The translations under genes and the position numbers were made by a program. Shown piece after piece: positions 1-35,531 of a stretch of DNA of 35,531 nucleotides. Where the stretch lies: IMG/VR virus record IMGVR_UViG_3300017698_000052, positions 1 to 35,531 of that record. The stretch is one strand, 5' to 3'. The stretch is from a virus. The number at the start of each line of letters is the position of its first letter. Within the stretch, counting starts at the first letter, position 1. Under the pieces are notes generated by a model. That model saw only the letters and a program-made list of their open reading frames with translations, ran no database searches and was not told the DNA's origin.

Positions 1-99
1 GCACTCAAGCTGCCGGGCTCGGATGCGGGCGTTTCGTTCAAGATCGGCGACGAATCGACGAACAACGACATCATCACCTGCCCGATCGTGATTACGGGC
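1..99. repeat. Terminal direct repeat, identical to 35433..35531. Read as the assembly overlap of a circular or terminally redundant genome.
   Basis: Direct comparison: gcactcaagctgccgggctcggatgcgg...cgtgattacgggc occurs at both ends, 99/99 nt. Confidence 0.95.
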
Positions 100-390
100 G
101 GTCCGAACGTGGATCGTTCCGAGGGCAAGCCGACCGACCTGACGTATTCGTTCAAGGGCAACGGTGACATCCAGATCGACGGCGACAGTTCGCTGTTCCC
201 GGTGTCGTCTGCGGGCACGCCCGAGGACATCCCGGACCCCGCGTTTGACACGGTGGTATTCACCACGTCGTCGGGCAAGTCGCTGACCGGCTCGGCTTCG
301 TGGCAGTCGATCCAGATCGCACGAAACACAGGCTCGGAGATCGGCGGCACGTTGGTGCTGCAGGGCTCGGGCGCTCTGACGCCAGCGTAA
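1..390 (+). CDS. Major tail (tube) protein, 3' part of the wrap-around gene (nt 1..99 duplicate 35433..35531)
   Basis: Same frame as 35010..35531; stop at 388..390. The Ser/Thr/Gly-rich beta-type composition is typical of tube proteins. Confidence 0.6.
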   Translation, partial: ALKLPGSDAGVSFKIGDESTNNDIITCPIVITGGPNVDRSEGKPTDLTYSFKGNGDIQIDGDSSLFPVSSAGTPEDIPDPAFDTVVFTTSSGKSLTGSASWQSIQIARNTGSEIGGTLVLQGSGALTPA

Positions 391-449
391 GGGGGTTCGG
401 TGGTCGCGTTACTCGAACAGGGCGAGGTAGTCGCGGATGGCGGTCCGGG

Positions 450-671
450 CTACTCCTGCGCCGGCGCGGCTTTGCTGAAGCACGCGAACCCGAGGGCGAA
501 CGGCCACAGGATCGGGATGACGAGCGAGCCCCACGAAAGCGTCCGCAGCGTCTTGGTGTCCGACACGCCACGCTCGGTCCCGAGCTTGATCGGCACCATG
601 ATGAGCAGGCTGGCGAGCCCGACGTATATGGCCGCAGCGATGAGCACGAGGATGATGTCGCCAAGGTACAT
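450..671 (-). CDS. Small two-helix membrane protein (73 aa), antisense moron-like gene between tube and tape-measure genes
   Basis: Minus-strand ATG at 671 preceded by GGAGA with 7-nt spacing. Product MYLGDIILVLIAAAIYVGLASLLIMVPIK...SLVIPILWPFALGFACF has two clear hydrophobic helices. An AT-richer non-coding stretch lies upstream (672..794). Confidence 0.55.
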   Translation of the reverse strand: MYLGDIILVLIAAAIYVGLASLLIMVPIKLGTERGVSDTKTLRTLSWGSLVIPILWPFALGFACFSKAAPAQE

Positions 672-794
672 GGTGGGGTCTCCTTCTGGTGTTCCAGCGT
701 ACCAAACAGGCCGCGAGTCACACAGCACCAATCAAAAAAATAGAGATCGGCCACCGCTGGCCCGTTTCGCCACCCTTATCGGGCGGGGGGCGGC

Positions 795-1919
795 ATGGGC
801 ATAGGCAACAAGATCGGCTCGGCATACCTCGAAATCAAGGCGACCGGGGCACAGAAGGCCAAGGTCGCCATCAACGGGGTGACAAACGCCGCAAAGAAGA
901 TGTCGGCGGGGTTCGATAAGTCCCTCGGCAACGTCGCCACACGCATGGAGGGGGCCACCGAGGGGGCGAGGAAGTTCCAGGGGGCCATCGGTGGTGTGCT
1001 GGGCATCGTCGCGGCGGTCGCTGCCGGGTTTTACAAGCTCGGAAACGCGGTCTTTGAGGTCAAAGAGCAGCTCCAATCGGGGAAGACCAAAGCCAAAGAG
1101 TTCCTCGATGAACTTCGGTCCGAGAGCCTCCGCGACTTTTCGGCAGAAGCGGACGGCATAAGGAAGCGCATCGACGAGCTGAACAAGGTTCTGGCGGGCA
1201 GGGGTGTCGGCGGTGCCGCGAACCGTGGCCTGGGCCTGATGACAAAGAGGCTCGAAGACGAGAAGGACGCGCTGACGGCGGCGCTGCAATCGGTGAACCG
1301 GGCCGAACAGGGGCTCCGGGCGAGAGAGCAGCGGCAACGCGATGCCGAGGATCAGAACAGGAAGGCCCAGGTCGAGGGGCAGACCGCCTCGCTGGAAATC
1401 TCGCTGCTCCAAGCGAGGGCGTCCGCTGAGTTGGACGCCAACGAGCAGGCCAGGCTTCTGACGGTCGCGGCGGAGCTCCAGCTCAAAAAGGACATCGCCG
1501 ACACAGACCGGAGAATCGCGGACGCGAAGAAAAACTACCGCGACGAAGAGGCCGAGGCGCTGATGCTCCAGCAACAGTTAATCGTCGCCAATGCCCAGGC
1601 GACGGTTGACCTGATCGAGCGGAACCGAGCCCTCGCAAGCAAGGCCCTCGCTGAGCAACTCGCCGAAGAGAAGGCCGCCGCCGAGTCCGCAGCCAGAGCC
1701 AAGATCCAAGCCGACAAAGAAGCAGCCGACGCGGCCCGCGAGCAGGCCCGCGAAACCGCACGCGTCATGGCCGAGGAAAACGCCAAGGTGCTCGCCGACT
1801 TCGCCGCCGGCATCCAGGACTCGATCGCACAGATCAACGGCAATAACGGGGCGTCGTCCAGCCTCGAATTCCTGCTCAAAGAAATCCAGGGCGACATCCG
1901 TAGGGGGATCAAGCGATGA
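795..1919 (+). CDS. Tape measure protein (short, 374 aa)
   Basis: Follows the tube gene. Has one hydrophobic segment (GAIGGVLGIVAAVAAGFY), then long A/E/K/R/Q-rich coiled-coil sequence. G-rich RBS before the ATG; stop overlaps the next start (ATGA). Confidence 0.6.
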   Translation: MGIGNKIGSAYLEIKATGAQKAKVAINGVTNAAKKMSAGFDKSLGNVATRMEGATEGARKFQGAIGGVLGIVAAVAAGFYKLGNAVFEVKEQLQSGKTKAKEFLDELRSESLRDFSAEADGIRKRIDELNKVLAGRGVGGAANRGLGLMTKRLEDEKDALTAALQSVNRAEQGLRAREQRQRDAEDQNRKAQVEGQTASLEISLLQARASAELDANEQARLLTVAAELQLKKDIADTDRRIADAKKNYRDEEAEALMLQQQLIVANAQATVDLIERNRALASKALAEQLAEEKAAAESAARAKIQADKEAADAAREQARETARVMAEENAKVLADFAAGIQDSIAQINGNNGASSSLEFLLKEIQGDIRRGIKR

Positions 1920-2959
1920 GCAGCACATCCCCGCTGGTTGAGGGCATCAGGCAGGCGTTCCGCGCCGGGCGGCTCGACAAGACCGAGACCTATCGCGGCA
2001 TCCCGATCCGGTCCGGCGATCCCGACTGGCGGGACCAGCTCGCCCAGCAAGAGCCACCGCTGCCCAACGTCGGCGGGGTCGAGTCGCGTTCCGGTCTCAA
2101 CGTGCTGGGCGTGTCGATCCGACCGACCGGCAACCGCTCCGACGTTTCGGACATCACATACACGCTGAGCAGTTCGATCGACGCGGGCGGGGTGGCGACG
2201 ACGGCGAACCAGTCCGACGCGGAGGTGTCGTTCGAGATCTTCCCCGAATCGGCGGAGGTCGAGATCCCGTCGGCGGTGCTGTTCCCGGTCAGCACCGAGA
2301 CGGTCGAGGTCGGCGAGGATGGTCTGCCGACCGAACCGCCCACGATGATCGGCTCACCCGGCGCGGACATCGAAGAGGGTGGGCGGGTGTTCAACTCGAC
2401 CCGAGCCCGCGTGATCTACACCGTGACGGGGACGGCGGCATCGCTGGGCATCCCGGTCGGGTTCAACTTCGGCACGATCCCTGGGATGCTTCTGCAGACC
2501 GACACGATCCATGTGATCGGCGTTACCCCGCTGCTGTTCAGGATCGGGAGCGTTCGGCAGGTGACGCGGACCGACGGCGACCCGGGCGCCAGCCGCTACT
2601 CAATCTCATACGAGTGGACAGCGGACCTTGGCGTGCTGTGGGCGACGCCGCAGGCCCCGTACGCCGTCGATCCCGAGATCGGCAAGGCGGGCGAGCTGTT
2701 CCCCGTCCCCGACACGATCGGGGCGGTGGAAGCGGACACCGACGGCAACGTCTTCTCGGGCGTGTTCCTGCCGCACATCGAGGTTCCGGGCGACCTGCTC
2801 GCAATCGTGGGGCCGACGCGGTTCATCTCGCCCCCGTTCTGCACGATCGAACGCGGCGCGAAGCAGGATCAGGGCATCCCCTACCCGACATTCATCGCAA
2901 ACCCGCAGTACAAGCGGGTCGCGCCCGACGACTGGCAGAACCTGCCGGGGGTGTTCTAG
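1916..2959 (+). CDS. Tail structural protein (distal tail/baseplate candidate)
   Basis: 347-aa ORF translationally coupled to the tape measure. Call rests on position in the tail module; no motif recognised. Confidence 0.45.
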   Translation: MSSTSPLVEGIRQAFRAGRLDKTETYRGIPIRSGDPDWRDQLAQQEPPLPNVGGVESRSGLNVLGVSIRPTGNRSDVSDITYTLSSSIDAGGVATTANQSDAEVSFEIFPESAEVEIPSAVLFPVSTETVEVGEDGLPTEPPTMIGSPGADIEEGGRVFNSTRARVIYTVTGTAASLGIPVGFNFGTIPGMLLQTDTIHVIGVTPLLFRIGSVRQVTRTDGDPGASRYSISYEWTADLGVLWATPQAPYAVDPEIGKAGELFPVPDTIGAVEADTDGNVFSGVFLPHIEVPGDLLAIVGPTRFISPPFCTIERGAKQDQGIPYPTFIANPQYKRVAPDDWQNLPGVF

Positions 2960-3282
2960 TGGTCAACCAAGAAACACGCACATACCCGGTCGAGCTCGAG
3001 GGCGATTCCTACCAGGTGCCGTGCCGGGGCTACGCGTTCGCCGCGATCCAGGTCATACCGGACGGCTACTCGAGCACAACGGGCGTGATCGAACTCAAGC
3101 GGAGCCTGAGCGACGACCCGGCCGACGCGGTGTCGTTCTCATCGGCAAAGACACCGAACATGACCAGCAAGGCGATCCTCGACACGATCGACGTGCGCGA
3201 CGTCGATTACCTGTACATCCACAACACCACCGCAGACTCGGGCAAGCGTGCCCGCGTGCTGATCCATCTCTCGGAGGAATGA
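2959..3282 (+). CDS. Small tail-module protein (107 aa)
   Basis: GTG at 2959 overlaps the upstream TAG (TAGTG), with a GGGGG RBS upstream. High wobble GC. Lies in the downstream part of ORF-track entry 2614..3282. Confidence 0.45.
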   Translation: MVNQETRTYPVELEGDSYQVPCRGYAFAAIQVIPDGYSSTTGVIELKRSLSDDPADAVSFSSAKTPNMTSKAILDTIDVRDVDYLYIHNTTADSGKRARVLIHLSEE

Positions 3283-3285
3283 CCC

Positions 3286-4119
3286 ATGGCGACCCTGAAC
3301 ACAAACGCGACATCGTTTGCCGCAGCAAATTGGTCCGACGCGACCGGGTTCGCCGATTCGGCGGTCCTGGTCGCCGCGGACGGCAACCAGCCCGTCGTGA
3401 CCGCGCTGGACTACTCAACGCTCACCGAGGGCATCGAGGAGTACACGCAGGCCGAGTCGTTCCGGGCCAACGTGGGCACGCCCGCCAACCCGCTGAAGTG
3501 CGACGCGGACGCGTCGGCGGACGCCCGCATCCAGAATTACAGCCCGTACGCCCTGCACTATGAGGCGGACGGCGACGAGAACCTGTGCAACGTGCTCCGG
3601 CAGGGCGGCACGGGCAGCACCTACGTCTACGGCGGCACCGTCACGCAGACCTACCAGACGCGGGGCTATCTGTACGTGAACGCGTCAACGGTCGTGACAG
3701 ACCTCGACATCGCGGCGGGCCGCTCGGTCATCGAGAACAACGCGACCGGGATCAACTCGGTCGTGTACCACAGCGGCCAGCACGTGCTCAAGCGGGACTG
3801 CGACGCGGACGGCACGATCACGGTCAAGAAGGGTGCAACGGTCACGATCGACATTCCCGACGCATCGCCCACGGTGGAACTGCTCGTCGAACTGGGCGGC
3901 AAGGTCATCGTCAAGGAGTGCGCCACGATCGCCAAGTGCGACAATAACGGCACGCTCAACATCGACGGGGCCAAGGGTGGCTGCACGCTCGGTGCGACCC
4001 GGCACAACCAGGGGCCGTACGCGGTGCTGGTGCGCGGCACACAGAACACGATCACCGAGCCGACGTTCCCGCACGGCATCCGCGACGCGGGCAGCCCGCA
4101 GGGTGGTCCGGCGATCTGA
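3286..4119 (+). CDS. Tail fibre/spike-like protein (beta-helix-like repeats)
   Basis: GGAGGA RBS. The 277-aa product is rich in short G/N/T/V beta-strand repeats (GGTVTQTY, GATVTIDIP, GGKVIVKE, GTLNIDGAKGG). Confidence 0.45.
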   Translation: MATLNTNATSFAAANWSDATGFADSAVLVAADGNQPVVTALDYSTLTEGIEEYTQAESFRANVGTPANPLKCDADASADARIQNYSPYALHYEADGDENLCNVLRQGGTGSTYVYGGTVTQTYQTRGYLYVNASTVVTDLDIAAGRSVIENNATGINSVVYHSGQHVLKRDCDADGTITVKKGATVTIDIPDASPTVELLVELGGKVIVKECATIAKCDNNGTLNIDGAKGGCTLGATRHNQGPYAVLVRGTQNTITEPTFPHGIRDAGSPQGGPAI

Positions 4120-4691
4120 TGGCCGACACCGTGACCCATGCCCGCATCCTCGACACCCGCACGGCGGGCGAGGTTGTGCTGTGGGAAATCGCGGTGGCGT
4201 TGCCGGGCGGCGGCGAGTACCGCCCCGGCTGGATCGAGGGCGGTTCGTACGTCATGGCGGGCGGTCTGATCGTGGGGCTGCTGGTGGCGGGCGAGCGGGG
4301 GCGGGAGTTCAAGCCGATGGGCTCGGGCGGCGGGGGGTCGTCGTTCGGCCAGTTCCACGCCCGGATTCTGAGTGCGAACCCCGTCTCGTTCGGGCGGTGG
4401 GAATACGACTGGGAGCAGGTCACCCCGTCGGCGACCCAGCCCGGCGAGTTCGATCTGAAAGAGGGCGGCAAGAACAGCGCGATGGACGGGCGGGCACGCA
4501 ACGGCGTTGAGACGCCCAACCTGCCCGCGTCGGTCCTCGGGTCGGGCGTGGACGCGGCGACGCTCCCCAGCGGCTTCCAGCCCGTCCCTGTGGGCGACGG
4601 GGCCGTTGTGCGGCTGTCCGGCCCGTACGGGTCGGGCTCGGGCGCGTGGTGGCTGTTCACGGTCAGCACGCACGTTGACGGGAGCTGCTGA
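4119..4691 (+). CDS. Tail-module protein (190 aa)
   Basis: Start overlaps the upstream stop (TGATG). Coding-like wobble GC; position in the tail module. Confidence 0.4.
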   Translation: MADTVTHARILDTRTAGEVVLWEIAVALPGGGEYRPGWIEGGSYVMAGGLIVGLLVAGERGREFKPMGSGGGGSSFGQFHARILSANPVSFGRWEYDWEQVTPSATQPGEFDLKEGGKNSAMDGRARNGVETPNLPASVLGSGVDAATLPSGFQPVPVGDGAVVRLSGPYGSGSGAWWLFTVSTHVDGSC

Positions 4692-6229
4692 TGAGCACGC
4701 ACCGTGCCTGCTGCTGCGGACCGGGCAACGAGTGCGGCATGCTGGGCACCGCCCACGTCTGCGAACTCGGCATCGATGTGCCCGTCTACGCCTTCCTGCC
4801 CGTGCAGGGGATCACCTACACGACATCGGCGCATGAGGCGGCGAGCGGGCCGGGTGTGCTGGACTATGACGTTACGACGACCACCAGCGGGGCCTACGGG
4901 TTCGCGGTCCAGTACGATCGGACGGCGACCGACGCGGAGGTCATCGCGGAGTTCGGGCTGTCCGGCTACGACAACGTGCTGATTTCGGGTCCGAGCGGGC
5001 AGCCCACACCGGGGCTCACGGCCCGCGTTTTCCACGCATGGACCGAGAATCTCAACTCATCGAACGGCTCCAGCCTGGCTCCGGGCATCGGGTTCCACGG
5101 CGTCAACGGCAACCAGTGGAGCATCGTCGGTGTTCCGGGCGGGCCCGAGTGCGGGCAGACGGTGATGGCACAGGCCTCATCGGTGCTGACCAGGAACAGG
5201 AGCTCGGCTGGCACGCCGACGAGCTACTCGGGCATGTACACAGAGCGGGTGGTTTTCGATGGCGACTTCGACGACCGCTTGTTCGAGGAGACCAGATCGG
5301 CGACCGTCTCGCCCGGCTTGTCGATCCAGTCGCTGCCCTCGTATTGGGAAGGCCCGCCCGACTTCAACCTGTGCTCGCTGGCGTTCCCGTTCTACACCTA
5401 CCAGGACATGACCCCGGACACCGAGGACGGGATGCTGCTGTTGAAGTGCGACGGCACCCCCGGCGCGATCTTCTACCGCAAGACCGCGTTCGATGCCCTC
5501 GGGCTGGCGTCGGGCGATGTGGTCAAGATCGCGGGCGTGTGCTGGCGGCAGGACGGCGTGACCAACGGCAATTCGGCGGAGGTCCGCTCGCCCGCGATCG
5601 AATCGGTGCACCCGACCTGCTCGGACTGCAGCTCCGATGCGGTGCCGTGCTGGATACTCGAGCGGTGCGATGGGCAGGGCCAGCCGGTCAACGTCGATGC
5701 GGCGGAACTGGCGGCGGTTCCGGGCTCGGGCAACGTGTTCAGGATCGCGGGCGTGTGCTGGACCAAGACGGGCGAGGTGGTCGCGGTGCCTGCGGCTATC
5801 CGGGCTGCGGACATCGAGGCCCGGTTCGTCGGGTGTACCGCGTGCGATGATCGCCCGCTGAACGTCCGCTTCGACCCCTGCACGGGTTTCGGCACCGCCC
5901 CGTCGTTCTACGTCGATCAGGAAGAGTACTTCGCCCTTGCGGACCCGCCCGCCGTGGTCGGCGGTGTGATCGGTGGCGGGCAGCGCCGGTGCTACCACTA
6001 CGCGGCCCGTGACCTTGAGGTCGGCGACCCGATCGCTATCGAGGCGTTCGAGCTGCTGTCGTCGTTCCCCAACTGTCAGACATGCTACGGACCGATCGAG
6101 CCGCCCGGCCCGGAGATCCGCCCCAGCGTTGCCGTGACCGCACCCCCGAGCCAAGACCACCGGAACGCCGCGATCGAGGCGGCGATGAGCCAAGACCCAC
6201 TGAGACGCTGCAAAGGCTGCGGCCAATAG
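4691..6229 (+). CDS. Cys-rich tail fibre / receptor-binding candidate with three tandem four-Cys modules
   Basis: 512 aa. N-terminus is MSTHRACCCGPGNEC. The C-terminal half has three modules of about 70 aa (C..IAGVCW..CxxC; see findings). It is the last large gene of the tail module. Confidence 0.5.
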   Translation: MSTHRACCCGPGNECGMLGTAHVCELGIDVPVYAFLPVQGITYTTSAHEAASGPGVLDYDVTTTTSGAYGFAVQYDRTATDAEVIAEFGLSGYDNVLISGPSGQPTPGLTARVFHAWTENLNSSNGSSLAPGIGFHGVNGNQWSIVGVPGGPECGQTVMAQASSVLTRNRSSAGTPTSYSGMYTERVVFDGDFDDRLFEETRSATVSPGLSIQSLPSYWEGPPDFNLCSLAFPFYTYQDMTPDTEDGMLLLKCDGTPGAIFYRKTAFDALGLASGDVVKIAGVCWRQDGVTNGNSAEVRSPAIESVHPTCSDCSSDAVPCWILERCDGQGQPVNVDAAELAAVPGSGNVFRIAGVCWTKTGEVVAVPAAIRAADIEARFVGCTACDDRPLNVRFDPCTGFGTAPSFYVDQEEYFALADPPAVVGGVIGGGQRRCYHYAARDLEVGDPIAIEAFELLSSFPNCQTCYGPIEPPGPEIRPSVAVTAPPSQDHRNAAIEAAMSQDPLRRCKGCGQ

Positions 6230-6239
6230 GAGACCCACC

Positions 6240-6512
6240 ATGCTCGAAAAGTACATGCACACCGCACGCGCGAAGCTCCGAGAGGGCATCAAGGCCAGCC
6301 TCACCGAGGGCAGCACCCACATCGAAGACAGCAAGCCGCTGCCGTTCGGGGCGACCGAGGCCCAGGAACTGTGCGCCATCGCGGCGGAGATCGTCTATCT
6401 CGCCGACGTGATCGAGTGCCTGAAGGAGACCGACGAAAAGGAGCGGACGCGGTGCCTGCTCATCGCGGCGGACACCTACTGCACGAACTTTGACGCCTGT
6501 TTCCCGGAGTGA
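6240..6512 (+). CDS. Hypothetical protein (90 aa), accessory slot
   Basis: AGGAGA RBS 7 nt upstream of the ATG. No motif recognised. Confidence 0.4.
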   Translation: MLEKYMHTARAKLREGIKASLTEGSTHIEDSKPLPFGATEAQELCAIAAEIVYLADVIECLKETDEKERTRCLLIAADTYCTNFDACFPE

Positions 6513-6515
6513 ATC

Positions 6516-6947
6516 ATGCCCAAGGATGACGCGAAAAAGGCGGTTGTGGCGGCGGCGGCGAGTAACCCGCTGGTGGCCGGTGTCGTCCTCATGCTGGGGC
6601 TCGGTGCGATGGTCGAACTCCGCATCGCACCCGCATACGACGAGGCGAACGAGGCGATGGTCACCAGCGCCGCCCGTGTCGAGGTCGCGGTGGAGCACCA
6701 CGCCAAGGTTCTCGAGGAGCAGGGGCAGACGATCGAAAAGATTCTGGGTGAGGTCAGCGTGATCGTTGCGAGGATCAACACGCTGGGGGAGTCGCTGAGC
6801 AACCTGCGCGGCTACATGCAGGCGAGCCTTGAAAACCTGCGGAACGAGCTGCGTCGGTACGTCGATGAGCGGGTCGATGAGCGGGACGAGACGCTGCGGA
6901 AGGAACTGATGGAGCGGATGGAGCGGCTGATTGATCGGGTTGAGTGA
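6516..6947 (+). CDS. N-terminally membrane-anchored coiled-coil protein (Rz/i-spanin-like topology)
   Basis: GGAGTGA RBS. One TM segment (NPLVAGVVLMLGLGAMV) followed by a heptad-rich E/R/L C-terminal region; 143 aa. Confidence 0.45.
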   Translation: MPKDDAKKAVVAAAASNPLVAGVVLMLGLGAMVELRIAPAYDEANEAMVTSAARVEVAVEHHAKVLEEQGQTIEKILGEVSVIVARINTLGESLSNLRGYMQASLENLRNELRRYVDERVDERDETLRKELMERMERLIDRVE

Positions 6948-6957
6948 CCCGGCATAG

Positions 6958-7161
6958 TTACCGGCCCCCACCCGATCGGGGCCTGCCCCTCGGCATCCGC
7001 TCAAACCGGGGGATATCCGCACGCGCCCAGACGTACGCACGCCCCGCGATGACCACGGGCTCGATGCCTCGGGCACGGGCGATCGCACAGACGCGCGACG
7101 GCGTAACCTTAAGAATCGCCGCGAGTTCGGTTGTTGTAATAACTGACCTTGCTGGTGCCAA
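6958..7161 (-). CDS. xis: Excisionase-family / MerR-like HTH DNA-binding protein, transcribed divergently from int
   Basis: ITTTELAAILKVTPSRVCAIARARGIEPVVIAGRAYVWARADIPRF matches the excisionase-type HTH pattern. TTG at 7161 has GGGGGA 5 nt upstream; an alternative GTG lies at 7176. The ORF-track N-terminal extension to 7404 crosses the AT-rich promoter region. Confidence 0.55.
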   Translation of the reverse strand: MAPARSVITTTELAAILKVTPSRVCAIARARGIEPVVIAGRAYVWARADIPRFERMPRGRPRSGGGR

Positions 7162-7275
7162 TTCAATCCCCCGCACCCCCCGCCGAAATACGCCCGTAGA
7201 ACCCGCATACTGCCCCGCACGGCGGGAAAGGTCAACCGGTCGCGGCAAAATATTGAGCCGGATATTGTTGCCATA

Positions 7276-7289
7276 TGGAAATATTTCCA
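7276..7289. promoter_or_regulatory. Perfect 14-bp palindrome TGGAAATATTTCCA in the xis/int divergent control region (operator candidate)
   Basis: Read directly. Lies in the most AT-rich part of the window, between divergent genes. Confidence 0.35.
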
Positions 7290-7375
7290 CACGATCATAA
7301 CTAGATTCGGCGGGTGTCGGATCTGTGGAATGTGAAGATATTACATAGATTGTGGTAGCCCAACTTGGCCCCGTG

Positions 7376-7384
7376 TGGTACGTT
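7376..7384 (+). promoter_or_regulatory. Extended -10-like element TGGTACGTT upstream of int
   Basis: One of four intergenic TGGTACnnn occurrences (see findings). Confidence 0.3.
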
Positions 7385-7514
7385 CTGCCCGATGCCGACA
7401 GCACACCGGGAAGTGGGCGTGGTCTTGCCTGCCCAACAGTGGGGGTGGTCGTATCTCGTTGCCCCTCAACCTTTTATCCTTGATCCGCACCCCGCGATCG
7501 GTGATGATGGCGGC

Positions 7515-9086
7515 ATGGAAACGGGGACGCGAGCCAATGTGTGCGGCTGGCGGGAATGGCTCTCGCTGTATTGCGAAGAGCGAAGGCAATCGGGGAGCGC
7601 CGCCTACGCCGACCAACATGAGCACCGCGTGCGGTTCTTCATGCGGCACACCGGGCTGACCGACTACTCGGACATCACCCCCCGGCACACAAATCTGTGG
7701 AAAAACTACCTGCTGGAGCATGGGCAACCCCGTCCGACAGATGGATACCAGAACCCCAACGGCTGCGGCGCGTCGGCGCTCAAGACCCACGTTCACGCGA
7801 TGAAAGCCTATTGGGACTGGCTGGTGCGGATCGAGGCGGTGGTCCCGAGGCCCAACCCGTTCCAGGGCATGAGGCTGCCCCCCAAGATCCACACCGATCA
7901 GCGGGCGTTGACGACGGCGGAAATCCTGCGGCTGATCGAGTACGCGGAGGCGGACGAATACGGGCCGCAGCGGGAGAGCGAGCCCGATGGCACCGTGCGG
8001 TATCGGTCCAGCCTGTACCGGGTGCTGTCTGTGAGCGGTTATCGGATCAACGAGGCGCGGCGTCTGCGGTGGCGGGATCTGGAATTGCACCGCGACCCGG
8101 CCCGGATCGTGCTGCCAGCGGCGAAGGGCAAGGCGGCGAAGGGTCGGGTCAGCCTGCTGCCCGAGAGCGTGCGGGAGTCGTTGCTGGTGCTGGCGAAAGT
8201 ATCGGGGTCGCAACCCGTTGTAGACAAAGGGGTAACGGGCAGTATCGGGGGGTATCGGGCGATACCCGATATGGACAACGGGACGCAACCGGGCGCAACC
8301 GGGCGCAACGGGGGCAAGCGTGATCCGCGTTTGATCCGCAACGGGTCCGCATCTGATCCGCAACCCGACCCCGCCGACCTCGTTTGGCCCTGGCTCAGCG
8401 GGCGACCGAACACCGTGCTCGGTGCCCTGCGGCGGGACTGCAAGCGGTGCGGGGTAGACCTCGAGGATGACCGTGGCCGCAAGGTCGGGTGGCACGCCTT
8501 CCGCCGTGCGGTGGCGTCCGAGCTGGCCCGGTCGGGGGTCAACCCGAAGATCGCCCAACGGATTTTGGGGCACTCGCAGGTGTCCACGACGCTCAAGCAC
8601 TACACCGACATCGACGACGGCCAGATTTTTGCAGCGGCTAAGTCTTTGTCGGGTGGGCAGTTGTCAGCGGGTCGTTCGGGCGACACAGGAAAAAATCGGG
8701 AAAGGCGCTCAAGGGGGTTGCATGGTGATGACGATGATGTACCATGTACACGTCACGGCCATAACAATCACGATGAAAACCGCGATTCGCTGGCGACCCA
8801 ACAGGCTGTGACAAGCAAGGGACGCCGCGATCGCATGGACGCGGGGGGCCGGGCAACGGCTTCCGCGACCGTCGGGAATGAGCGACACAGGTTCGAGTCC
8901 TGTATCGCCCATTCCAACACCGACGCACGCCTTGTTCGGGCGGCGTTGGAACTGCTTTCGGCTGCTGGCGTTGATTCGCTGACGGCGGCTGAGATGCTTG
9001 AGACGGTCGCAGAAATCGTTGCCCGGTCCCCCGAGAAGGGGACTAAAGATGAGCGACGAAGCGACGACGAACACCACAACGAATGA
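7515..9086 (+). CDS. int: Tyrosine recombinase (phage integrase) with a repeat-encoded insertion and a roughly 150-aa C-terminal extension crossing the putative attP core
   Basis: Catalytic signature: INEARRLRWRDL (Arg), WHAFRRAV (HxxR), LGHSQVSTTLKHY (His...Tyr). A core-binding domain lies upstream (WREWLSLY...). Start chosen at METGT (7515) because wobble GC drops upstream; alternatives are ATG 7392 and TTG 7365. No in-frame stop occurs until 9086. Confidence 0.85.
   Translation: METGTRANVCGWREWLSLYCEERRQSGSAAYADQHEHRVRFFMRHTGLTDYSDITPRHTNLWKNYLLEHGQPRPTDGYQNPNGCGASALKTHVHAMKAYWDWLVRIEAVVPRPNPFQGMRLPPKIHTDQRALTTAEILRLIEYAEADEYGPQRESEPDGTVRYRSSLYRVLSVSGYRINEARRLRWRDLELHRDPARIVLPAAKGKAAKGRVSLLPESVRESLLVLAKVSGSQPVVDKGVTGSIGGYRAIPDMDNGTQPGATGRNGGKRDPRLIRNGSASDPQPDPADLVWPWLSGRPNTVLGALRRDCKRCGVDLEDDRGRKVGWHAFRRAVASELARSGVNPKIAQRILGHSQVSTTLKHYTDIDDGQIFAAAKSLSGGQLSAGRSGDTGKNRERRSRGLHGDDDDVPCTRHGHNNHDENRDSLATQQAVTSKGRRDRMDAGGRATASATVGNERHRFESCIAHSNTDARLVRAALELLSAAGVDSLTAAEMLETVAEIVARSPEKGTKDERRSDDEHHNE
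8887..8911 (+). other. tRNA 3'-end-like fragment (T-arm, 3' acceptor strand, discriminator); candidate attP core
   Basis: ACAGG-TTCGAGT-CCTGT is a canonical T stem-loop (T54 T55 C56 R57 A58, G53:C61), followed by ATCGCCC-A. No matching 5' acceptor strand (GGGCGAT) or D-arm lies upstream, so it is not a complete tRNA. Confidence 0.55.
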
Positions 9087-9723
9087 AATGTGGAGGCTCA
9101 CCGGGCCAAGCATAAGCAAAGTTATCGACGCCGATGCGGCTCGCCACCCGGACGGCCCCCCCGATTTCGATGCTGTATATGTCGATGTCGGGGACCACAC
9201 CGCTGGTGGCACGTTCTACGGCGATCCAGGCACGACGCAAGCTAAATCCAGAGCAGACCGCGCCGTCGCCTGCGTGAACGCCTGCAAAGGCATCAACCCC
9301 GACGCGGTTCCGGAATTGCTGGCGGCGTGCAAGGGGCTGGTGGACGATGTTGAGGGCTGCGAACTCGACTCGTCTATGGTCGATGCCCGCAACCGTGCTG
9401 CTGCCGCCATCGCCAAGGCGACGGGCGGTGCCGCTGAGCGTGCGACAGATAATGACGAGCCCGAGATCATCGGGTGTATCGACGACCCTGAGATCCCGTA
9501 CGAAGCGACCCGCATCGAAACCACCGGCAACGTGATCTATCGAGCCGGAGACTTGATCCGCCCCGGATCGTCTCATGAGATTATGCGGGTCATCGACATG
9601 GATGGGGATGCGATCCGCGTCCAGCGAGGCTACGGAGCATCGAAGCAAGCGAAGTTGATCGACGGCATGCCGCTGCATGTGCTGGGCCACGTCTCGCACC
9701 CCACGACGGGCGGTGCCGCGTGA
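9049..9723 (+). CDS. Hypothetical protein (224 aa)
   Basis: ATG at 9049 preceded by AAGGGGA. Internal start within ORF-track entry 8998..9723. Overlaps the int ORF end by 38 nt. Confidence 0.45.
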   Translation: MSDEATTNTTTNEMWRLTGPSISKVIDADAARHPDGPPDFDAVYVDVGDHTAGGTFYGDPGTTQAKSRADRAVACVNACKGINPDAVPELLAACKGLVDDVEGCELDSSMVDARNRAAAAIAKATGGAAERATDNDEPEIIGCIDDPEIPYEATRIETTGNVIYRAGDLIRPGSSHEIMRVIDMDGDAIRVQRGYGASKQAKLIDGMPLHVLGHVSHPTTGGAA

Positions 9724-10256
9724 TCGAAGCCAAGCTCAACGGACAGCCGACCGACCCGATCGACCCACTCGGGATGCTGGGCGATGACCCGCTCGACATC
9801 AAATCAACCATCAAGAAGCTCGCGGCCACCGTCCGCTCGATCACCGCGTTCGATGCCGCCATCGCGGCGATGATGGCCGACGCCAAGATGTTCGCCATCA
9901 ATCGGCACCGGGAACTGCGAGACGACTACCAGGGCAGGATCGACTACGCGGCGGCGATCCTCGGGCGTATGGAGTGCGTGGCAAAGATCACGCTCGCCAA
10001 GCGGTCCGAGGAAACGCTGGTCGCGTTCGATGCGTGGTGCGCCGACGCGATCGCGGGTGCGCGGCACCGCCACAAGAAAAGCGACCTTGCTACGGCGGTG
10101 TTCGTCCTGCTGTTCCTGAGCGGCGATGCCGCGTCGATGGCGACGCACATGCTCGACTCTGCGACCGACGACATGATCCGCGAAGACGCGGACGACCACC
10201 ACGCCGACTGCATGGGCGACATCGAGCCCGAACCGGACGACGACGAGACCGACTGA
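9720..10256 (+). CDS. Hypothetical protein with acidic C-terminus (178 aa)
   Basis: GTG start overlaps the upstream stop (GTGA) and follows GGCGG. Coding-like wobble GC. Confidence 0.45.
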   Translation: MIEAKLNGQPTDPIDPLGMLGDDPLDIKSTIKKLAATVRSITAFDAAIAAMMADAKMFAINRHRELRDDYQGRIDYAAAILGRMECVAKITLAKRSEETLVAFDAWCADAIAGARHRHKKSDLATAVFVLLFLSGDAASMATHMLDSATDDMIREDADDHHADCMGDIEPEPDDDETD

Positions 10257-10272
10257 CTCTTCTCTTTCTCCG

Positions 10273-10308
10273 CCAGCCCCGCCCCGAAACGGGCGCGGGT
10301 TGGTTTCC
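10273..10308 (+). terminator. Hairpin terminator after the int-proximal operon
   Basis: CCAGCCCCGCCC-cgaaac-GGGCGCGGGTTGG followed by TTTCC, in a 186-bp gene-free gap. Confidence 0.5.
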
Positions 10309-10442
10309 GGCATCCCAGGCGTGGTGCAGCGTCTGGCCCGGTTGTTCGCCCGCAGACTCCTCTACGGGCGGGCATTTGGGGGTGCGTCGGTTGGTCCCCT
10401 CTCCCCCCGCTCGTCACCCGGTGAAAGCCGGGCGGCGGGTTT

Positions 10443-11252
10443 ATGGATTACCTCATCACCGAACCGGCGTCCGTCTACCAAGAGAAGCGGGCGAACCATC
10501 TCTCATCGCACGCCCTGGCCGACTTCCGCCGTTGCCCGCGATTCTTCCGTGACAAGCAGCTCGGACTGATCCCCGACAAAGACACGCGGGCATACGCGAT
10601 CGGTCGCGCCGCGCATGTGCTGATCCTCGAGGGCCGCGATCGGTACGAGTCCGAGTTCGCGGTGGGCGGGCCGATCAACGAGAAGACGGGCAAGCCGTTC
10701 GGACCGACCACAAAGGCGTTCGCGGAATGGGCAGACACGGTTGGAAAGCCCGTCATCAATGAGGCCGACGCGGCGACCGTATCGGAGATGAACGCAAGCG
10801 TTCACGCCCACCCGATCGCATCGAAACTGCTCGCAAGCGGCGAGCCCGAGAAGGTCGTCCGGGCCGACCACTGCGGCGTGCCGTGCCAGATCCGCATGGA
10901 CTGGTTCGATAAGGATGCGTTCGCAATCTCAGACCTGAAGACCTGTGCCAGCATCGACACATTCGAGGCCGACGCGATCGACTACGGCTATATCGAGCAG
11001 ATGGCGTTCTACCGCGAACTGCTCGCCGATGTGTCCGGTCGCGAGGCCGAGGTTCACTTGATCGCAATCGAGAAGCGTGCCCCCTATCGGTGCGGCGTGT
11101 GGACGATCGACCGCTCCGACCTGGACCGGGCGGCGGCGGTGAACATCGAACTGATCGAAGAACTCAAGGCGTGCAAGGTGGCCGACGTATGGCCCACGCG
11201 CTTCGAGGATATTCGCGTGCTCTCGAAAGGAGCGGTCCATGAGTTTGCTTGA
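10443..11252 (+). CDS. PD-(D/E)XK exonuclease, RecE/DUF3799-like
   Basis: N-terminal LSSHALADFRRCPRFF...GRAAHVLILEG, the nuclease core IRMDWF...ISDLKT (D...D-x-K), and YIEQMAFYRELL (QxxxY) of RecB-family nucleases. Confidence 0.65.
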   Translation: MDYLITEPASVYQEKRANHLSSHALADFRRCPRFFRDKQLGLIPDKDTRAYAIGRAAHVLILEGRDRYESEFAVGGPINEKTGKPFGPTTKAFAEWADTVGKPVINEADAATVSEMNASVHAHPIASKLLASGEPEKVVRADHCGVPCQIRMDWFDKDAFAISDLKTCASIDTFEADAIDYGYIEQMAFYRELLADVSGREAEVHLIAIEKRAPYRCGVWTIDRSDLDRAAAVNIELIEELKACKVADVWPTRFEDIRVLSKGAVHEFA

Positions 11253-12027
11253 ATCTATCCAGAAAGGCCCCGAATCGAAGCCGAGACGGATCATGGTCTA
11301 CGGCACACACGGCATCGGCAAGAGCACGTTCGGTGCGATGGCCGAACGACCGATCTTCATTCAGACCGAAGAGGGCTTGTCCGACATCGATTGCGAGAAG
11401 TTCCCGCTCGCGGGCAGCCTCAAAGATGTGGTCGATGCGATCGGTGCCCTGTACTCCGAGGATCACGAATACAAGACGGTCGTGATCGATTCGCTCGATT
11501 GGCTGGAGCGGCTGATCTTCGCGAAGGTCTGCCGCGATAAGCAGGTCCGGTCGATCGAAGACATCGGGTACGCAAAGGGGTTCGTGTTCGCGCTCGACCC
11601 GTGGCGTGAGATCCTGACCGGGCTGGACGCGCTCCGCAACGAGCGGGGCATGCAGATCATCCTGATCGCGCACGCCGCGATCGAGAAGTTCAACAATCCC
11701 AACACCGAGCCGTATGACCGATACGCGCCGCGATTGAACAAGCACGGCTCCGCCCTGGTGCAGGAGTGGTGCGATGAGGTTCTGTTCGCGAACTACCGCG
11801 TGATGACCAAATCCACGGACGAGGGCTTCAACAAGAAGCATATCCAGGGCGTCGGCAAGGGCGAGCGGTTGCTGCACACGACCGAGCGGCCCGCGCACGT
11901 TGCGAAGAACCGGCTCAGCCTCCCTGACGAAATCCCGCTCGACTACCGCGTCTACGCGAACCACCGCGACGGCGTGAACAAGACCACCGAACCCACACCC
12001 GAACCCATCACGGAAGGAACGAAATGA
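11239..12027 (+). CDS. Sak4-like / AAA_24 RecA-fold ATPase (recombination mediator)
   Basis: Walker A YGTHGIGKST and Walker B TVVIDSLD. Typical synteny with a DUF669 gene downstream. Confidence 0.7.
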   Translation: MSLLESIQKGPESKPRRIMVYGTHGIGKSTFGAMAERPIFIQTEEGLSDIDCEKFPLAGSLKDVVDAIGALYSEDHEYKTVVIDSLDWLERLIFAKVCRDKQVRSIEDIGYAKGFVFALDPWREILTGLDALRNERGMQIILIAHAAIEKFNNPNTEPYDRYAPRLNKHGSALVQEWCDEVLFANYRVMTKSTDEGFNKKHIQGVGKGERLLHTTERPAHVAKNRLSLPDEIPLDYRVYANHRDGVNKTTEPTPEPITEGTK

Positions 12028-12473
12028 ATCTCTCAGGCTTTAACGCGAACGACGTAGAACCCGCTGGCGACTTCACGCCCATCCCCGCTGGCGACTACAC
12101 CGCCATCATCACCGACTCCGAGGAAAAGGCCACCAAGGCGGGCACCGGGGCGTACCTCAAGCTCACGTTCCAGGTCGTTGACGGCGAGTACAAGGGCCGG
12201 AACCTGTGGGCGTTGCTCAACCTCAAGAACCCGAACGAGACCGCCGTGAAGATCGCACAGGGCGAGCTGTCGTCGATCTGCCGTGCGGTCAACGTGCTCG
12301 AGCCCAAAGACTCGCTCGACCTTCACGGCATCCCGCTCACGATCACGGTCGGCGTCAAGAACCGTGAGGACACCGGCGAGCCGCAGAACGTCATCAAGAA
12401 GTATTCGGGCGGCGCGTCGCGGTCCGAACCCGTCGCCACATCGAACGGGTCGGCGGCACCCTGGCAGCGTTGA
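12024..12473 (+). CDS. DUF669-like protein (phage SSB-like OB-fold)
   Basis: N-terminal DFTPIPAGDYTAIITDSEEKATKAGTGAYLKLTFQVVDGEYKGRNLW matches the DUF669 pattern. Sits directly after the AAA_24 gene. Confidence 0.6.
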   Translation: MNLSGFNANDVEPAGDFTPIPAGDYTAIITDSEEKATKAGTGAYLKLTFQVVDGEYKGRNLWALLNLKNPNETAVKIAQGELSSICRAVNVLEPKDSLDLHGIPLTITVGVKNREDTGEPQNVIKKYSGGASRSEPVATSNGSAAPWQR

Positions 12474-12487
12474 TTCTTCTCTCTCCC

Positions 12488-12524
12488 CAGCCCCGTACGG
12501 CGAGAGCCGAGCGGGGTTGTTTTT
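12488..12524 (+). terminator. Rho-independent terminator
   Basis: CAGCCCCG...CGGGGTTG stem followed by TTTTT (12520..12524), in an 84-bp intergenic gap. Confidence 0.6.
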
Positions 12525-12557
12525 CGGCACGGACGCTTTTCTTATCGGGGGTCACGG

Positions 12558-14279
12558 ATGGCATTGCGGCAGTACCAGCAGGATTCGGTTAACGCGGTTT
12601 GGCGGTGCCTCCGCGATCACCCGAAATCGAACCCCGCCGTGGTGCTCCCGACCGGATCGGGCAAGACCCATGTGATCGCGGAAATCTGCCGGCAGGCCGT
12701 TGAGCAATGGAACGGGCGGGTGCTGGTCGTCGCGCACGTCAAGGAACTGGTCGAGCAGGCCGCGTCCAAGCTGCGGGCCACCGCACCCGATCTGCCCATC
12801 GGCGTCTACTCAGCCGGGCTCGGGCGCCGCGACCTCGGGTACGCGGTCACGGTCGCGGGTATCCAGAGCGTCTACCAGCGTGGCTACGAACTCGGGCGGA
12901 TCGATCTGGTCATCGTTGACGAGGCCCACATGATCCCGCCCGGTCGATCCAAAGAGAACGGCGACGGCATGTACCGCCAGCTCATTGCCGATATCGGGCA
13001 GGTCACACCGCACCGTCGGGTGTTGGGCCTGACCGCCACCCCGTACCGGATGAAGGATGGGGCGATCTGCGGACCCGACAACATTCTCACCGAGGTCTGT
13101 ATCGAGGTGGGGGTGCGTGAGTTGATCGCGGGCGGATACCTCTGCCCGCTCCGCAGCCGTGCGGGTTCCGCGATCGCCGACCTGGACGGCGTGAAGGTCC
13201 GTGCGGGCGAGTTCGCGGCGGGCGACCTCGAGGCCCGGATGACCGACGGCGACCTGGTACGGGCCGCGTGCGCCGACATCATCCGCCACACCGCAGACCG
13301 GAGCTCCACCCTGATCTTCGCATCGGGTGTCGATCACGGCGAGCAGATCGTGGCGACGCTCGCCAACGAGCACGAGACCGAGTGCGGGTTTGTCACCGGG
13401 GAGACGCCCGCGAACGAACGCGACCGGATCATCGATCGATTCAAGTCCGGTGACCTTGCGTACCTGGCGAACGTCAACGTGCTCACGACCGGGTTCGATG
13501 CCCCGAACGTCGATTGCGTGGCGATGCTGCGGCCAACGATGAGCCCCGGTCTGTACTACCAGATGGTCGGTCGGGGCTTCCGCATCCACCCCGACAAGGC
13601 CGATTGCCTTGTGCTCGACTACGGCGAGAACGTGATCCGGCACGGCCCGGTCGATGCGATCCGCGTCGGCGAGAAGGGCAAGGGGGACGGCTCACCGCCC
13701 GCGAAACAGTGCCCCGATTGCGATGCGTTGATCGCGACCGGCTACGCGGTGTGCCCGGAGTGCGGGCACGTATTCCCGGCCCGCGAACTCAAGCACGGCA
13801 ACGCCGCGTCCGAGGCGTCGATCCTCAGCGGGGGCGAGAAGGGGCCTGAGCGGTCCACCAAATCGGTCACCGGCACGAAGTACTACGTCCACCACAAGCA
13901 GGGCAACATGGACGCGACCCCGACGATGCGGGTCGAATACGACTGCGGCTTCTACCGCAAGCACAAAGAGTGGGTCTGCATCGAGCATGAGGGATTCGCG
14001 GCCCGCAAGGCCCGAGAGTGGTGGACGAGGCGATCGCACGCACCGTTCCCCGAATCGGTCGAGCAGGCGGTCGATCTGGCCCGCGCGGGTGCCCTGGCCG
14101 AGACCGGCGAGATCGTGGTCGAGACCAAGCCCGGCGACACATTCGAGCGGATCGTGGGGCACGACCTGGGCGAGAAGCCGGACGCGAACGAATACGAGGA
14201 CGGGCTGGGCAGGAAGGACGGCGAGGGCGGGTACTACTGCGGCCCGTCGTTCATCGAAGAAAGCGAGATCCCGTTTTGA
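12558..14279 (+). CDS. SF2 DEAD/DEAH-box DNA helicase with C-terminal zinc ribbon
   Basis: Q-motif LRQYQ, motif I LPTGSGKTH, motif II VDEAH, later motifs LTTGFDAP and QMVGRGFR, then CPDC...CPEC. Confidence 0.85.
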   Translation: MALRQYQQDSVNAVWRCLRDHPKSNPAVVLPTGSGKTHVIAEICRQAVEQWNGRVLVVAHVKELVEQAASKLRATAPDLPIGVYSAGLGRRDLGYAVTVAGIQSVYQRGYELGRIDLVIVDEAHMIPPGRSKENGDGMYRQLIADIGQVTPHRRVLGLTATPYRMKDGAICGPDNILTEVCIEVGVRELIAGGYLCPLRSRAGSAIADLDGVKVRAGEFAAGDLEARMTDGDLVRAACADIIRHTADRSSTLIFASGVDHGEQIVATLANEHETECGFVTGETPANERDRIIDRFKSGDLAYLANVNVLTTGFDAPNVDCVAMLRPTMSPGLYYQMVGRGFRIHPDKADCLVLDYGENVIRHGPVDAIRVGEKGKGDGSPPAKQCPDCDALIATGYAVCPECGHVFPARELKHGNAASEASILSGGEKGPERSTKSVTGTKYYVHHKQGNMDATPTMRVEYDCGFYRKHKEWVCIEHEGFAARKAREWWTRRSHAPFPESVEQAVDLARAGALAETGEIVVETKPGDTFERIVGHDLGEKPDANEYEDGLGRKDGEGGYYCGPSFIEESEIPF

Positions 14280-16435
14280 CCGACTCAATACGGCATCACG
14301 CGACCGTCTGCGTTGCGGCTGGGCTCTGCGCTCTGCCCGCGTTCCGACGCGGTGACCAGAAGCGACCGTCCGTCGCGGCGTGGAAACTCTACCAGACCCG
14401 GCTCCCGTCCCCGGACGAGCTGGGCGAGTGGTTCAACTCCGACGATTCGATGTGCCTGATCTGCGGGCAGGTCTCGGGCAACCTCGAAATGATCGACTTC
14501 GATCTGGCTGGGGTCGCGTTCGATGAGTGGCGTGAGACGGTCGAGGCGATGCAGCCCGGTCTGGTCTCGCGGCTCACGATCGAGACGACACCCAGCGGCG
14601 GGCGGCACGTCGTCTACCGCTGTGAGTCCGAGGTCTGCGGGAACGTGAAGCTCGCCACCCGGTACTTCGAGGCGGACGGGCCGGGCGAGGTCACGGTCGG
14701 CGATCGCGGGTACGCCGCACGCAGGGTCGGGGACGGGTGGGCCGCTGCGGTCACGATGATCGAGACGCGGGGCGAGGGCGGGCTGTTCCTGTGTGCCCCG
14801 TCGCCCGGCTACGAACTGGTGCAGGGCACGCTGGACAATCTCTCGGTCATCACGACCGAGGAGCGGGAAATCCTGCTGGGTGCCGCCTGGGTGATGGACG
14901 AGACTCCCCGCGACGTGGTGGGCGGGGATGTGGGCTCGGACTCCCCAGGCGGCGCAGCGGGCGGCGTGAGGCCCGGCGACGACTTCAACGCACGCGGCGA
15001 TGTGCAAAGCATCCTGACCCGCCACGGCTGGCGGATGGTCCGCAACGGCGAGAACCAGCACTGGTGCAGGCCGGGCAAGATGCACGGCACATCGGCGACC
15101 CTCAAGGGCGGCGTGTTCTATGTGTTCACCAGCAACGCACCGCCGTTTGAGCCGCAGAAGGGCTACGCCCCGTTCGCGGTGCGGACCATGCTCGAGTTCG
15201 GGGGCGACTTCAAGGCGTCCGCCAGGGCGCTCGCTGCCGAGGGGTTCGGCACCAAGCCCAAGCCGGTTGGCGGGGTGGACCTGTCCGGGTTCCGCATGAG
15301 CGGGCCGGGCGTGGATCTGTCCGGGTTCGTGGTGGGCGGGGACGAGACGATTGAGAAGCCCGCGTCCCCGATCCCGGTCGCGGATCTGGTCAGCGGCTAC
15401 CCCGCGATGCGTGCCCCGATCATTCATGGTCTGCTCCGAGAGGGCGAGACCATGAACGTGATTGCCGCACCCAAGACCGGGAAGTCGTGGCTCTCGCTGG
15501 ACCTGGCGATCGCGGTCGCAACCGGGGCGGATTGGCTGGGCGCGTACAAGACCGTGCCCGGTGACGTGCTCATCATCGACAACGAGCTGCACCGCGAGAC
15601 GAGCGCACACCGCGTCCCGATGGTTGCCGAGGCCCGGGGCGTGGAGATGCGGGCGATCGGCGAGCGGATCTATATCGACAACCTCCGGGGCCGGTTACAG
15701 GATATCAACACCCTCGGGGCCTACTTCGGATCGATCGAGCCGGGCCGCTTCAAGGTGATCGTGTTGGATGCGTTCTATCGGTTCATGCCAGCGGGCGGGG
15801 ACGAGAACGACAACGGCACGATGGCGAACATCTACAACGCGATCGACGCGTTCGCGGACCGTCTGCAGTGTGCGTTCGTGATGATTCACCACTCATCGAA
15901 GGGCTCGCAGGCGGGCAAGGGCGTGACGGATGTGGGCGCGGGCGCGGGTGCTCAGAGCCGGGCAACGGACACCCACCTGGTCCTGCGTCCGCACGAAGAG
16001 GACGGCGCGGTGGTGCTGGATGCTGCGGTCCGGTCGTGGCCCCCGATCGAGCCGGTGTGCCTGCGGTGGGAGTTCCCGGTGTGGGATGCGGACCGGACGC
16101 TCGATCCTGCCGCCCTGAAAACGGACCGGAAACCGAGGCGGGAGCGGGCCGAAAAGGCGGCGTCCGAGACCGAGCCCAAGCCCGAGAAGTGGACGCCCGA
16201 GCGGTTCATGGCGGCGTTCTTCGGACCCGAATCCGGCGTGCCCGAGGGCGAGCCGGTGCGGTTGAAAGACATCCTAACAAGGGCCTACATGATGGACGAT
16301 TTGTCCGAGAAGCGGGCGCGGATGCTGGTCGAGTTCCTGGCCGAATCGGGCCAGTTGGAGCGCGTCGAGGTCGCGGGATCGGGCAGGCCCAAGGCGTTCA
16401 GGATGACGAACAAGGAGCAAACAAATGTTGCGTGA
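14276..16435 (+). CDS. Bifunctional primase-polymerase (prim-pol) fused to an AAA_25/RepA-like ATPase
   Basis: Prim-pol N-domain (AAGLCALPAF...KRPSVAAWKLYQ...ICGQVSGNLEMIDFDL...TPSGGRHVVY) and C-terminal Walker A IAAPKTGKSW plus LIIDNE. TTG at 14276 overlaps the helicase stop and is the only plausible start. ORF-track 14018 start rejected. Confidence 0.8.
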   Translation: MTDSIRHHATVCVAAGLCALPAFRRGDQKRPSVAAWKLYQTRLPSPDELGEWFNSDDSMCLICGQVSGNLEMIDFDLAGVAFDEWRETVEAMQPGLVSRLTIETTPSGGRHVVYRCESEVCGNVKLATRYFEADGPGEVTVGDRGYAARRVGDGWAAAVTMIETRGEGGLFLCAPSPGYELVQGTLDNLSVITTEEREILLGAAWVMDETPRDVVGGDVGSDSPGGAAGGVRPGDDFNARGDVQSILTRHGWRMVRNGENQHWCRPGKMHGTSATLKGGVFYVFTSNAPPFEPQKGYAPFAVRTMLEFGGDFKASARALAAEGFGTKPKPVGGVDLSGFRMSGPGVDLSGFVVGGDETIEKPASPIPVADLVSGYPAMRAPIIHGLLREGETMNVIAAPKTGKSWLSLDLAIAVATGADWLGAYKTVPGDVLIIDNELHRETSAHRVPMVAEARGVEMRAIGERIYIDNLRGRLQDINTLGAYFGSIEPGRFKVIVLDAFYRFMPAGGDENDNGTMANIYNAIDAFADRLQCAFVMIHHSSKGSQAGKGVTDVGAGAGAQSRATDTHLVLRPHEEDGAVVLDAAVRSWPPIEPVCLRWEFPVWDADRTLDPAALKTDRKPRRERAEKAASETEPKPEKWTPERFMAAFFGPESGVPEGEPVRLKDILTRAYMMDDLSEKRARMLVEFLAESGQLERVEVAGSGRPKAFRMTNKEQTNVA

Positions 16436-16465
16436 GGCGACAAATCAGTACGGTATCAGTTCGGT

Positions 16466-16510
16466 GGTTTTTTCTTCGATCCCCCGAAACAGGGTGATCG
16501 AAGAAAACCC
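16466..16510. terminator. Strong hairpin immediately after the replicase gene
   Basis: Perfect 12-bp arms TTTTCTTCGATC (16470..16481) and GATCGAAGAAAA (16496..16507), with further pairing in the loop and flanking T/A runs. Confidence 0.6.
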
Positions 16511-16528
16511 AGAAACCCCCACAATTGG

Positions 16529-16537
16529 TGGTACAAA
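16529..16537 (+). promoter_or_regulatory. TGGTACAAA, extended -10-like element between the two large hairpins
   Basis: One of four intergenic TGGTACnnn occurrences. Confidence 0.25.
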
Positions 16538-16590
16538 CTATGCGAACCAATACCTAACTCAATCGACTTTGTTAGGGCTTTGTCACACGG

Positions 16591-16651
16591 TTTTTCTTTT
16601 CTCTCCCCTCCCCCTCCCCGTAGGGGAGGGGAGGGAGAGGGAAAGAAAAAA
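16591..16651. terminator. 61-nt polypyrimidine/polypurine hairpin (bidirectional terminator or origin-associated structure)
   Basis: TTTTTCTTTTCTCTCCCCTCCCCCTCCCC-gta-GGGGAGGGGAGGGAGAGGGAAAGAAAAAA. The arms are near-perfect complements and are homopyrimidine and homopurine. Confidence 0.55.
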
Positions 16652-16754
16652 CCGCTGCCGGGCCGAGGCGAGAAATCAAAGAAACCGGACACGCCAGATT
16701 AGGGGGTGTCAATCACATGAACACGGAACCACCAAAATAGGGGGCAATGCAAAG

Positions 16755-16838
16755 ATGACCCAAGGCATCCTCACCGGCATCGCTGCCGCCGCACTCACGA
16801 TCGCATGGGCCGTCTGGCCGAGGGAGGGGGATAGGTGA
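16755..16838 (+). CDS. Possible 27-aa single-TM micropeptide
   Basis: ATG at 16755 with AGGGGG upstream. Product MTQGILTGIAAAALTIAWAVWPREGDR. Its stop overlaps the next GTG start. Short, so weak. Confidence 0.25.
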   Translation: MTQGILTGIAAAALTIAWAVWPREGDR

Positions 16839-17239
16839 CCAACTCCCGAGCCAAAGGCAAGACCGGCGAACTGGGGGCACGCAAGGTGCTCGAGCCCATC
16901 ACCGGCATCAAGTGGCGACGCACCCAGCAGCACAGCGCGGCGGGCGTCGTCGGCGACATCGAGCCCGACGGCTACCACCCCGTCTGGTCACGGCTTCACG
17001 TTGAGGTCAAGAACGTCGCGGCCATGAAGATCGGCACCCAACTCTGGCGGGACGCGATGGCGCAGGCCGAACGCGACTGCCCACGCGGATCGGTGTGGGT
17101 GGTGCTGTTCAAAGAGCGGCGGGGAACGTGGATGCTCTCGTTCGTCCACGCGGGCATGCCCGTCACCGTGGCACCGGACGAGATGGGGCCAGCCCTGCAG
17201 CTCATCGCGGGGTGGATTGATGCGAAGGAGGCGGCGTGA
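16835..17239 (+). CDS. Hjc-like PD-(D/E)XK nuclease (Holliday-junction-resolvase-type)
   Basis: SRAKGKTGELGARKVLE...GDIEPD...LHVEVKN (E...D...E-x-K arrangement), then VWVVLFKERRGTWMLSF, as in Hjc-type resolvases. Confidence 0.5.
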   Translation: MTNSRAKGKTGELGARKVLEPITGIKWRRTQQHSAAGVVGDIEPDGYHPVWSRLHVEVKNVAAMKIGTQLWRDAMAQAERDCPRGSVWVVLFKERRGTWMLSFVHAGMPVTVAPDEMGPALQLIAGWIDAKEAA

Positions 17240-18234
17240 GGGCCTACTACAACGACATCGACCCGTTCGTGTGCGATTGGCTCGAGGAGCTCATCAAAGA
17301 CGGGCAGATCATGCCAGGCGACGTTGACCGGCGCAGCATCAAAGACATCGACCCCGCCGACCTCGATGGCTACTCCCGCGTCCACTTCTTCGCGGGCATC
17401 GGTGGGTGGGATATGGCATTGACCTGGGCCGGGTGGCCCGACGACCGGCAGGTGTGGACGGGTTCGTGCCCGTGCCAGCCGTTCAGCAGCGCAGGGAAGC
17501 GAAGGAGCATCAATGACGACCGAGACCTGTGGCCGGTATTCCATGACCTTATTCGGGCCTGTCGCCCTCCCGTCGTCTTCGGGGAGCAAGTCGCATCCGC
17601 AGAAGTTGTCGGCACTAAGCAAGAGGTTGATTTCGCTCTCGCGGTTCGCGACGGTGAATACGCCAAAGCGAATCGGCTTGCACACCGCCTTGCGAGATCG
17701 GGTGGATTCCATTTCCACCAACGGTGGATCGACAGAGTATGTGCAGACCTGGCGGAGTCGGGCTACGCCTTCGACTTTGACGTACTGGGCGCACACAGCG
17801 TCGGCGCGCCACACATCCGGCAGCGGCTGTGGTGGGTGGCCGACGCCGAAAGCGAACGACGCTCCGCAAGCAACGGTGAACAACAGGTCATCGAAATTCA
17901 ACCCCGGCATAACGCTCGTGGATGTTGCGAGGATGCTGGCGGGCTGGGCCACACCGACTGCGGGGGACGGGAGCAAACTGGACACGGCATCACCGTCCGC
18001 GATCGAGAAGCGGTACAGGGATGGTCGGCAGGTTGGGGTGGCGGTACAGGCGAGATTGTGTGTCACGAACCCGAGCGGGTCGTCTACCGGAGAGCCCCGA
18101 TTGAACCCGGCCTTCACCCTTTGGCTCATGGGGTTCCCAACCGCGTGGGCACACTGCGCGGCGCGGGTAACGCCATCGTCCCGCAGGTCGCGGCGGAATT
18201 CGTAGCGGCGTATCTAGAAACGGAGGCAGCGTGA
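17236..18234 (+). CDS. DNA (cytosine-5) methyltransferase. The ORF is uninterrupted, but the TRD/motif IX signatures lie in the +1 frame (see findings).
   Basis: Motif I FFAGIGG, IV SCPCQPFSSAGKRR, VI VVFGEQV, VIII GAPHIRQRLWWVA, X GNAIVPQVAAEF. Confidence 0.8.
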   Translation: MRAYYNDIDPFVCDWLEELIKDGQIMPGDVDRRSIKDIDPADLDGYSRVHFFAGIGGWDMALTWAGWPDDRQVWTGSCPCQPFSSAGKRRSINDDRDLWPVFHDLIRACRPPVVFGEQVASAEVVGTKQEVDFALAVRDGEYAKANRLAHRLARSGGFHFHQRWIDRVCADLAESGYAFDFDVLGAHSVGAPHIRQRLWWVADAESERRSASNGEQQVIEIQPRHNARGCCEDAGGLGHTDCGGREQTGHGITVRDREAVQGWSAGWGGGTGEIVCHEPERVVYRRAPIEPGLHPLAHGVPNRVGTLRGAGNAIVPQVAAEFVAAYLETEAA

Positions 18235-18515
18235 ACCACACAGACATGCGGACACAGATGGGCGGGGTCAACCACACCGCACCAACCGAAGAAAGGGACC
18301 GAGCAATGGCGGCACTTCGCAACGCGGAGCACATCGAGCACCGGGCGTGCAACAGCATCAATCAGACCCATGTGAACATCAGCAACCGCACCGGCATCCC
18401 GGTCGGCAAGATCATCCGCTCGAGCTGCGGCGGTCCCCCGCTCCCGCCGTCGCACTGGAAGGCGATGATCGCGGCGTACGGCACGGTGCCGGTGGTGGCG
18501 GGGGGTGCGGCGTGA
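18231..18515 (+). CDS. Hypothetical small protein (94 aa)
   Basis: GTGA stop-start overlap with the MTase gene, GGAGG upstream. No confident motif. Confidence 0.4.
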   Translation: MNHTDMRTQMGGVNHTAPTEERDRAMAALRNAEHIEHRACNSINQTHVNISNRTGIPVGKIIRSSCGGPPLPPSHWKAMIAAYGTVPVVAGGAA

Positions 18516-18841
18516 GCATCAAGCCATACCTGATCGGAAAGAACGGCGAATCCGTGCTCATGCGAGACAAGCCCGGCAGCAGGGCGGCGGACCCCGACCG
18601 CGTGCTCGCCGACCTGTGCGACCACTACGGCGCGGACATCGACGAAATCATGGGGCGCGGCACGCTCTCGCCAGCCGTCCGCGACCACCGCATCGCGGTA
18701 ACCGGCATCATGGCGAGCCGCTACGGGTTCGCGGATGACCAGATCGAGGTGGCGATGGACGCCGACGTCGGCAGCGTGGTTTCGCGGCGTCTGGTGTGTG
18801 CGGCCCGATACCCAGGCCTGAAGTACGGGGGTGCGGCATGA
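18512..18841 (+). CDS. DnaA domain IV-like HTH protein (109 aa)
   Basis: GTG at 18512 (GTGA overlap). VLADLCDHYGADIDEIMGRG...VRDHRIAVTGIMASRYGFADDQIEVAMDADVGSVV resembles the DnaA C-terminal DNA-binding fold. Paralogous to the next gene. Confidence 0.4.
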   Translation: MSIKPYLIGKNGESVLMRDKPGSRAADPDRVLADLCDHYGADIDEIMGRGTLSPAVRDHRIAVTGIMASRYGFADDQIEVAMDADVGSVVSRRLVCAARYPGLKYGGAA

Positions 18842-19128
18842 GCCCATCCCGAGCCATCGACCTGCTGCCCGACATCTGCGAGTACCTGGGCGTTGACTAC
18901 GCGGTCGTCACCGAGCGAACCAGCCGGGGCAGGATGACCAAGAAGCCCGAGGCCGTCGCGGCGCGGTACATCCTCACGGTCTACCTGTGCGACGTTGCCC
19001 GCATGTCGTTCCCCGAGTGTGCCGAGGCCCTTGGCTACCGCTCGCACGCATCGACGCTCTCGCACTACCACGTTGCCAAGGCGCTCGGCATCACGGCGAC
19101 GCCCATGCCGAGAGGCGGTGCGGCGTGA
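18838..19128 (+). CDS. DnaA domain IV-like HTH protein (96 aa)
   Basis: ATGA overlap. ICEYLGVDYAVVTERTSRG...AVAARYILTVYLCDVARMSFPECAEALGYRSHASTLSHYHV fits the DnaA_C pattern (R..a.YL...s...ig..lG.r.HsTv.h). Confidence 0.55.
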   Translation: MSPSRAIDLLPDICEYLGVDYAVVTERTSRGRMTKKPEAVAARYILTVYLCDVARMSFPECAEALGYRSHASTLSHYHVAKALGITATPMPRGGAA

Positions 19129-19475
19129 CCACACTACCCGGCATCACCGTGCCCACCGTCGGCGAGACCTGGTTCAAATGCACCGCACGCCGTCCGATGT
19201 TCGCATCCGCCACGATCCGCAAGGTGAGGAAGAACGGCAGCGTGGCCGTCACCCTGCACGGCGAGGTTGGCCCGGACGGCAAGCCGATCGGGGAACGCGA
19301 CGAGGCGTGGGAACTCAACGCCCAACTTCTCGAGGAATGGCACCCGACCTTGGCCGACGCGGTGGACGACCTGCGAAACGTGCTGGTCGAGGAACGCGAC
19401 GCGGCATCGGACATCATCGCGGAGAACGACCGAGATTTGATCCTGCTGAGCAAGTGGGAGGAAGGCGACAAATGA
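19125..19475 (+). CDS. Hypothetical protein (116 aa)
   Basis: GTGA overlap start; coding-like wobble GC. Confidence 0.4.
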   Translation: MTTLPGITVPTVGETWFKCTARRPMFASATIRKVRKNGSVAVTLHGEVGPDGKPIGERDEAWELNAQLLEEWHPTLADAVDDLRNVLVEERDAASDIIAENDRDLILLSKWEEGDK

Positions 19476-19861
19476 GCGAGACACTGACCCTGAACGACTA
19501 CCTGCCGGTGCTGAACCACCCGGAGCACGGCGGGGCGATCTGTGAGGCGGCGGGGGTGGCTATTGAGAAGGACCCACACTGGCCCCTATGGCTAAAGCAC
19601 CACGACTCCGACGACGACAGGACCGTGGATATCGACGAGCCGCTTCAGCAGTACGTCATCGCCGCCCTTCGCGGTGGGCTGCTGAAGTGGATGGCGGAAC
19701 AAGATCGGGCGGTGACACCCACCAAAGACGCTGACCTTGGATGGCGTGTGATGTTCGATGTTTTCGACGAGATGGGGAATGCCTACTTGTTCTGCGTGGT
19801 GGGCGACACCCTCGACGCCGCCATCATCAAAGCCGCCAAGCGGTGCATGGGGGTGGAGTGA
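19472..19861 (+). CDS. Hypothetical protein (129 aa)
   Basis: ATGA overlap start. Internal start of ORF-track entry 18995..19861. Confidence 0.4.
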   Translation: MSETLTLNDYLPVLNHPEHGGAICEAAGVAIEKDPHWPLWLKHHDSDDDRTVDIDEPLQQYVIAALRGGLLKWMAEQDRAVTPTKDADLGWRVMFDVFDEMGNAYLFCVVGDTLDAAIIKAAKRCMGVE

Positions 19862-20061
19862 TGCACGACAAACGACTTCCCGAACTCGCGGTGTCTGACG
19901 ATGAGTGCGAGATGCAGGAAACACACTCGGCCTCTGACGCAGGCACATTCGCTGCGATTGGAGACGACGAGGTTTCGTTGATCGTCCACTCCCACCGCAA
20001 TGCCCGCCGTATCGGCGAGTGGCTAATCGAATGGGCTGACGCAAAGGAGAATCGGCAATGA
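19861..20061 (+). CDS. Hypothetical protein (66 aa)
   Basis: TGATG overlap start, GGAG upstream. Confidence 0.35.
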   Translation: MHDKRLPELAVSDDECEMQETHSASDAGTFAAIGDDEVSLIVHSHRNARRIGEWLIEWADAKENRQ

Positions 20062-20882
20062 CGCACACCCCCAAACTCCAACACGACATCGACCGGTTCG
20101 AGAAAATGCCCGACCTCGGCATCGAACGGCTCGCGCGGGTGAACCACTGGCACCTGCACAACACGGACGGGCAACACGACGCGGGCGACCCGGTGCCGGT
20201 GGAGACGCCGGACGAGTGGCTGCCGGGGACGGTCCACGAGTACGGCAAGAGCGCGTACCCGGTCAACTGGGACGGGCTCCGGTCCCGCATGCCCGATGGC
20301 CCGCGATACCTCGAAATGGAGATCGGGCCGTCGGTGTACAAAGAGGGGGCGGACTTCGCACAACTCGGCTACGTCGGCAAGGTCGCGGGGGTGGTTGAGC
20401 CGGATTGTGTGTACGGCAACAGTTGGAGCCCCGGCCCGTACGACACGGACTCGTTCGCTGAACTCCAAGGCGACATTTCCACCTACGCCCTGATCGGCTG
20501 CCCCGATCGGCTCGCCGTCTCGCTGTACGGCGCGTGGTCGCTGCGGTGGGCTGGCGAGCGTGCCGACAAGATCGCCCGTGCGTGCAGGCTCGCAGACGCG
20601 ATCCAGTGGAAGACCGTGCGGCCCGTGTGCTTCATCTCGCCGTTTGTCGAGAAGACCGCGACCACCCCCGCGCACACGATGGGTGACGACGAGTGGTGGC
20701 GGGTCTGCATGGCGACCCTGGTGCTGTGCTCCGAGGTCGGTGCCGACGCTCTGGTGTGGTGGGATGGCGGCAACCCGCGTGCGGCGTGGACCGACGCGGA
20801 GCAGCGCAAGGTGGACATTATCAACGACGTGTGGGCGATGGCCGCCACCACCCCGACCCCGCCAGACGCGGCGGGGGGATGA
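20058..20882 (+). CDS. Hypothetical protein (274 aa)
   Basis: ATGA overlap start and long coding-like ORF. Trp-rich; no family recognised. Confidence 0.45.
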   Translation: MTHTPKLQHDIDRFEKMPDLGIERLARVNHWHLHNTDGQHDAGDPVPVETPDEWLPGTVHEYGKSAYPVNWDGLRSRMPDGPRYLEMEIGPSVYKEGADFAQLGYVGKVAGVVEPDCVYGNSWSPGPYDTDSFAELQGDISTYALIGCPDRLAVSLYGAWSLRWAGERADKIARACRLADAIQWKTVRPVCFISPFVEKTATTPAHTMGDDEWWRVCMATLVLCSEVGADALVWWDGGNPRAAWTDAEQRKVDIINDVWAMAATTPTPPDAAGG

Positions 20883-20890
20883 GCACACCC

Positions 20891-20922
20891 GGACCATCTC
20901 CCCGGCACCGGGAGAATGGTCC
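20891..20922. terminator. Hairpin closing the early/middle operon
   Basis: GGACCATCTCCCC-ggcac-CGGGAGAATGGTCC, a stem of about 12 bp with one bulge, 9 nt after the stop. No T-run. Confidence 0.4.
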
Positions 20923-20995
20923 AGCCGGGCTCGCACGCGAGAGCGTCCGGGCCTGATTCACACAACCGGGCACAGCCCAGAAAGCGAGTTGAACG

Positions 20996-21271
20996 ATGAG
21001 CGAAGCAACCGATCAGCACACGCGGACATGGAGCGACGTGGACGTAAAGCGGATGGTCAAGGCCGCATACATCGAGGGGTTCCAAGCGGGAACCCCCAAG
21101 ATCGTCCATGTCACGTCCACCATGATGCACCCGAGCGACGTCGGCAGGCTCGCGGACGAGTCGTTCACCAACAGCCGCGCGTTCGATTCGATCGCTGCGT
21201 TCTTCGGTCCCGGTGTGCCCGGATACGACCAACAAGGCGACTCCGCCTTGGTATCGGACGCCCCAGCCTAA
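20996..21271 (+). CDS. Hypothetical protein (91 aa)
   Basis: Isolated ORF between two hairpins; coding-like wobble GC. Confidence 0.4.
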   Translation: MSEATDQHTRTWSDVDVKRMVKAAYIEGFQAGTPKIVHVTSTMMHPSDVGRLADESFTNSRAFDSIAAFFGPGVPGYDQQGDSALVSDAPA

Positions 21272-21276
21272 CCCCT

Positions 21277-21305
21277 TCCCCCGCCCGCCAACCCGGACGG
21301 GGGGA
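21277..21305 (+). terminator. GC-rich hairpin after 20996..21271
   Basis: TCCCCCG...CGGGGGGA arms with a 14-nt loop. Confidence 0.4.
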
Positions 21306-21384
21306 CTTGTCTACCTGTAGCGGACCCGGTGGCCGTTGAAGATCGAATGTTCGGTCGCGGCTGCCGGGGGACCGCAGGTGCGGC

Positions 21385-21417
21385 CTAGCCCGCATCTAGC
21401 CCGCATCTAGCCCGCAC
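21385..21417. repeat. Three tandem 11-bp repeats CTAGCCCGCA(T/T/C)
   Basis: Read directly: ctagcccgcat ctagcccgcat ctagcccgcac. Intergenic, upstream of the late operon. Confidence 0.9.
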
Positions 21418-21463
21418 CCCCACCCAATCCCCGAAAAAACCACTGGCATCACGCCGATAACTG

Positions 21464-21472
21464 TGGTACACT
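21464..21472 (+). promoter_or_regulatory. TGGTACACT, extended -10-like element upstream of the late (envelope/packaging) operon
   Basis: Lies 35 nt upstream of the ATG at 21507. One of four intergenic TGGTACnnn occurrences. Confidence 0.35.
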
Positions 21473-21506
21473 TCGGGCGCACCACGCCGCATCCGTAGAG
21501 GCCCCG

Positions 21507-21719
21507 ATGCGCCGCCGACATCTCGCACCACTGCTGGCAGCCGCTGTGCTGCCGCTTTCTGGTTGCACGCCCCCGCAATCTCGCGCGATCTACACGCCCG
21601 GTTCGTCGTCCGCTGAGCGGGTGACAGGTCCGGGCCAGATCACCACCTACACGCTCACGCCCCCGAAGGTCGAGCCGACCGAGGCCGATCCCGTGCTGAC
21701 GGTGGGGGGTGGGGGGTGA
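21507..21719 (+). CDS. Small lipoprotein (70 aa)
   Basis: Signal peptide with lipobox MRRRHLAPLLAAAVLPLSGC. The mature part is Pro/Thr-rich. Confidence 0.65.
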   Translation: MRRRHLAPLLAAAVLPLSGCTPPQSRAIYTPGSSSAERVTGPGQITTYTLTPPKVEPTEADPVLTVGGGG

Positions 21720-21904
21720 ACAGACTTCTACCCAGCCAACTCCGCGCCCTGATTGCGAAGTACGAAGCGTGCCCCGGAATCGTCCGTGGGATCATCGCGG
21801 CGCACGTCGATCGCGGCGGCGACCAAGACGATGCGATACCCCGCAAATGCGACATCGACGACTACATGCAGACGTTTGATGGCTTCTTTGGGGGCGGGCG
21901 ATAA
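21716..21904 (+). CDS. Hypothetical small protein (62 aa)
   Basis: GTGA overlap start after GGGGG. Confidence 0.35.
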   Translation: MNRLLPSQLRALIAKYEACPGIVRGIIAAHVDRGGDQDDAIPRKCDIDDYMQTFDGFFGGGR

Positions 21905-22524
21905 TGACCCACCCACCCATCGACCCCGCCGTGCAAGCCGCACTCGATCGCGGCTACACCGTCACGATCACCACCAAGGATCTGCCCGCCGTCACCGAAT
22001 CCGCCACCGCCACCGGGCCGGGGCTCAAGGCGAGCGGCAAAGAGGTCGCCACCGACTTCCGGGCCGATGCGCCGATCGTCGAACTCGACGGGGCATCCGC
22101 AAGCGGTGGCAACACCGAGAGCGTCGGCAGCGTCTTGGGCTACGACATCGACTCAAAGCAACTCGAACTCGCCGCGATCGGGCTCGGCGGCATCCTGGTG
22201 ATCTACGCGGTGATCCTCGGCAAGCGTGGCGACATGCGTGGGGCGGGTCTCGCGGCGCTCGCGGGTGCCTGCCTGATCGCCGGTGCGTTCTACCCGCTGG
22301 CGTTCCTCGCCGCTGCGGTGGTTGGCCTGCTGTGGCTCACCCGCTCGAGTTGGTCCGCGTCCGCACTGCCCAAGGTCCGCAAGACCCTGGGCGTGGTCAC
22401 GAACCGGATCGAGGATGACAAAGAGAACGGCCCACCCCTGAAACGGGGCATCGCCAAAGACGCCAAGCGTGCGGGCGTTGATCGGGTGCTGGACAAGGAA
22501 CTGACCAAGGCGGGGGTGAAATGA
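21904..22524 (+). CDS. Membrane protein with clustered TM helices (holin-like candidate)
   Basis: TAATG overlap. Soluble N-terminal part, then LAAIGLGGILVIYAVIL, AGLAALAGACLIAGAFYPLAFLAAAVVGLLWL, then a basic C-tail. Confidence 0.5.
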   Translation: MTHPPIDPAVQAALDRGYTVTITTKDLPAVTESATATGPGLKASGKEVATDFRADAPIVELDGASASGGNTESVGSVLGYDIDSKQLELAAIGLGGILVIYAVILGKRGDMRGAGLAALAGACLIAGAFYPLAFLAAAVVGLLWLTRSSWSASALPKVRKTLGVVTNRIEDDKENGPPLKRGIAKDAKRAGVDRVLDKELTKAGVK

Positions 22525-22527
22525 CCC

Positions 22528-24639
22528 ATGCCCGTACTCATCATCGCGCTGCTGCTCCTGCCGTGGCCCTGGGGATCAGCAAGCAACGGGCTCATCTTCC
22601 CGTGGGGGTTCGACATGGCAGGTGAGGCAGACTTCACAATCGCGTCTACCGGCTGGGCCACCAGCGGCACCGCCGACGCATCCAGCACGGGCTTCACCAC
22701 GGTCGGGGCCGACTGGACCCACTCCACCTACGGCGGGGTCAACTCGATCGAGCATGCGGGCGGGTCACTCTCGGTCGTGAACCCGATCGCAGAGGCGACC
22801 ATCACCGCGTTCTTCAACGAGGCCGCGACCGACTCGGTGTACGACTTCGAGTTCGGGTTCTACCTGCGAGGCAAGGGGGCGACCGCTTCCGACTTCAACT
22901 CGTTCCTGTTCTGGCTGGGCGGCACGCACACGGTGTCGCTGAGGCACCTCGGCACCGATGGGCACCTGAACGCGGACGGCTCGCCGAACGCTGTCCGCCT
23001 GTTCGGCAACACGGGCACGCACCGCAACGGCTCGGGCTACATCTTCATGCCCACCGACACGATCATGCGTGGCCGATACCGCGTCACCGAGACGAGCGGG
23101 ACGTACACCGTCGAGTTCTTCGTGAACGATGAACTCATCACCAAGGCCACCGGGCTCGCTCTGTCTGCCGCCAACGCTGGCCGCATGATGGAGTTCCGAT
23201 CACCCGCCACCGGCACCGGGGATGACGACCTGACCTTCGGGCTCACCGGCCCGTTCGTCGGCGAGGAAGACCCCGGCACCACGATCCGCCCGACGACCAG
23301 CCTACAGACCGACACCCGCGTGCGAGCCTTCCCCGTGCCCATGCTCACCGGCTCCGGCTGGTGGACCGATTCGGGCACCGTGACCTACGGGCGTGACATC
23401 GACGAGGGCACCGTCCCGAACATCAATCACCCGATGGTGTTGCAGGCGACCGGCTCGTATCTCGAAACCGCAGCCGAGATCGGCACCCCCATCGTGGCCA
23501 ACAACGGCGCGGGCACGCTGTGGGTCGCCAAGGTCGAACTGTCCGCAGACACGGCTGAGTGGACGCTGAAGATCATGGAGGCTGGCAGCACGGACGCCTA
23601 CATCTCGATCCTGTTCGACTCCGACAACGTGGTCTACATGGGCGAGGGTGCCGAAACGATCACCTACTCGGCTGTCCAGGACTCGGACGGCGGCAACATG
23701 CCGTGGGAATCGGGCGAGAACTACGAGGTTGCCATTCAGTACGCACCCGGCGTGAAGCCGACGCTGGTGCTCCACAAACGATCCGCCACGTTCACCGCAG
23801 AACAGACCGTGTGGGCCGGGCGGCTCACCGCGTGTGCGACCACGGGTGTTCCCACCTCGCTCGGCAAGGTCCGCTCGACGGCGGCGGGCACGGGCACCGT
23901 GGACTTCTCGGGCATCGAACTCAACGCCACCCACTGGGCAGCCCTGTCGTCATCGTGGACACACTCCACCGGATCGGGCTACGGCGGGTCGAGCCATGTT
24001 GTCAGCCGTGCTCTATTCGACGGCATGGCCATCGGGTGGGGCGGCGAGATCCCCGGACTGGAACGATCCCGCGACCACTACCACGATTATTGTGCGTGGG
24101 GCCGATCGGGTGCCGACTTCGCGGACTGGGAGACGAACAACCCGTCGTGGGCTGACCTGCTCCCGTTCCTGCCCGCGACCCGCCTCGTCGGGGTGGACAC
24201 GATGGTCAACCACCTTGCCGCCCAGCGAACGAACGGCACCGCAGCGATCAACACCGCACGCGATCAGGTCGAGGCCCAGGTCCAACGCATCATCGACGCG
24301 GCGAAGACGAGCGACGTTCGGGTCGATGGCATGGACCAGTTCCCGATGCCGGTCGGCGAGGTTGGCGGGCTGAACTACCCGCAGGACGTGGCCGACGCCA
24401 TGACCGCCCTGAACGCCACGCTGCTCGCCAACTTCACGGCGGCGGGCAGGCCCGACCTGTTCACATGGGCACCCATCATCACGGGCAAGGTCGAGTCAGA
24501 CTTCTACACGGCGGCAACCGACGACACCCACTATGACGACGACGGGGACATGCTGGCGTACCGCCTGAGCGAGAGCGAGAAGGCGAGCGTGGGCACGGCG
24601 AGCACAACCCGCAGCCGCGACCGGGGGAGGGGCAGGTGA
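22528..24639 (+). CDS. Secreted 703-aa protein with C-terminal SGNH/GDSL-like hydrolase region
   Basis: N-terminal signal-like MPVLIIALLLLPWPWGSASNG. C-terminal blocks in SGNH order: ALSSSW, AWGRSGADF, VDTMVNH, DDTHYDDDG (DxxH). Confidence 0.5.
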   Translation: MPVLIIALLLLPWPWGSASNGLIFPWGFDMAGEADFTIASTGWATSGTADASSTGFTTVGADWTHSTYGGVNSIEHAGGSLSVVNPIAEATITAFFNEAATDSVYDFEFGFYLRGKGATASDFNSFLFWLGGTHTVSLRHLGTDGHLNADGSPNAVRLFGNTGTHRNGSGYIFMPTDTIMRGRYRVTETSGTYTVEFFVNDELITKATGLALSAANAGRMMEFRSPATGTGDDDLTFGLTGPFVGEEDPGTTIRPTTSLQTDTRVRAFPVPMLTGSGWWTDSGTVTYGRDIDEGTVPNINHPMVLQATGSYLETAAEIGTPIVANNGAGTLWVAKVELSADTAEWTLKIMEAGSTDAYISILFDSDNVVYMGEGAETITYSAVQDSDGGNMPWESGENYEVAIQYAPGVKPTLVLHKRSATFTAEQTVWAGRLTACATTGVPTSLGKVRSTAAGTGTVDFSGIELNATHWAALSSSWTHSTGSGYGGSSHVVSRALFDGMAIGWGGEIPGLERSRDHYHDYCAWGRSGADFADWETNNPSWADLLPFLPATRLVGVDTMVNHLAAQRTNGTAAINTARDQVEAQVQRIIDAAKTSDVRVDGMDQFPMPVGEVGGLNYPQDVADAMTALNATLLANFTAAGRPDLFTWAPIITGKVESDFYTAATDDTHYDDDGDMLAYRLSESEKASVGTASTTRSRDRGRGR

Positions 24640-25082
24640 TGGCGAGGCCACGCATATACACCCCCGAACTGGCGGCGAACATCTGCGAGCGAATCGCGGC
24701 AGGGGAATCGCTGCGGGAGATATGCGAGCCCGACACAATGCCCAGCCGTGAGACGGTCAGAAGGTGGATTCTGCACAACGACGGGGCGATTGAGGGGGAA
24801 ACGGACAGCGGGTTTAGTGGCCAATACGCACGCGCGAAGATGGCGTCGGCCGAGGCGTTCGAGGATCGCATCATGGCGAACTGCGACGCGCTCGAATCCG
24901 ACGCCCTGACGATGGCGGCTGCGACGGGGCGGAAGTCTGCGGCTGAGCTGCTGTTCAAGCTCGCCGCGATCCGGGCACCAAAGACGCACGGCGACCTGCA
25001 GAAACACGAGCACACCGGCTCGGGCGGCTCGCCGCTGAGGGTGGTTATCGAGATGCCGGAAGGCACAGAAGGGAACGAATGA
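24639..25082 (+). CDS. terS: Terminase small subunit
   Basis: N-terminal HTH pattern RIYTPELAANICERIAAGESLREIC...PSRETVRRWI, then YARAK...AFEDRI. Lies in the packaging operon upstream of terL. ATG at 24639 (TGATG overlap); alternative GTG at 24636. Confidence 0.65.
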   Translation: MARPRIYTPELAANICERIAAGESLREICEPDTMPSRETVRRWILHNDGAIEGETDSGFSGQYARAKMASAEAFEDRIMANCDALESDALTMAAATGRKSAAELLFKLAAIRAPKTHGDLQKHEHTGSGGSPLRVVIEMPEGTEGNE

Positions 25083-25615
25083 CCTGTATCGCTGGGCTCA
25101 TCCATAACGGCAGGGCGTACGTTGGCGCTGACTCACAGACCACGTGGGGGTACGTCAAGCACGACCACACCACCAAGGTGTTCCGGGTCGGCGACGCGAT
25201 CATGGCCGGGTGCGGGCGTGCGGCGCTGAGTGCCGCGTTTCAGCACCGCCTTGCGGCACCCGATGTGCCCGAGGGCAAAGAGGACCACTGGTTGTTGGTC
25301 ACGCTCCCGGACGCGATGCGGGAGTGCGTGAAGTCGATCGGGCTGTGGAAGGATGGCGACCTTTCGGGCGGCGGCGCGTACATCGTTGGGTGGCGTGGAC
25401 GATTGGTGGCGATTGATTGCCACCTTGCCGCGTACCCGGTGCCCGCGTTCACATCGTTCGGCTCGGGCGGCGAGGTCGCTATCGGTGCCCTCGAAGTGCT
25501 GGGCGATAAGGGCAAGCCCCGCGAACGCCTGAACCGTGCGATCCAGGCCGCGTGTCGGTGGTCGGTGGGCGTGGGTGGGGAAGTGCAGATCATTGCGGAG
25601 GGTGACACCGACTGA
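25079..25615 (+). CDS. HslV / proteasome beta-subunit-like Ntn hydrolase (178 aa)
   Basis: M-T-C-IAGL start places Thr at position 2, as in Ntn nucleophiles. NGRAYVGADSQTTWG...TTKVFRV...AGCGRAA parallels HslV [23 protein letters not shown]...KKVRRL...AGFAGG. SFGSGGEVAIGALEVL parallels AIGSGGPYAQAAARAL. Confidence 0.65.
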   Translation: MTCIAGLIHNGRAYVGADSQTTWGYVKHDHTTKVFRVGDAIMAGCGRAALSAAFQHRLAAPDVPEGKEDHWLLVTLPDAMRECVKSIGLWKDGDLSGGGAYIVGWRGRLVAIDCHLAAYPVPAFTSFGSGGEVAIGALEVLGDKGKPRERLNRAIQAACRWSVGVGGEVQIIAEGDTD

Positions 25616-26910
25616 TGGTCGCAGAGGTCCGCCACAAACTCCTGCCCAAGCAGGCCGAGCTGGTGCGGAGCACCGAGCGGCACCGGGTCTACTCCGGGGC
25701 TGTCGGTGCGGGCAAGTCGCGGGCGTTGTGCGTCGCGGCCATCATGCACGTCGCGGGCCGTCCCGAGGCCCGGTTCGGGCTGTTCCGCAAGACGCTGGTG
25801 GGGCTCAAGAAGTCCACGCTCAAGACGCTGATCGAGGGCGACGGCAAGGCCCCGCCCGTCCTGCCGCCCGGCTCCTACAAGCACAACAAGAACGACGCGG
25901 AGATCAAGGTCAACGGGGGCGGCTCGATCCTGTACTCGGGCGTTGAGACACCCGAGGCGGTGCGGTCGATGAACCTGAGCCAGGCGGGCATCGACGAGGT
26001 GACCGAGCTCCAGTTCGACGACTACAACGCGGTGGACGACCGGGTGCGGCTCGAGGTCGGCGTCCCGCTCGCCATCCTGAGCGTGACGAACCCCGGCACC
26101 CCGTCGCACTGGCTCGCCAAGATGATGGGCCTGAGCCCGGACAAGCAGACGCCCGATCCCGACTGCCGCCTGATCCTGACGCGGACGAGCGACAACACGT
26201 ACCTGCCCGCGTCCTACCTGCAGTCGTTCGCACGGCACGAGGGCACGGTGTACTACCGCCGCATGTTCCTGGGCGAGTGGTGCGGCTCCGAGGGCATGGT
26301 CTATGACCGCTTCCTGCGGGACACGCACGTGCGCCCGACGGTGGGCACGCCCAAGTACCGGATCTTGGGTGTGGACGACGGGTACACCGACCCGTTCACG
26401 GTGCTGGATTTCCATGTCGATTCGGACAGCCGCGTCCACACCGCCCGCGAGGTGTACGAGACCGGGCTCATCATGTCCGAGAAGGTCAAGCGGGTTCAGG
26501 CGTGGTCGGACGACGACACGCTGGTCATCGTGGATTCGGCGGCCCCGGACCTGATCGAATCGCTGCGGCGTGCGGGCGTGAACGCGACCCCCGCCGACAA
26601 GGGGCCGGGCTCGATCAACTTCGGGATCAACCTGGTGCAGACGCGGCTCGCGACCGACGACCGGGGCGTCCCGTCGCTGACCGTCGATCCGCAGTGCGTG
26701 AACACGATCCGCGAATACGAGACGTACGAGTGGGACACGCGGCACGGCGTGCTGAAGGACAAGCCCATCGACCGGGACAACCACGCGATGGACCCGACGC
26801 GGTACGTCGTCAAGCACCTCGACTCCGGGCACGCCCCGATGCCGTCTGCGGTTGGGTACGGCGACGAGTCGGCGGTGGTGGACGACGAGCATATGTGGAG
26901 CAACGCATGA
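25615..26910 (+). CDS. terL: Terminase large subunit
   Basis: Walker A YSGAVGAGKS, Walker B/coupling AGIDEVTE, C-terminal nuclease-like RILGVDDGYTDP...VIVDSA...DNHAMDP. Confidence 0.85.
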   Translation: MVAEVRHKLLPKQAELVRSTERHRVYSGAVGAGKSRALCVAAIMHVAGRPEARFGLFRKTLVGLKKSTLKTLIEGDGKAPPVLPPGSYKHNKNDAEIKVNGGGSILYSGVETPEAVRSMNLSQAGIDEVTELQFDDYNAVDDRVRLEVGVPLAILSVTNPGTPSHWLAKMMGLSPDKQTPDPDCRLILTRTSDNTYLPASYLQSFARHEGTVYYRRMFLGEWCGSEGMVYDRFLRDTHVRPTVGTPKYRILGVDDGYTDPFTVLDFHVDSDSRVHTAREVYETGLIMSEKVKRVQAWSDDDTLVIVDSAAPDLIESLRRAGVNATPADKGPGSINFGINLVQTRLATDDRGVPSLTVDPQCVNTIREYETYEWDTRHGVLKDKPIDRDNHAMDPTRYVVKHLDSGHAPMPSAVGYGDESAVVDDEHMWSNA

Positions 26911-26935
26911 GCGAATACACACGAAAGGACGAAGC

Positions 26936-27148
26936 ATGAGCGATCCAATGACAAACGCCAAGCTGGACCGGATCGAGAAGGCGATCGGGAACCTCGTTGA
27001 GATGCAGCTTCGGTGGAAGAAGGAAACCGACGAGAGGTGGGAGAAGGCGGATGCCCAAAACGCTCAATACAAGGAAGACCGCGAGAAGTGGAAGCGGGAC
27101 CACGAAGAGTGGGAAAAAGAGGCGGAAGCGGCAAGGGCTGGCGGATGA
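26936..27148 (+). CDS. Small charged coiled-coil protein (70 aa)
   Basis: ATG at 26936 with AAAGGA upstream. W/K/E-rich product (RWKKETDERWEKAD...EKWKRDHEEWEKE). Confidence 0.4.
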   Translation: MSDPMTNAKLDRIEKAIGNLVEMQLRWKKETDERWEKADAQNAQYKEDREKWKRDHEEWEKEAEAARAGG

Positions 27149-27208
27149 CGATCGGCCCACGGAGCAACGCGTGAACCACAACCCCGCCCAACGGGCGATC
27201 GAGGCACA

Positions 27209-29887
27209 ATGGGCTTCCTGACCAAACGACGGCCCGAGACCAAGGCGGTGCCGAGCACCGCGCCGTACATGGACGCGCTCGTCACACTCCGTGACCGGAG
27301 CATGTCCAAGTTCAGCCGAAACGTCATGGCAATCGCCCTGATGAAAGAGGCGCGGGGGTACACGTTCAATTGCGCCCACATCCGGGCGATGGCGGCTGCA
27401 CAACAGACGCTGCAACTGTACCGATCGGCACCAGCGACAAGCCGGTCCGCAAAGTCCGTGAAGGATGCGAGGCGGCGAGGCGTAACGCTTGAGGTCCGCA
27501 CCCCTGTGCGGGCGTCGAAAAAGCACAGGATGCTCCGTGGCGACTACGGGACGAACGCACAGAAGGCGGTCGCGTGGCAGGGCGTGGGCGGCGAGGTGTC
27601 CGAGGTCACCAACCACGATGTGCTCAACCTGCTGGCACGCCCCAACCCGCTCCAGACGGGCGTATCCGCCGCCTACCAGACGTTCCTGATGGCGGGGCTG
27701 ACCGGCGAGATGTTCCATGTCGCCGTGGGCAAGGGCACGCCGCTGCAACTGTGGCCGATGCTGCCGCAGTACACGAACCCGGTCCCGAGCCCCGATGATG
27801 TTGTTGGCAAATACATCTATGGCCGGGACCGATCCAACCTGTTCGAGGTCGAGGCCGAGCACGTCCTGCACTACAAGAACGCGGACCACCCGGATGACCC
27901 GTACCACGGACTCGGCCCGCTGCACCCGCAGGGGTGCTACCAGGCGGCTCGGATCGTCAACAGCAACGAGGACTTCGATTACGAGCTGATCGAGAACGGC
28001 AACATGCCGATGGCGTTCATCTCGCTCGACCCCGTGATCTACGGCGACACGATGATCGAGAAGTTCAAGAAGTACCTCGACCAGACGACGCGTGGCGTTG
28101 CCGGCAAGGTCAAGGCTGTTGTGGGCGCGGGCATGTCGGTCACCACCGCGATGCCCAACGCCAAAGACCTGCAGAGCATCGAGAAACTCGCCATCCACAT
28201 GGCGACGATCCGCAACGCGTACGGCGTGTCGGAATCCATGCTCGACATGAACGACGCCAACCTCGCATCGGCGACGGTCGGCAGCGACCAGTTCCTGAGC
28301 CTGACGCTGTGGCCGATCCTGTGCCAGCACGCGGACTTCCTGACCGAGCGGCTGCTGCCGATGTTCGGGCTGGAGCCGGGCGAGTACTGGTTCGCGTACG
28401 AGAACCCGCTGCTGGCCGACCTGCAGAAAGAGGCGGCCATCGCGGAGATCGACCTGCGGAGCGGGGTGCGGAGCATCAACGAGGTTCGTGAGGAGCGGAT
28501 GCTGGACCCGGTGCCTGACGGCGACGTGTACCGGATCAACGGGGTTCCGCTGGCGGAGGCTGGTGCACAGCCGTTCGGATCGTTCGGCCCGTTCGGATCG
28601 TTCCCGAGCCAGCCCGTTCCGACAGACAAGCCGGGAGAGGAGGCATCCGTGCCCGCACCACAGAAGATCGAAGAGACGGCGCTGAACGGTGCCCAGATCG
28701 CCCAGCTCGTTGGGCTTGCCGAGAAGGTGGGGCTTGGCCTCATCACCCGGGACGGGGCGCTTGCGATCGCACAGGCATCGTTCCCCGGCACGCCTCCCGA
28801 GAAGCTGACGGCGATCTTCTCGAAGCTGGTCGAGGGCGACCCGGTCGCGGAAGAAGAAACGGATACCGTGCCCGTGGTGGGTACGCTTGACGCGAAGGCG
28901 GTGGATGATGGAAACGATGGTGACGGTGGTACAGGTGGAGACGTGGGGTGCGTGGATGATGAAGCAGGAGCCGATATCGTTCTGGGAGGGGGAGCCGGTG
29001 TACAAGTATCCGAATTGCCCGTTTGCAAACTCTCTGGTCGCCATGCCCGACCCGACCCCTTCGACCTACGCGACTGCGGTTGCAGCATCCGAACCAAAGA
29101 CGACGACGACGACATCGAAGCCGTAGTCGTCCCGTCGGAGTTCATCAGCCCAGAGGACGCGGCCAAGCAGACGGCGGCGCTGCGGGCCGGTGTGCGGTCG
29201 CTGCAGGGCACGATCGCGGACTTCATCCTCGATGCCCAAGAGGACGCGGCGGGGCAGATCCGTCGCGGTGTGGCGATCGACCTGGCATCGCTCGAGGATG
29301 GGCTGGCGACGGCGCTTGAGCCCGCGTTCGCTGAGATGTACACGGCGGGGTTTGACCTTGCCGGGCTGGAGTTCGACGACGCGGGGACGTTCGAGGCCCC
29401 GAACCCCGAGGCGCTCGCGGAGGCCCAGAGCAGCCTTGTGCGGCAGTTGAGCACGGATATCAGCGACCACACCGCACAGGCCATCGAGGCCCGCGTGCAG
29501 GCCGGTATCGGCGAGGGGCAGAGCGCCGCCCAGATGGCCGACGCAATCGAGGCCGACACCGAGTTCGCCAGTTACCGGGCCGAGCGGATCGCCCGCACCG
29601 AGGTGTCGGACGCGACGAACGCGGGCAAGGTGGCCCGGTACAAAGAGGCCGGTGTGACCACGAAGTATTGGGTGAACGCACCCGGCGCGAGCGCCGTGCA
29701 CCAGGCCATCGCCGCGATGCACTCGGACGGCGTGCCGATCGACGAACCGTTCATCACGGCGGGCACCACGATCACTGCGGGCGGGAAGTCCGAGAATTAC
29801 ACCCGCGACATCTACCACCCGCCCGCGCGACCGAACTGCCGGTGCTCGGTGCAGGCGCGGAAGGCGAACGCCACGGAGGGCGCATGA
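27209..29887 (+). CDS. Portal protein (HK97 family) fused to a Mu F / SPP1 gp7-like minor head domain
   Basis: Portal region NLLARPNP...HYKNADHPDDPYHGLGPL...NGNMPMAFISL...ATIRNAYGV...INEVREE. C-terminal MuF region YRAERIARTEVSDATNAG...YWVNAPGA...HPPARPNCRCSV. Confidence 0.85.
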   Translation: MGFLTKRRPETKAVPSTAPYMDALVTLRDRSMSKFSRNVMAIALMKEARGYTFNCAHIRAMAAAQQTLQLYRSAPATSRSAKSVKDARRRGVTLEVRTPVRASKKHRMLRGDYGTNAQKAVAWQGVGGEVSEVTNHDVLNLLARPNPLQTGVSAAYQTFLMAGLTGEMFHVAVGKGTPLQLWPMLPQYTNPVPSPDDVVGKYIYGRDRSNLFEVEAEHVLHYKNADHPDDPYHGLGPLHPQGCYQAARIVNSNEDFDYELIENGNMPMAFISLDPVIYGDTMIEKFKKYLDQTTRGVAGKVKAVVGAGMSVTTAMPNAKDLQSIEKLAIHMATIRNAYGVSESMLDMNDANLASATVGSDQFLSLTLWPILCQHADFLTERLLPMFGLEPGEYWFAYENPLLADLQKEAAIAEIDLRSGVRSINEVREERMLDPVPDGDVYRINGVPLAEAGAQPFGSFGPFGSFPSQPVPTDKPGEEASVPAPQKIEETALNGAQIAQLVGLAEKVGLGLITRDGALAIAQASFPGTPPEKLTAIFSKLVEGDPVAEEETDTVPVVGTLDAKAVDDGNDGDGGTGGDVGCVDDEAGADIVLGGGAGVQVSELPVCKLSGRHARPDPFDLRDCGCSIRTKDDDDDIEAVVVPSEFISPEDAAKQTAALRAGVRSLQGTIADFILDAQEDAAGQIRRGVAIDLASLEDGLATALEPAFAEMYTAGFDLAGLEFDDAGTFEAPNPEALAEAQSSLVRQLSTDISDHTAQAIEARVQAGIGEGQSAAQMADAIEADTEFASYRAERIARTEVSDATNAGKVARYKEAGVTTKYWVNAPGASAVHQAIAAMHSDGVPIDEPFITAGTTITAGGKSENYTRDIYHPPARPNCRCSVQARKANATEGA

Positions 29888-30525
29888 ACGAGGTCAAAGA
29901 GACAATCATCGAGCGGATCAGAAAGCGGCACCCGGCGTTTGCAAAGAGCAAGTCCGTCGGCGTGTCCTTGCCGGGTGCCGTGCCAACCGCGATCAAGACG
30001 ACAAAGGACAACAAGCGGAATGTGCTTGTGACGGCCAACACAACCGGGGTTGATTGTGATAGCGAGGTCGTGCTCCCTTACGGTGCTCAACTTGGGTACT
30101 TTGGTCTGAACCGAAGGGTCTTTGTTGACCACGACTATAAGTTCTGGGATATGTGCGGCGGCGTGCGGACCGGGTGGCCCACGATGGTCAACGGGGCATG
30201 GGATGTGCTGTTCGCCACGCGACGATCTGCGGTGGGCGATCAGGTGCTCAAGGATGCCGAGGATTTCGGCATCTCGGTCAGCATCGGGTTCGACGCGATC
30301 GACGTGGGGCCGCCAACCCCCGAAGAGGTGGAGAAGTACGGCGGCGGCGAGTCGTTCCGGTCGATCGTTCGCCAATGGGAATGGATCGAGCTGTCGGTGA
30401 CGTATATGCCGTGTCTCGTTCATGCCCGGCAGCCGCACGCGGTGGGGTTTGAGCCTGCGCCGGTGGCGGGTAAAACCGTGACCGTCACCCCGTTTGGAGT
30501 TTCTGTCACACAATCCGTTGCATAG
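29884..30525 (+). CDS. Prohead protease (HK97 / S78 family)
   Basis: ATGA overlap with the portal gene. VFVDHDY (His), ISVSIGF (Ser), WEWIELSVTYMPC. Internal start of ORF-track entry 29668..30525. Confidence 0.75.
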   Translation: MNEVKETIIERIRKRHPAFAKSKSVGVSLPGAVPTAIKTTKDNKRNVLVTANTTGVDCDSEVVLPYGAQLGYFGLNRRVFVDHDYKFWDMCGGVRTGWPTMVNGAWDVLFATRRSAVGDQVLKDAEDFGISVSIGFDAIDVGPPTPEEVEKYGGGESFRSIVRQWEWIELSVTYMPCLVHARQPHAVGFEPAPVAGKTVTVTPFGVSVTQSVA

Positions 30526-30537
30526 GCGGGGATTGTC

Positions 30538-30546
30538 TGGTACGAT
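30538..30546 (+). promoter_or_regulatory. TGGTACGAT, extended -10-like element in the protease-capsid gap
   Basis: One of four intergenic TGGTACnnn occurrences; precedes the structured capsid leader. Confidence 0.35.
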
Positions 30547-30687
30547 ATGAGCGACGGCAGGTGCCGTCGACATCGGGCATTCGCCCAACGATCAACAGCA
30601 ACACCTTGCTGTGAACAGCCATAGGGCCTTCACAGCAACAGCGGAGCCTTGATCGGGAACCATCGTTCTCGATTTGGAGGCTTCGCC

Positions 30688-32217
30688 ATGGTTGCGAAAG
30701 CGCAGTACAAGACGCGGCACGGGCTGATTGCGGATCTCCGCAAGTCCGGTGCGTTCGATGAATCAACGATCAAGAGTCTCGATGCGATGGACGGCGCTGC
30801 CGCCCGTTCGTGGTTCGAGAAGAACACCGAAGTGAAGGGGTACACCGGGGCCGACATCGAGGCCCTGTGGACCAAGAAGGTGACCATCGACATCAGCGCT
30901 GACGGCGGCGAGGATGTGGTGGTCAACGGCGGCGGGGGTGCTGAACCCGAGGCCGTCGAAGAAATCGACGACACCGAGGAAGACGAGGTTGTCGAGAAGC
31001 GCCGCAAGGACATGGCGGCCAAGCGCAAGACCGACCTGAAGGCCGGTGCACGGATCACGGCGGCGGGTGCGCCCGCGATGGGTGGCCGGTTCAGCGGCAC
31101 CAAGGCCGCGTACGAGCGGGCTGTCCGCGAGAAGTCAGGCTGGAAGGGCGGGAGCCGTGCCCCGATCGCAGACCCGGACCTTGCCGAGGCGTACGGCGCG
31201 TGGGGCCGCATGGCCATCATGGGCCACCGGGACTACGAGCAGAAGGCCAACGACCAGTCGATCGTCTCGAACATCAAGGAGCTGAGCAGCAGCGTCAACT
31301 CCCTGGGTGGCGCGACCATCCCGCAGATGTTCGCGGATGAGATGATCGTGAACCGCACGCGGAACAACGCGATCACGCGGGCCGCTGGCGTCACCACGCT
31401 CGAGAGGGGGCAGCTCACCACGCCCCGCCAGATCAGCGACGTGACCGTCTCGGTCATCGGCGAGAACAACGCCGACGCCGACCAGTCGCCCGACCTGTTC
31501 GATGACGTTGAGATCACCGTTCGGGAGGTCCGTGGGCTCGTCAAGATCCCCAACTCCCTGCTCCAAGACTCCGCACTGGAGATCGTGGGCGTGCTCGGCG
31601 ATTCGTTCGATCGTGCCTACGGCAACTTCGAGGATGACAACTACCTGCTCGCGCGTGGCACTGGCCGCTCCAACTCGTTCGAGGGCATCCTCGACAAGAT
31701 CGGGGCGAACAGCACGAACGACGCGGCTCTGTCATCGGGCTGGGGCAACTTTGCCATCAGCGACTTCACGAACCTTCAGGGCAAGCTGTCTGATCGGGCG
31801 TGGGAGTCGGATCGCGTGGGCTACATCTGCTCGCGTCCGTTCTACAACACGAACATGGAGCGGTTCAGCAATTCCGCAGGTGGCAACACCGGCGACATGC
31901 TGAAGGCCGGGTTCCTCGGTGGCTCGTTCCCGAACGACGCCGACGCCATGTGGAACGGCTTCCCCGTCTGGTTCACTTCTCGCATGCCCCGCACCTACTC
32001 GGCTGACCAGAAGTCGGTCCTGTTCGGTGCGTTCGACCTCGCCACCAAGGCGTGTGTGGTCAAGGGGACGGAGCAGATCCAGACCTCTGAGCACTTCGCA
32101 TTCGCAAACAACCAGCTCACGGTCCGCGTCGTTCGCAGGATCGCGTTCAACGCCCACGACGTGAACAACGTCAGCGATCCCGACCTGGGTTCGATGGTCG
32201 TGGCGATGCAGGACTAA
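30688..32217 (+). CDS. Major capsid protein (HK97 fold) with N-terminal delta/scaffold-like domain
   Basis: GGAGG 7 nt upstream of the ATG at 30688. The first ~190 aa are charged and coiled (EEIDDTEEDEVVEKRRKDMAAKRK). The remainder has a Phage_capsid-like pattern (LGGATIPQ...VREVRGLVKIPNSLLQDS...). Confidence 0.85.
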   Translation: MVAKAQYKTRHGLIADLRKSGAFDESTIKSLDAMDGAAARSWFEKNTEVKGYTGADIEALWTKKVTIDISADGGEDVVVNGGGGAEPEAVEEIDDTEEDEVVEKRRKDMAAKRKTDLKAGARITAAGAPAMGGRFSGTKAAYERAVREKSGWKGGSRAPIADPDLAEAYGAWGRMAIMGHRDYEQKANDQSIVSNIKELSSSVNSLGGATIPQMFADEMIVNRTRNNAITRAAGVTTLERGQLTTPRQISDVTVSVIGENNADADQSPDLFDDVEITVREVRGLVKIPNSLLQDSALEIVGVLGDSFDRAYGNFEDDNYLLARGTGRSNSFEGILDKIGANSTNDAALSSGWGNFAISDFTNLQGKLSDRAWESDRVGYICSRPFYNTNMERFSNSAGGNTGDMLKAGFLGGSFPNDADAMWNGFPVWFTSRMPRTYSADQKSVLFGAFDLATKACVVKGTEQIQTSEHFAFANNQLTVRVVRRIAFNAHDVNNVSDPDLGSMVVAMQD

Positions 32218-32230
32218 AGGAGTACCGACC

Positions 32231-32716
32231 ATGATTACCGCAACTCAAGTCAAGACTGTTCCCATCATCCTCCCCGCCGCCATCGACGACAACGATGATC
32301 CGATCGGTGCGTTTGGAGACGGCAACCCCGTCTCGGTGGACACGCTCGGGTACGCCCGTGCCGACATCTATGTGATGCTCGGTGCTACCGACATCGCTAT
32401 GGCGGCGCTCGGTGTGTACTCCGGTCCAGCCGCCGCGTCCGGTGCCGACGATGGCACCTATTCGGCGATCACCGGGCTCCAGGCGTCGGGATCGTCCGGC
32501 GACGGTCGCCTGCCCCAGGCGGGCGACGACGGGCTGATCTTCCACTTCGGGATCGACCTGAAGAACGACGACATCGGCCAGTTCCTCGCGTTGGACGCGA
32601 CAGCTGGCGACGGCACGGCGGGCACGTTCTCGTGCGCGTGGTGCGTGCTGAGTCAGGGCAACGAGACCCCGACCAGCGACACCCAACGCAACATCGCGTG
32701 GGGGCTCGAGGCCTGA
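32231..32716 (+). CDS. Head-associated protein (decoration candidate)
   Basis: AAGGAG RBS. 161-aa Gly/Asp/Ala-rich protein directly after the capsid gene. Confidence 0.4.
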   Translation: MITATQVKTVPIILPAAIDDNDDPIGAFGDGNPVSVDTLGYARADIYVMLGATDIAMAALGVYSGPAAASGADDGTYSAITGLQASGSSGDGRLPQAGDDGLIFHFGIDLKNDDIGQFLALDATAGDGTAGTFSCAWCVLSQGNETPTSDTQRNIAWGLEA

Positions 32717-32786
32717 TCCTCATCTTGTTTCCGCCTGTCGCCATCGGGAACGGTGGCGTCAGGTTTTCAACCGAAGGGAGCCCGCA

Positions 32787-32942
32787 ATGAGGATCAAACT
32801 GCTGAAACCGTGGAGTGCGTTCGCCAAGGGCCAGTCGATCGAGGTGTCCGAGACCGTCGGCAAGCAACTCATCGACGACAAGTTCGCAACCGAGGTCACC
32901 CGCAAGAACAAGGTCACCCGCCCCGCTGCGGTGAAGGGCTGA
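32787..32942 (+). CDS. Small protein (51 aa), not in the ORF track
   Basis: AAGGGAG 6 nt upstream of the ATG at 32787. Product MRIKLLKPWSAFAKGQSIEVSETVGKQLIDDKFATEVTRKNKVTRPAAVKG. High wobble GC. Confidence 0.45.
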   Translation: MRIKLLKPWSAFAKGQSIEVSETVGKQLIDDKFATEVTRKNKVTRPAAVKG

Positions 32943-32945
32943 CCG

Positions 32946-33209
32946 ATGGCCGCACTCGTCACATACAGAGATGTCACGGTCGGGGAGCTCGTTGAGTGGG
33001 TCGGACGCGGTGCGTTCGAGGGTGCTGTCATCGAGGCTTCACACATATTCGCAATCAGCGCACTGATGCAGATCAACTACCACGCTGGTGGCCAGTACGG
33101 CCACTTCCACGGATACCCGGTCGTGTGCAACGACGACCTTCCTGCTGACGCCCCGGCACGCATCGGCTCTGCCGACAAATGGCATCCGTTTGAACGGAGT
33201 GCTGTGTAA
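32946..33209 (+). CDS. Hypothetical head-tail module protein (87 aa)
   Basis: Shares its first 17 nt / MAALVT with the next gene. Call rests on position. Confidence 0.4.
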   Translation: MAALVTYRDVTVGELVEWVGRGAFEGAVIEASHIFAISALMQINYHAGGQYGHFHGYPVVCNDDLPADAPARIGSADKWHPFERSAV

Positions 33210-33817
33210 TGGCCGCACTCGTCACCGCAGCCGAATACAAGGCCAGCCGGGGCTTCACCGGCTCGGACTATGACACGCGGATGGCGTCGGCGGCTGGCGT
33301 TGCGTCGGCCAAGATCCGGGCCTACTGCAACCGCGATCCCGACGACGGCTTCGAGTCGGCGGCACGCACCGAGGTCTACGACGGCACCGGCACGCAGACG
33401 CTCCACCTGCGGGAGTGGCCGGTCGATTCGATCGCGTCGGTCAAGTTCCGCACCTCGGTGTCTTCGGGCGCTGCGGTCTACGGCGAGACGGTCGACGATT
33501 CGGGGTACTACGTCGGTCGGGACGGCGAGCTGGTCCGTGCCGGGTCGGTGGGATGGGAGAACGAGCCATGCGGACAGTGGCCGGTTGGAGTTGCCAATAT
33601 CCAGGCGGTCTATACCGCTGGGTACGCCACGATTCCCGACGACATCGCGGAGGCGGCGTTCATGCTCATGGACACGTGGTTCGACGACGCAGGCCGAAAC
33701 GTCGTTACCGCGTCCGTGGACAATCGCGGCGTTGACCAGAAGCAGCGGGCCACCACGATGGAGATCACGGCCCGCATCGGCGAGATGCTCGCCCGCTACC
33801 GGAGGCCCTACGCATGA
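33209..33817 (+). CDS. Head-tail connector (gp6-like adaptor)
   Basis: MAALVTAAEYKASRGF...ASAKIRAYCNR...VYDGTGTQTLHLREWPVDSIASV fits the gp6-like pattern; synteny after the capsid. Confidence 0.6.
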   Translation: MAALVTAAEYKASRGFTGSDYDTRMASAAGVASAKIRAYCNRDPDDGFESAARTEVYDGTGTQTLHLREWPVDSIASVKFRTSVSSGAAVYGETVDDSGYYVGRDGELVRAGSVGWENEPCGQWPVGVANIQAVYTAGYATIPDDIAEAAFMLMDTWFDDAGRNVVTASVDNRGVDQKQRATTMEITARIGEMLARYRRPYA

Positions 33818-34176
33818 GGTCACCGCAGCGGAACGCAGGCCCGGTCGGGTTCGCCTCGTCCTGCACGGTCAAGGTGCGGACGGTGGGGAAGGACTCGAGC
33901 GGGGCCGCGACGTACGCGTACACCGACATCGACGACATCCCGTGCACGATTCACTCTGCGTCCGCGTCCGAGGCCATGAAGTTCGGGCCGGGCGTGGCGC
34001 ACATCGGCACCGAGGTGTTCGTCGGCTACTTCCCGTCGCTGCGTGGCGACGGCACCGCATTGTCGATCACGGCGTCAACGAAAGTTGAAGCGGACGGCAC
34101 CACCTACGAGACACTGGGGGCGGCGTCCGATTACTCGGACGGGCTTCAGCGGGCACCGCTGAAGGTGGTCACATGA
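33814..34176 (+). CDS. Head closure / head-tail joining protein (gp7-like)
   Basis: ATGA overlap, 120 aa, position between the gp6-like and gp10-like genes. Confidence 0.5.
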   Translation: MRSPQRNAGPVGFASSCTVKVRTVGKDSSGAATYAYTDIDDIPCTIHSASASEAMKFGPGVAHIGTEVFVGYFPSLRGDGTALSITASTKVEADGTTYETLGAASDYSDGLQRAPLKVVT

Positions 34177-34604
34177 TTAAGGACCACTCGGGCGAGTTCA
34201 TGCGGAACCTCGCCGCCGCGATCGACGCGGGGCTGCGTGCTGCGGTGACGCTTGCCGAGGATTCGGTCGATGCGTCGATGCCCGGTGCGGGCGCGGGGTT
34301 CACCCTGACCAGAGGCGGGAAGAAGAAGTGGATTCCGTCGAATCCGGGGCAGCCGCCCGGCGTCCGTCGCGGCGGAGCGATCGGTCTCAAGAGCACGACA
34401 TCATCGGGCAAGGTCCGCCCCGGCGTGTGGCGGTACGGCGCGAACGCACCGCACGCACGCGCCTTGGAACTCGGCACGTCCCGCATGGCCCCGCGTCCGT
34501 TCCTGCGGCCCGTGCTGGTCCGTGAACGGGTGGCGATGGAACGGGCGTTCACACGCACAGCGGCACGCCGCATGGCGAGGGCGGTGACCAGTGGCGGTTC
34601 CTAA
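34173..34604 (+). CDS. HK97 gp10-like tail-completion protein
   Basis: NAPHARALELGTSRMAPRPFLRPV matches the gp10-family signature (yA..lEfGT....a.PFl.p). Confidence 0.65.
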   Translation: MIKDHSGEFMRNLAAAIDAGLRAAVTLAEDSVDASMPGAGAGFTLTRGGKKKWIPSNPGQPPGVRRGGAIGLKSTTSSGKVRPGVWRYGANAPHARALELGTSRMAPRPFLRPVLVRERVAMERAFTRTAARRMARAVTSGGS

Positions 34605-35010
34605 CCACACCAGCATCGCGGCTGCGATCTACGCACGGCTCACCACCGAGCTGGTCAGCGGGTACGCGATCGGCGTGCACCGTGCGGCTGCAGCGCCCGC
34701 ACAGATGCCGACGAGCTCGCAGATGCCCGCCGTGATCTTCACGACATCGGCGGAGTATGAGGACACGGACGCGACCAGCGACGCCCAGGTATCGGTCACC
34801 GTCTACATCGTCCGCAAGGCGGACGGGTCGGCGGCGTACTCGGACTCTGCGGTGGGTCAGGTCGTCGCGGCGTTGCACCGCTGGACACCGACCGTCTCGG
34901 GGATGGGCACAAGCCCGATAGGCCGCCTGAGTTCGGGCGACGGGCCGTTCGACACAGACCACGTGGCCGACGTTATCGAATTCGGCACATTGCTCTCGGA
35001 GGGCTCCTAA
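34591..35010 (+). CDS. Tail terminator (DUF3168/gpU-like)
   Basis: GTG start, 139 aa. IYARLTT...PAVIFT...VSVTVYIV pattern; immediately precedes the tube gene. Confidence 0.5.
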   Translation: MAVPNHTSIAAAIYARLTTELVSGYAIGVHRAAAAPAQMPTSSQMPAVIFTTSAEYEDTDATSDAQVSVTVYIVRKADGSAAYSDSAVGQVVAALHRWTPTVSGMGTSPIGRLSSGDGPFDTDHVADVIEFGTLLSEGS

Positions 35011-35531
35011 TGGCGACAGTCAACAAGTTCCAGGGCTCGCTCACATCGGCGGGCAGCAACAGCACCGCCGATCTGATCGGCCAGTTGGGCATCTACGCAT
35101 CGTCGATTTCGATCACATCGCCCGAGTCTCCGGGTGTGGTGGATGGTGACACGTTCGATAAGGTCTTGACGGGCCTGTATTCGTGGACGATCACGGCCCC
35201 GTTCCGGTTCCCCGCAACGCCCCAGCACGGCAAGAACCCGAGCGGCACGGATGCCTACATCACGCCCACCGGGTCGTCGCTGTACCTCACCCGCGTCAAG
35301 GGCTTCTCGCTCACCATCTCGACCGGGTACGCGGAGACGACCGACGAGGATTCGGTCGGCGGCGCTGAGTACATGTGGGCGAACCTCATCACGCTCGCGG
35401 GCGAGTACCAGGCGAACGCGGACAGTGCTACAGCACTCAAGCTGCCGGGCTCGGATGCGGGCGTTTCGTTCAAGATCGGCGACGAATCGACGAACAACGA
35501 CATCATCACCTGCCCGATCGTGATTACGGGC
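35010..35531 (+). CDS. Major tail (tube) protein, 5' part of a gene that wraps the contig junction and continues at 100..390
   Basis: ATG at 35010 overlaps the upstream stop (TAATG). The frame is open to the window end (174 codons) and is in phase with ORF 88..390 once the 99-bp repeat is collapsed, giving about 270 aa. It sits directly after the tail terminator and before the tape measure. Confidence 0.6.
   Translation, partial: MATVNKFQGSLTSAGSNSTADLIGQLGIYASSISITSPESPGVVDGDTFDKVLTGLYSWTITAPFRFPATPQHGKNPSGTDAYITPTGSSLYLTRVKGFSLTISTGYAETTDEDSVGGAEYMWANLITLAGEYQANADSATALKLPGSDAGVSFKIGDESTNNDIITCPIVITG
35433..35531. repeat. Second copy of the 99-bp terminal direct repeat
   Basis: Identical to 1..99. 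Confidence 0.95.

Follow-up and report, generated by a model that had tools for sequence, protein, structure and literature searches.

Cytosine-C5 DNA methyltransferases that consist of two polypeptides have been described previously. In particular, M.EcoHK31I of E. coli HK31 is a type II m5C methyltransferase with the target YGGCCR and is part of a restriction-modification system; the accounts in PMC2836561 and PMC3404938 (citing Lee, Kam and Shaw 1995, PMID 7870574) describe its activity as reconstituted from separately expressed alpha and beta chains and as lost once the start codons of beta are removed by silent changes. The TRD of this enzyme is assigned to alpha in the literature as summarized there (PMC2836561; PMC3404938). 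A natural case of a split C5 methyltransferase is M.AquI of Agmenellum quadruplicatum, whose chain is broken in the variable region, past motif VIII (Karreman and de Waard 1990, cited in PMC3404938); according to the latter account, alpha ends after motif VIII and the small subunit consists of the distal variable region and motifs IX and X. In actinophage methylase genes, out-of-frame insertions of HNH endonucleases are known as the "ShiLan domain" (PMC11855218). Our search of the literature on Mte8 and on overlapping or overprinted phage methyltransferase genes found nothing relevant beyond the M.EcoHK31I, M.AquI and ShiLan HNH papers.

The window analyzed here, the whole 35,531-nucleotide stretch of IMG/VR virus record IMGVR_UViG_3300017698_000052, contains a methyltransferase locus of related construction (Table 1). 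Like M.EcoHK31I it very probably encodes two polypeptides, with the beta gene lying wholly within the alpha gene in a different frame, here on the same strand and in +1 phase, and this nesting is kept in relatives. The chains of M.EcoHK31I (alpha about 309 aa, beta about 176 aa) are comparable in size to the 332 and 230 aa of the window. Motif IX lies in beta and motif X in alpha in both systems, M.EcoHK31I being compared by description rather than by sequence. They differ in context, since the gene in the window lies in a phage replication module, with a RusA-like resolvase gene upstream (phrog_244 match), small unassigned ORFs downstream and a restriction-enzyme gene on neither side. They also differ in that the conserved recognition modules of the window lie in beta and not in alpha, that the "variable region" of its alpha is an unconstrained tether with low confidence in the structural model, and that its alpha has motif II/III-like elements before motif I.

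M.AquI is likewise a C5 methyltransferase of two polypeptides, but the alpha chain of the window reads on to motif X and its beta stops before using X; since motif X is once more in the frame of alpha, beta is fully nested. Mycobacterium phage Rita gp76, a single-chain enzyme of the LLPTPxAxDGxGG-repeat type, has the same recognition and motif IX module, and its catalytic motifs, like those of canonical enzymes such as M.HhaI and E. coli Dcm, are those of the window. In Rita gp76, M.HhaI and Dcm the whole enzyme is in one frame, whereas the VIII-to-X module of the window is displaced to the +1 frame and would form a separate chain. The ShiLan genes are similar in that a phage methylase accommodates a loop that is read through in frame and whose sequence is set by a gene in a different frame; in that case, however, what is hidden is the gene of a selfish homing endonuclease inserted into the methylase gene, whereas here the hidden gene appears to be an integral part of the methyltransferase and is conserved throughout the family.

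Table 1. Features of the overlapping alpha (frame 0) and beta (+1 frame) genes, with positions in the window.
Feature	Position	Strand	Remarks
Shine-Dalgarno-like AAGGAGG	17225..17231	+	4 nt before alpha GTG; read from the sequence
Alpha gene, 332 aa	17236..18234	+	Frame-0 ORF, GTG start, no internal stop
Motif I FAGIGG	17389-17406	+	Frame 0
Motif IV PCQPFS	17470-17487	+	Frame 0
Shine-Dalgarno-like GAAGGAG	17501..17507	+	5 nt before beta ATG at 17513
Beta gene, 230 aa	17513..18205	+	+1 ORF, ATG start, wholly inside alpha
Dual-coding zone 1	17548..17830	+	Frame 0, motifs VI to VIII; +1 frame, conserved beta N-terminal domain
Motif VI FGEQV	17578-17592	+	Frame 0
Motif VIII HIRQRLWWVA	17812-17841	+	Frame 0
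GGWPTPKANDA	17831-17863	+	+1 frame
Beta-only zone, WPTP recognition modules	17834..18080	+	Amino-acid selection on the +1 frame only
AGWATPTAGDGSK	17939-17977	+	+1 frame
Dual-coding zone 2	18085..18157	+	Frame 0, C(R)DGK.RP.EPG..PLAHG.P.RVG.LR block; +1 frame, motif IX-like G.LNPAxSxWLMGxPxxWxxCA
RLNPAFTLWLMGFPTAW (motif IX region)	18098-18148	+	+1 frame
Motif X GNAIVPQVAAEF	18166-18201	+	Frame 0; beta-frame reading here is an unselected tail
Beta stop codon	18203-18205	+	Ends the unselected +1 tail over motif X

The initial annotation described frame 0 as an ORF of 332 codons that is open throughout and carries motifs I, IV, VI, VIII and X; these, and the +1-frame elements that it listed, are all present where it placed them (Table 1). 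The catalytic motifs conform to I (FxGxG), IV (PCQ), VI (ENV-like) and VIII (QxRxR). In profile searches frame 0 matches PF00145 above the gathering score (E 2.9e-14) and phrog_363 over its full length (5e-70). Alpha departs from the single-polypeptide PF00145 order of I-VIII, TRD, IX, X, in that the TRD and motif IX sit in the +1 frame; its own order is the catalytic domain (motifs I, IV, VI and VIII), an unconstrained tether, a conserved hairpin block and the motif X helix. The motif II/III-like elements lie N-terminal to motif I, as judged from TIGR00675, in which residue 6 aligns at profile position 27, and from the order of strands in the AF2 model. This model (pTM 0.71) has pLDDT >90 across nearly all of residues 1-180 and 77-83 in three 10-residue blocks up to residue 210, and it matches M.HhaI in Foldseek (E 1.4e-7, probability 1.0) as well as M.HaeIII and DNMT1 (probability 1.0). 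Over residues 216-269 (17881-18042), within the stretch between motifs VIII and X, pLDDT falls to 30-41, in agreement with the claim of the initial annotation that the in-frame middle carries no methyltransferase signatures. The tether contains the peptide SASNGEQQVIEIQPR. In tblastn, homologues formally align end to end with the single-frame product, the outcome that the initial annotation had named as refuting its reading; this result is misleading because the middles of the alignments consist of gaps and low-complexity noise. A megablast search of 50,697 phage records with the gene gave no match and so it has no close relative among them.

Three elements make up beta: a hairpin domain at the N terminus, two recognition modules of the WPTP type and a helix resembling motif IX. 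The +1 frame matches phrog_1008, "DNA methyltransferase" (5e-17), and phrog_31772 (4e-9). A profile of beta aligns with residues 200-355 of Rita gp76 (hhalign, probability 96.7%, E 4.3e-10), the in-frame stretch between motifs VIII and X of this single-chain PF00145 enzyme. By profile comparison, beta is thus a homologue of the region that holds the TRD and motif IX in frame in single-chain relatives, and the earlier proposal that the +1 frame encodes a genuine TRD and motif IX is borne out. With M.HhaI and E. coli Dcm only the C-terminal helix of beta can be aligned, co-linearly and at motif IX; these alignments are non-significant alone (score -3.4 bits; E 0.2) and were all that phmmer and hhalign comparisons of beta with M.HhaI, the PDB and Dcm gave, so that the motif IX assignment rests on them together with the significant Rita gp76 match. 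The Dcm motif TLSARYYKDG resembles WPTPTARDWKDG, which is frequent among beta homologues, a resemblance at the motif level only. Finally, PF00145 shows no clear gain on alpha-beta-alpha chimeras (window, 60.6 vs 53.7 bits; phage R23.9, 130 vs 138 bits).

We consider that the locus very probably encodes a two-polypeptide cytosine-C5 DNA methyltransferase from overlapping genes, active as an alpha-beta complex. Alpha would supply the S-adenosylmethionine-binding catalytic large domain (motifs I-VIII) and, past the unconstrained tether, would add the small conserved hairpin block and a motif X helix that packs onto the large domain. Beta, with a ribosome-binding site and an ATG of its own for independent translation, would contribute the parts that alpha lacks, namely the WPTPxAxD recognition repeats and the motif IX helix, and its N-terminal hairpin domain probably docks it onto alpha. 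We infer from the sequence that beta is initiated on its own, that the two chains physically associate, and that the enzyme most likely serves as an orphan methyltransferase shielding phage DNA from host restriction. That both polypeptides are made and are required for methylation has indirect support, in that purifying selection on both frames and the beta Shine-Dalgarno sequence and ATG suggest it.

It is also conceivable, and in our judgment improbable, that beta is a real overlapping gene with some other phage function, or one acting solely as a regulator or specificity switch, and that alpha alone, with a minimal recognition region, is the enzyme. Searches of Pfam, NCBIfam and PDB sequences with beta gave no match, and the Pfam-lacking character extends to all of 104 beta homologues; the few homologues named in their source are all called hypothetical proteins. 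Beta alone is poorly predicted by AF2 (mean pLDDT 60.8, pTM 0.31) and is not predicted to be globular apart from a beta hairpin at residues 76-98 (pLDDT 83-95), although a low pLDDT would also fit, as weak support, a chain that adopts its structure upon binding its partner or DNA. The number of WPTP modules in beta-like proteins ranges from 0 to 8, and the C-terminal block of alpha, W..CRDGK.RPVEPG.FPLAHG, is conserved and has motif IX-like spacing as well. Against this stand the homology of the beta core with the VIII-to-X segment of a single-chain C5 enzyme, an alpha middle with no conserved sequence able to recognize DNA, and the precedent of M.EcoHK31I, which as described in PMC2836561 requires both chains. 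Gordonia phage GordDuk1 is informative here: its +1 ORF holds the TRD, motif IX and motif X, the layout of M.AquI, and because its frame 0 stops after motif VIII its enzyme is incomplete without the +1 product.

The two-chain reading is further supported by the pattern of selection across the overlap. We measured synonymous constraint as third-base entropy at conserved four-fold frame-0 sites in aligned relatives; these sites are free at residues 1-100, frozen from L105 to R308 (~17548 to 18157) and free again from G311. The +1 frame is therefore under protein-level selection, even beneath motifs VI and VIII, and both open frames are under purifying selection. In the first dual-coding zone the frame-0 third-base entropy is 0-0.8 bits, against 1.4-2.0 bits upstream, with nearly fixed codons at P111 (CCT in 61/67), V119 (GTT in 62/67) and G180 (GGG in 56/56). 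The +1 wobble positions are partly fixed there too, and the conserved beta N-terminal domain has the consensus L..SL.SRL....GSTxYxxTWK...TPSGR....ASxxRTS. In the second, the invariant or nearly invariant third bases are those of P291 (CCC, 61/61), L296 (CTG, 43/43), A297 (GCT, 65/65) and G299 (GGG, 64/66), and from 18158 onward the +1 wobble is dictated by frame 0.

The beta-only zone between them behaves differently. Its +1 wobble entropy is 1.0-1.9 bits and at least 1.4 at every site but one, and frame 0 is a variable G/R/E-rich tether, unalignable among relatives and of varying length. This portion of alpha is kept stop-free only, without amino-acid selection. The gene has a G+C content of 63%, with a frame-0 GC3 of 0.84 in the N-terminal third; over 17839..18138 the wobble G+C is 0.76 in the +1 frame and 0.58 in frame 0, exactly as counted by hand in the initial annotation.

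From motif IV to motif X the +1 frame has no stop in 68/72 loci, where 3.0 per locus are expected; in the window itself, permutation of the frame-0 synonymous codons gives 2.9 expected +1 stops over this interval and a probability of 0.01 of having none. The loci first used to measure stop avoidance had been ranked on the full-length protein, a possible bias toward an open frame 0, and so the test was redone, with the same result, on an unbiased collection of 80 genomic loci for which the N-terminal 205 aa alone served as the criterion. Frame 0 through the beta-only zone is stop-free in all 68 unbiased loci, against 8.1 expected.

With regard to translation, the alpha GTG and the stop codon of the RusA-like resolvase gene before it share bases (GTGA), and each gene is preceded by a Shine-Dalgarno-like sequence. 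In N15, R23.9, BS-TP4, GordDuk1 and Rita, which are very distant phages, the +1 ORF likewise opens with an ATG at the frame-0 "D-D/E-R-x-L-W-P" site of the beta start. Across 89 family loci a fixed beta start codon was not found: 29 have an ATG at the site used in the window, and 41 have no start codon there and require upstream starts.

These observations bear on programmed recoding, in which a +1 shift after motif VIII (~17833-17840) and a -1 shift before motif X (18149-18166) would yield one canonical chain. The module order after two such shifts is that of single-chain Rita gp76, and the spacing from the motif IX-like W to GNA is short and canonical. However, recoding needs no open frame 0 in the middle, and the +1 constraint begins at 17548, ~290 nt before the proposed shift site. 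That site has no frame-0 stop or obvious hungry codon, an X_XXY_YYZ slippery heptamer precedes motif X in 0/80 loci, and thus neither a conserved shift site nor an alternative frame constrained only downstream, the marks of a programmed frameshift, is found. Beta has a Shine-Dalgarno sequence and ATG of its own, and M.EcoHK31I functions as two separately produced chains in the account of PMC2836561. Because frame 0 is stop-free, the +1 frame is selected upstream, beta has its own start signals and the heptamer is absent, we regard recoding as highly improbable. The statement of the initial annotation that a canonical enzyme would need two shifts holds as evolutionary history, and of the explanations that it offered, dual coding is the right one.

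The nested layout recurs widely. In the 15 loci first examined both frames are open and alignable (15/15), and the comparison of homologous loci called for at the outset found the two-frame layout in 95/95 related loci in addition to the window, with the +1 frame open for 215-552 codons in all of them (G+C 50 to 70%). Open stretches in the +2 frame are mostly of just 50-100 codons, this third frame being full of stops. In the unbiased set, 64 of the 80 loci pass a strict motif test and ~9 more do so by eye (~73/80), while 4 look broken. In total the layout occurs in ~170 independently assembled loci from very different hosts, and in the cultured phages N15, K1H, SEN5, eiAU, R23.9 and BS-TP4. 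Sequencing artefact or decay, that is two compensating indels or a recent pseudogene with a frame open by chance, both of which the initial annotation had entertained, can be dismissed as having a negligible chance of being correct, because although a high G+C content lengthens chance ORFs and a few relatives (L114, L125, L139 and L170) truly look frameshifted, the identical layout recurs in these ~170 loci, in cultured phages, and at G+C down to 48-50%, both frames are selected and the third is stop-rich.

Returning to two overlapping genes for one enzyme, the layout as such was already known from M.EcoHK31I (experimentally once, in 1995), and it is its prevalence in phages, where it is very common and usually half-annotated, that is notable. 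The beta profile matches 31,937 protein-cluster representatives (E<=1e-3), and these, Pfam-less where scanned, are most likely methyltransferase subunits. Besides the 104 homologues, the Pfam scan covered 10 long beta-like proteins (453-583 aa); none has a domain (0/10), and thus in-frame fusions were not found among them. Motif X follows motif IX in frame in 0/214 beta-like database proteins that have motif IX.

It is about as likely as not that the window is one instance of a class of obligate alpha/beta C5 methyltransferases of phages and prophages that is very large and ancient and has for the most part escaped annotation. In such a class the whole recognition unit (variable WPTPxAxD modules plus motif IX) would be nested out of frame, the annotated "variable region" would be a stop-free tether only, and the frames of TRD, IX and X would have hopped repeatedly among relatives. 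If this is true, the assignment of the M.EcoHK31I TRD to alpha in textbooks may also have to be reconsidered, and "hypothetical proteins" in their tens of thousands would in fact be specificity subunits of methyltransferases. The arrangements seen among relatives are nested in the window, N15, K1H, R23.9 and BS-TP4, M.AquI-like in GordDuk1 and single-chain in Rita.

In evolutionary terms, the overlap is a clean and statistically strong case of same-strand dual coding over ~690 nt, and its three zones (both frames selected; beta only; frame 0 merely open) make it useful for testing methods of overlapping-gene detection. In functional terms, prediction of specificity, or expression for methylome or anti-restriction work, would fail if the annotated alpha alone were cloned.

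Gene callers report one ORF of such a pair and miss the other. The protein collection searched here lists the product of the +1 ORF of the window (P0001), and an entry identical to the 332-aa alpha was not found in it; many phage records show the reverse of this case. For phage K1H, both ORFs are listed by independent annotators.

The window, in which genes for a helicase, a primase/polymerase, a RusA-like resolvase, a terminase and a portal protein were identified, is a phage genome. Its C5-methyltransferase gene is open in two overlapping forward frames, the frame-0 ORF alpha and a +1-frame ORF, beta, nested within it (see table). Re-translation recovered frame-0 motifs I, IV, VI, VIII and X and the +1-ORF signatures where the initial annotation had placed them, and its wobble G+C count over 17839–18138 is exact, with GC3 of 0.76 in the +1 frame vs. 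0.58 in frame 0; the first third of frame 0 has a GC3 of 0.84. PF00145 matches frame 0 (E 2.9e-14), driven by the N-terminal motifs only, and phrog_363 covers its full length (5e-70). The +1 product matches phrog_1008 “DNA methyltransferase” (5e-17) and phrog_31772 (4e-9), and a Pfam search with it gave no match. A 377-codon antisense ORF (16996–18129, minus strand) also spans the gene and probably arises as a side effect of high G+C combined with two stop-free forward frames.

Features of the two-frame methyltransferase gene, in window coordinates
Feature	Position	Strand	Remarks
AAGGAGG	17225–17231	+	Shine-Dalgarno-like; 4 nt ahead of alpha GTG
Alpha ORF	17236–18234	+	Frame 0; GTG start, 332 aa, uninterrupted
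Motif I FAGIGG	17389–17406	+	Frame 0, translation
Motif IV PCQPFS	17470–17487	+	Frame 0, translation
Motif VI FGEQV	17578–17592	+	Frame 0, translation
Motif VIII HIRQRLWWVA	17812–17841	+	Frame 0, translation
Motif X GNAIVPQVAAEF	18166–18201	+	Frame 0, translation
GAAGGAG	17501–17507	+	Shine-Dalgarno-like; 5 nt ahead of beta ATG
Beta ORF	17513–18205	+	+1 frame; ATG start, 230 aa
GGWPTPKANDA	17831–17863	+	+1 frame
AGWATPTAGDGSK	17939–17977	+	+1 frame
RLNPAFTLWLMGFPTAW	18098–18148	+	+1 frame
Zone 1	17236–17545	+	Frame 0 only under selection
Zone 2	17548–17830	+	Both frames; motifs VI–VIII over beta N-terminal domain
Zone 3	17834–18080	+	+1 only under selection
Zone 4	18085–18157	+	Both frames under selection
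Zone 5	18158–18234	+	Frame 0 only under selection

The +1 frame had been proposed to encode a genuine target-recognition region (TRD) plus motif IX, and this is borne out by profile comparison, in which beta (residues 108–217) matches residues 200–355 of Mycobacterium phage Rita gp76 (hhalign probability 96.7%, E 4.3e-10). That protein is a single chain matching PF00145 over residues 1–162 (E 4e-42), in which motifs IX (LAPAFSEWMMGWPAGWVT) and X share the catalytic frame with LLPTPxAxDGxGG repeats; from this match we infer that beta is the module of a canonical enzyme that holds the TRD and motif IX, displaced into another frame. With M.HhaI and E. coli Dcm the beta alignment is confined to the motif IX helix, co-linear and without significance, and the resemblance of Dcm TLSARYYKDG to WPTPTARDWKDG of many beta homologues is at the motif level only. 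Motif IX continues into motif X in none of 214 beta-like database proteins with motif IX. In Gordonia phage GordDuk1 (KP790010.1, 1024–1950) frame 0 stops directly past motif VIII, giving a 179-aa product that the record names “DNA methylase”; the beta N-terminal domain, LLPTPVASDG and motifs IX and X are encoded by an unannotated +1 ORF (starting MSGIFG), and a complete enzyme in this phage needs the +1 product. The Rita gp76 locus (1009–2178) has a predicted +1 ORF of ~190 codons, open although the TRD and motifs IX and X lie in the catalytic frame; it (MNDTSGH...SSWKMW...WPPSGM...LLPTPV...MLPTP) resembles the beta N-terminal domain and stops exactly where the in-frame LLPTP repeats start.

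Third-base entropy at conserved four-fold degenerate frame-0 positions (68 sequences <70% identical), together with the reverse test on +1 wobble positions, divides the gene into five selection zones (table). Synonymous change is free across alpha residues 1–100 (1.4–2.0 bits). From L105 to R308 (~17548–18157) numerous frame-0 third bases are frozen, including those of P111 (CCT, 61/67), V119 (GTT, 62/67), G180 (GGG, 56/56), P291 (CCC, 61/61), L296 (CTG, 43/43), A297 (GCT, 65/65) and G299 (GGG, 64/66), and the constraint eases from G311 (motif X) onward. The +1 wobble is fixed by frame 0 to ~17549, partly over 17729–17816 and again from 18158; it is free across 17834–18080 (1.4–1.9 bits, one site excepted). 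Consistent with +1-only selection, the frame-0 protein alignment over zone 3 is gapped and length-variable. The +1 alignment has a clear consensus, LxxSLxSRL....GSTxYxLTWK...TPSGR.I.ALRASxxRTS in its N-terminal part, continuing .....GWPTPxAxD ... LAGWPTPxAxD ... GxLNPAxSRWLMGxPxEWxxCA.

Both frames also avoid stops. With synonymous codons permuted, 3.0 +1-frame stops per locus are expected from motif IV to motif X, and 68 of 72 loci are free of them; the same permutation applied to beta predicts 2.1 frame-0 stops in the middle, where all 72 loci have zero. The +2 frame has a mean of 4 stops over the same stretch. Because ranking by full-length protein could favour an open frame 0, the test was rerun on N-terminally selected loci, and the frame-0 middle was stop-free in 68 of 68 tested vs. 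8.1 expected. Frame 0 is therefore held open through zone 3, where its amino-acid sequence is free. Dual coding, one of the options first offered, thus holds through selection and stop avoidance in both frames, and the gene most probably encodes an alpha-beta two-chain enzyme. The frame-0 middle would tether motif X of alpha covalently to the catalytic domain, which would need an open frame 0, and beta would supply the TRD and motif IX module as a second chain. Translational recoding, a double ribosomal frameshift joining both frames into one chain, would not need that openness and is disfavoured; the proposed +1 shift site has no stop or homopolymer in the window sequence, and in none of 80 loci is a −1 slippery heptamer present from the motif IX tryptophan to GNA.

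As for separate initiation of beta, the window's beta ATG is made by the frame-0 D-D/E-R-x-L-W-P codons, and an ATG at this site also starts the +1 ORF in N15, R23.9, BS-TP4, GordDuk1 and Rita. The window's beta-start site is ATG in only 29 of 89 family loci and has no start codon in 41, and these last have ATGs with Shine-Dalgarno-like sequences further upstream.

No close relative of the gene was found among sequenced phages, and the family is large at 37–48% protein identity. Four phages of very different hosts, cyanophage Cr-LKS3, Edwardsiella phage eiAU, E. coli phage K1H (whose record annotates both ORFs, the inner as “Mte8-like protein”) and Salmonella phage SEN5, likewise have two open frames, each alignable to the corresponding product of the window. 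The layout is also present in Lacticaseibacillus phage R23.9 (G+C 48%, canonical motif order), coliphage N15 gene 58, Komagataeibacter phage phiKX2 and Bacteroides phage BS-TP4. In the window and all 95 related loci (G+C 50–70%) the +1 frame is open for 215–552 codons, and the +2 frame usually for only 50–100. Among 80 loci from bacterial genomes selected by the N-terminal 205 aa alone, 64 pass a strict test for a +1 motif IX together with a frame-0 motif X, and ~9 more do so by eye; four appear frameshifted or rearranged. The shared layout, in relatives from very different hosts, and selection on both frames exclude sequencing or assembly indels and a decaying gene, the other explanations originally raised. 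Of 1.84 billion cluster representatives, 31,937 match a +1-product profile at E<=1e-3 and 8,794 do so at E<=1e-30, the 150 best matches all being 270–580 aa long; none of 104 closer homologues has a Pfam domain.

The AlphaFold2 model of alpha (72 homologues) has a pTM of 0.71, with pLDDT >90 in nearly all of residues 1–180, 77–83 in three 10-residue blocks up to 210, 30–41 over 216–269, ~72 in a hairpin (271–288) and 81–95 in helices (303–331); Foldseek matches it to M.HhaI, M.HaeIII and DNMT1 (probability 1.0). Beta modelled alone (54 homologues) is mostly of low confidence (mean pLDDT 60.8) except for a hairpin at 76–98 (83–95), encoded beneath alpha motifs VII–VIII, and a motif IX-like helix at 199–219, a predicted profile that suits a subunit folding against a partner. 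The motif order of alpha residues 1–80 (17236–17480) looks permuted: motif II-like YYN[DE]ID..A..WL and motif III-like G.VD.RSI precede motif I HFFAGIGG, which motif IV follows almost directly. TIGR00675 puts alpha residue 6 at profile position 27, and the AlphaFold2 strand order is concordant with permutation; R23.9, Rita and BS-TP4 have the usual order I-II-IV. An insertion of ~37 aa between motif VI and the W.D.V helix (VVGTKQEVDFALAVRDGEYAKANRLAHRLARSGGFHFHQ; residues ~121–163, 17596–17725) is common to the closest relatives only, is predicted to be helical, and in the +1 frame extends beta's unconserved N-terminus.

Experimental precedent for this architecture comes from M.EcoHK31I (Lee, Kam and Shaw 1995, as cited in PMC2836561 and PMC3404938), for which those papers relate that separately expressed chains regain activity and that activity is lost when the beta start codons are silently removed. 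By architectural criteria alone we file the window's gene with M.EcoHK31I. It differs in lacking a flanking restriction-enzyme gene within its phage replication module, in having its conserved recognition modules in beta (the accounts cited put the EcoHK31I TRD in alpha), in a beta N-terminal domain that overprints motifs VI–VIII, and in the apparently permuted N-terminal order of its alpha. The M.AquI split, in which beta is described as carrying the distal TRD and motifs IX and X (PMC3404938), is the layout of GordDuk1 and not of the window. A literature search found no paper on the prevalence of the layout in phages; the nearest published case, out-of-frame HNH insertion in actinophage methylase genes (PMC11855218), is a different phenomenon. 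The principle has been known since 1995, and what is worth recording here is how strong and how prevalent the dual-coding signal is and what it means for annotation.

In several contigs the +1 ORF is the sole gene-caller report at this locus. The protein collection searched contains an entry identical to the window's +1 product (P0001, source JGI), and a search with the 332-aa frame-0 product gave no identical entry (best match 65% identical), so the source annotation seems to have called the nested ORF alone. Upstream, the RusA-like Holliday-junction resolvase gene (16835–17239; phrog_244, E 1.6e-15) adjoins alpha, its end overlapping the alpha start through GTGA; in K1H a resolvase gene likewise lies shortly upstream, with one small ORF intervening, which suggests a conserved replication-module context. 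The phage's host is uncertain, since the nearest relatives of the alpha N-terminal domain are in Planctomycetaceae (L103, 67% identity) and Rhodopirellula (L104, 58%) metagenome-assembled genomes and another close relative is from Azospirillum argentinense (65% identity across 64% of the query). Four prophage relatives (L103, L119, L122 and L162) have insertions of 150–250 aa in the alpha C-terminal region, located past the beta stop, with CRDGK.RP.EP before them and the ..RVGRLRxYGNAI block after them; these may be mobile, like the actinophage methylase insertions of PMC11855218.

Follow-up and report, generated by a model that had tools for sequence, protein, structure and literature searches.

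The 35,531-nucleotide window, positions 1 to 35,531 of IMG/VR record IMGVR_UViG_3300017698_000052, encodes between its small and large terminase subunit genes a 178-residue protein (25079..25615, + strand) that profile searches and structure prediction confirm as a real proteasome-family Ntn hydrolase, i.e. a threonine peptidase resembling BPH and HslV. The protein is probably catalytically competent and, as judged from its sequence and model, belongs with the compact 'group I' homologues of BPH/HslV type, among which it most resembles the AAH class. On balance we favor its being an accessory late peptidase that acts without a phage-encoded ATPase, and not a factor central to packaging or assembly. 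The novelty lies in the genomic context of the gene, not in the family itself. There are thousands of phage-encoded proteasome homologues, none of which has an assigned function, and the present locus provides a clean natural experiment, in that a single head module is found both without the gene and with it in several slots; on the basis of this pattern the peptidase is argued to be an optional, late-expressed factor and not a part of the packaging machine. The locus also points to small, tractable genomes for experiments. Should the peptidase prove to be head-associated or defense-directed, this would be the first time that a role had been assigned to a proteasome-type peptidase of a bacterial virus.

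The 35-kb genome is that of a complete temperate phage, a 99-nt terminal repeat indicating circular assembly; because a DNA-level ('distant') search of positions 24000-31000 against isolated phages gave no match, the phage is without a sequenced close relative among isolates. The head genes, all on the + strand, begin with terS (24636..25082, 148 residues; Pfam PF20901 Sf6_terminase, E 3.3e-23; PHROG 1482, E 1.4e-22), followed by the peptidase gene, terL (25615..26910, 431 residues; Pfam Terminase_3, E 4.3e-14, and Terminase_3C, E 1.5e-6; PHROG 2, E 9e-36), a gene for a portal-MuF fusion (27209..29887, 892 residues; Pfam Phage_portal, E 1.7e-33, residues 129-429, and Phage_Mu_F, E 7.9e-12, residues 758-881), a probable prohead protease gene in the canonical position between portal and major capsid protein (29884..30525, 213 residues), and the gene for an HK97-type major capsid protein (30649..32217; Pfam Phage_capsid, E 1.3e-24, residues 220-503) with an N-terminal extension of ~200 residues.

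The peptidase ORF and its overlaps with both terminase genes are present as the first-pass annotation had described them. The start ATG (25079-25081) shares bases with the terS stop TGA (25080-25082; ATGA), and the stop TGA (25613-25615) shares a base with the terL ATG (25615-25617; TGATG). Since no in-frame start codon lies 5' of the ATG at 25079, the N terminus is fixed as M-T-C-I-A-G-L. Putative SD-like sequences, recognized by motif, are GAAGGGA (25068-25074, + strand), 4 nt 5' of the peptidase ATG, and GGAGGG (25597-25602, + strand), which lies within the 3'-terminal part of the peptidase gene, 12 nt 5' of the terL ATG. Such coupling is not special to the peptidase gene because overlapping junctions are the rule over the whole operon; gene junctions overlap along 22.5-30.5 kb, further examples being GTGA at 24636 and ATGA at 29884, and there is no + strand terminator-like site between about 21.9 and 30.1 kb. 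The peptidase gene is fully integrated in the late head/packaging operon. Its GC and GC3 (0.80) are in line with those of the neighboring genes, on which grounds a recent foreign acquisition is rejected; a spurious high-GC ORF is likewise rejected, given the confident AF2 model and the closest homologues, which are full-length and 45-53% identical.

The protein matches PHROG 1040 ('peptidase HslV family') over residues 1-172 (E 1.5e-22, 81.5 bits). The Pfam Proteasome model (PF00227) aligns with residues 2-46 only and falls just short of its gathering cut-off (E 2.2e-4, 21.4 bits; cut-off 22.4), a near miss that is ascribed to divergence, the family profile and predicted structure being unambiguous. 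None of the NCBIfam HslV models matches, the sole NCBIfam match being to an archaeal proteasome beta model (E 0.021, 14 bits compared with a cut-off of 224), and PADLOC models (E<=0.01) match neither the peptidase nor 9 unannotated ORFs. In searches of the PDB, the family profile matches BPH (2.7e-16) and HslV (9e-14), and the single sequence matches BPH (6e-4). The AF2 monomer model (pLDDT 96.4) comprises an αββα Ntn sandwich with four flanking helices, H1-H4 (residues 48-57, 68-86, 131-141 and 147-161). The Ntn fold, which the first-pass annotation had put forward for testing by structure search, is recovered by Foldseek: the best PDB match is BPH (TM 0.81, E 1.5e-12), followed by HslV (about 0.71-0.74) and then 20S β subunits, with all the top matches among the 1,108 at E<=1e-3 being to one of these three. 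In addition, 37 viral structures in the BFVD match the model, with TM scores of up to 0.91. Thus, the proposed likeness to HslV stands insofar as the protein is of the proteasome type, but BPH is its closer counterpart by both sequence profile and structure.

The active site was analyzed in an alignment of 91 homologues, with catalytic positions matched to BPH and HslV by profile alignment. The predicted nucleophile, Thr2 (codon 25082..25084, + strand), aligns with Thr1 of both HslV and BPH; it is Thr in 89/91 homologues and Ser in the other 2/91, so that Thr or Ser is present in 91/91. Asp18 (25130..25132, + strand; GAD), the equivalent of proteasome Asp17, and Lys33 (25175..25177, + strand; TTKVF), the equivalent of proteasome/HslV Lys33, are each present in 91/91 homologues and align with the Asp and Lys, respectively, of BPH and HslV. 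Gly46 (25214..25216, + strand; AGCG), the apparent oxyanion-hole glycine, is present in 77/91 and aligns with the Gly of HslV GFAG. The predicted GSG loop (Gly128-Ser129-Gly130; 25460..25468, + strand), FGSGG here and AIGSGG in HslV, retains Gly128 in 90/91, Ser129 in 58/91 (with Cys in 22/91) and Gly130 in 91/91. Each of the HslV-like motifs originally quoted therefore corresponds to a BPH/HslV catalytic position, and the nucleophile and lysine are kept in homologues as had been anticipated. An [MLV]-[TS] start is observed in about 93% of 154 homologues. Methionine aminopeptidase removes Met before a small second residue, and for this reason removal of Met1 is to be expected. Overall, the fold, the free M-T N terminus without a propeptide and the conserved Thr/Asp/Lys/Gly/GSG active-site set are established at the level of sequence and predicted structure. 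Cys3 and Arg81 are also nearly invariant and are specific to this family; Cys3 stands where HslV has Thr2.

By single sequence, family profile and structure alike, the best match is to BPH (PDB 5ovs, 5ovt and 5ovu), with which the peptidase has in common a compact fold of about 180-200 residues and the lack of a propeptide and of a partner ATPase; Cupriavidus BPH, like the phage family, starts with T-C. The identity is, however, only 19-21%, which makes it doubtful that the peptidase is a BPH in the strict sense. Encoded in stress-regulated operons, the cellular BPH forms a tetradecamer whose cavity is acidic and whose pore loop is elongated, and its mechanism was deduced from epoxomicin binding, not from substrate turnover (PMC5777263). 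By contrast, the phage gene is part of a late operon of structural genes. HslV (ClpQ) shares with the peptidase an M-T N terminus, with the Thr being exposed by Met removal (predicted in the phage case), together with alignable Asp17, Lys33, oxyanion Gly and GSGG loop and TM scores of 0.71-0.74, but its profile score is below that of BPH, and no hslU was found in the phage genome. The 20S β subunits, to which there are many Foldseek matches (TM about 0.7), have the same fold and catalytic triad; compared with these, the phage protein has no propeptide, no α subunit partner and no C-terminal S12/H5, and scores below the Pfam gathering threshold.

A study from 2021 introduced the phage-associated AAH and PPH as compact homologues of group I that radiate from BPH and occur in Caudovirales and bacteria; it reported neither a function nor a head-module context (Fuchs, Alva & Lupas, PMC8665760). 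The AAH proteins have H1-H4, lack insertions and S12/H5, and occur in Alphaproteobacteria, Actinobacteria and phages (PMC8665760). In size, in having H1-H4 and in its mostly alphaproteobacterial relatives the peptidase agrees with the published description of this class, of which it may be a member. By contrast, PPH proteins have about 140 residues and lack helix H2; assignment as a PPH is rejected because the peptidase has 178 residues and H2 is present (residues 68-86).

Four IMG/VR phages (L257-L260) with terL products 58-65% identical to that encoded here have the same terS-terL-portalMuF-protease-MCP order, and a search with the family HMM (E<=10) found no peptidase homologue within the 6-13 kb covered for each; instead, terS is ATGA-coupled straight to terL. 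Since these nearest relatives without the gene have terS coupled directly to terL, the peptidase gene is an accessory insertion placed exactly at the terS/terL junction. The closest homologues (45-53% identical) occupy three other slots of the same head module, namely between terL and the next gene, the terL/portal slot (L007 and L168), between the portal-MuF and protease genes (L174) and upstream of the major capsid protein gene (L169-172), and in one relative a DpnA/CcrM-like DNA methyltransferase gene, rather than a peptidase gene, is located between terL and portal. A scan of metagenome contigs found no further relative of at least 45% identity except L175, which is on the same contig as L174. 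Among IMG/VR loci, a terL, portal, MuF or protease-MCP gene lies within 500 nt of the homologue in about 18/80, and terL itself does so in 10 of the 15 loci that have terL within 4 kb; that peptidase relatives adjoin head genes far more often than 'incidental' would imply counts against the favored accessory reading. In none of the isolated phages with PHROG 1040 members is the gene between terS and terL.

The favored reading, an accessory late peptidase, may be envisaged as follows. Host methionine aminopeptidase would take off Met1 to expose the Thr nucleophile; the subunits would, by analogy with BPH (14-mer) or HslV (12-mer), form a closed double ring; and late in infection the ring would cut peptides or unfolded chains with no help from a phage-encoded unfoldase. 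Among the larger ORFs of this complete genome, neither PHROGs nor Pfam recognized an AAA+ unfoldase or HslU-like ATPase, in agreement with the orphan status first attributed to the peptidase. The protein would be an optional fitness or host-interaction factor riding on late expression; given that the same head machinery is found in phages lacking the gene, a part in DNA packaging or head maturation is unlikely. The candidate substrates are, with the likeliest first, a host or defense protein, peptides for recycling, e.g. scaffold or delta-domain fragments, and head proteins subject to non-essential trimming. Processing of the portal-MuF fusion or of further virion proteins that are essential, a role among the first proposals for the gene, is unlikely to be obligatory given that the closest phages with the same module lack the gene.

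A head-assembly-linked peptidase, which would act on head or packaging proteins (possibly the portal-MuF linker, delta-domain/scaffold fragments or terminase) or be recruited into proheads, and be helpful but not strictly essential, is an alternative to which we assign a minor yet appreciable likelihood. It accords with the finding that, in the closest clade, 5/6 independent arrangements are within the terS-to-MCP block, in four slots, and that the wider family adjoins three unrelated terminase types (Terminase_3, TerL_ATPase and GpA) as well as portal, MuF and S78-MCP fusions. It may also draw on one lineage, P0015, in which an Ntn domain that keeps its free N-terminal Thr is fused to a conserved protein encoded downstream of TerL, between a large portal-sized protein (640-750 residues) and an MCP-sized one (480 residues); because this fusion is at the prohead-protease/scaffold position, a head-linked function may apply to the peptidase. 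The 'prohead protease/scaffold' label of the P0015 C-terminal module, however, derives from position and short motifs and is not statistically supported: hhalign comparison with an S78 protease was not significant, a PDB profile search gave no match for the module or for its neighbors, and the module and its two neighbors had no match among isolated phages. Further points against head linkage are the phages that have the same head module without the peptidase gene, the location of the gene amid replication and repair genes in large phages, the occurrence of an unrelated accessory gene, for a DNA methyltransferase, in the same junction slots, and the separate S78-like protease candidate in the canonical slot.

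That candidate (29884..30525), originally annotated as an S78 prohead protease, aligns by hhalign with the S78 domain of locus L017 (E 3.8e-4), with DH, SIGF and ELS..P motifs in register, and relatives in synteny keep the gene whether or not they have the Ntn gene. By contrast, its product has no match in Pfam, PHROGs, NCBIfam or PDB sequence searches, a second hhalign comparison was not significant, and its AF2 model (pLDDT 37, from an alignment with only 3 sequences) is useless for a fold search. The S78 assignment is thus weakly supported by sequence.

A counter-defense or host-takeover protease, i.e. a late accessory enzyme directed at a protein or peptide of host immunity or stress response, which it would destroy, is given a similarly minor likelihood. 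The presence/absence polymorphism and changes of slot are reminiscent of morons and anti-defense genes, and a DNA methyltransferase of anti-restriction type takes an equivalent slot in a relative. In L004 the peptidase gene is directly upstream of genes for T4-type RNA ligase 1 and PNKP, which together form a tRNA-repair pair, with an RF-1-domain gene nearby, and in P0159 the P0015 Ntn domain is swapped for a 2H phosphoesterase (LigT) domain, the shared module being 88% identical. Against this proposal, there is no PADLOC match and no link between the family and defense was found in the literature, a closed-ring peptidase without an unfoldase is ill suited to folded proteins, and late expression would be late for an anti-defense role unless the enzyme were packaged. 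Fused versions might travel with the capsid, but the 178-residue protein has no evident capsid-targeting extension.

Somewhat fainter is the possibility that the peptidase belongs to a mobile pool of 'late-operon cargo', together with DNA methyltransferases and RNA-repair/2H-phosphoesterase enzymes, which inserts at head-module junctions, and that it is a virion-associated or head-coupled effector. Taken as a whole, this conjecture would have the peptidase be either a packaged counter-defense/host-takeover protease or a second, non-canonical head-maturation peptidase, with one lineage or more in which an enzyme of this pool is joined to a protein targeted to the prohead.

HslV activity depends on HslU. 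This dependence, the position of HslV as second-best structural and profile match, and the lack of a detected phage ATPase, such that any partner would be host-encoded, could be taken to suggest that the phage rings dock onto a host AAA+ unfoldase (HslU/ClpY-like or other) as a replacement core, so redirecting ATP-dependent degradation. We consider this improbable, because no NCBIfam HslV model matches and because BPH, the closer match, is not known to have a partner unfoldase (PMC5777263). More improbable again is a non-proteolytic Ntn enzyme, either a connectase-like ligase/transpeptidase or a small-molecule amidase: the proteasome-like family does include a protein ligase, connectase, and Cys3 and Arg81 are peculiar to the phage family, but the best matches are ring-forming peptidases and the model has all four ring-contact helices, H1-H4, with no connectase-type insertions (criteria of PMC8665760). 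That the peptidase is the phage's own prohead maturation protease is rejected as very highly improbable, since, despite the lack of any profile-library match for the ORF at the canonical position and a long capsid protein extension that presumably needs removal, that ORF aligns with the S78 domain with His and Ser motifs in register and is kept in all syntenic relatives, also those without the Ntn gene.

The gene is not of a new kind and is less exotic than the first-pass annotation had implied, the family having already been catalogued in phages (PHROG 1040, 23 isolates and 37 BFVD structures); beyond PMC8665760, no functional study of phage proteasome homologues was found in the literature. 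About 5,884 homologous protein clusters were found at E<=1e-3, and the cellular homologues (Azospirillum, Dehalococcoidia, Polyangiaceae and others) are mostly from Azospirillum and other Alphaproteobacteria. The PHROG 1040 members in isolates, e.g. Geobacillus virus E3, Moorella phage MTATph1, Vibrio phages and Microbacterium phage WaterT (gp15, 'protease'), are of the same family, with 24-31% identity over the full length, and are also orphans, in that no adjacent ATPase is annotated. They are encoded amid small early/auxiliary genes, the WaterT gene being 1.7 kb upstream of the terminase. More generally, beyond the closest clade the family is found amid auxiliary or nucleic-acid genes, as with the HD domain-Ntn-NAD ligase order in 8 large phages and the Ntn-Rnl1-PNKP order in L004.

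The 178-aa ORF at 25079..25615 (+ strand), whose product begins MTCIAGLIHNGRAYVGADSQTTWGY, lies exactly between the genes for the small terminase (Pfam Sf6_terminase, 3e-23; PHROG 1482) and the large terminase (Terminase_3 and Terminase_3C; PHROG 2, 9e-36). In agreement with the first-pass annotation, its ATG overlaps the upstream stop (ATGA) and its TGA the downstream ATG (TGATG). There is no further in-frame start upstream, which fixes the M-T N-terminus of the product, and SD-like motifs precede both its start and that of terL. The window DNA is 65% GC, with chance long ORFs on every strand; despite this the ORF is a genuine gene, because there are full-length homologues (at 45-53% identity), ~5,884 homologous clusters (50%-identity clusters, E<=1e-3) and a very confident structure prediction.

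The identical 99-nt direct repeat at both ends of the window (1-99 = 35433-35531) is a signature of circular assembly, and the window is therefore a complete genome of ~35.4 kb (about 35,432 bp). All its recognisable genes are on the + strand, and no tRNA was found. They include an integrase (7365-9086), a recombination/replication block (exonuclease, Sak4-like protein, SSB, helicase, primase-polymerase, PD-(D/E)XK protein, DNA methyltransferase) and a late block in the order terS, peptidase, terL, small K/E-rich ORF, portal-MuF fusion, 213-aa ORF and HK97-type capsid protein, the last with a long N-terminal extension. No terminator-like site is present on the + strand between ~21.9 and 30.1 kb, and the GC and GC3 of the peptidase gene equal those of its neighbours; the gene is thus wholly built into the late operon. 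The translational coupling proposed for it stands in that the overlaps are real, but it is not peculiar to this gene, since overlapping junctions (GTGA, ATGA, TGATG, ATGA) run throughout the late block. The operon is headed by a 703-aa ORF with a hydrophobic N-terminus (22528-24639), directly 5' of terS (GTGA overlap) and without a match in Pfam, PHROGs, NCBIfam or PADLOC.

The peptidase matches phrog_1040, 'peptidase HslV family' (E 1.5e-22), and its N-terminal 45 residues match the Pfam Proteasome model slightly below the gathering score (21.4 versus 22.4 bits). As a single sequence it matched only the Betaproteobacteria proteasome homologue (BPH) among PDB sequences (6e-4); a profile of 91 family members gave BPH first (2.7e-16, 5.8e-15), followed by HslV (9e-14 to 1e-9) and then 20S beta subunits. 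The AlphaFold model (pLDDT 96.4) has an N-terminal-nucleophile (Ntn) sandwich with four flanking helices and has its closest structural match in Thiobacillus BPH (TM 0.81, E 1.5e-12), ahead of HslV (TM 0.71-0.74) and of eukaryotic and archaeal beta subunits. In 91 homologues collected by HMM rather than by N-terminal pattern, position 2 is Thr in 89 and Ser in two, Asp18, Lys33 and Gly130 are invariant, and Gly128 (90/91) and Gly46 (77/91) are largely retained; in the profile alignment they correspond to Thr1, Asp17, Lys33, the oxyanion glycine and the GSGG loop in HslV and BPH. Cys3 (84/91) and Arg81 (82/91) are conserved specifically in this family. Some 93% of 154 homologues start [M/L/V]-[T/S], so the family has no propeptide. 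Neither a non-Ntn fold nor loss of the nucleophile or lysine was encountered, which favours the Ntn assignment, and the core of the earlier reading, an Ntn peptidase between terS and terL, is supported.

Proteasome-like homologues in Caudovirales were described by Fuchs, Alva and Lupas in 2021 (PMC8665760), who distinguished PPH (~140 aa, without helix H2) from AAH, a compact homologue of Alphaproteobacteria, Actinobacteria and many phages, both radiating from BPH. The peptidase, with 178 aa and helix H2 present, is not a PPH; it fits the published AAH description and is a candidate member of that class. Its cellular relatives are mostly from Azospirillum and other Alphaproteobacteria, with others in Dehalococcoidia and Polyangiaceae MAGs. 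Homologues with 24-31% identity occur in 23 isolated phages, labelled 'peptidase HslV family', 'Ntn hydrolase', 'proteasome subunit' or 'protease', and BFVD holds 37 structural matches. The window protein is thus a further member of a family already known in phages; a literature search found no paper giving phage proteasome homologues a function. Fuchs et al. found no Actinobacteria-specific phages with AAH (PMC8665760); by contrast, family members are encoded here by actinobacteriophages, including Microbacterium phage WaterT (gp15; L001 4574-5104) and Gordonia phage Daredevil (BFVD A0A345MIR8). In five Microbacterium phages the member is annotated 'protease'.

The relatives closest by terL (loci L257-L260, 58-65% identical) have the same order, terS-terL-portalMuF-protease-MCP, where MCP is the major capsid protein. 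No peptidase homologue was detected in the 6-13 kb searched per locus (family HMM, E<=10; positive controls scored 6e-54 and 2e-23), and the terS stop directly overlaps the terL start (ATGA). The window gene is therefore an accessory insertion, set precisely into a junction where terS and terL are elsewhere coupled without an intervening gene. In L258, syntenic with the window in its head module, the terL|portal slot carries a DpnA/CcrM-like DNA methyltransferase instead (7271-8518; PDB 5hek, E 6e-17). The head-module junctions of this phage group serve as accessory-gene slots.

The closest peptidase homologues (45-53% identity), all metagenomic, occupy other positions. In L007 and L168 the order is terL|Ntn|next gene, with 39% identity of terL to that of the window and an intact terS|terL junction in L007; in L174 the gene lies between portal-MuF and the 213-aa-ORF homologue with overlapping junctions; and in L169-L172 portal-MuF, the 213-aa-ORF homologue and small ORFs precede Ntn and then an MCP 33% identical to the window's. 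Thus the gene is found in four different slots of one head-module type. In L004 it is followed by T4-type RNA ligase 1 and PNKP (a kinase/phosphatase), and an S78-like protein and an MCP are encoded ~4 kb downstream. The auxiliary run there (248-6544) comprises an RF-1-domain protein, two DUF8296 proteins, Ntn (45% identical), RNA ligase 1, PNKP and a nucleoside deoxyribosyltransferase, a neighbourhood of tRNA-repair or translation-rescue type. What is unusual for this known protein family is the exact terS|terL insertion, combined with hopping of the gene between slots of a single head module. This makes the locus a testable handle on what phage proteasome homologues do; no new kind of system is revealed.

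Across a wider sample of 80 IMG/VR loci, in which the N-terminus is not evidence because its pattern was the retrieval criterion, the immediate neighbours of the Ntn gene are diverse. In smaller contigs it is often next to a TerL gene (terminases of three unrelated families are represented), a portal or MuF gene, or an S78-MCP fusion. A head gene lies <=4 kb away in 30/80 loci and <=500 nt in ~18/80 (with a limited head-protein panel), counts that are lower bounds from non-independent lineages and have no proper null model; terL is within 500 nt in 10 of the 15 loci with terL in range, with more examples from metagenomes. In Microbacterium phages the terminase follows 1.7 kb downstream of the gene, and in isolated large phages it is among small early or auxiliary genes. 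The order HD-domain protein|Ntn|NAD-dependent DNA ligase recurs 8 to 9 times in large phages, and this conserved triplet gives the peptidase a different, replication- or repair-linked context there. It is seen in L013, L020, L022, L023, L025, L045, L079 and L080 (on contigs from 11 to 480 kb long, most of them 62-480 kb), the HD-domain gene with an ATGA overlap and the ligase ~120 nt 3' of Ntn.

In one further protein, P0015 (552 aa; L255 2163-3821), the Ntn domain, N-terminal Thr kept, is joined to a conserved ~330-aa module, whose family numbers at least 222 proteins and is without a Pfam annotation. The module is encoded downstream of TerL, between a portal-sized protein of 640-750 aa and an MCP-sized one of ~480 aa, and stands at the prohead protease or scaffold position; profile alignment and PDB profile search gave no statistically significant support for a protease. 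In P0159 a 2H phosphoesterase (LigT) replaces Ntn, the shared module being 88% identical. The family may represent a prohead protease or scaffold with swappable enzyme 'cargo'. Its N-terminal domains (P0015; P0163, L256 6001-7329; alignment A6) are Ntn, LigT, Cys-rich, PF11160, PF20223 or none, and in its conserved core D-R, H, S-H-G and N-x-F-E are invariant, with a coiled coil at the C-terminus. In the P0015/P0163 lineage, sugar epimerase, glycosyltransferase and nucleotidyltransferase genes lie 3' of the putative capsid gene (L255 5261-8099; L256 8903-13329), which hints at glycosylation functions in the structural module.

Methionine aminopeptidase removes Met ahead of Thr, as in HslV, and proteasome-family beta-type subunits with helices H1-H4 form rings in which the Thr1 sites face inward. 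BPH assembles in this manner without a known unfoldase, its mechanism having been deduced from epoxomicin binding (PMC5777263). An AAA+ unfoldase was not detected in PHROG and Pfam scans of the larger window ORFs, in line with the reported absence of an HslU-like ATPase. By analogy, the phage peptidase may assemble as a ring like other H1-H4 subunits, and in the late phase of infection this ring would cut peptides or unfolded polypeptides. We rank an optional late-expressed factor above a packaging or assembly component because phages with the same head machinery are without the gene. A head-linked role, for which the recurrent location in the head module and the P0015 fusion argue, is rather unlikely. 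That the gene belongs to the counter-defence or host-interaction gene pool is about as unlikely; this reading is suggested by the gene's moron-like behaviour, by the DNA methyltransferase that occupies the same slot, by the neighbouring Rnl1 and PNKP genes and by the exchange of Ntn for a LigT domain. Partnership with a host unfoldase, non-proteolytic chemistry, and identity with the prohead protease, whose canonical position is held by the 213-aa ORF, are less likely.

This 213-aa ORF (29884-30525) has no match in Pfam, PHROGs, NCBIfam or PDB sequences. Profile alignment with a Pfam-verified S78 domain is weak (E 3.8e-4) and lines up the His, Ser (SIGF) and ELS..P motifs (DH, VSIGF and ELSVT..P in the ORF), and the ORF is kept in the syntenic relatives L170, L174, L257, L259 and L260. 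It is probably an S78-type protease and looks like a divergent subfamily; its earlier description as 'conventional' was overstated. The preceding gene (27209-29887) fuses portal and MuF into a single protein of 892 aa, whose long linker (~aa 450-750) is acidic and rich in Gly; L170, L174, L031, L257 and L259 have this fusion too.

The window genome shows no evident gene of tape-measure size. Five consecutive + strand ORFs at 795-6229 (374, 347, 277, 190 and 512 aa), all without a match in PHROGs, Pfam and PADLOC, presumably encode tail or lysis functions of an undescribed type.
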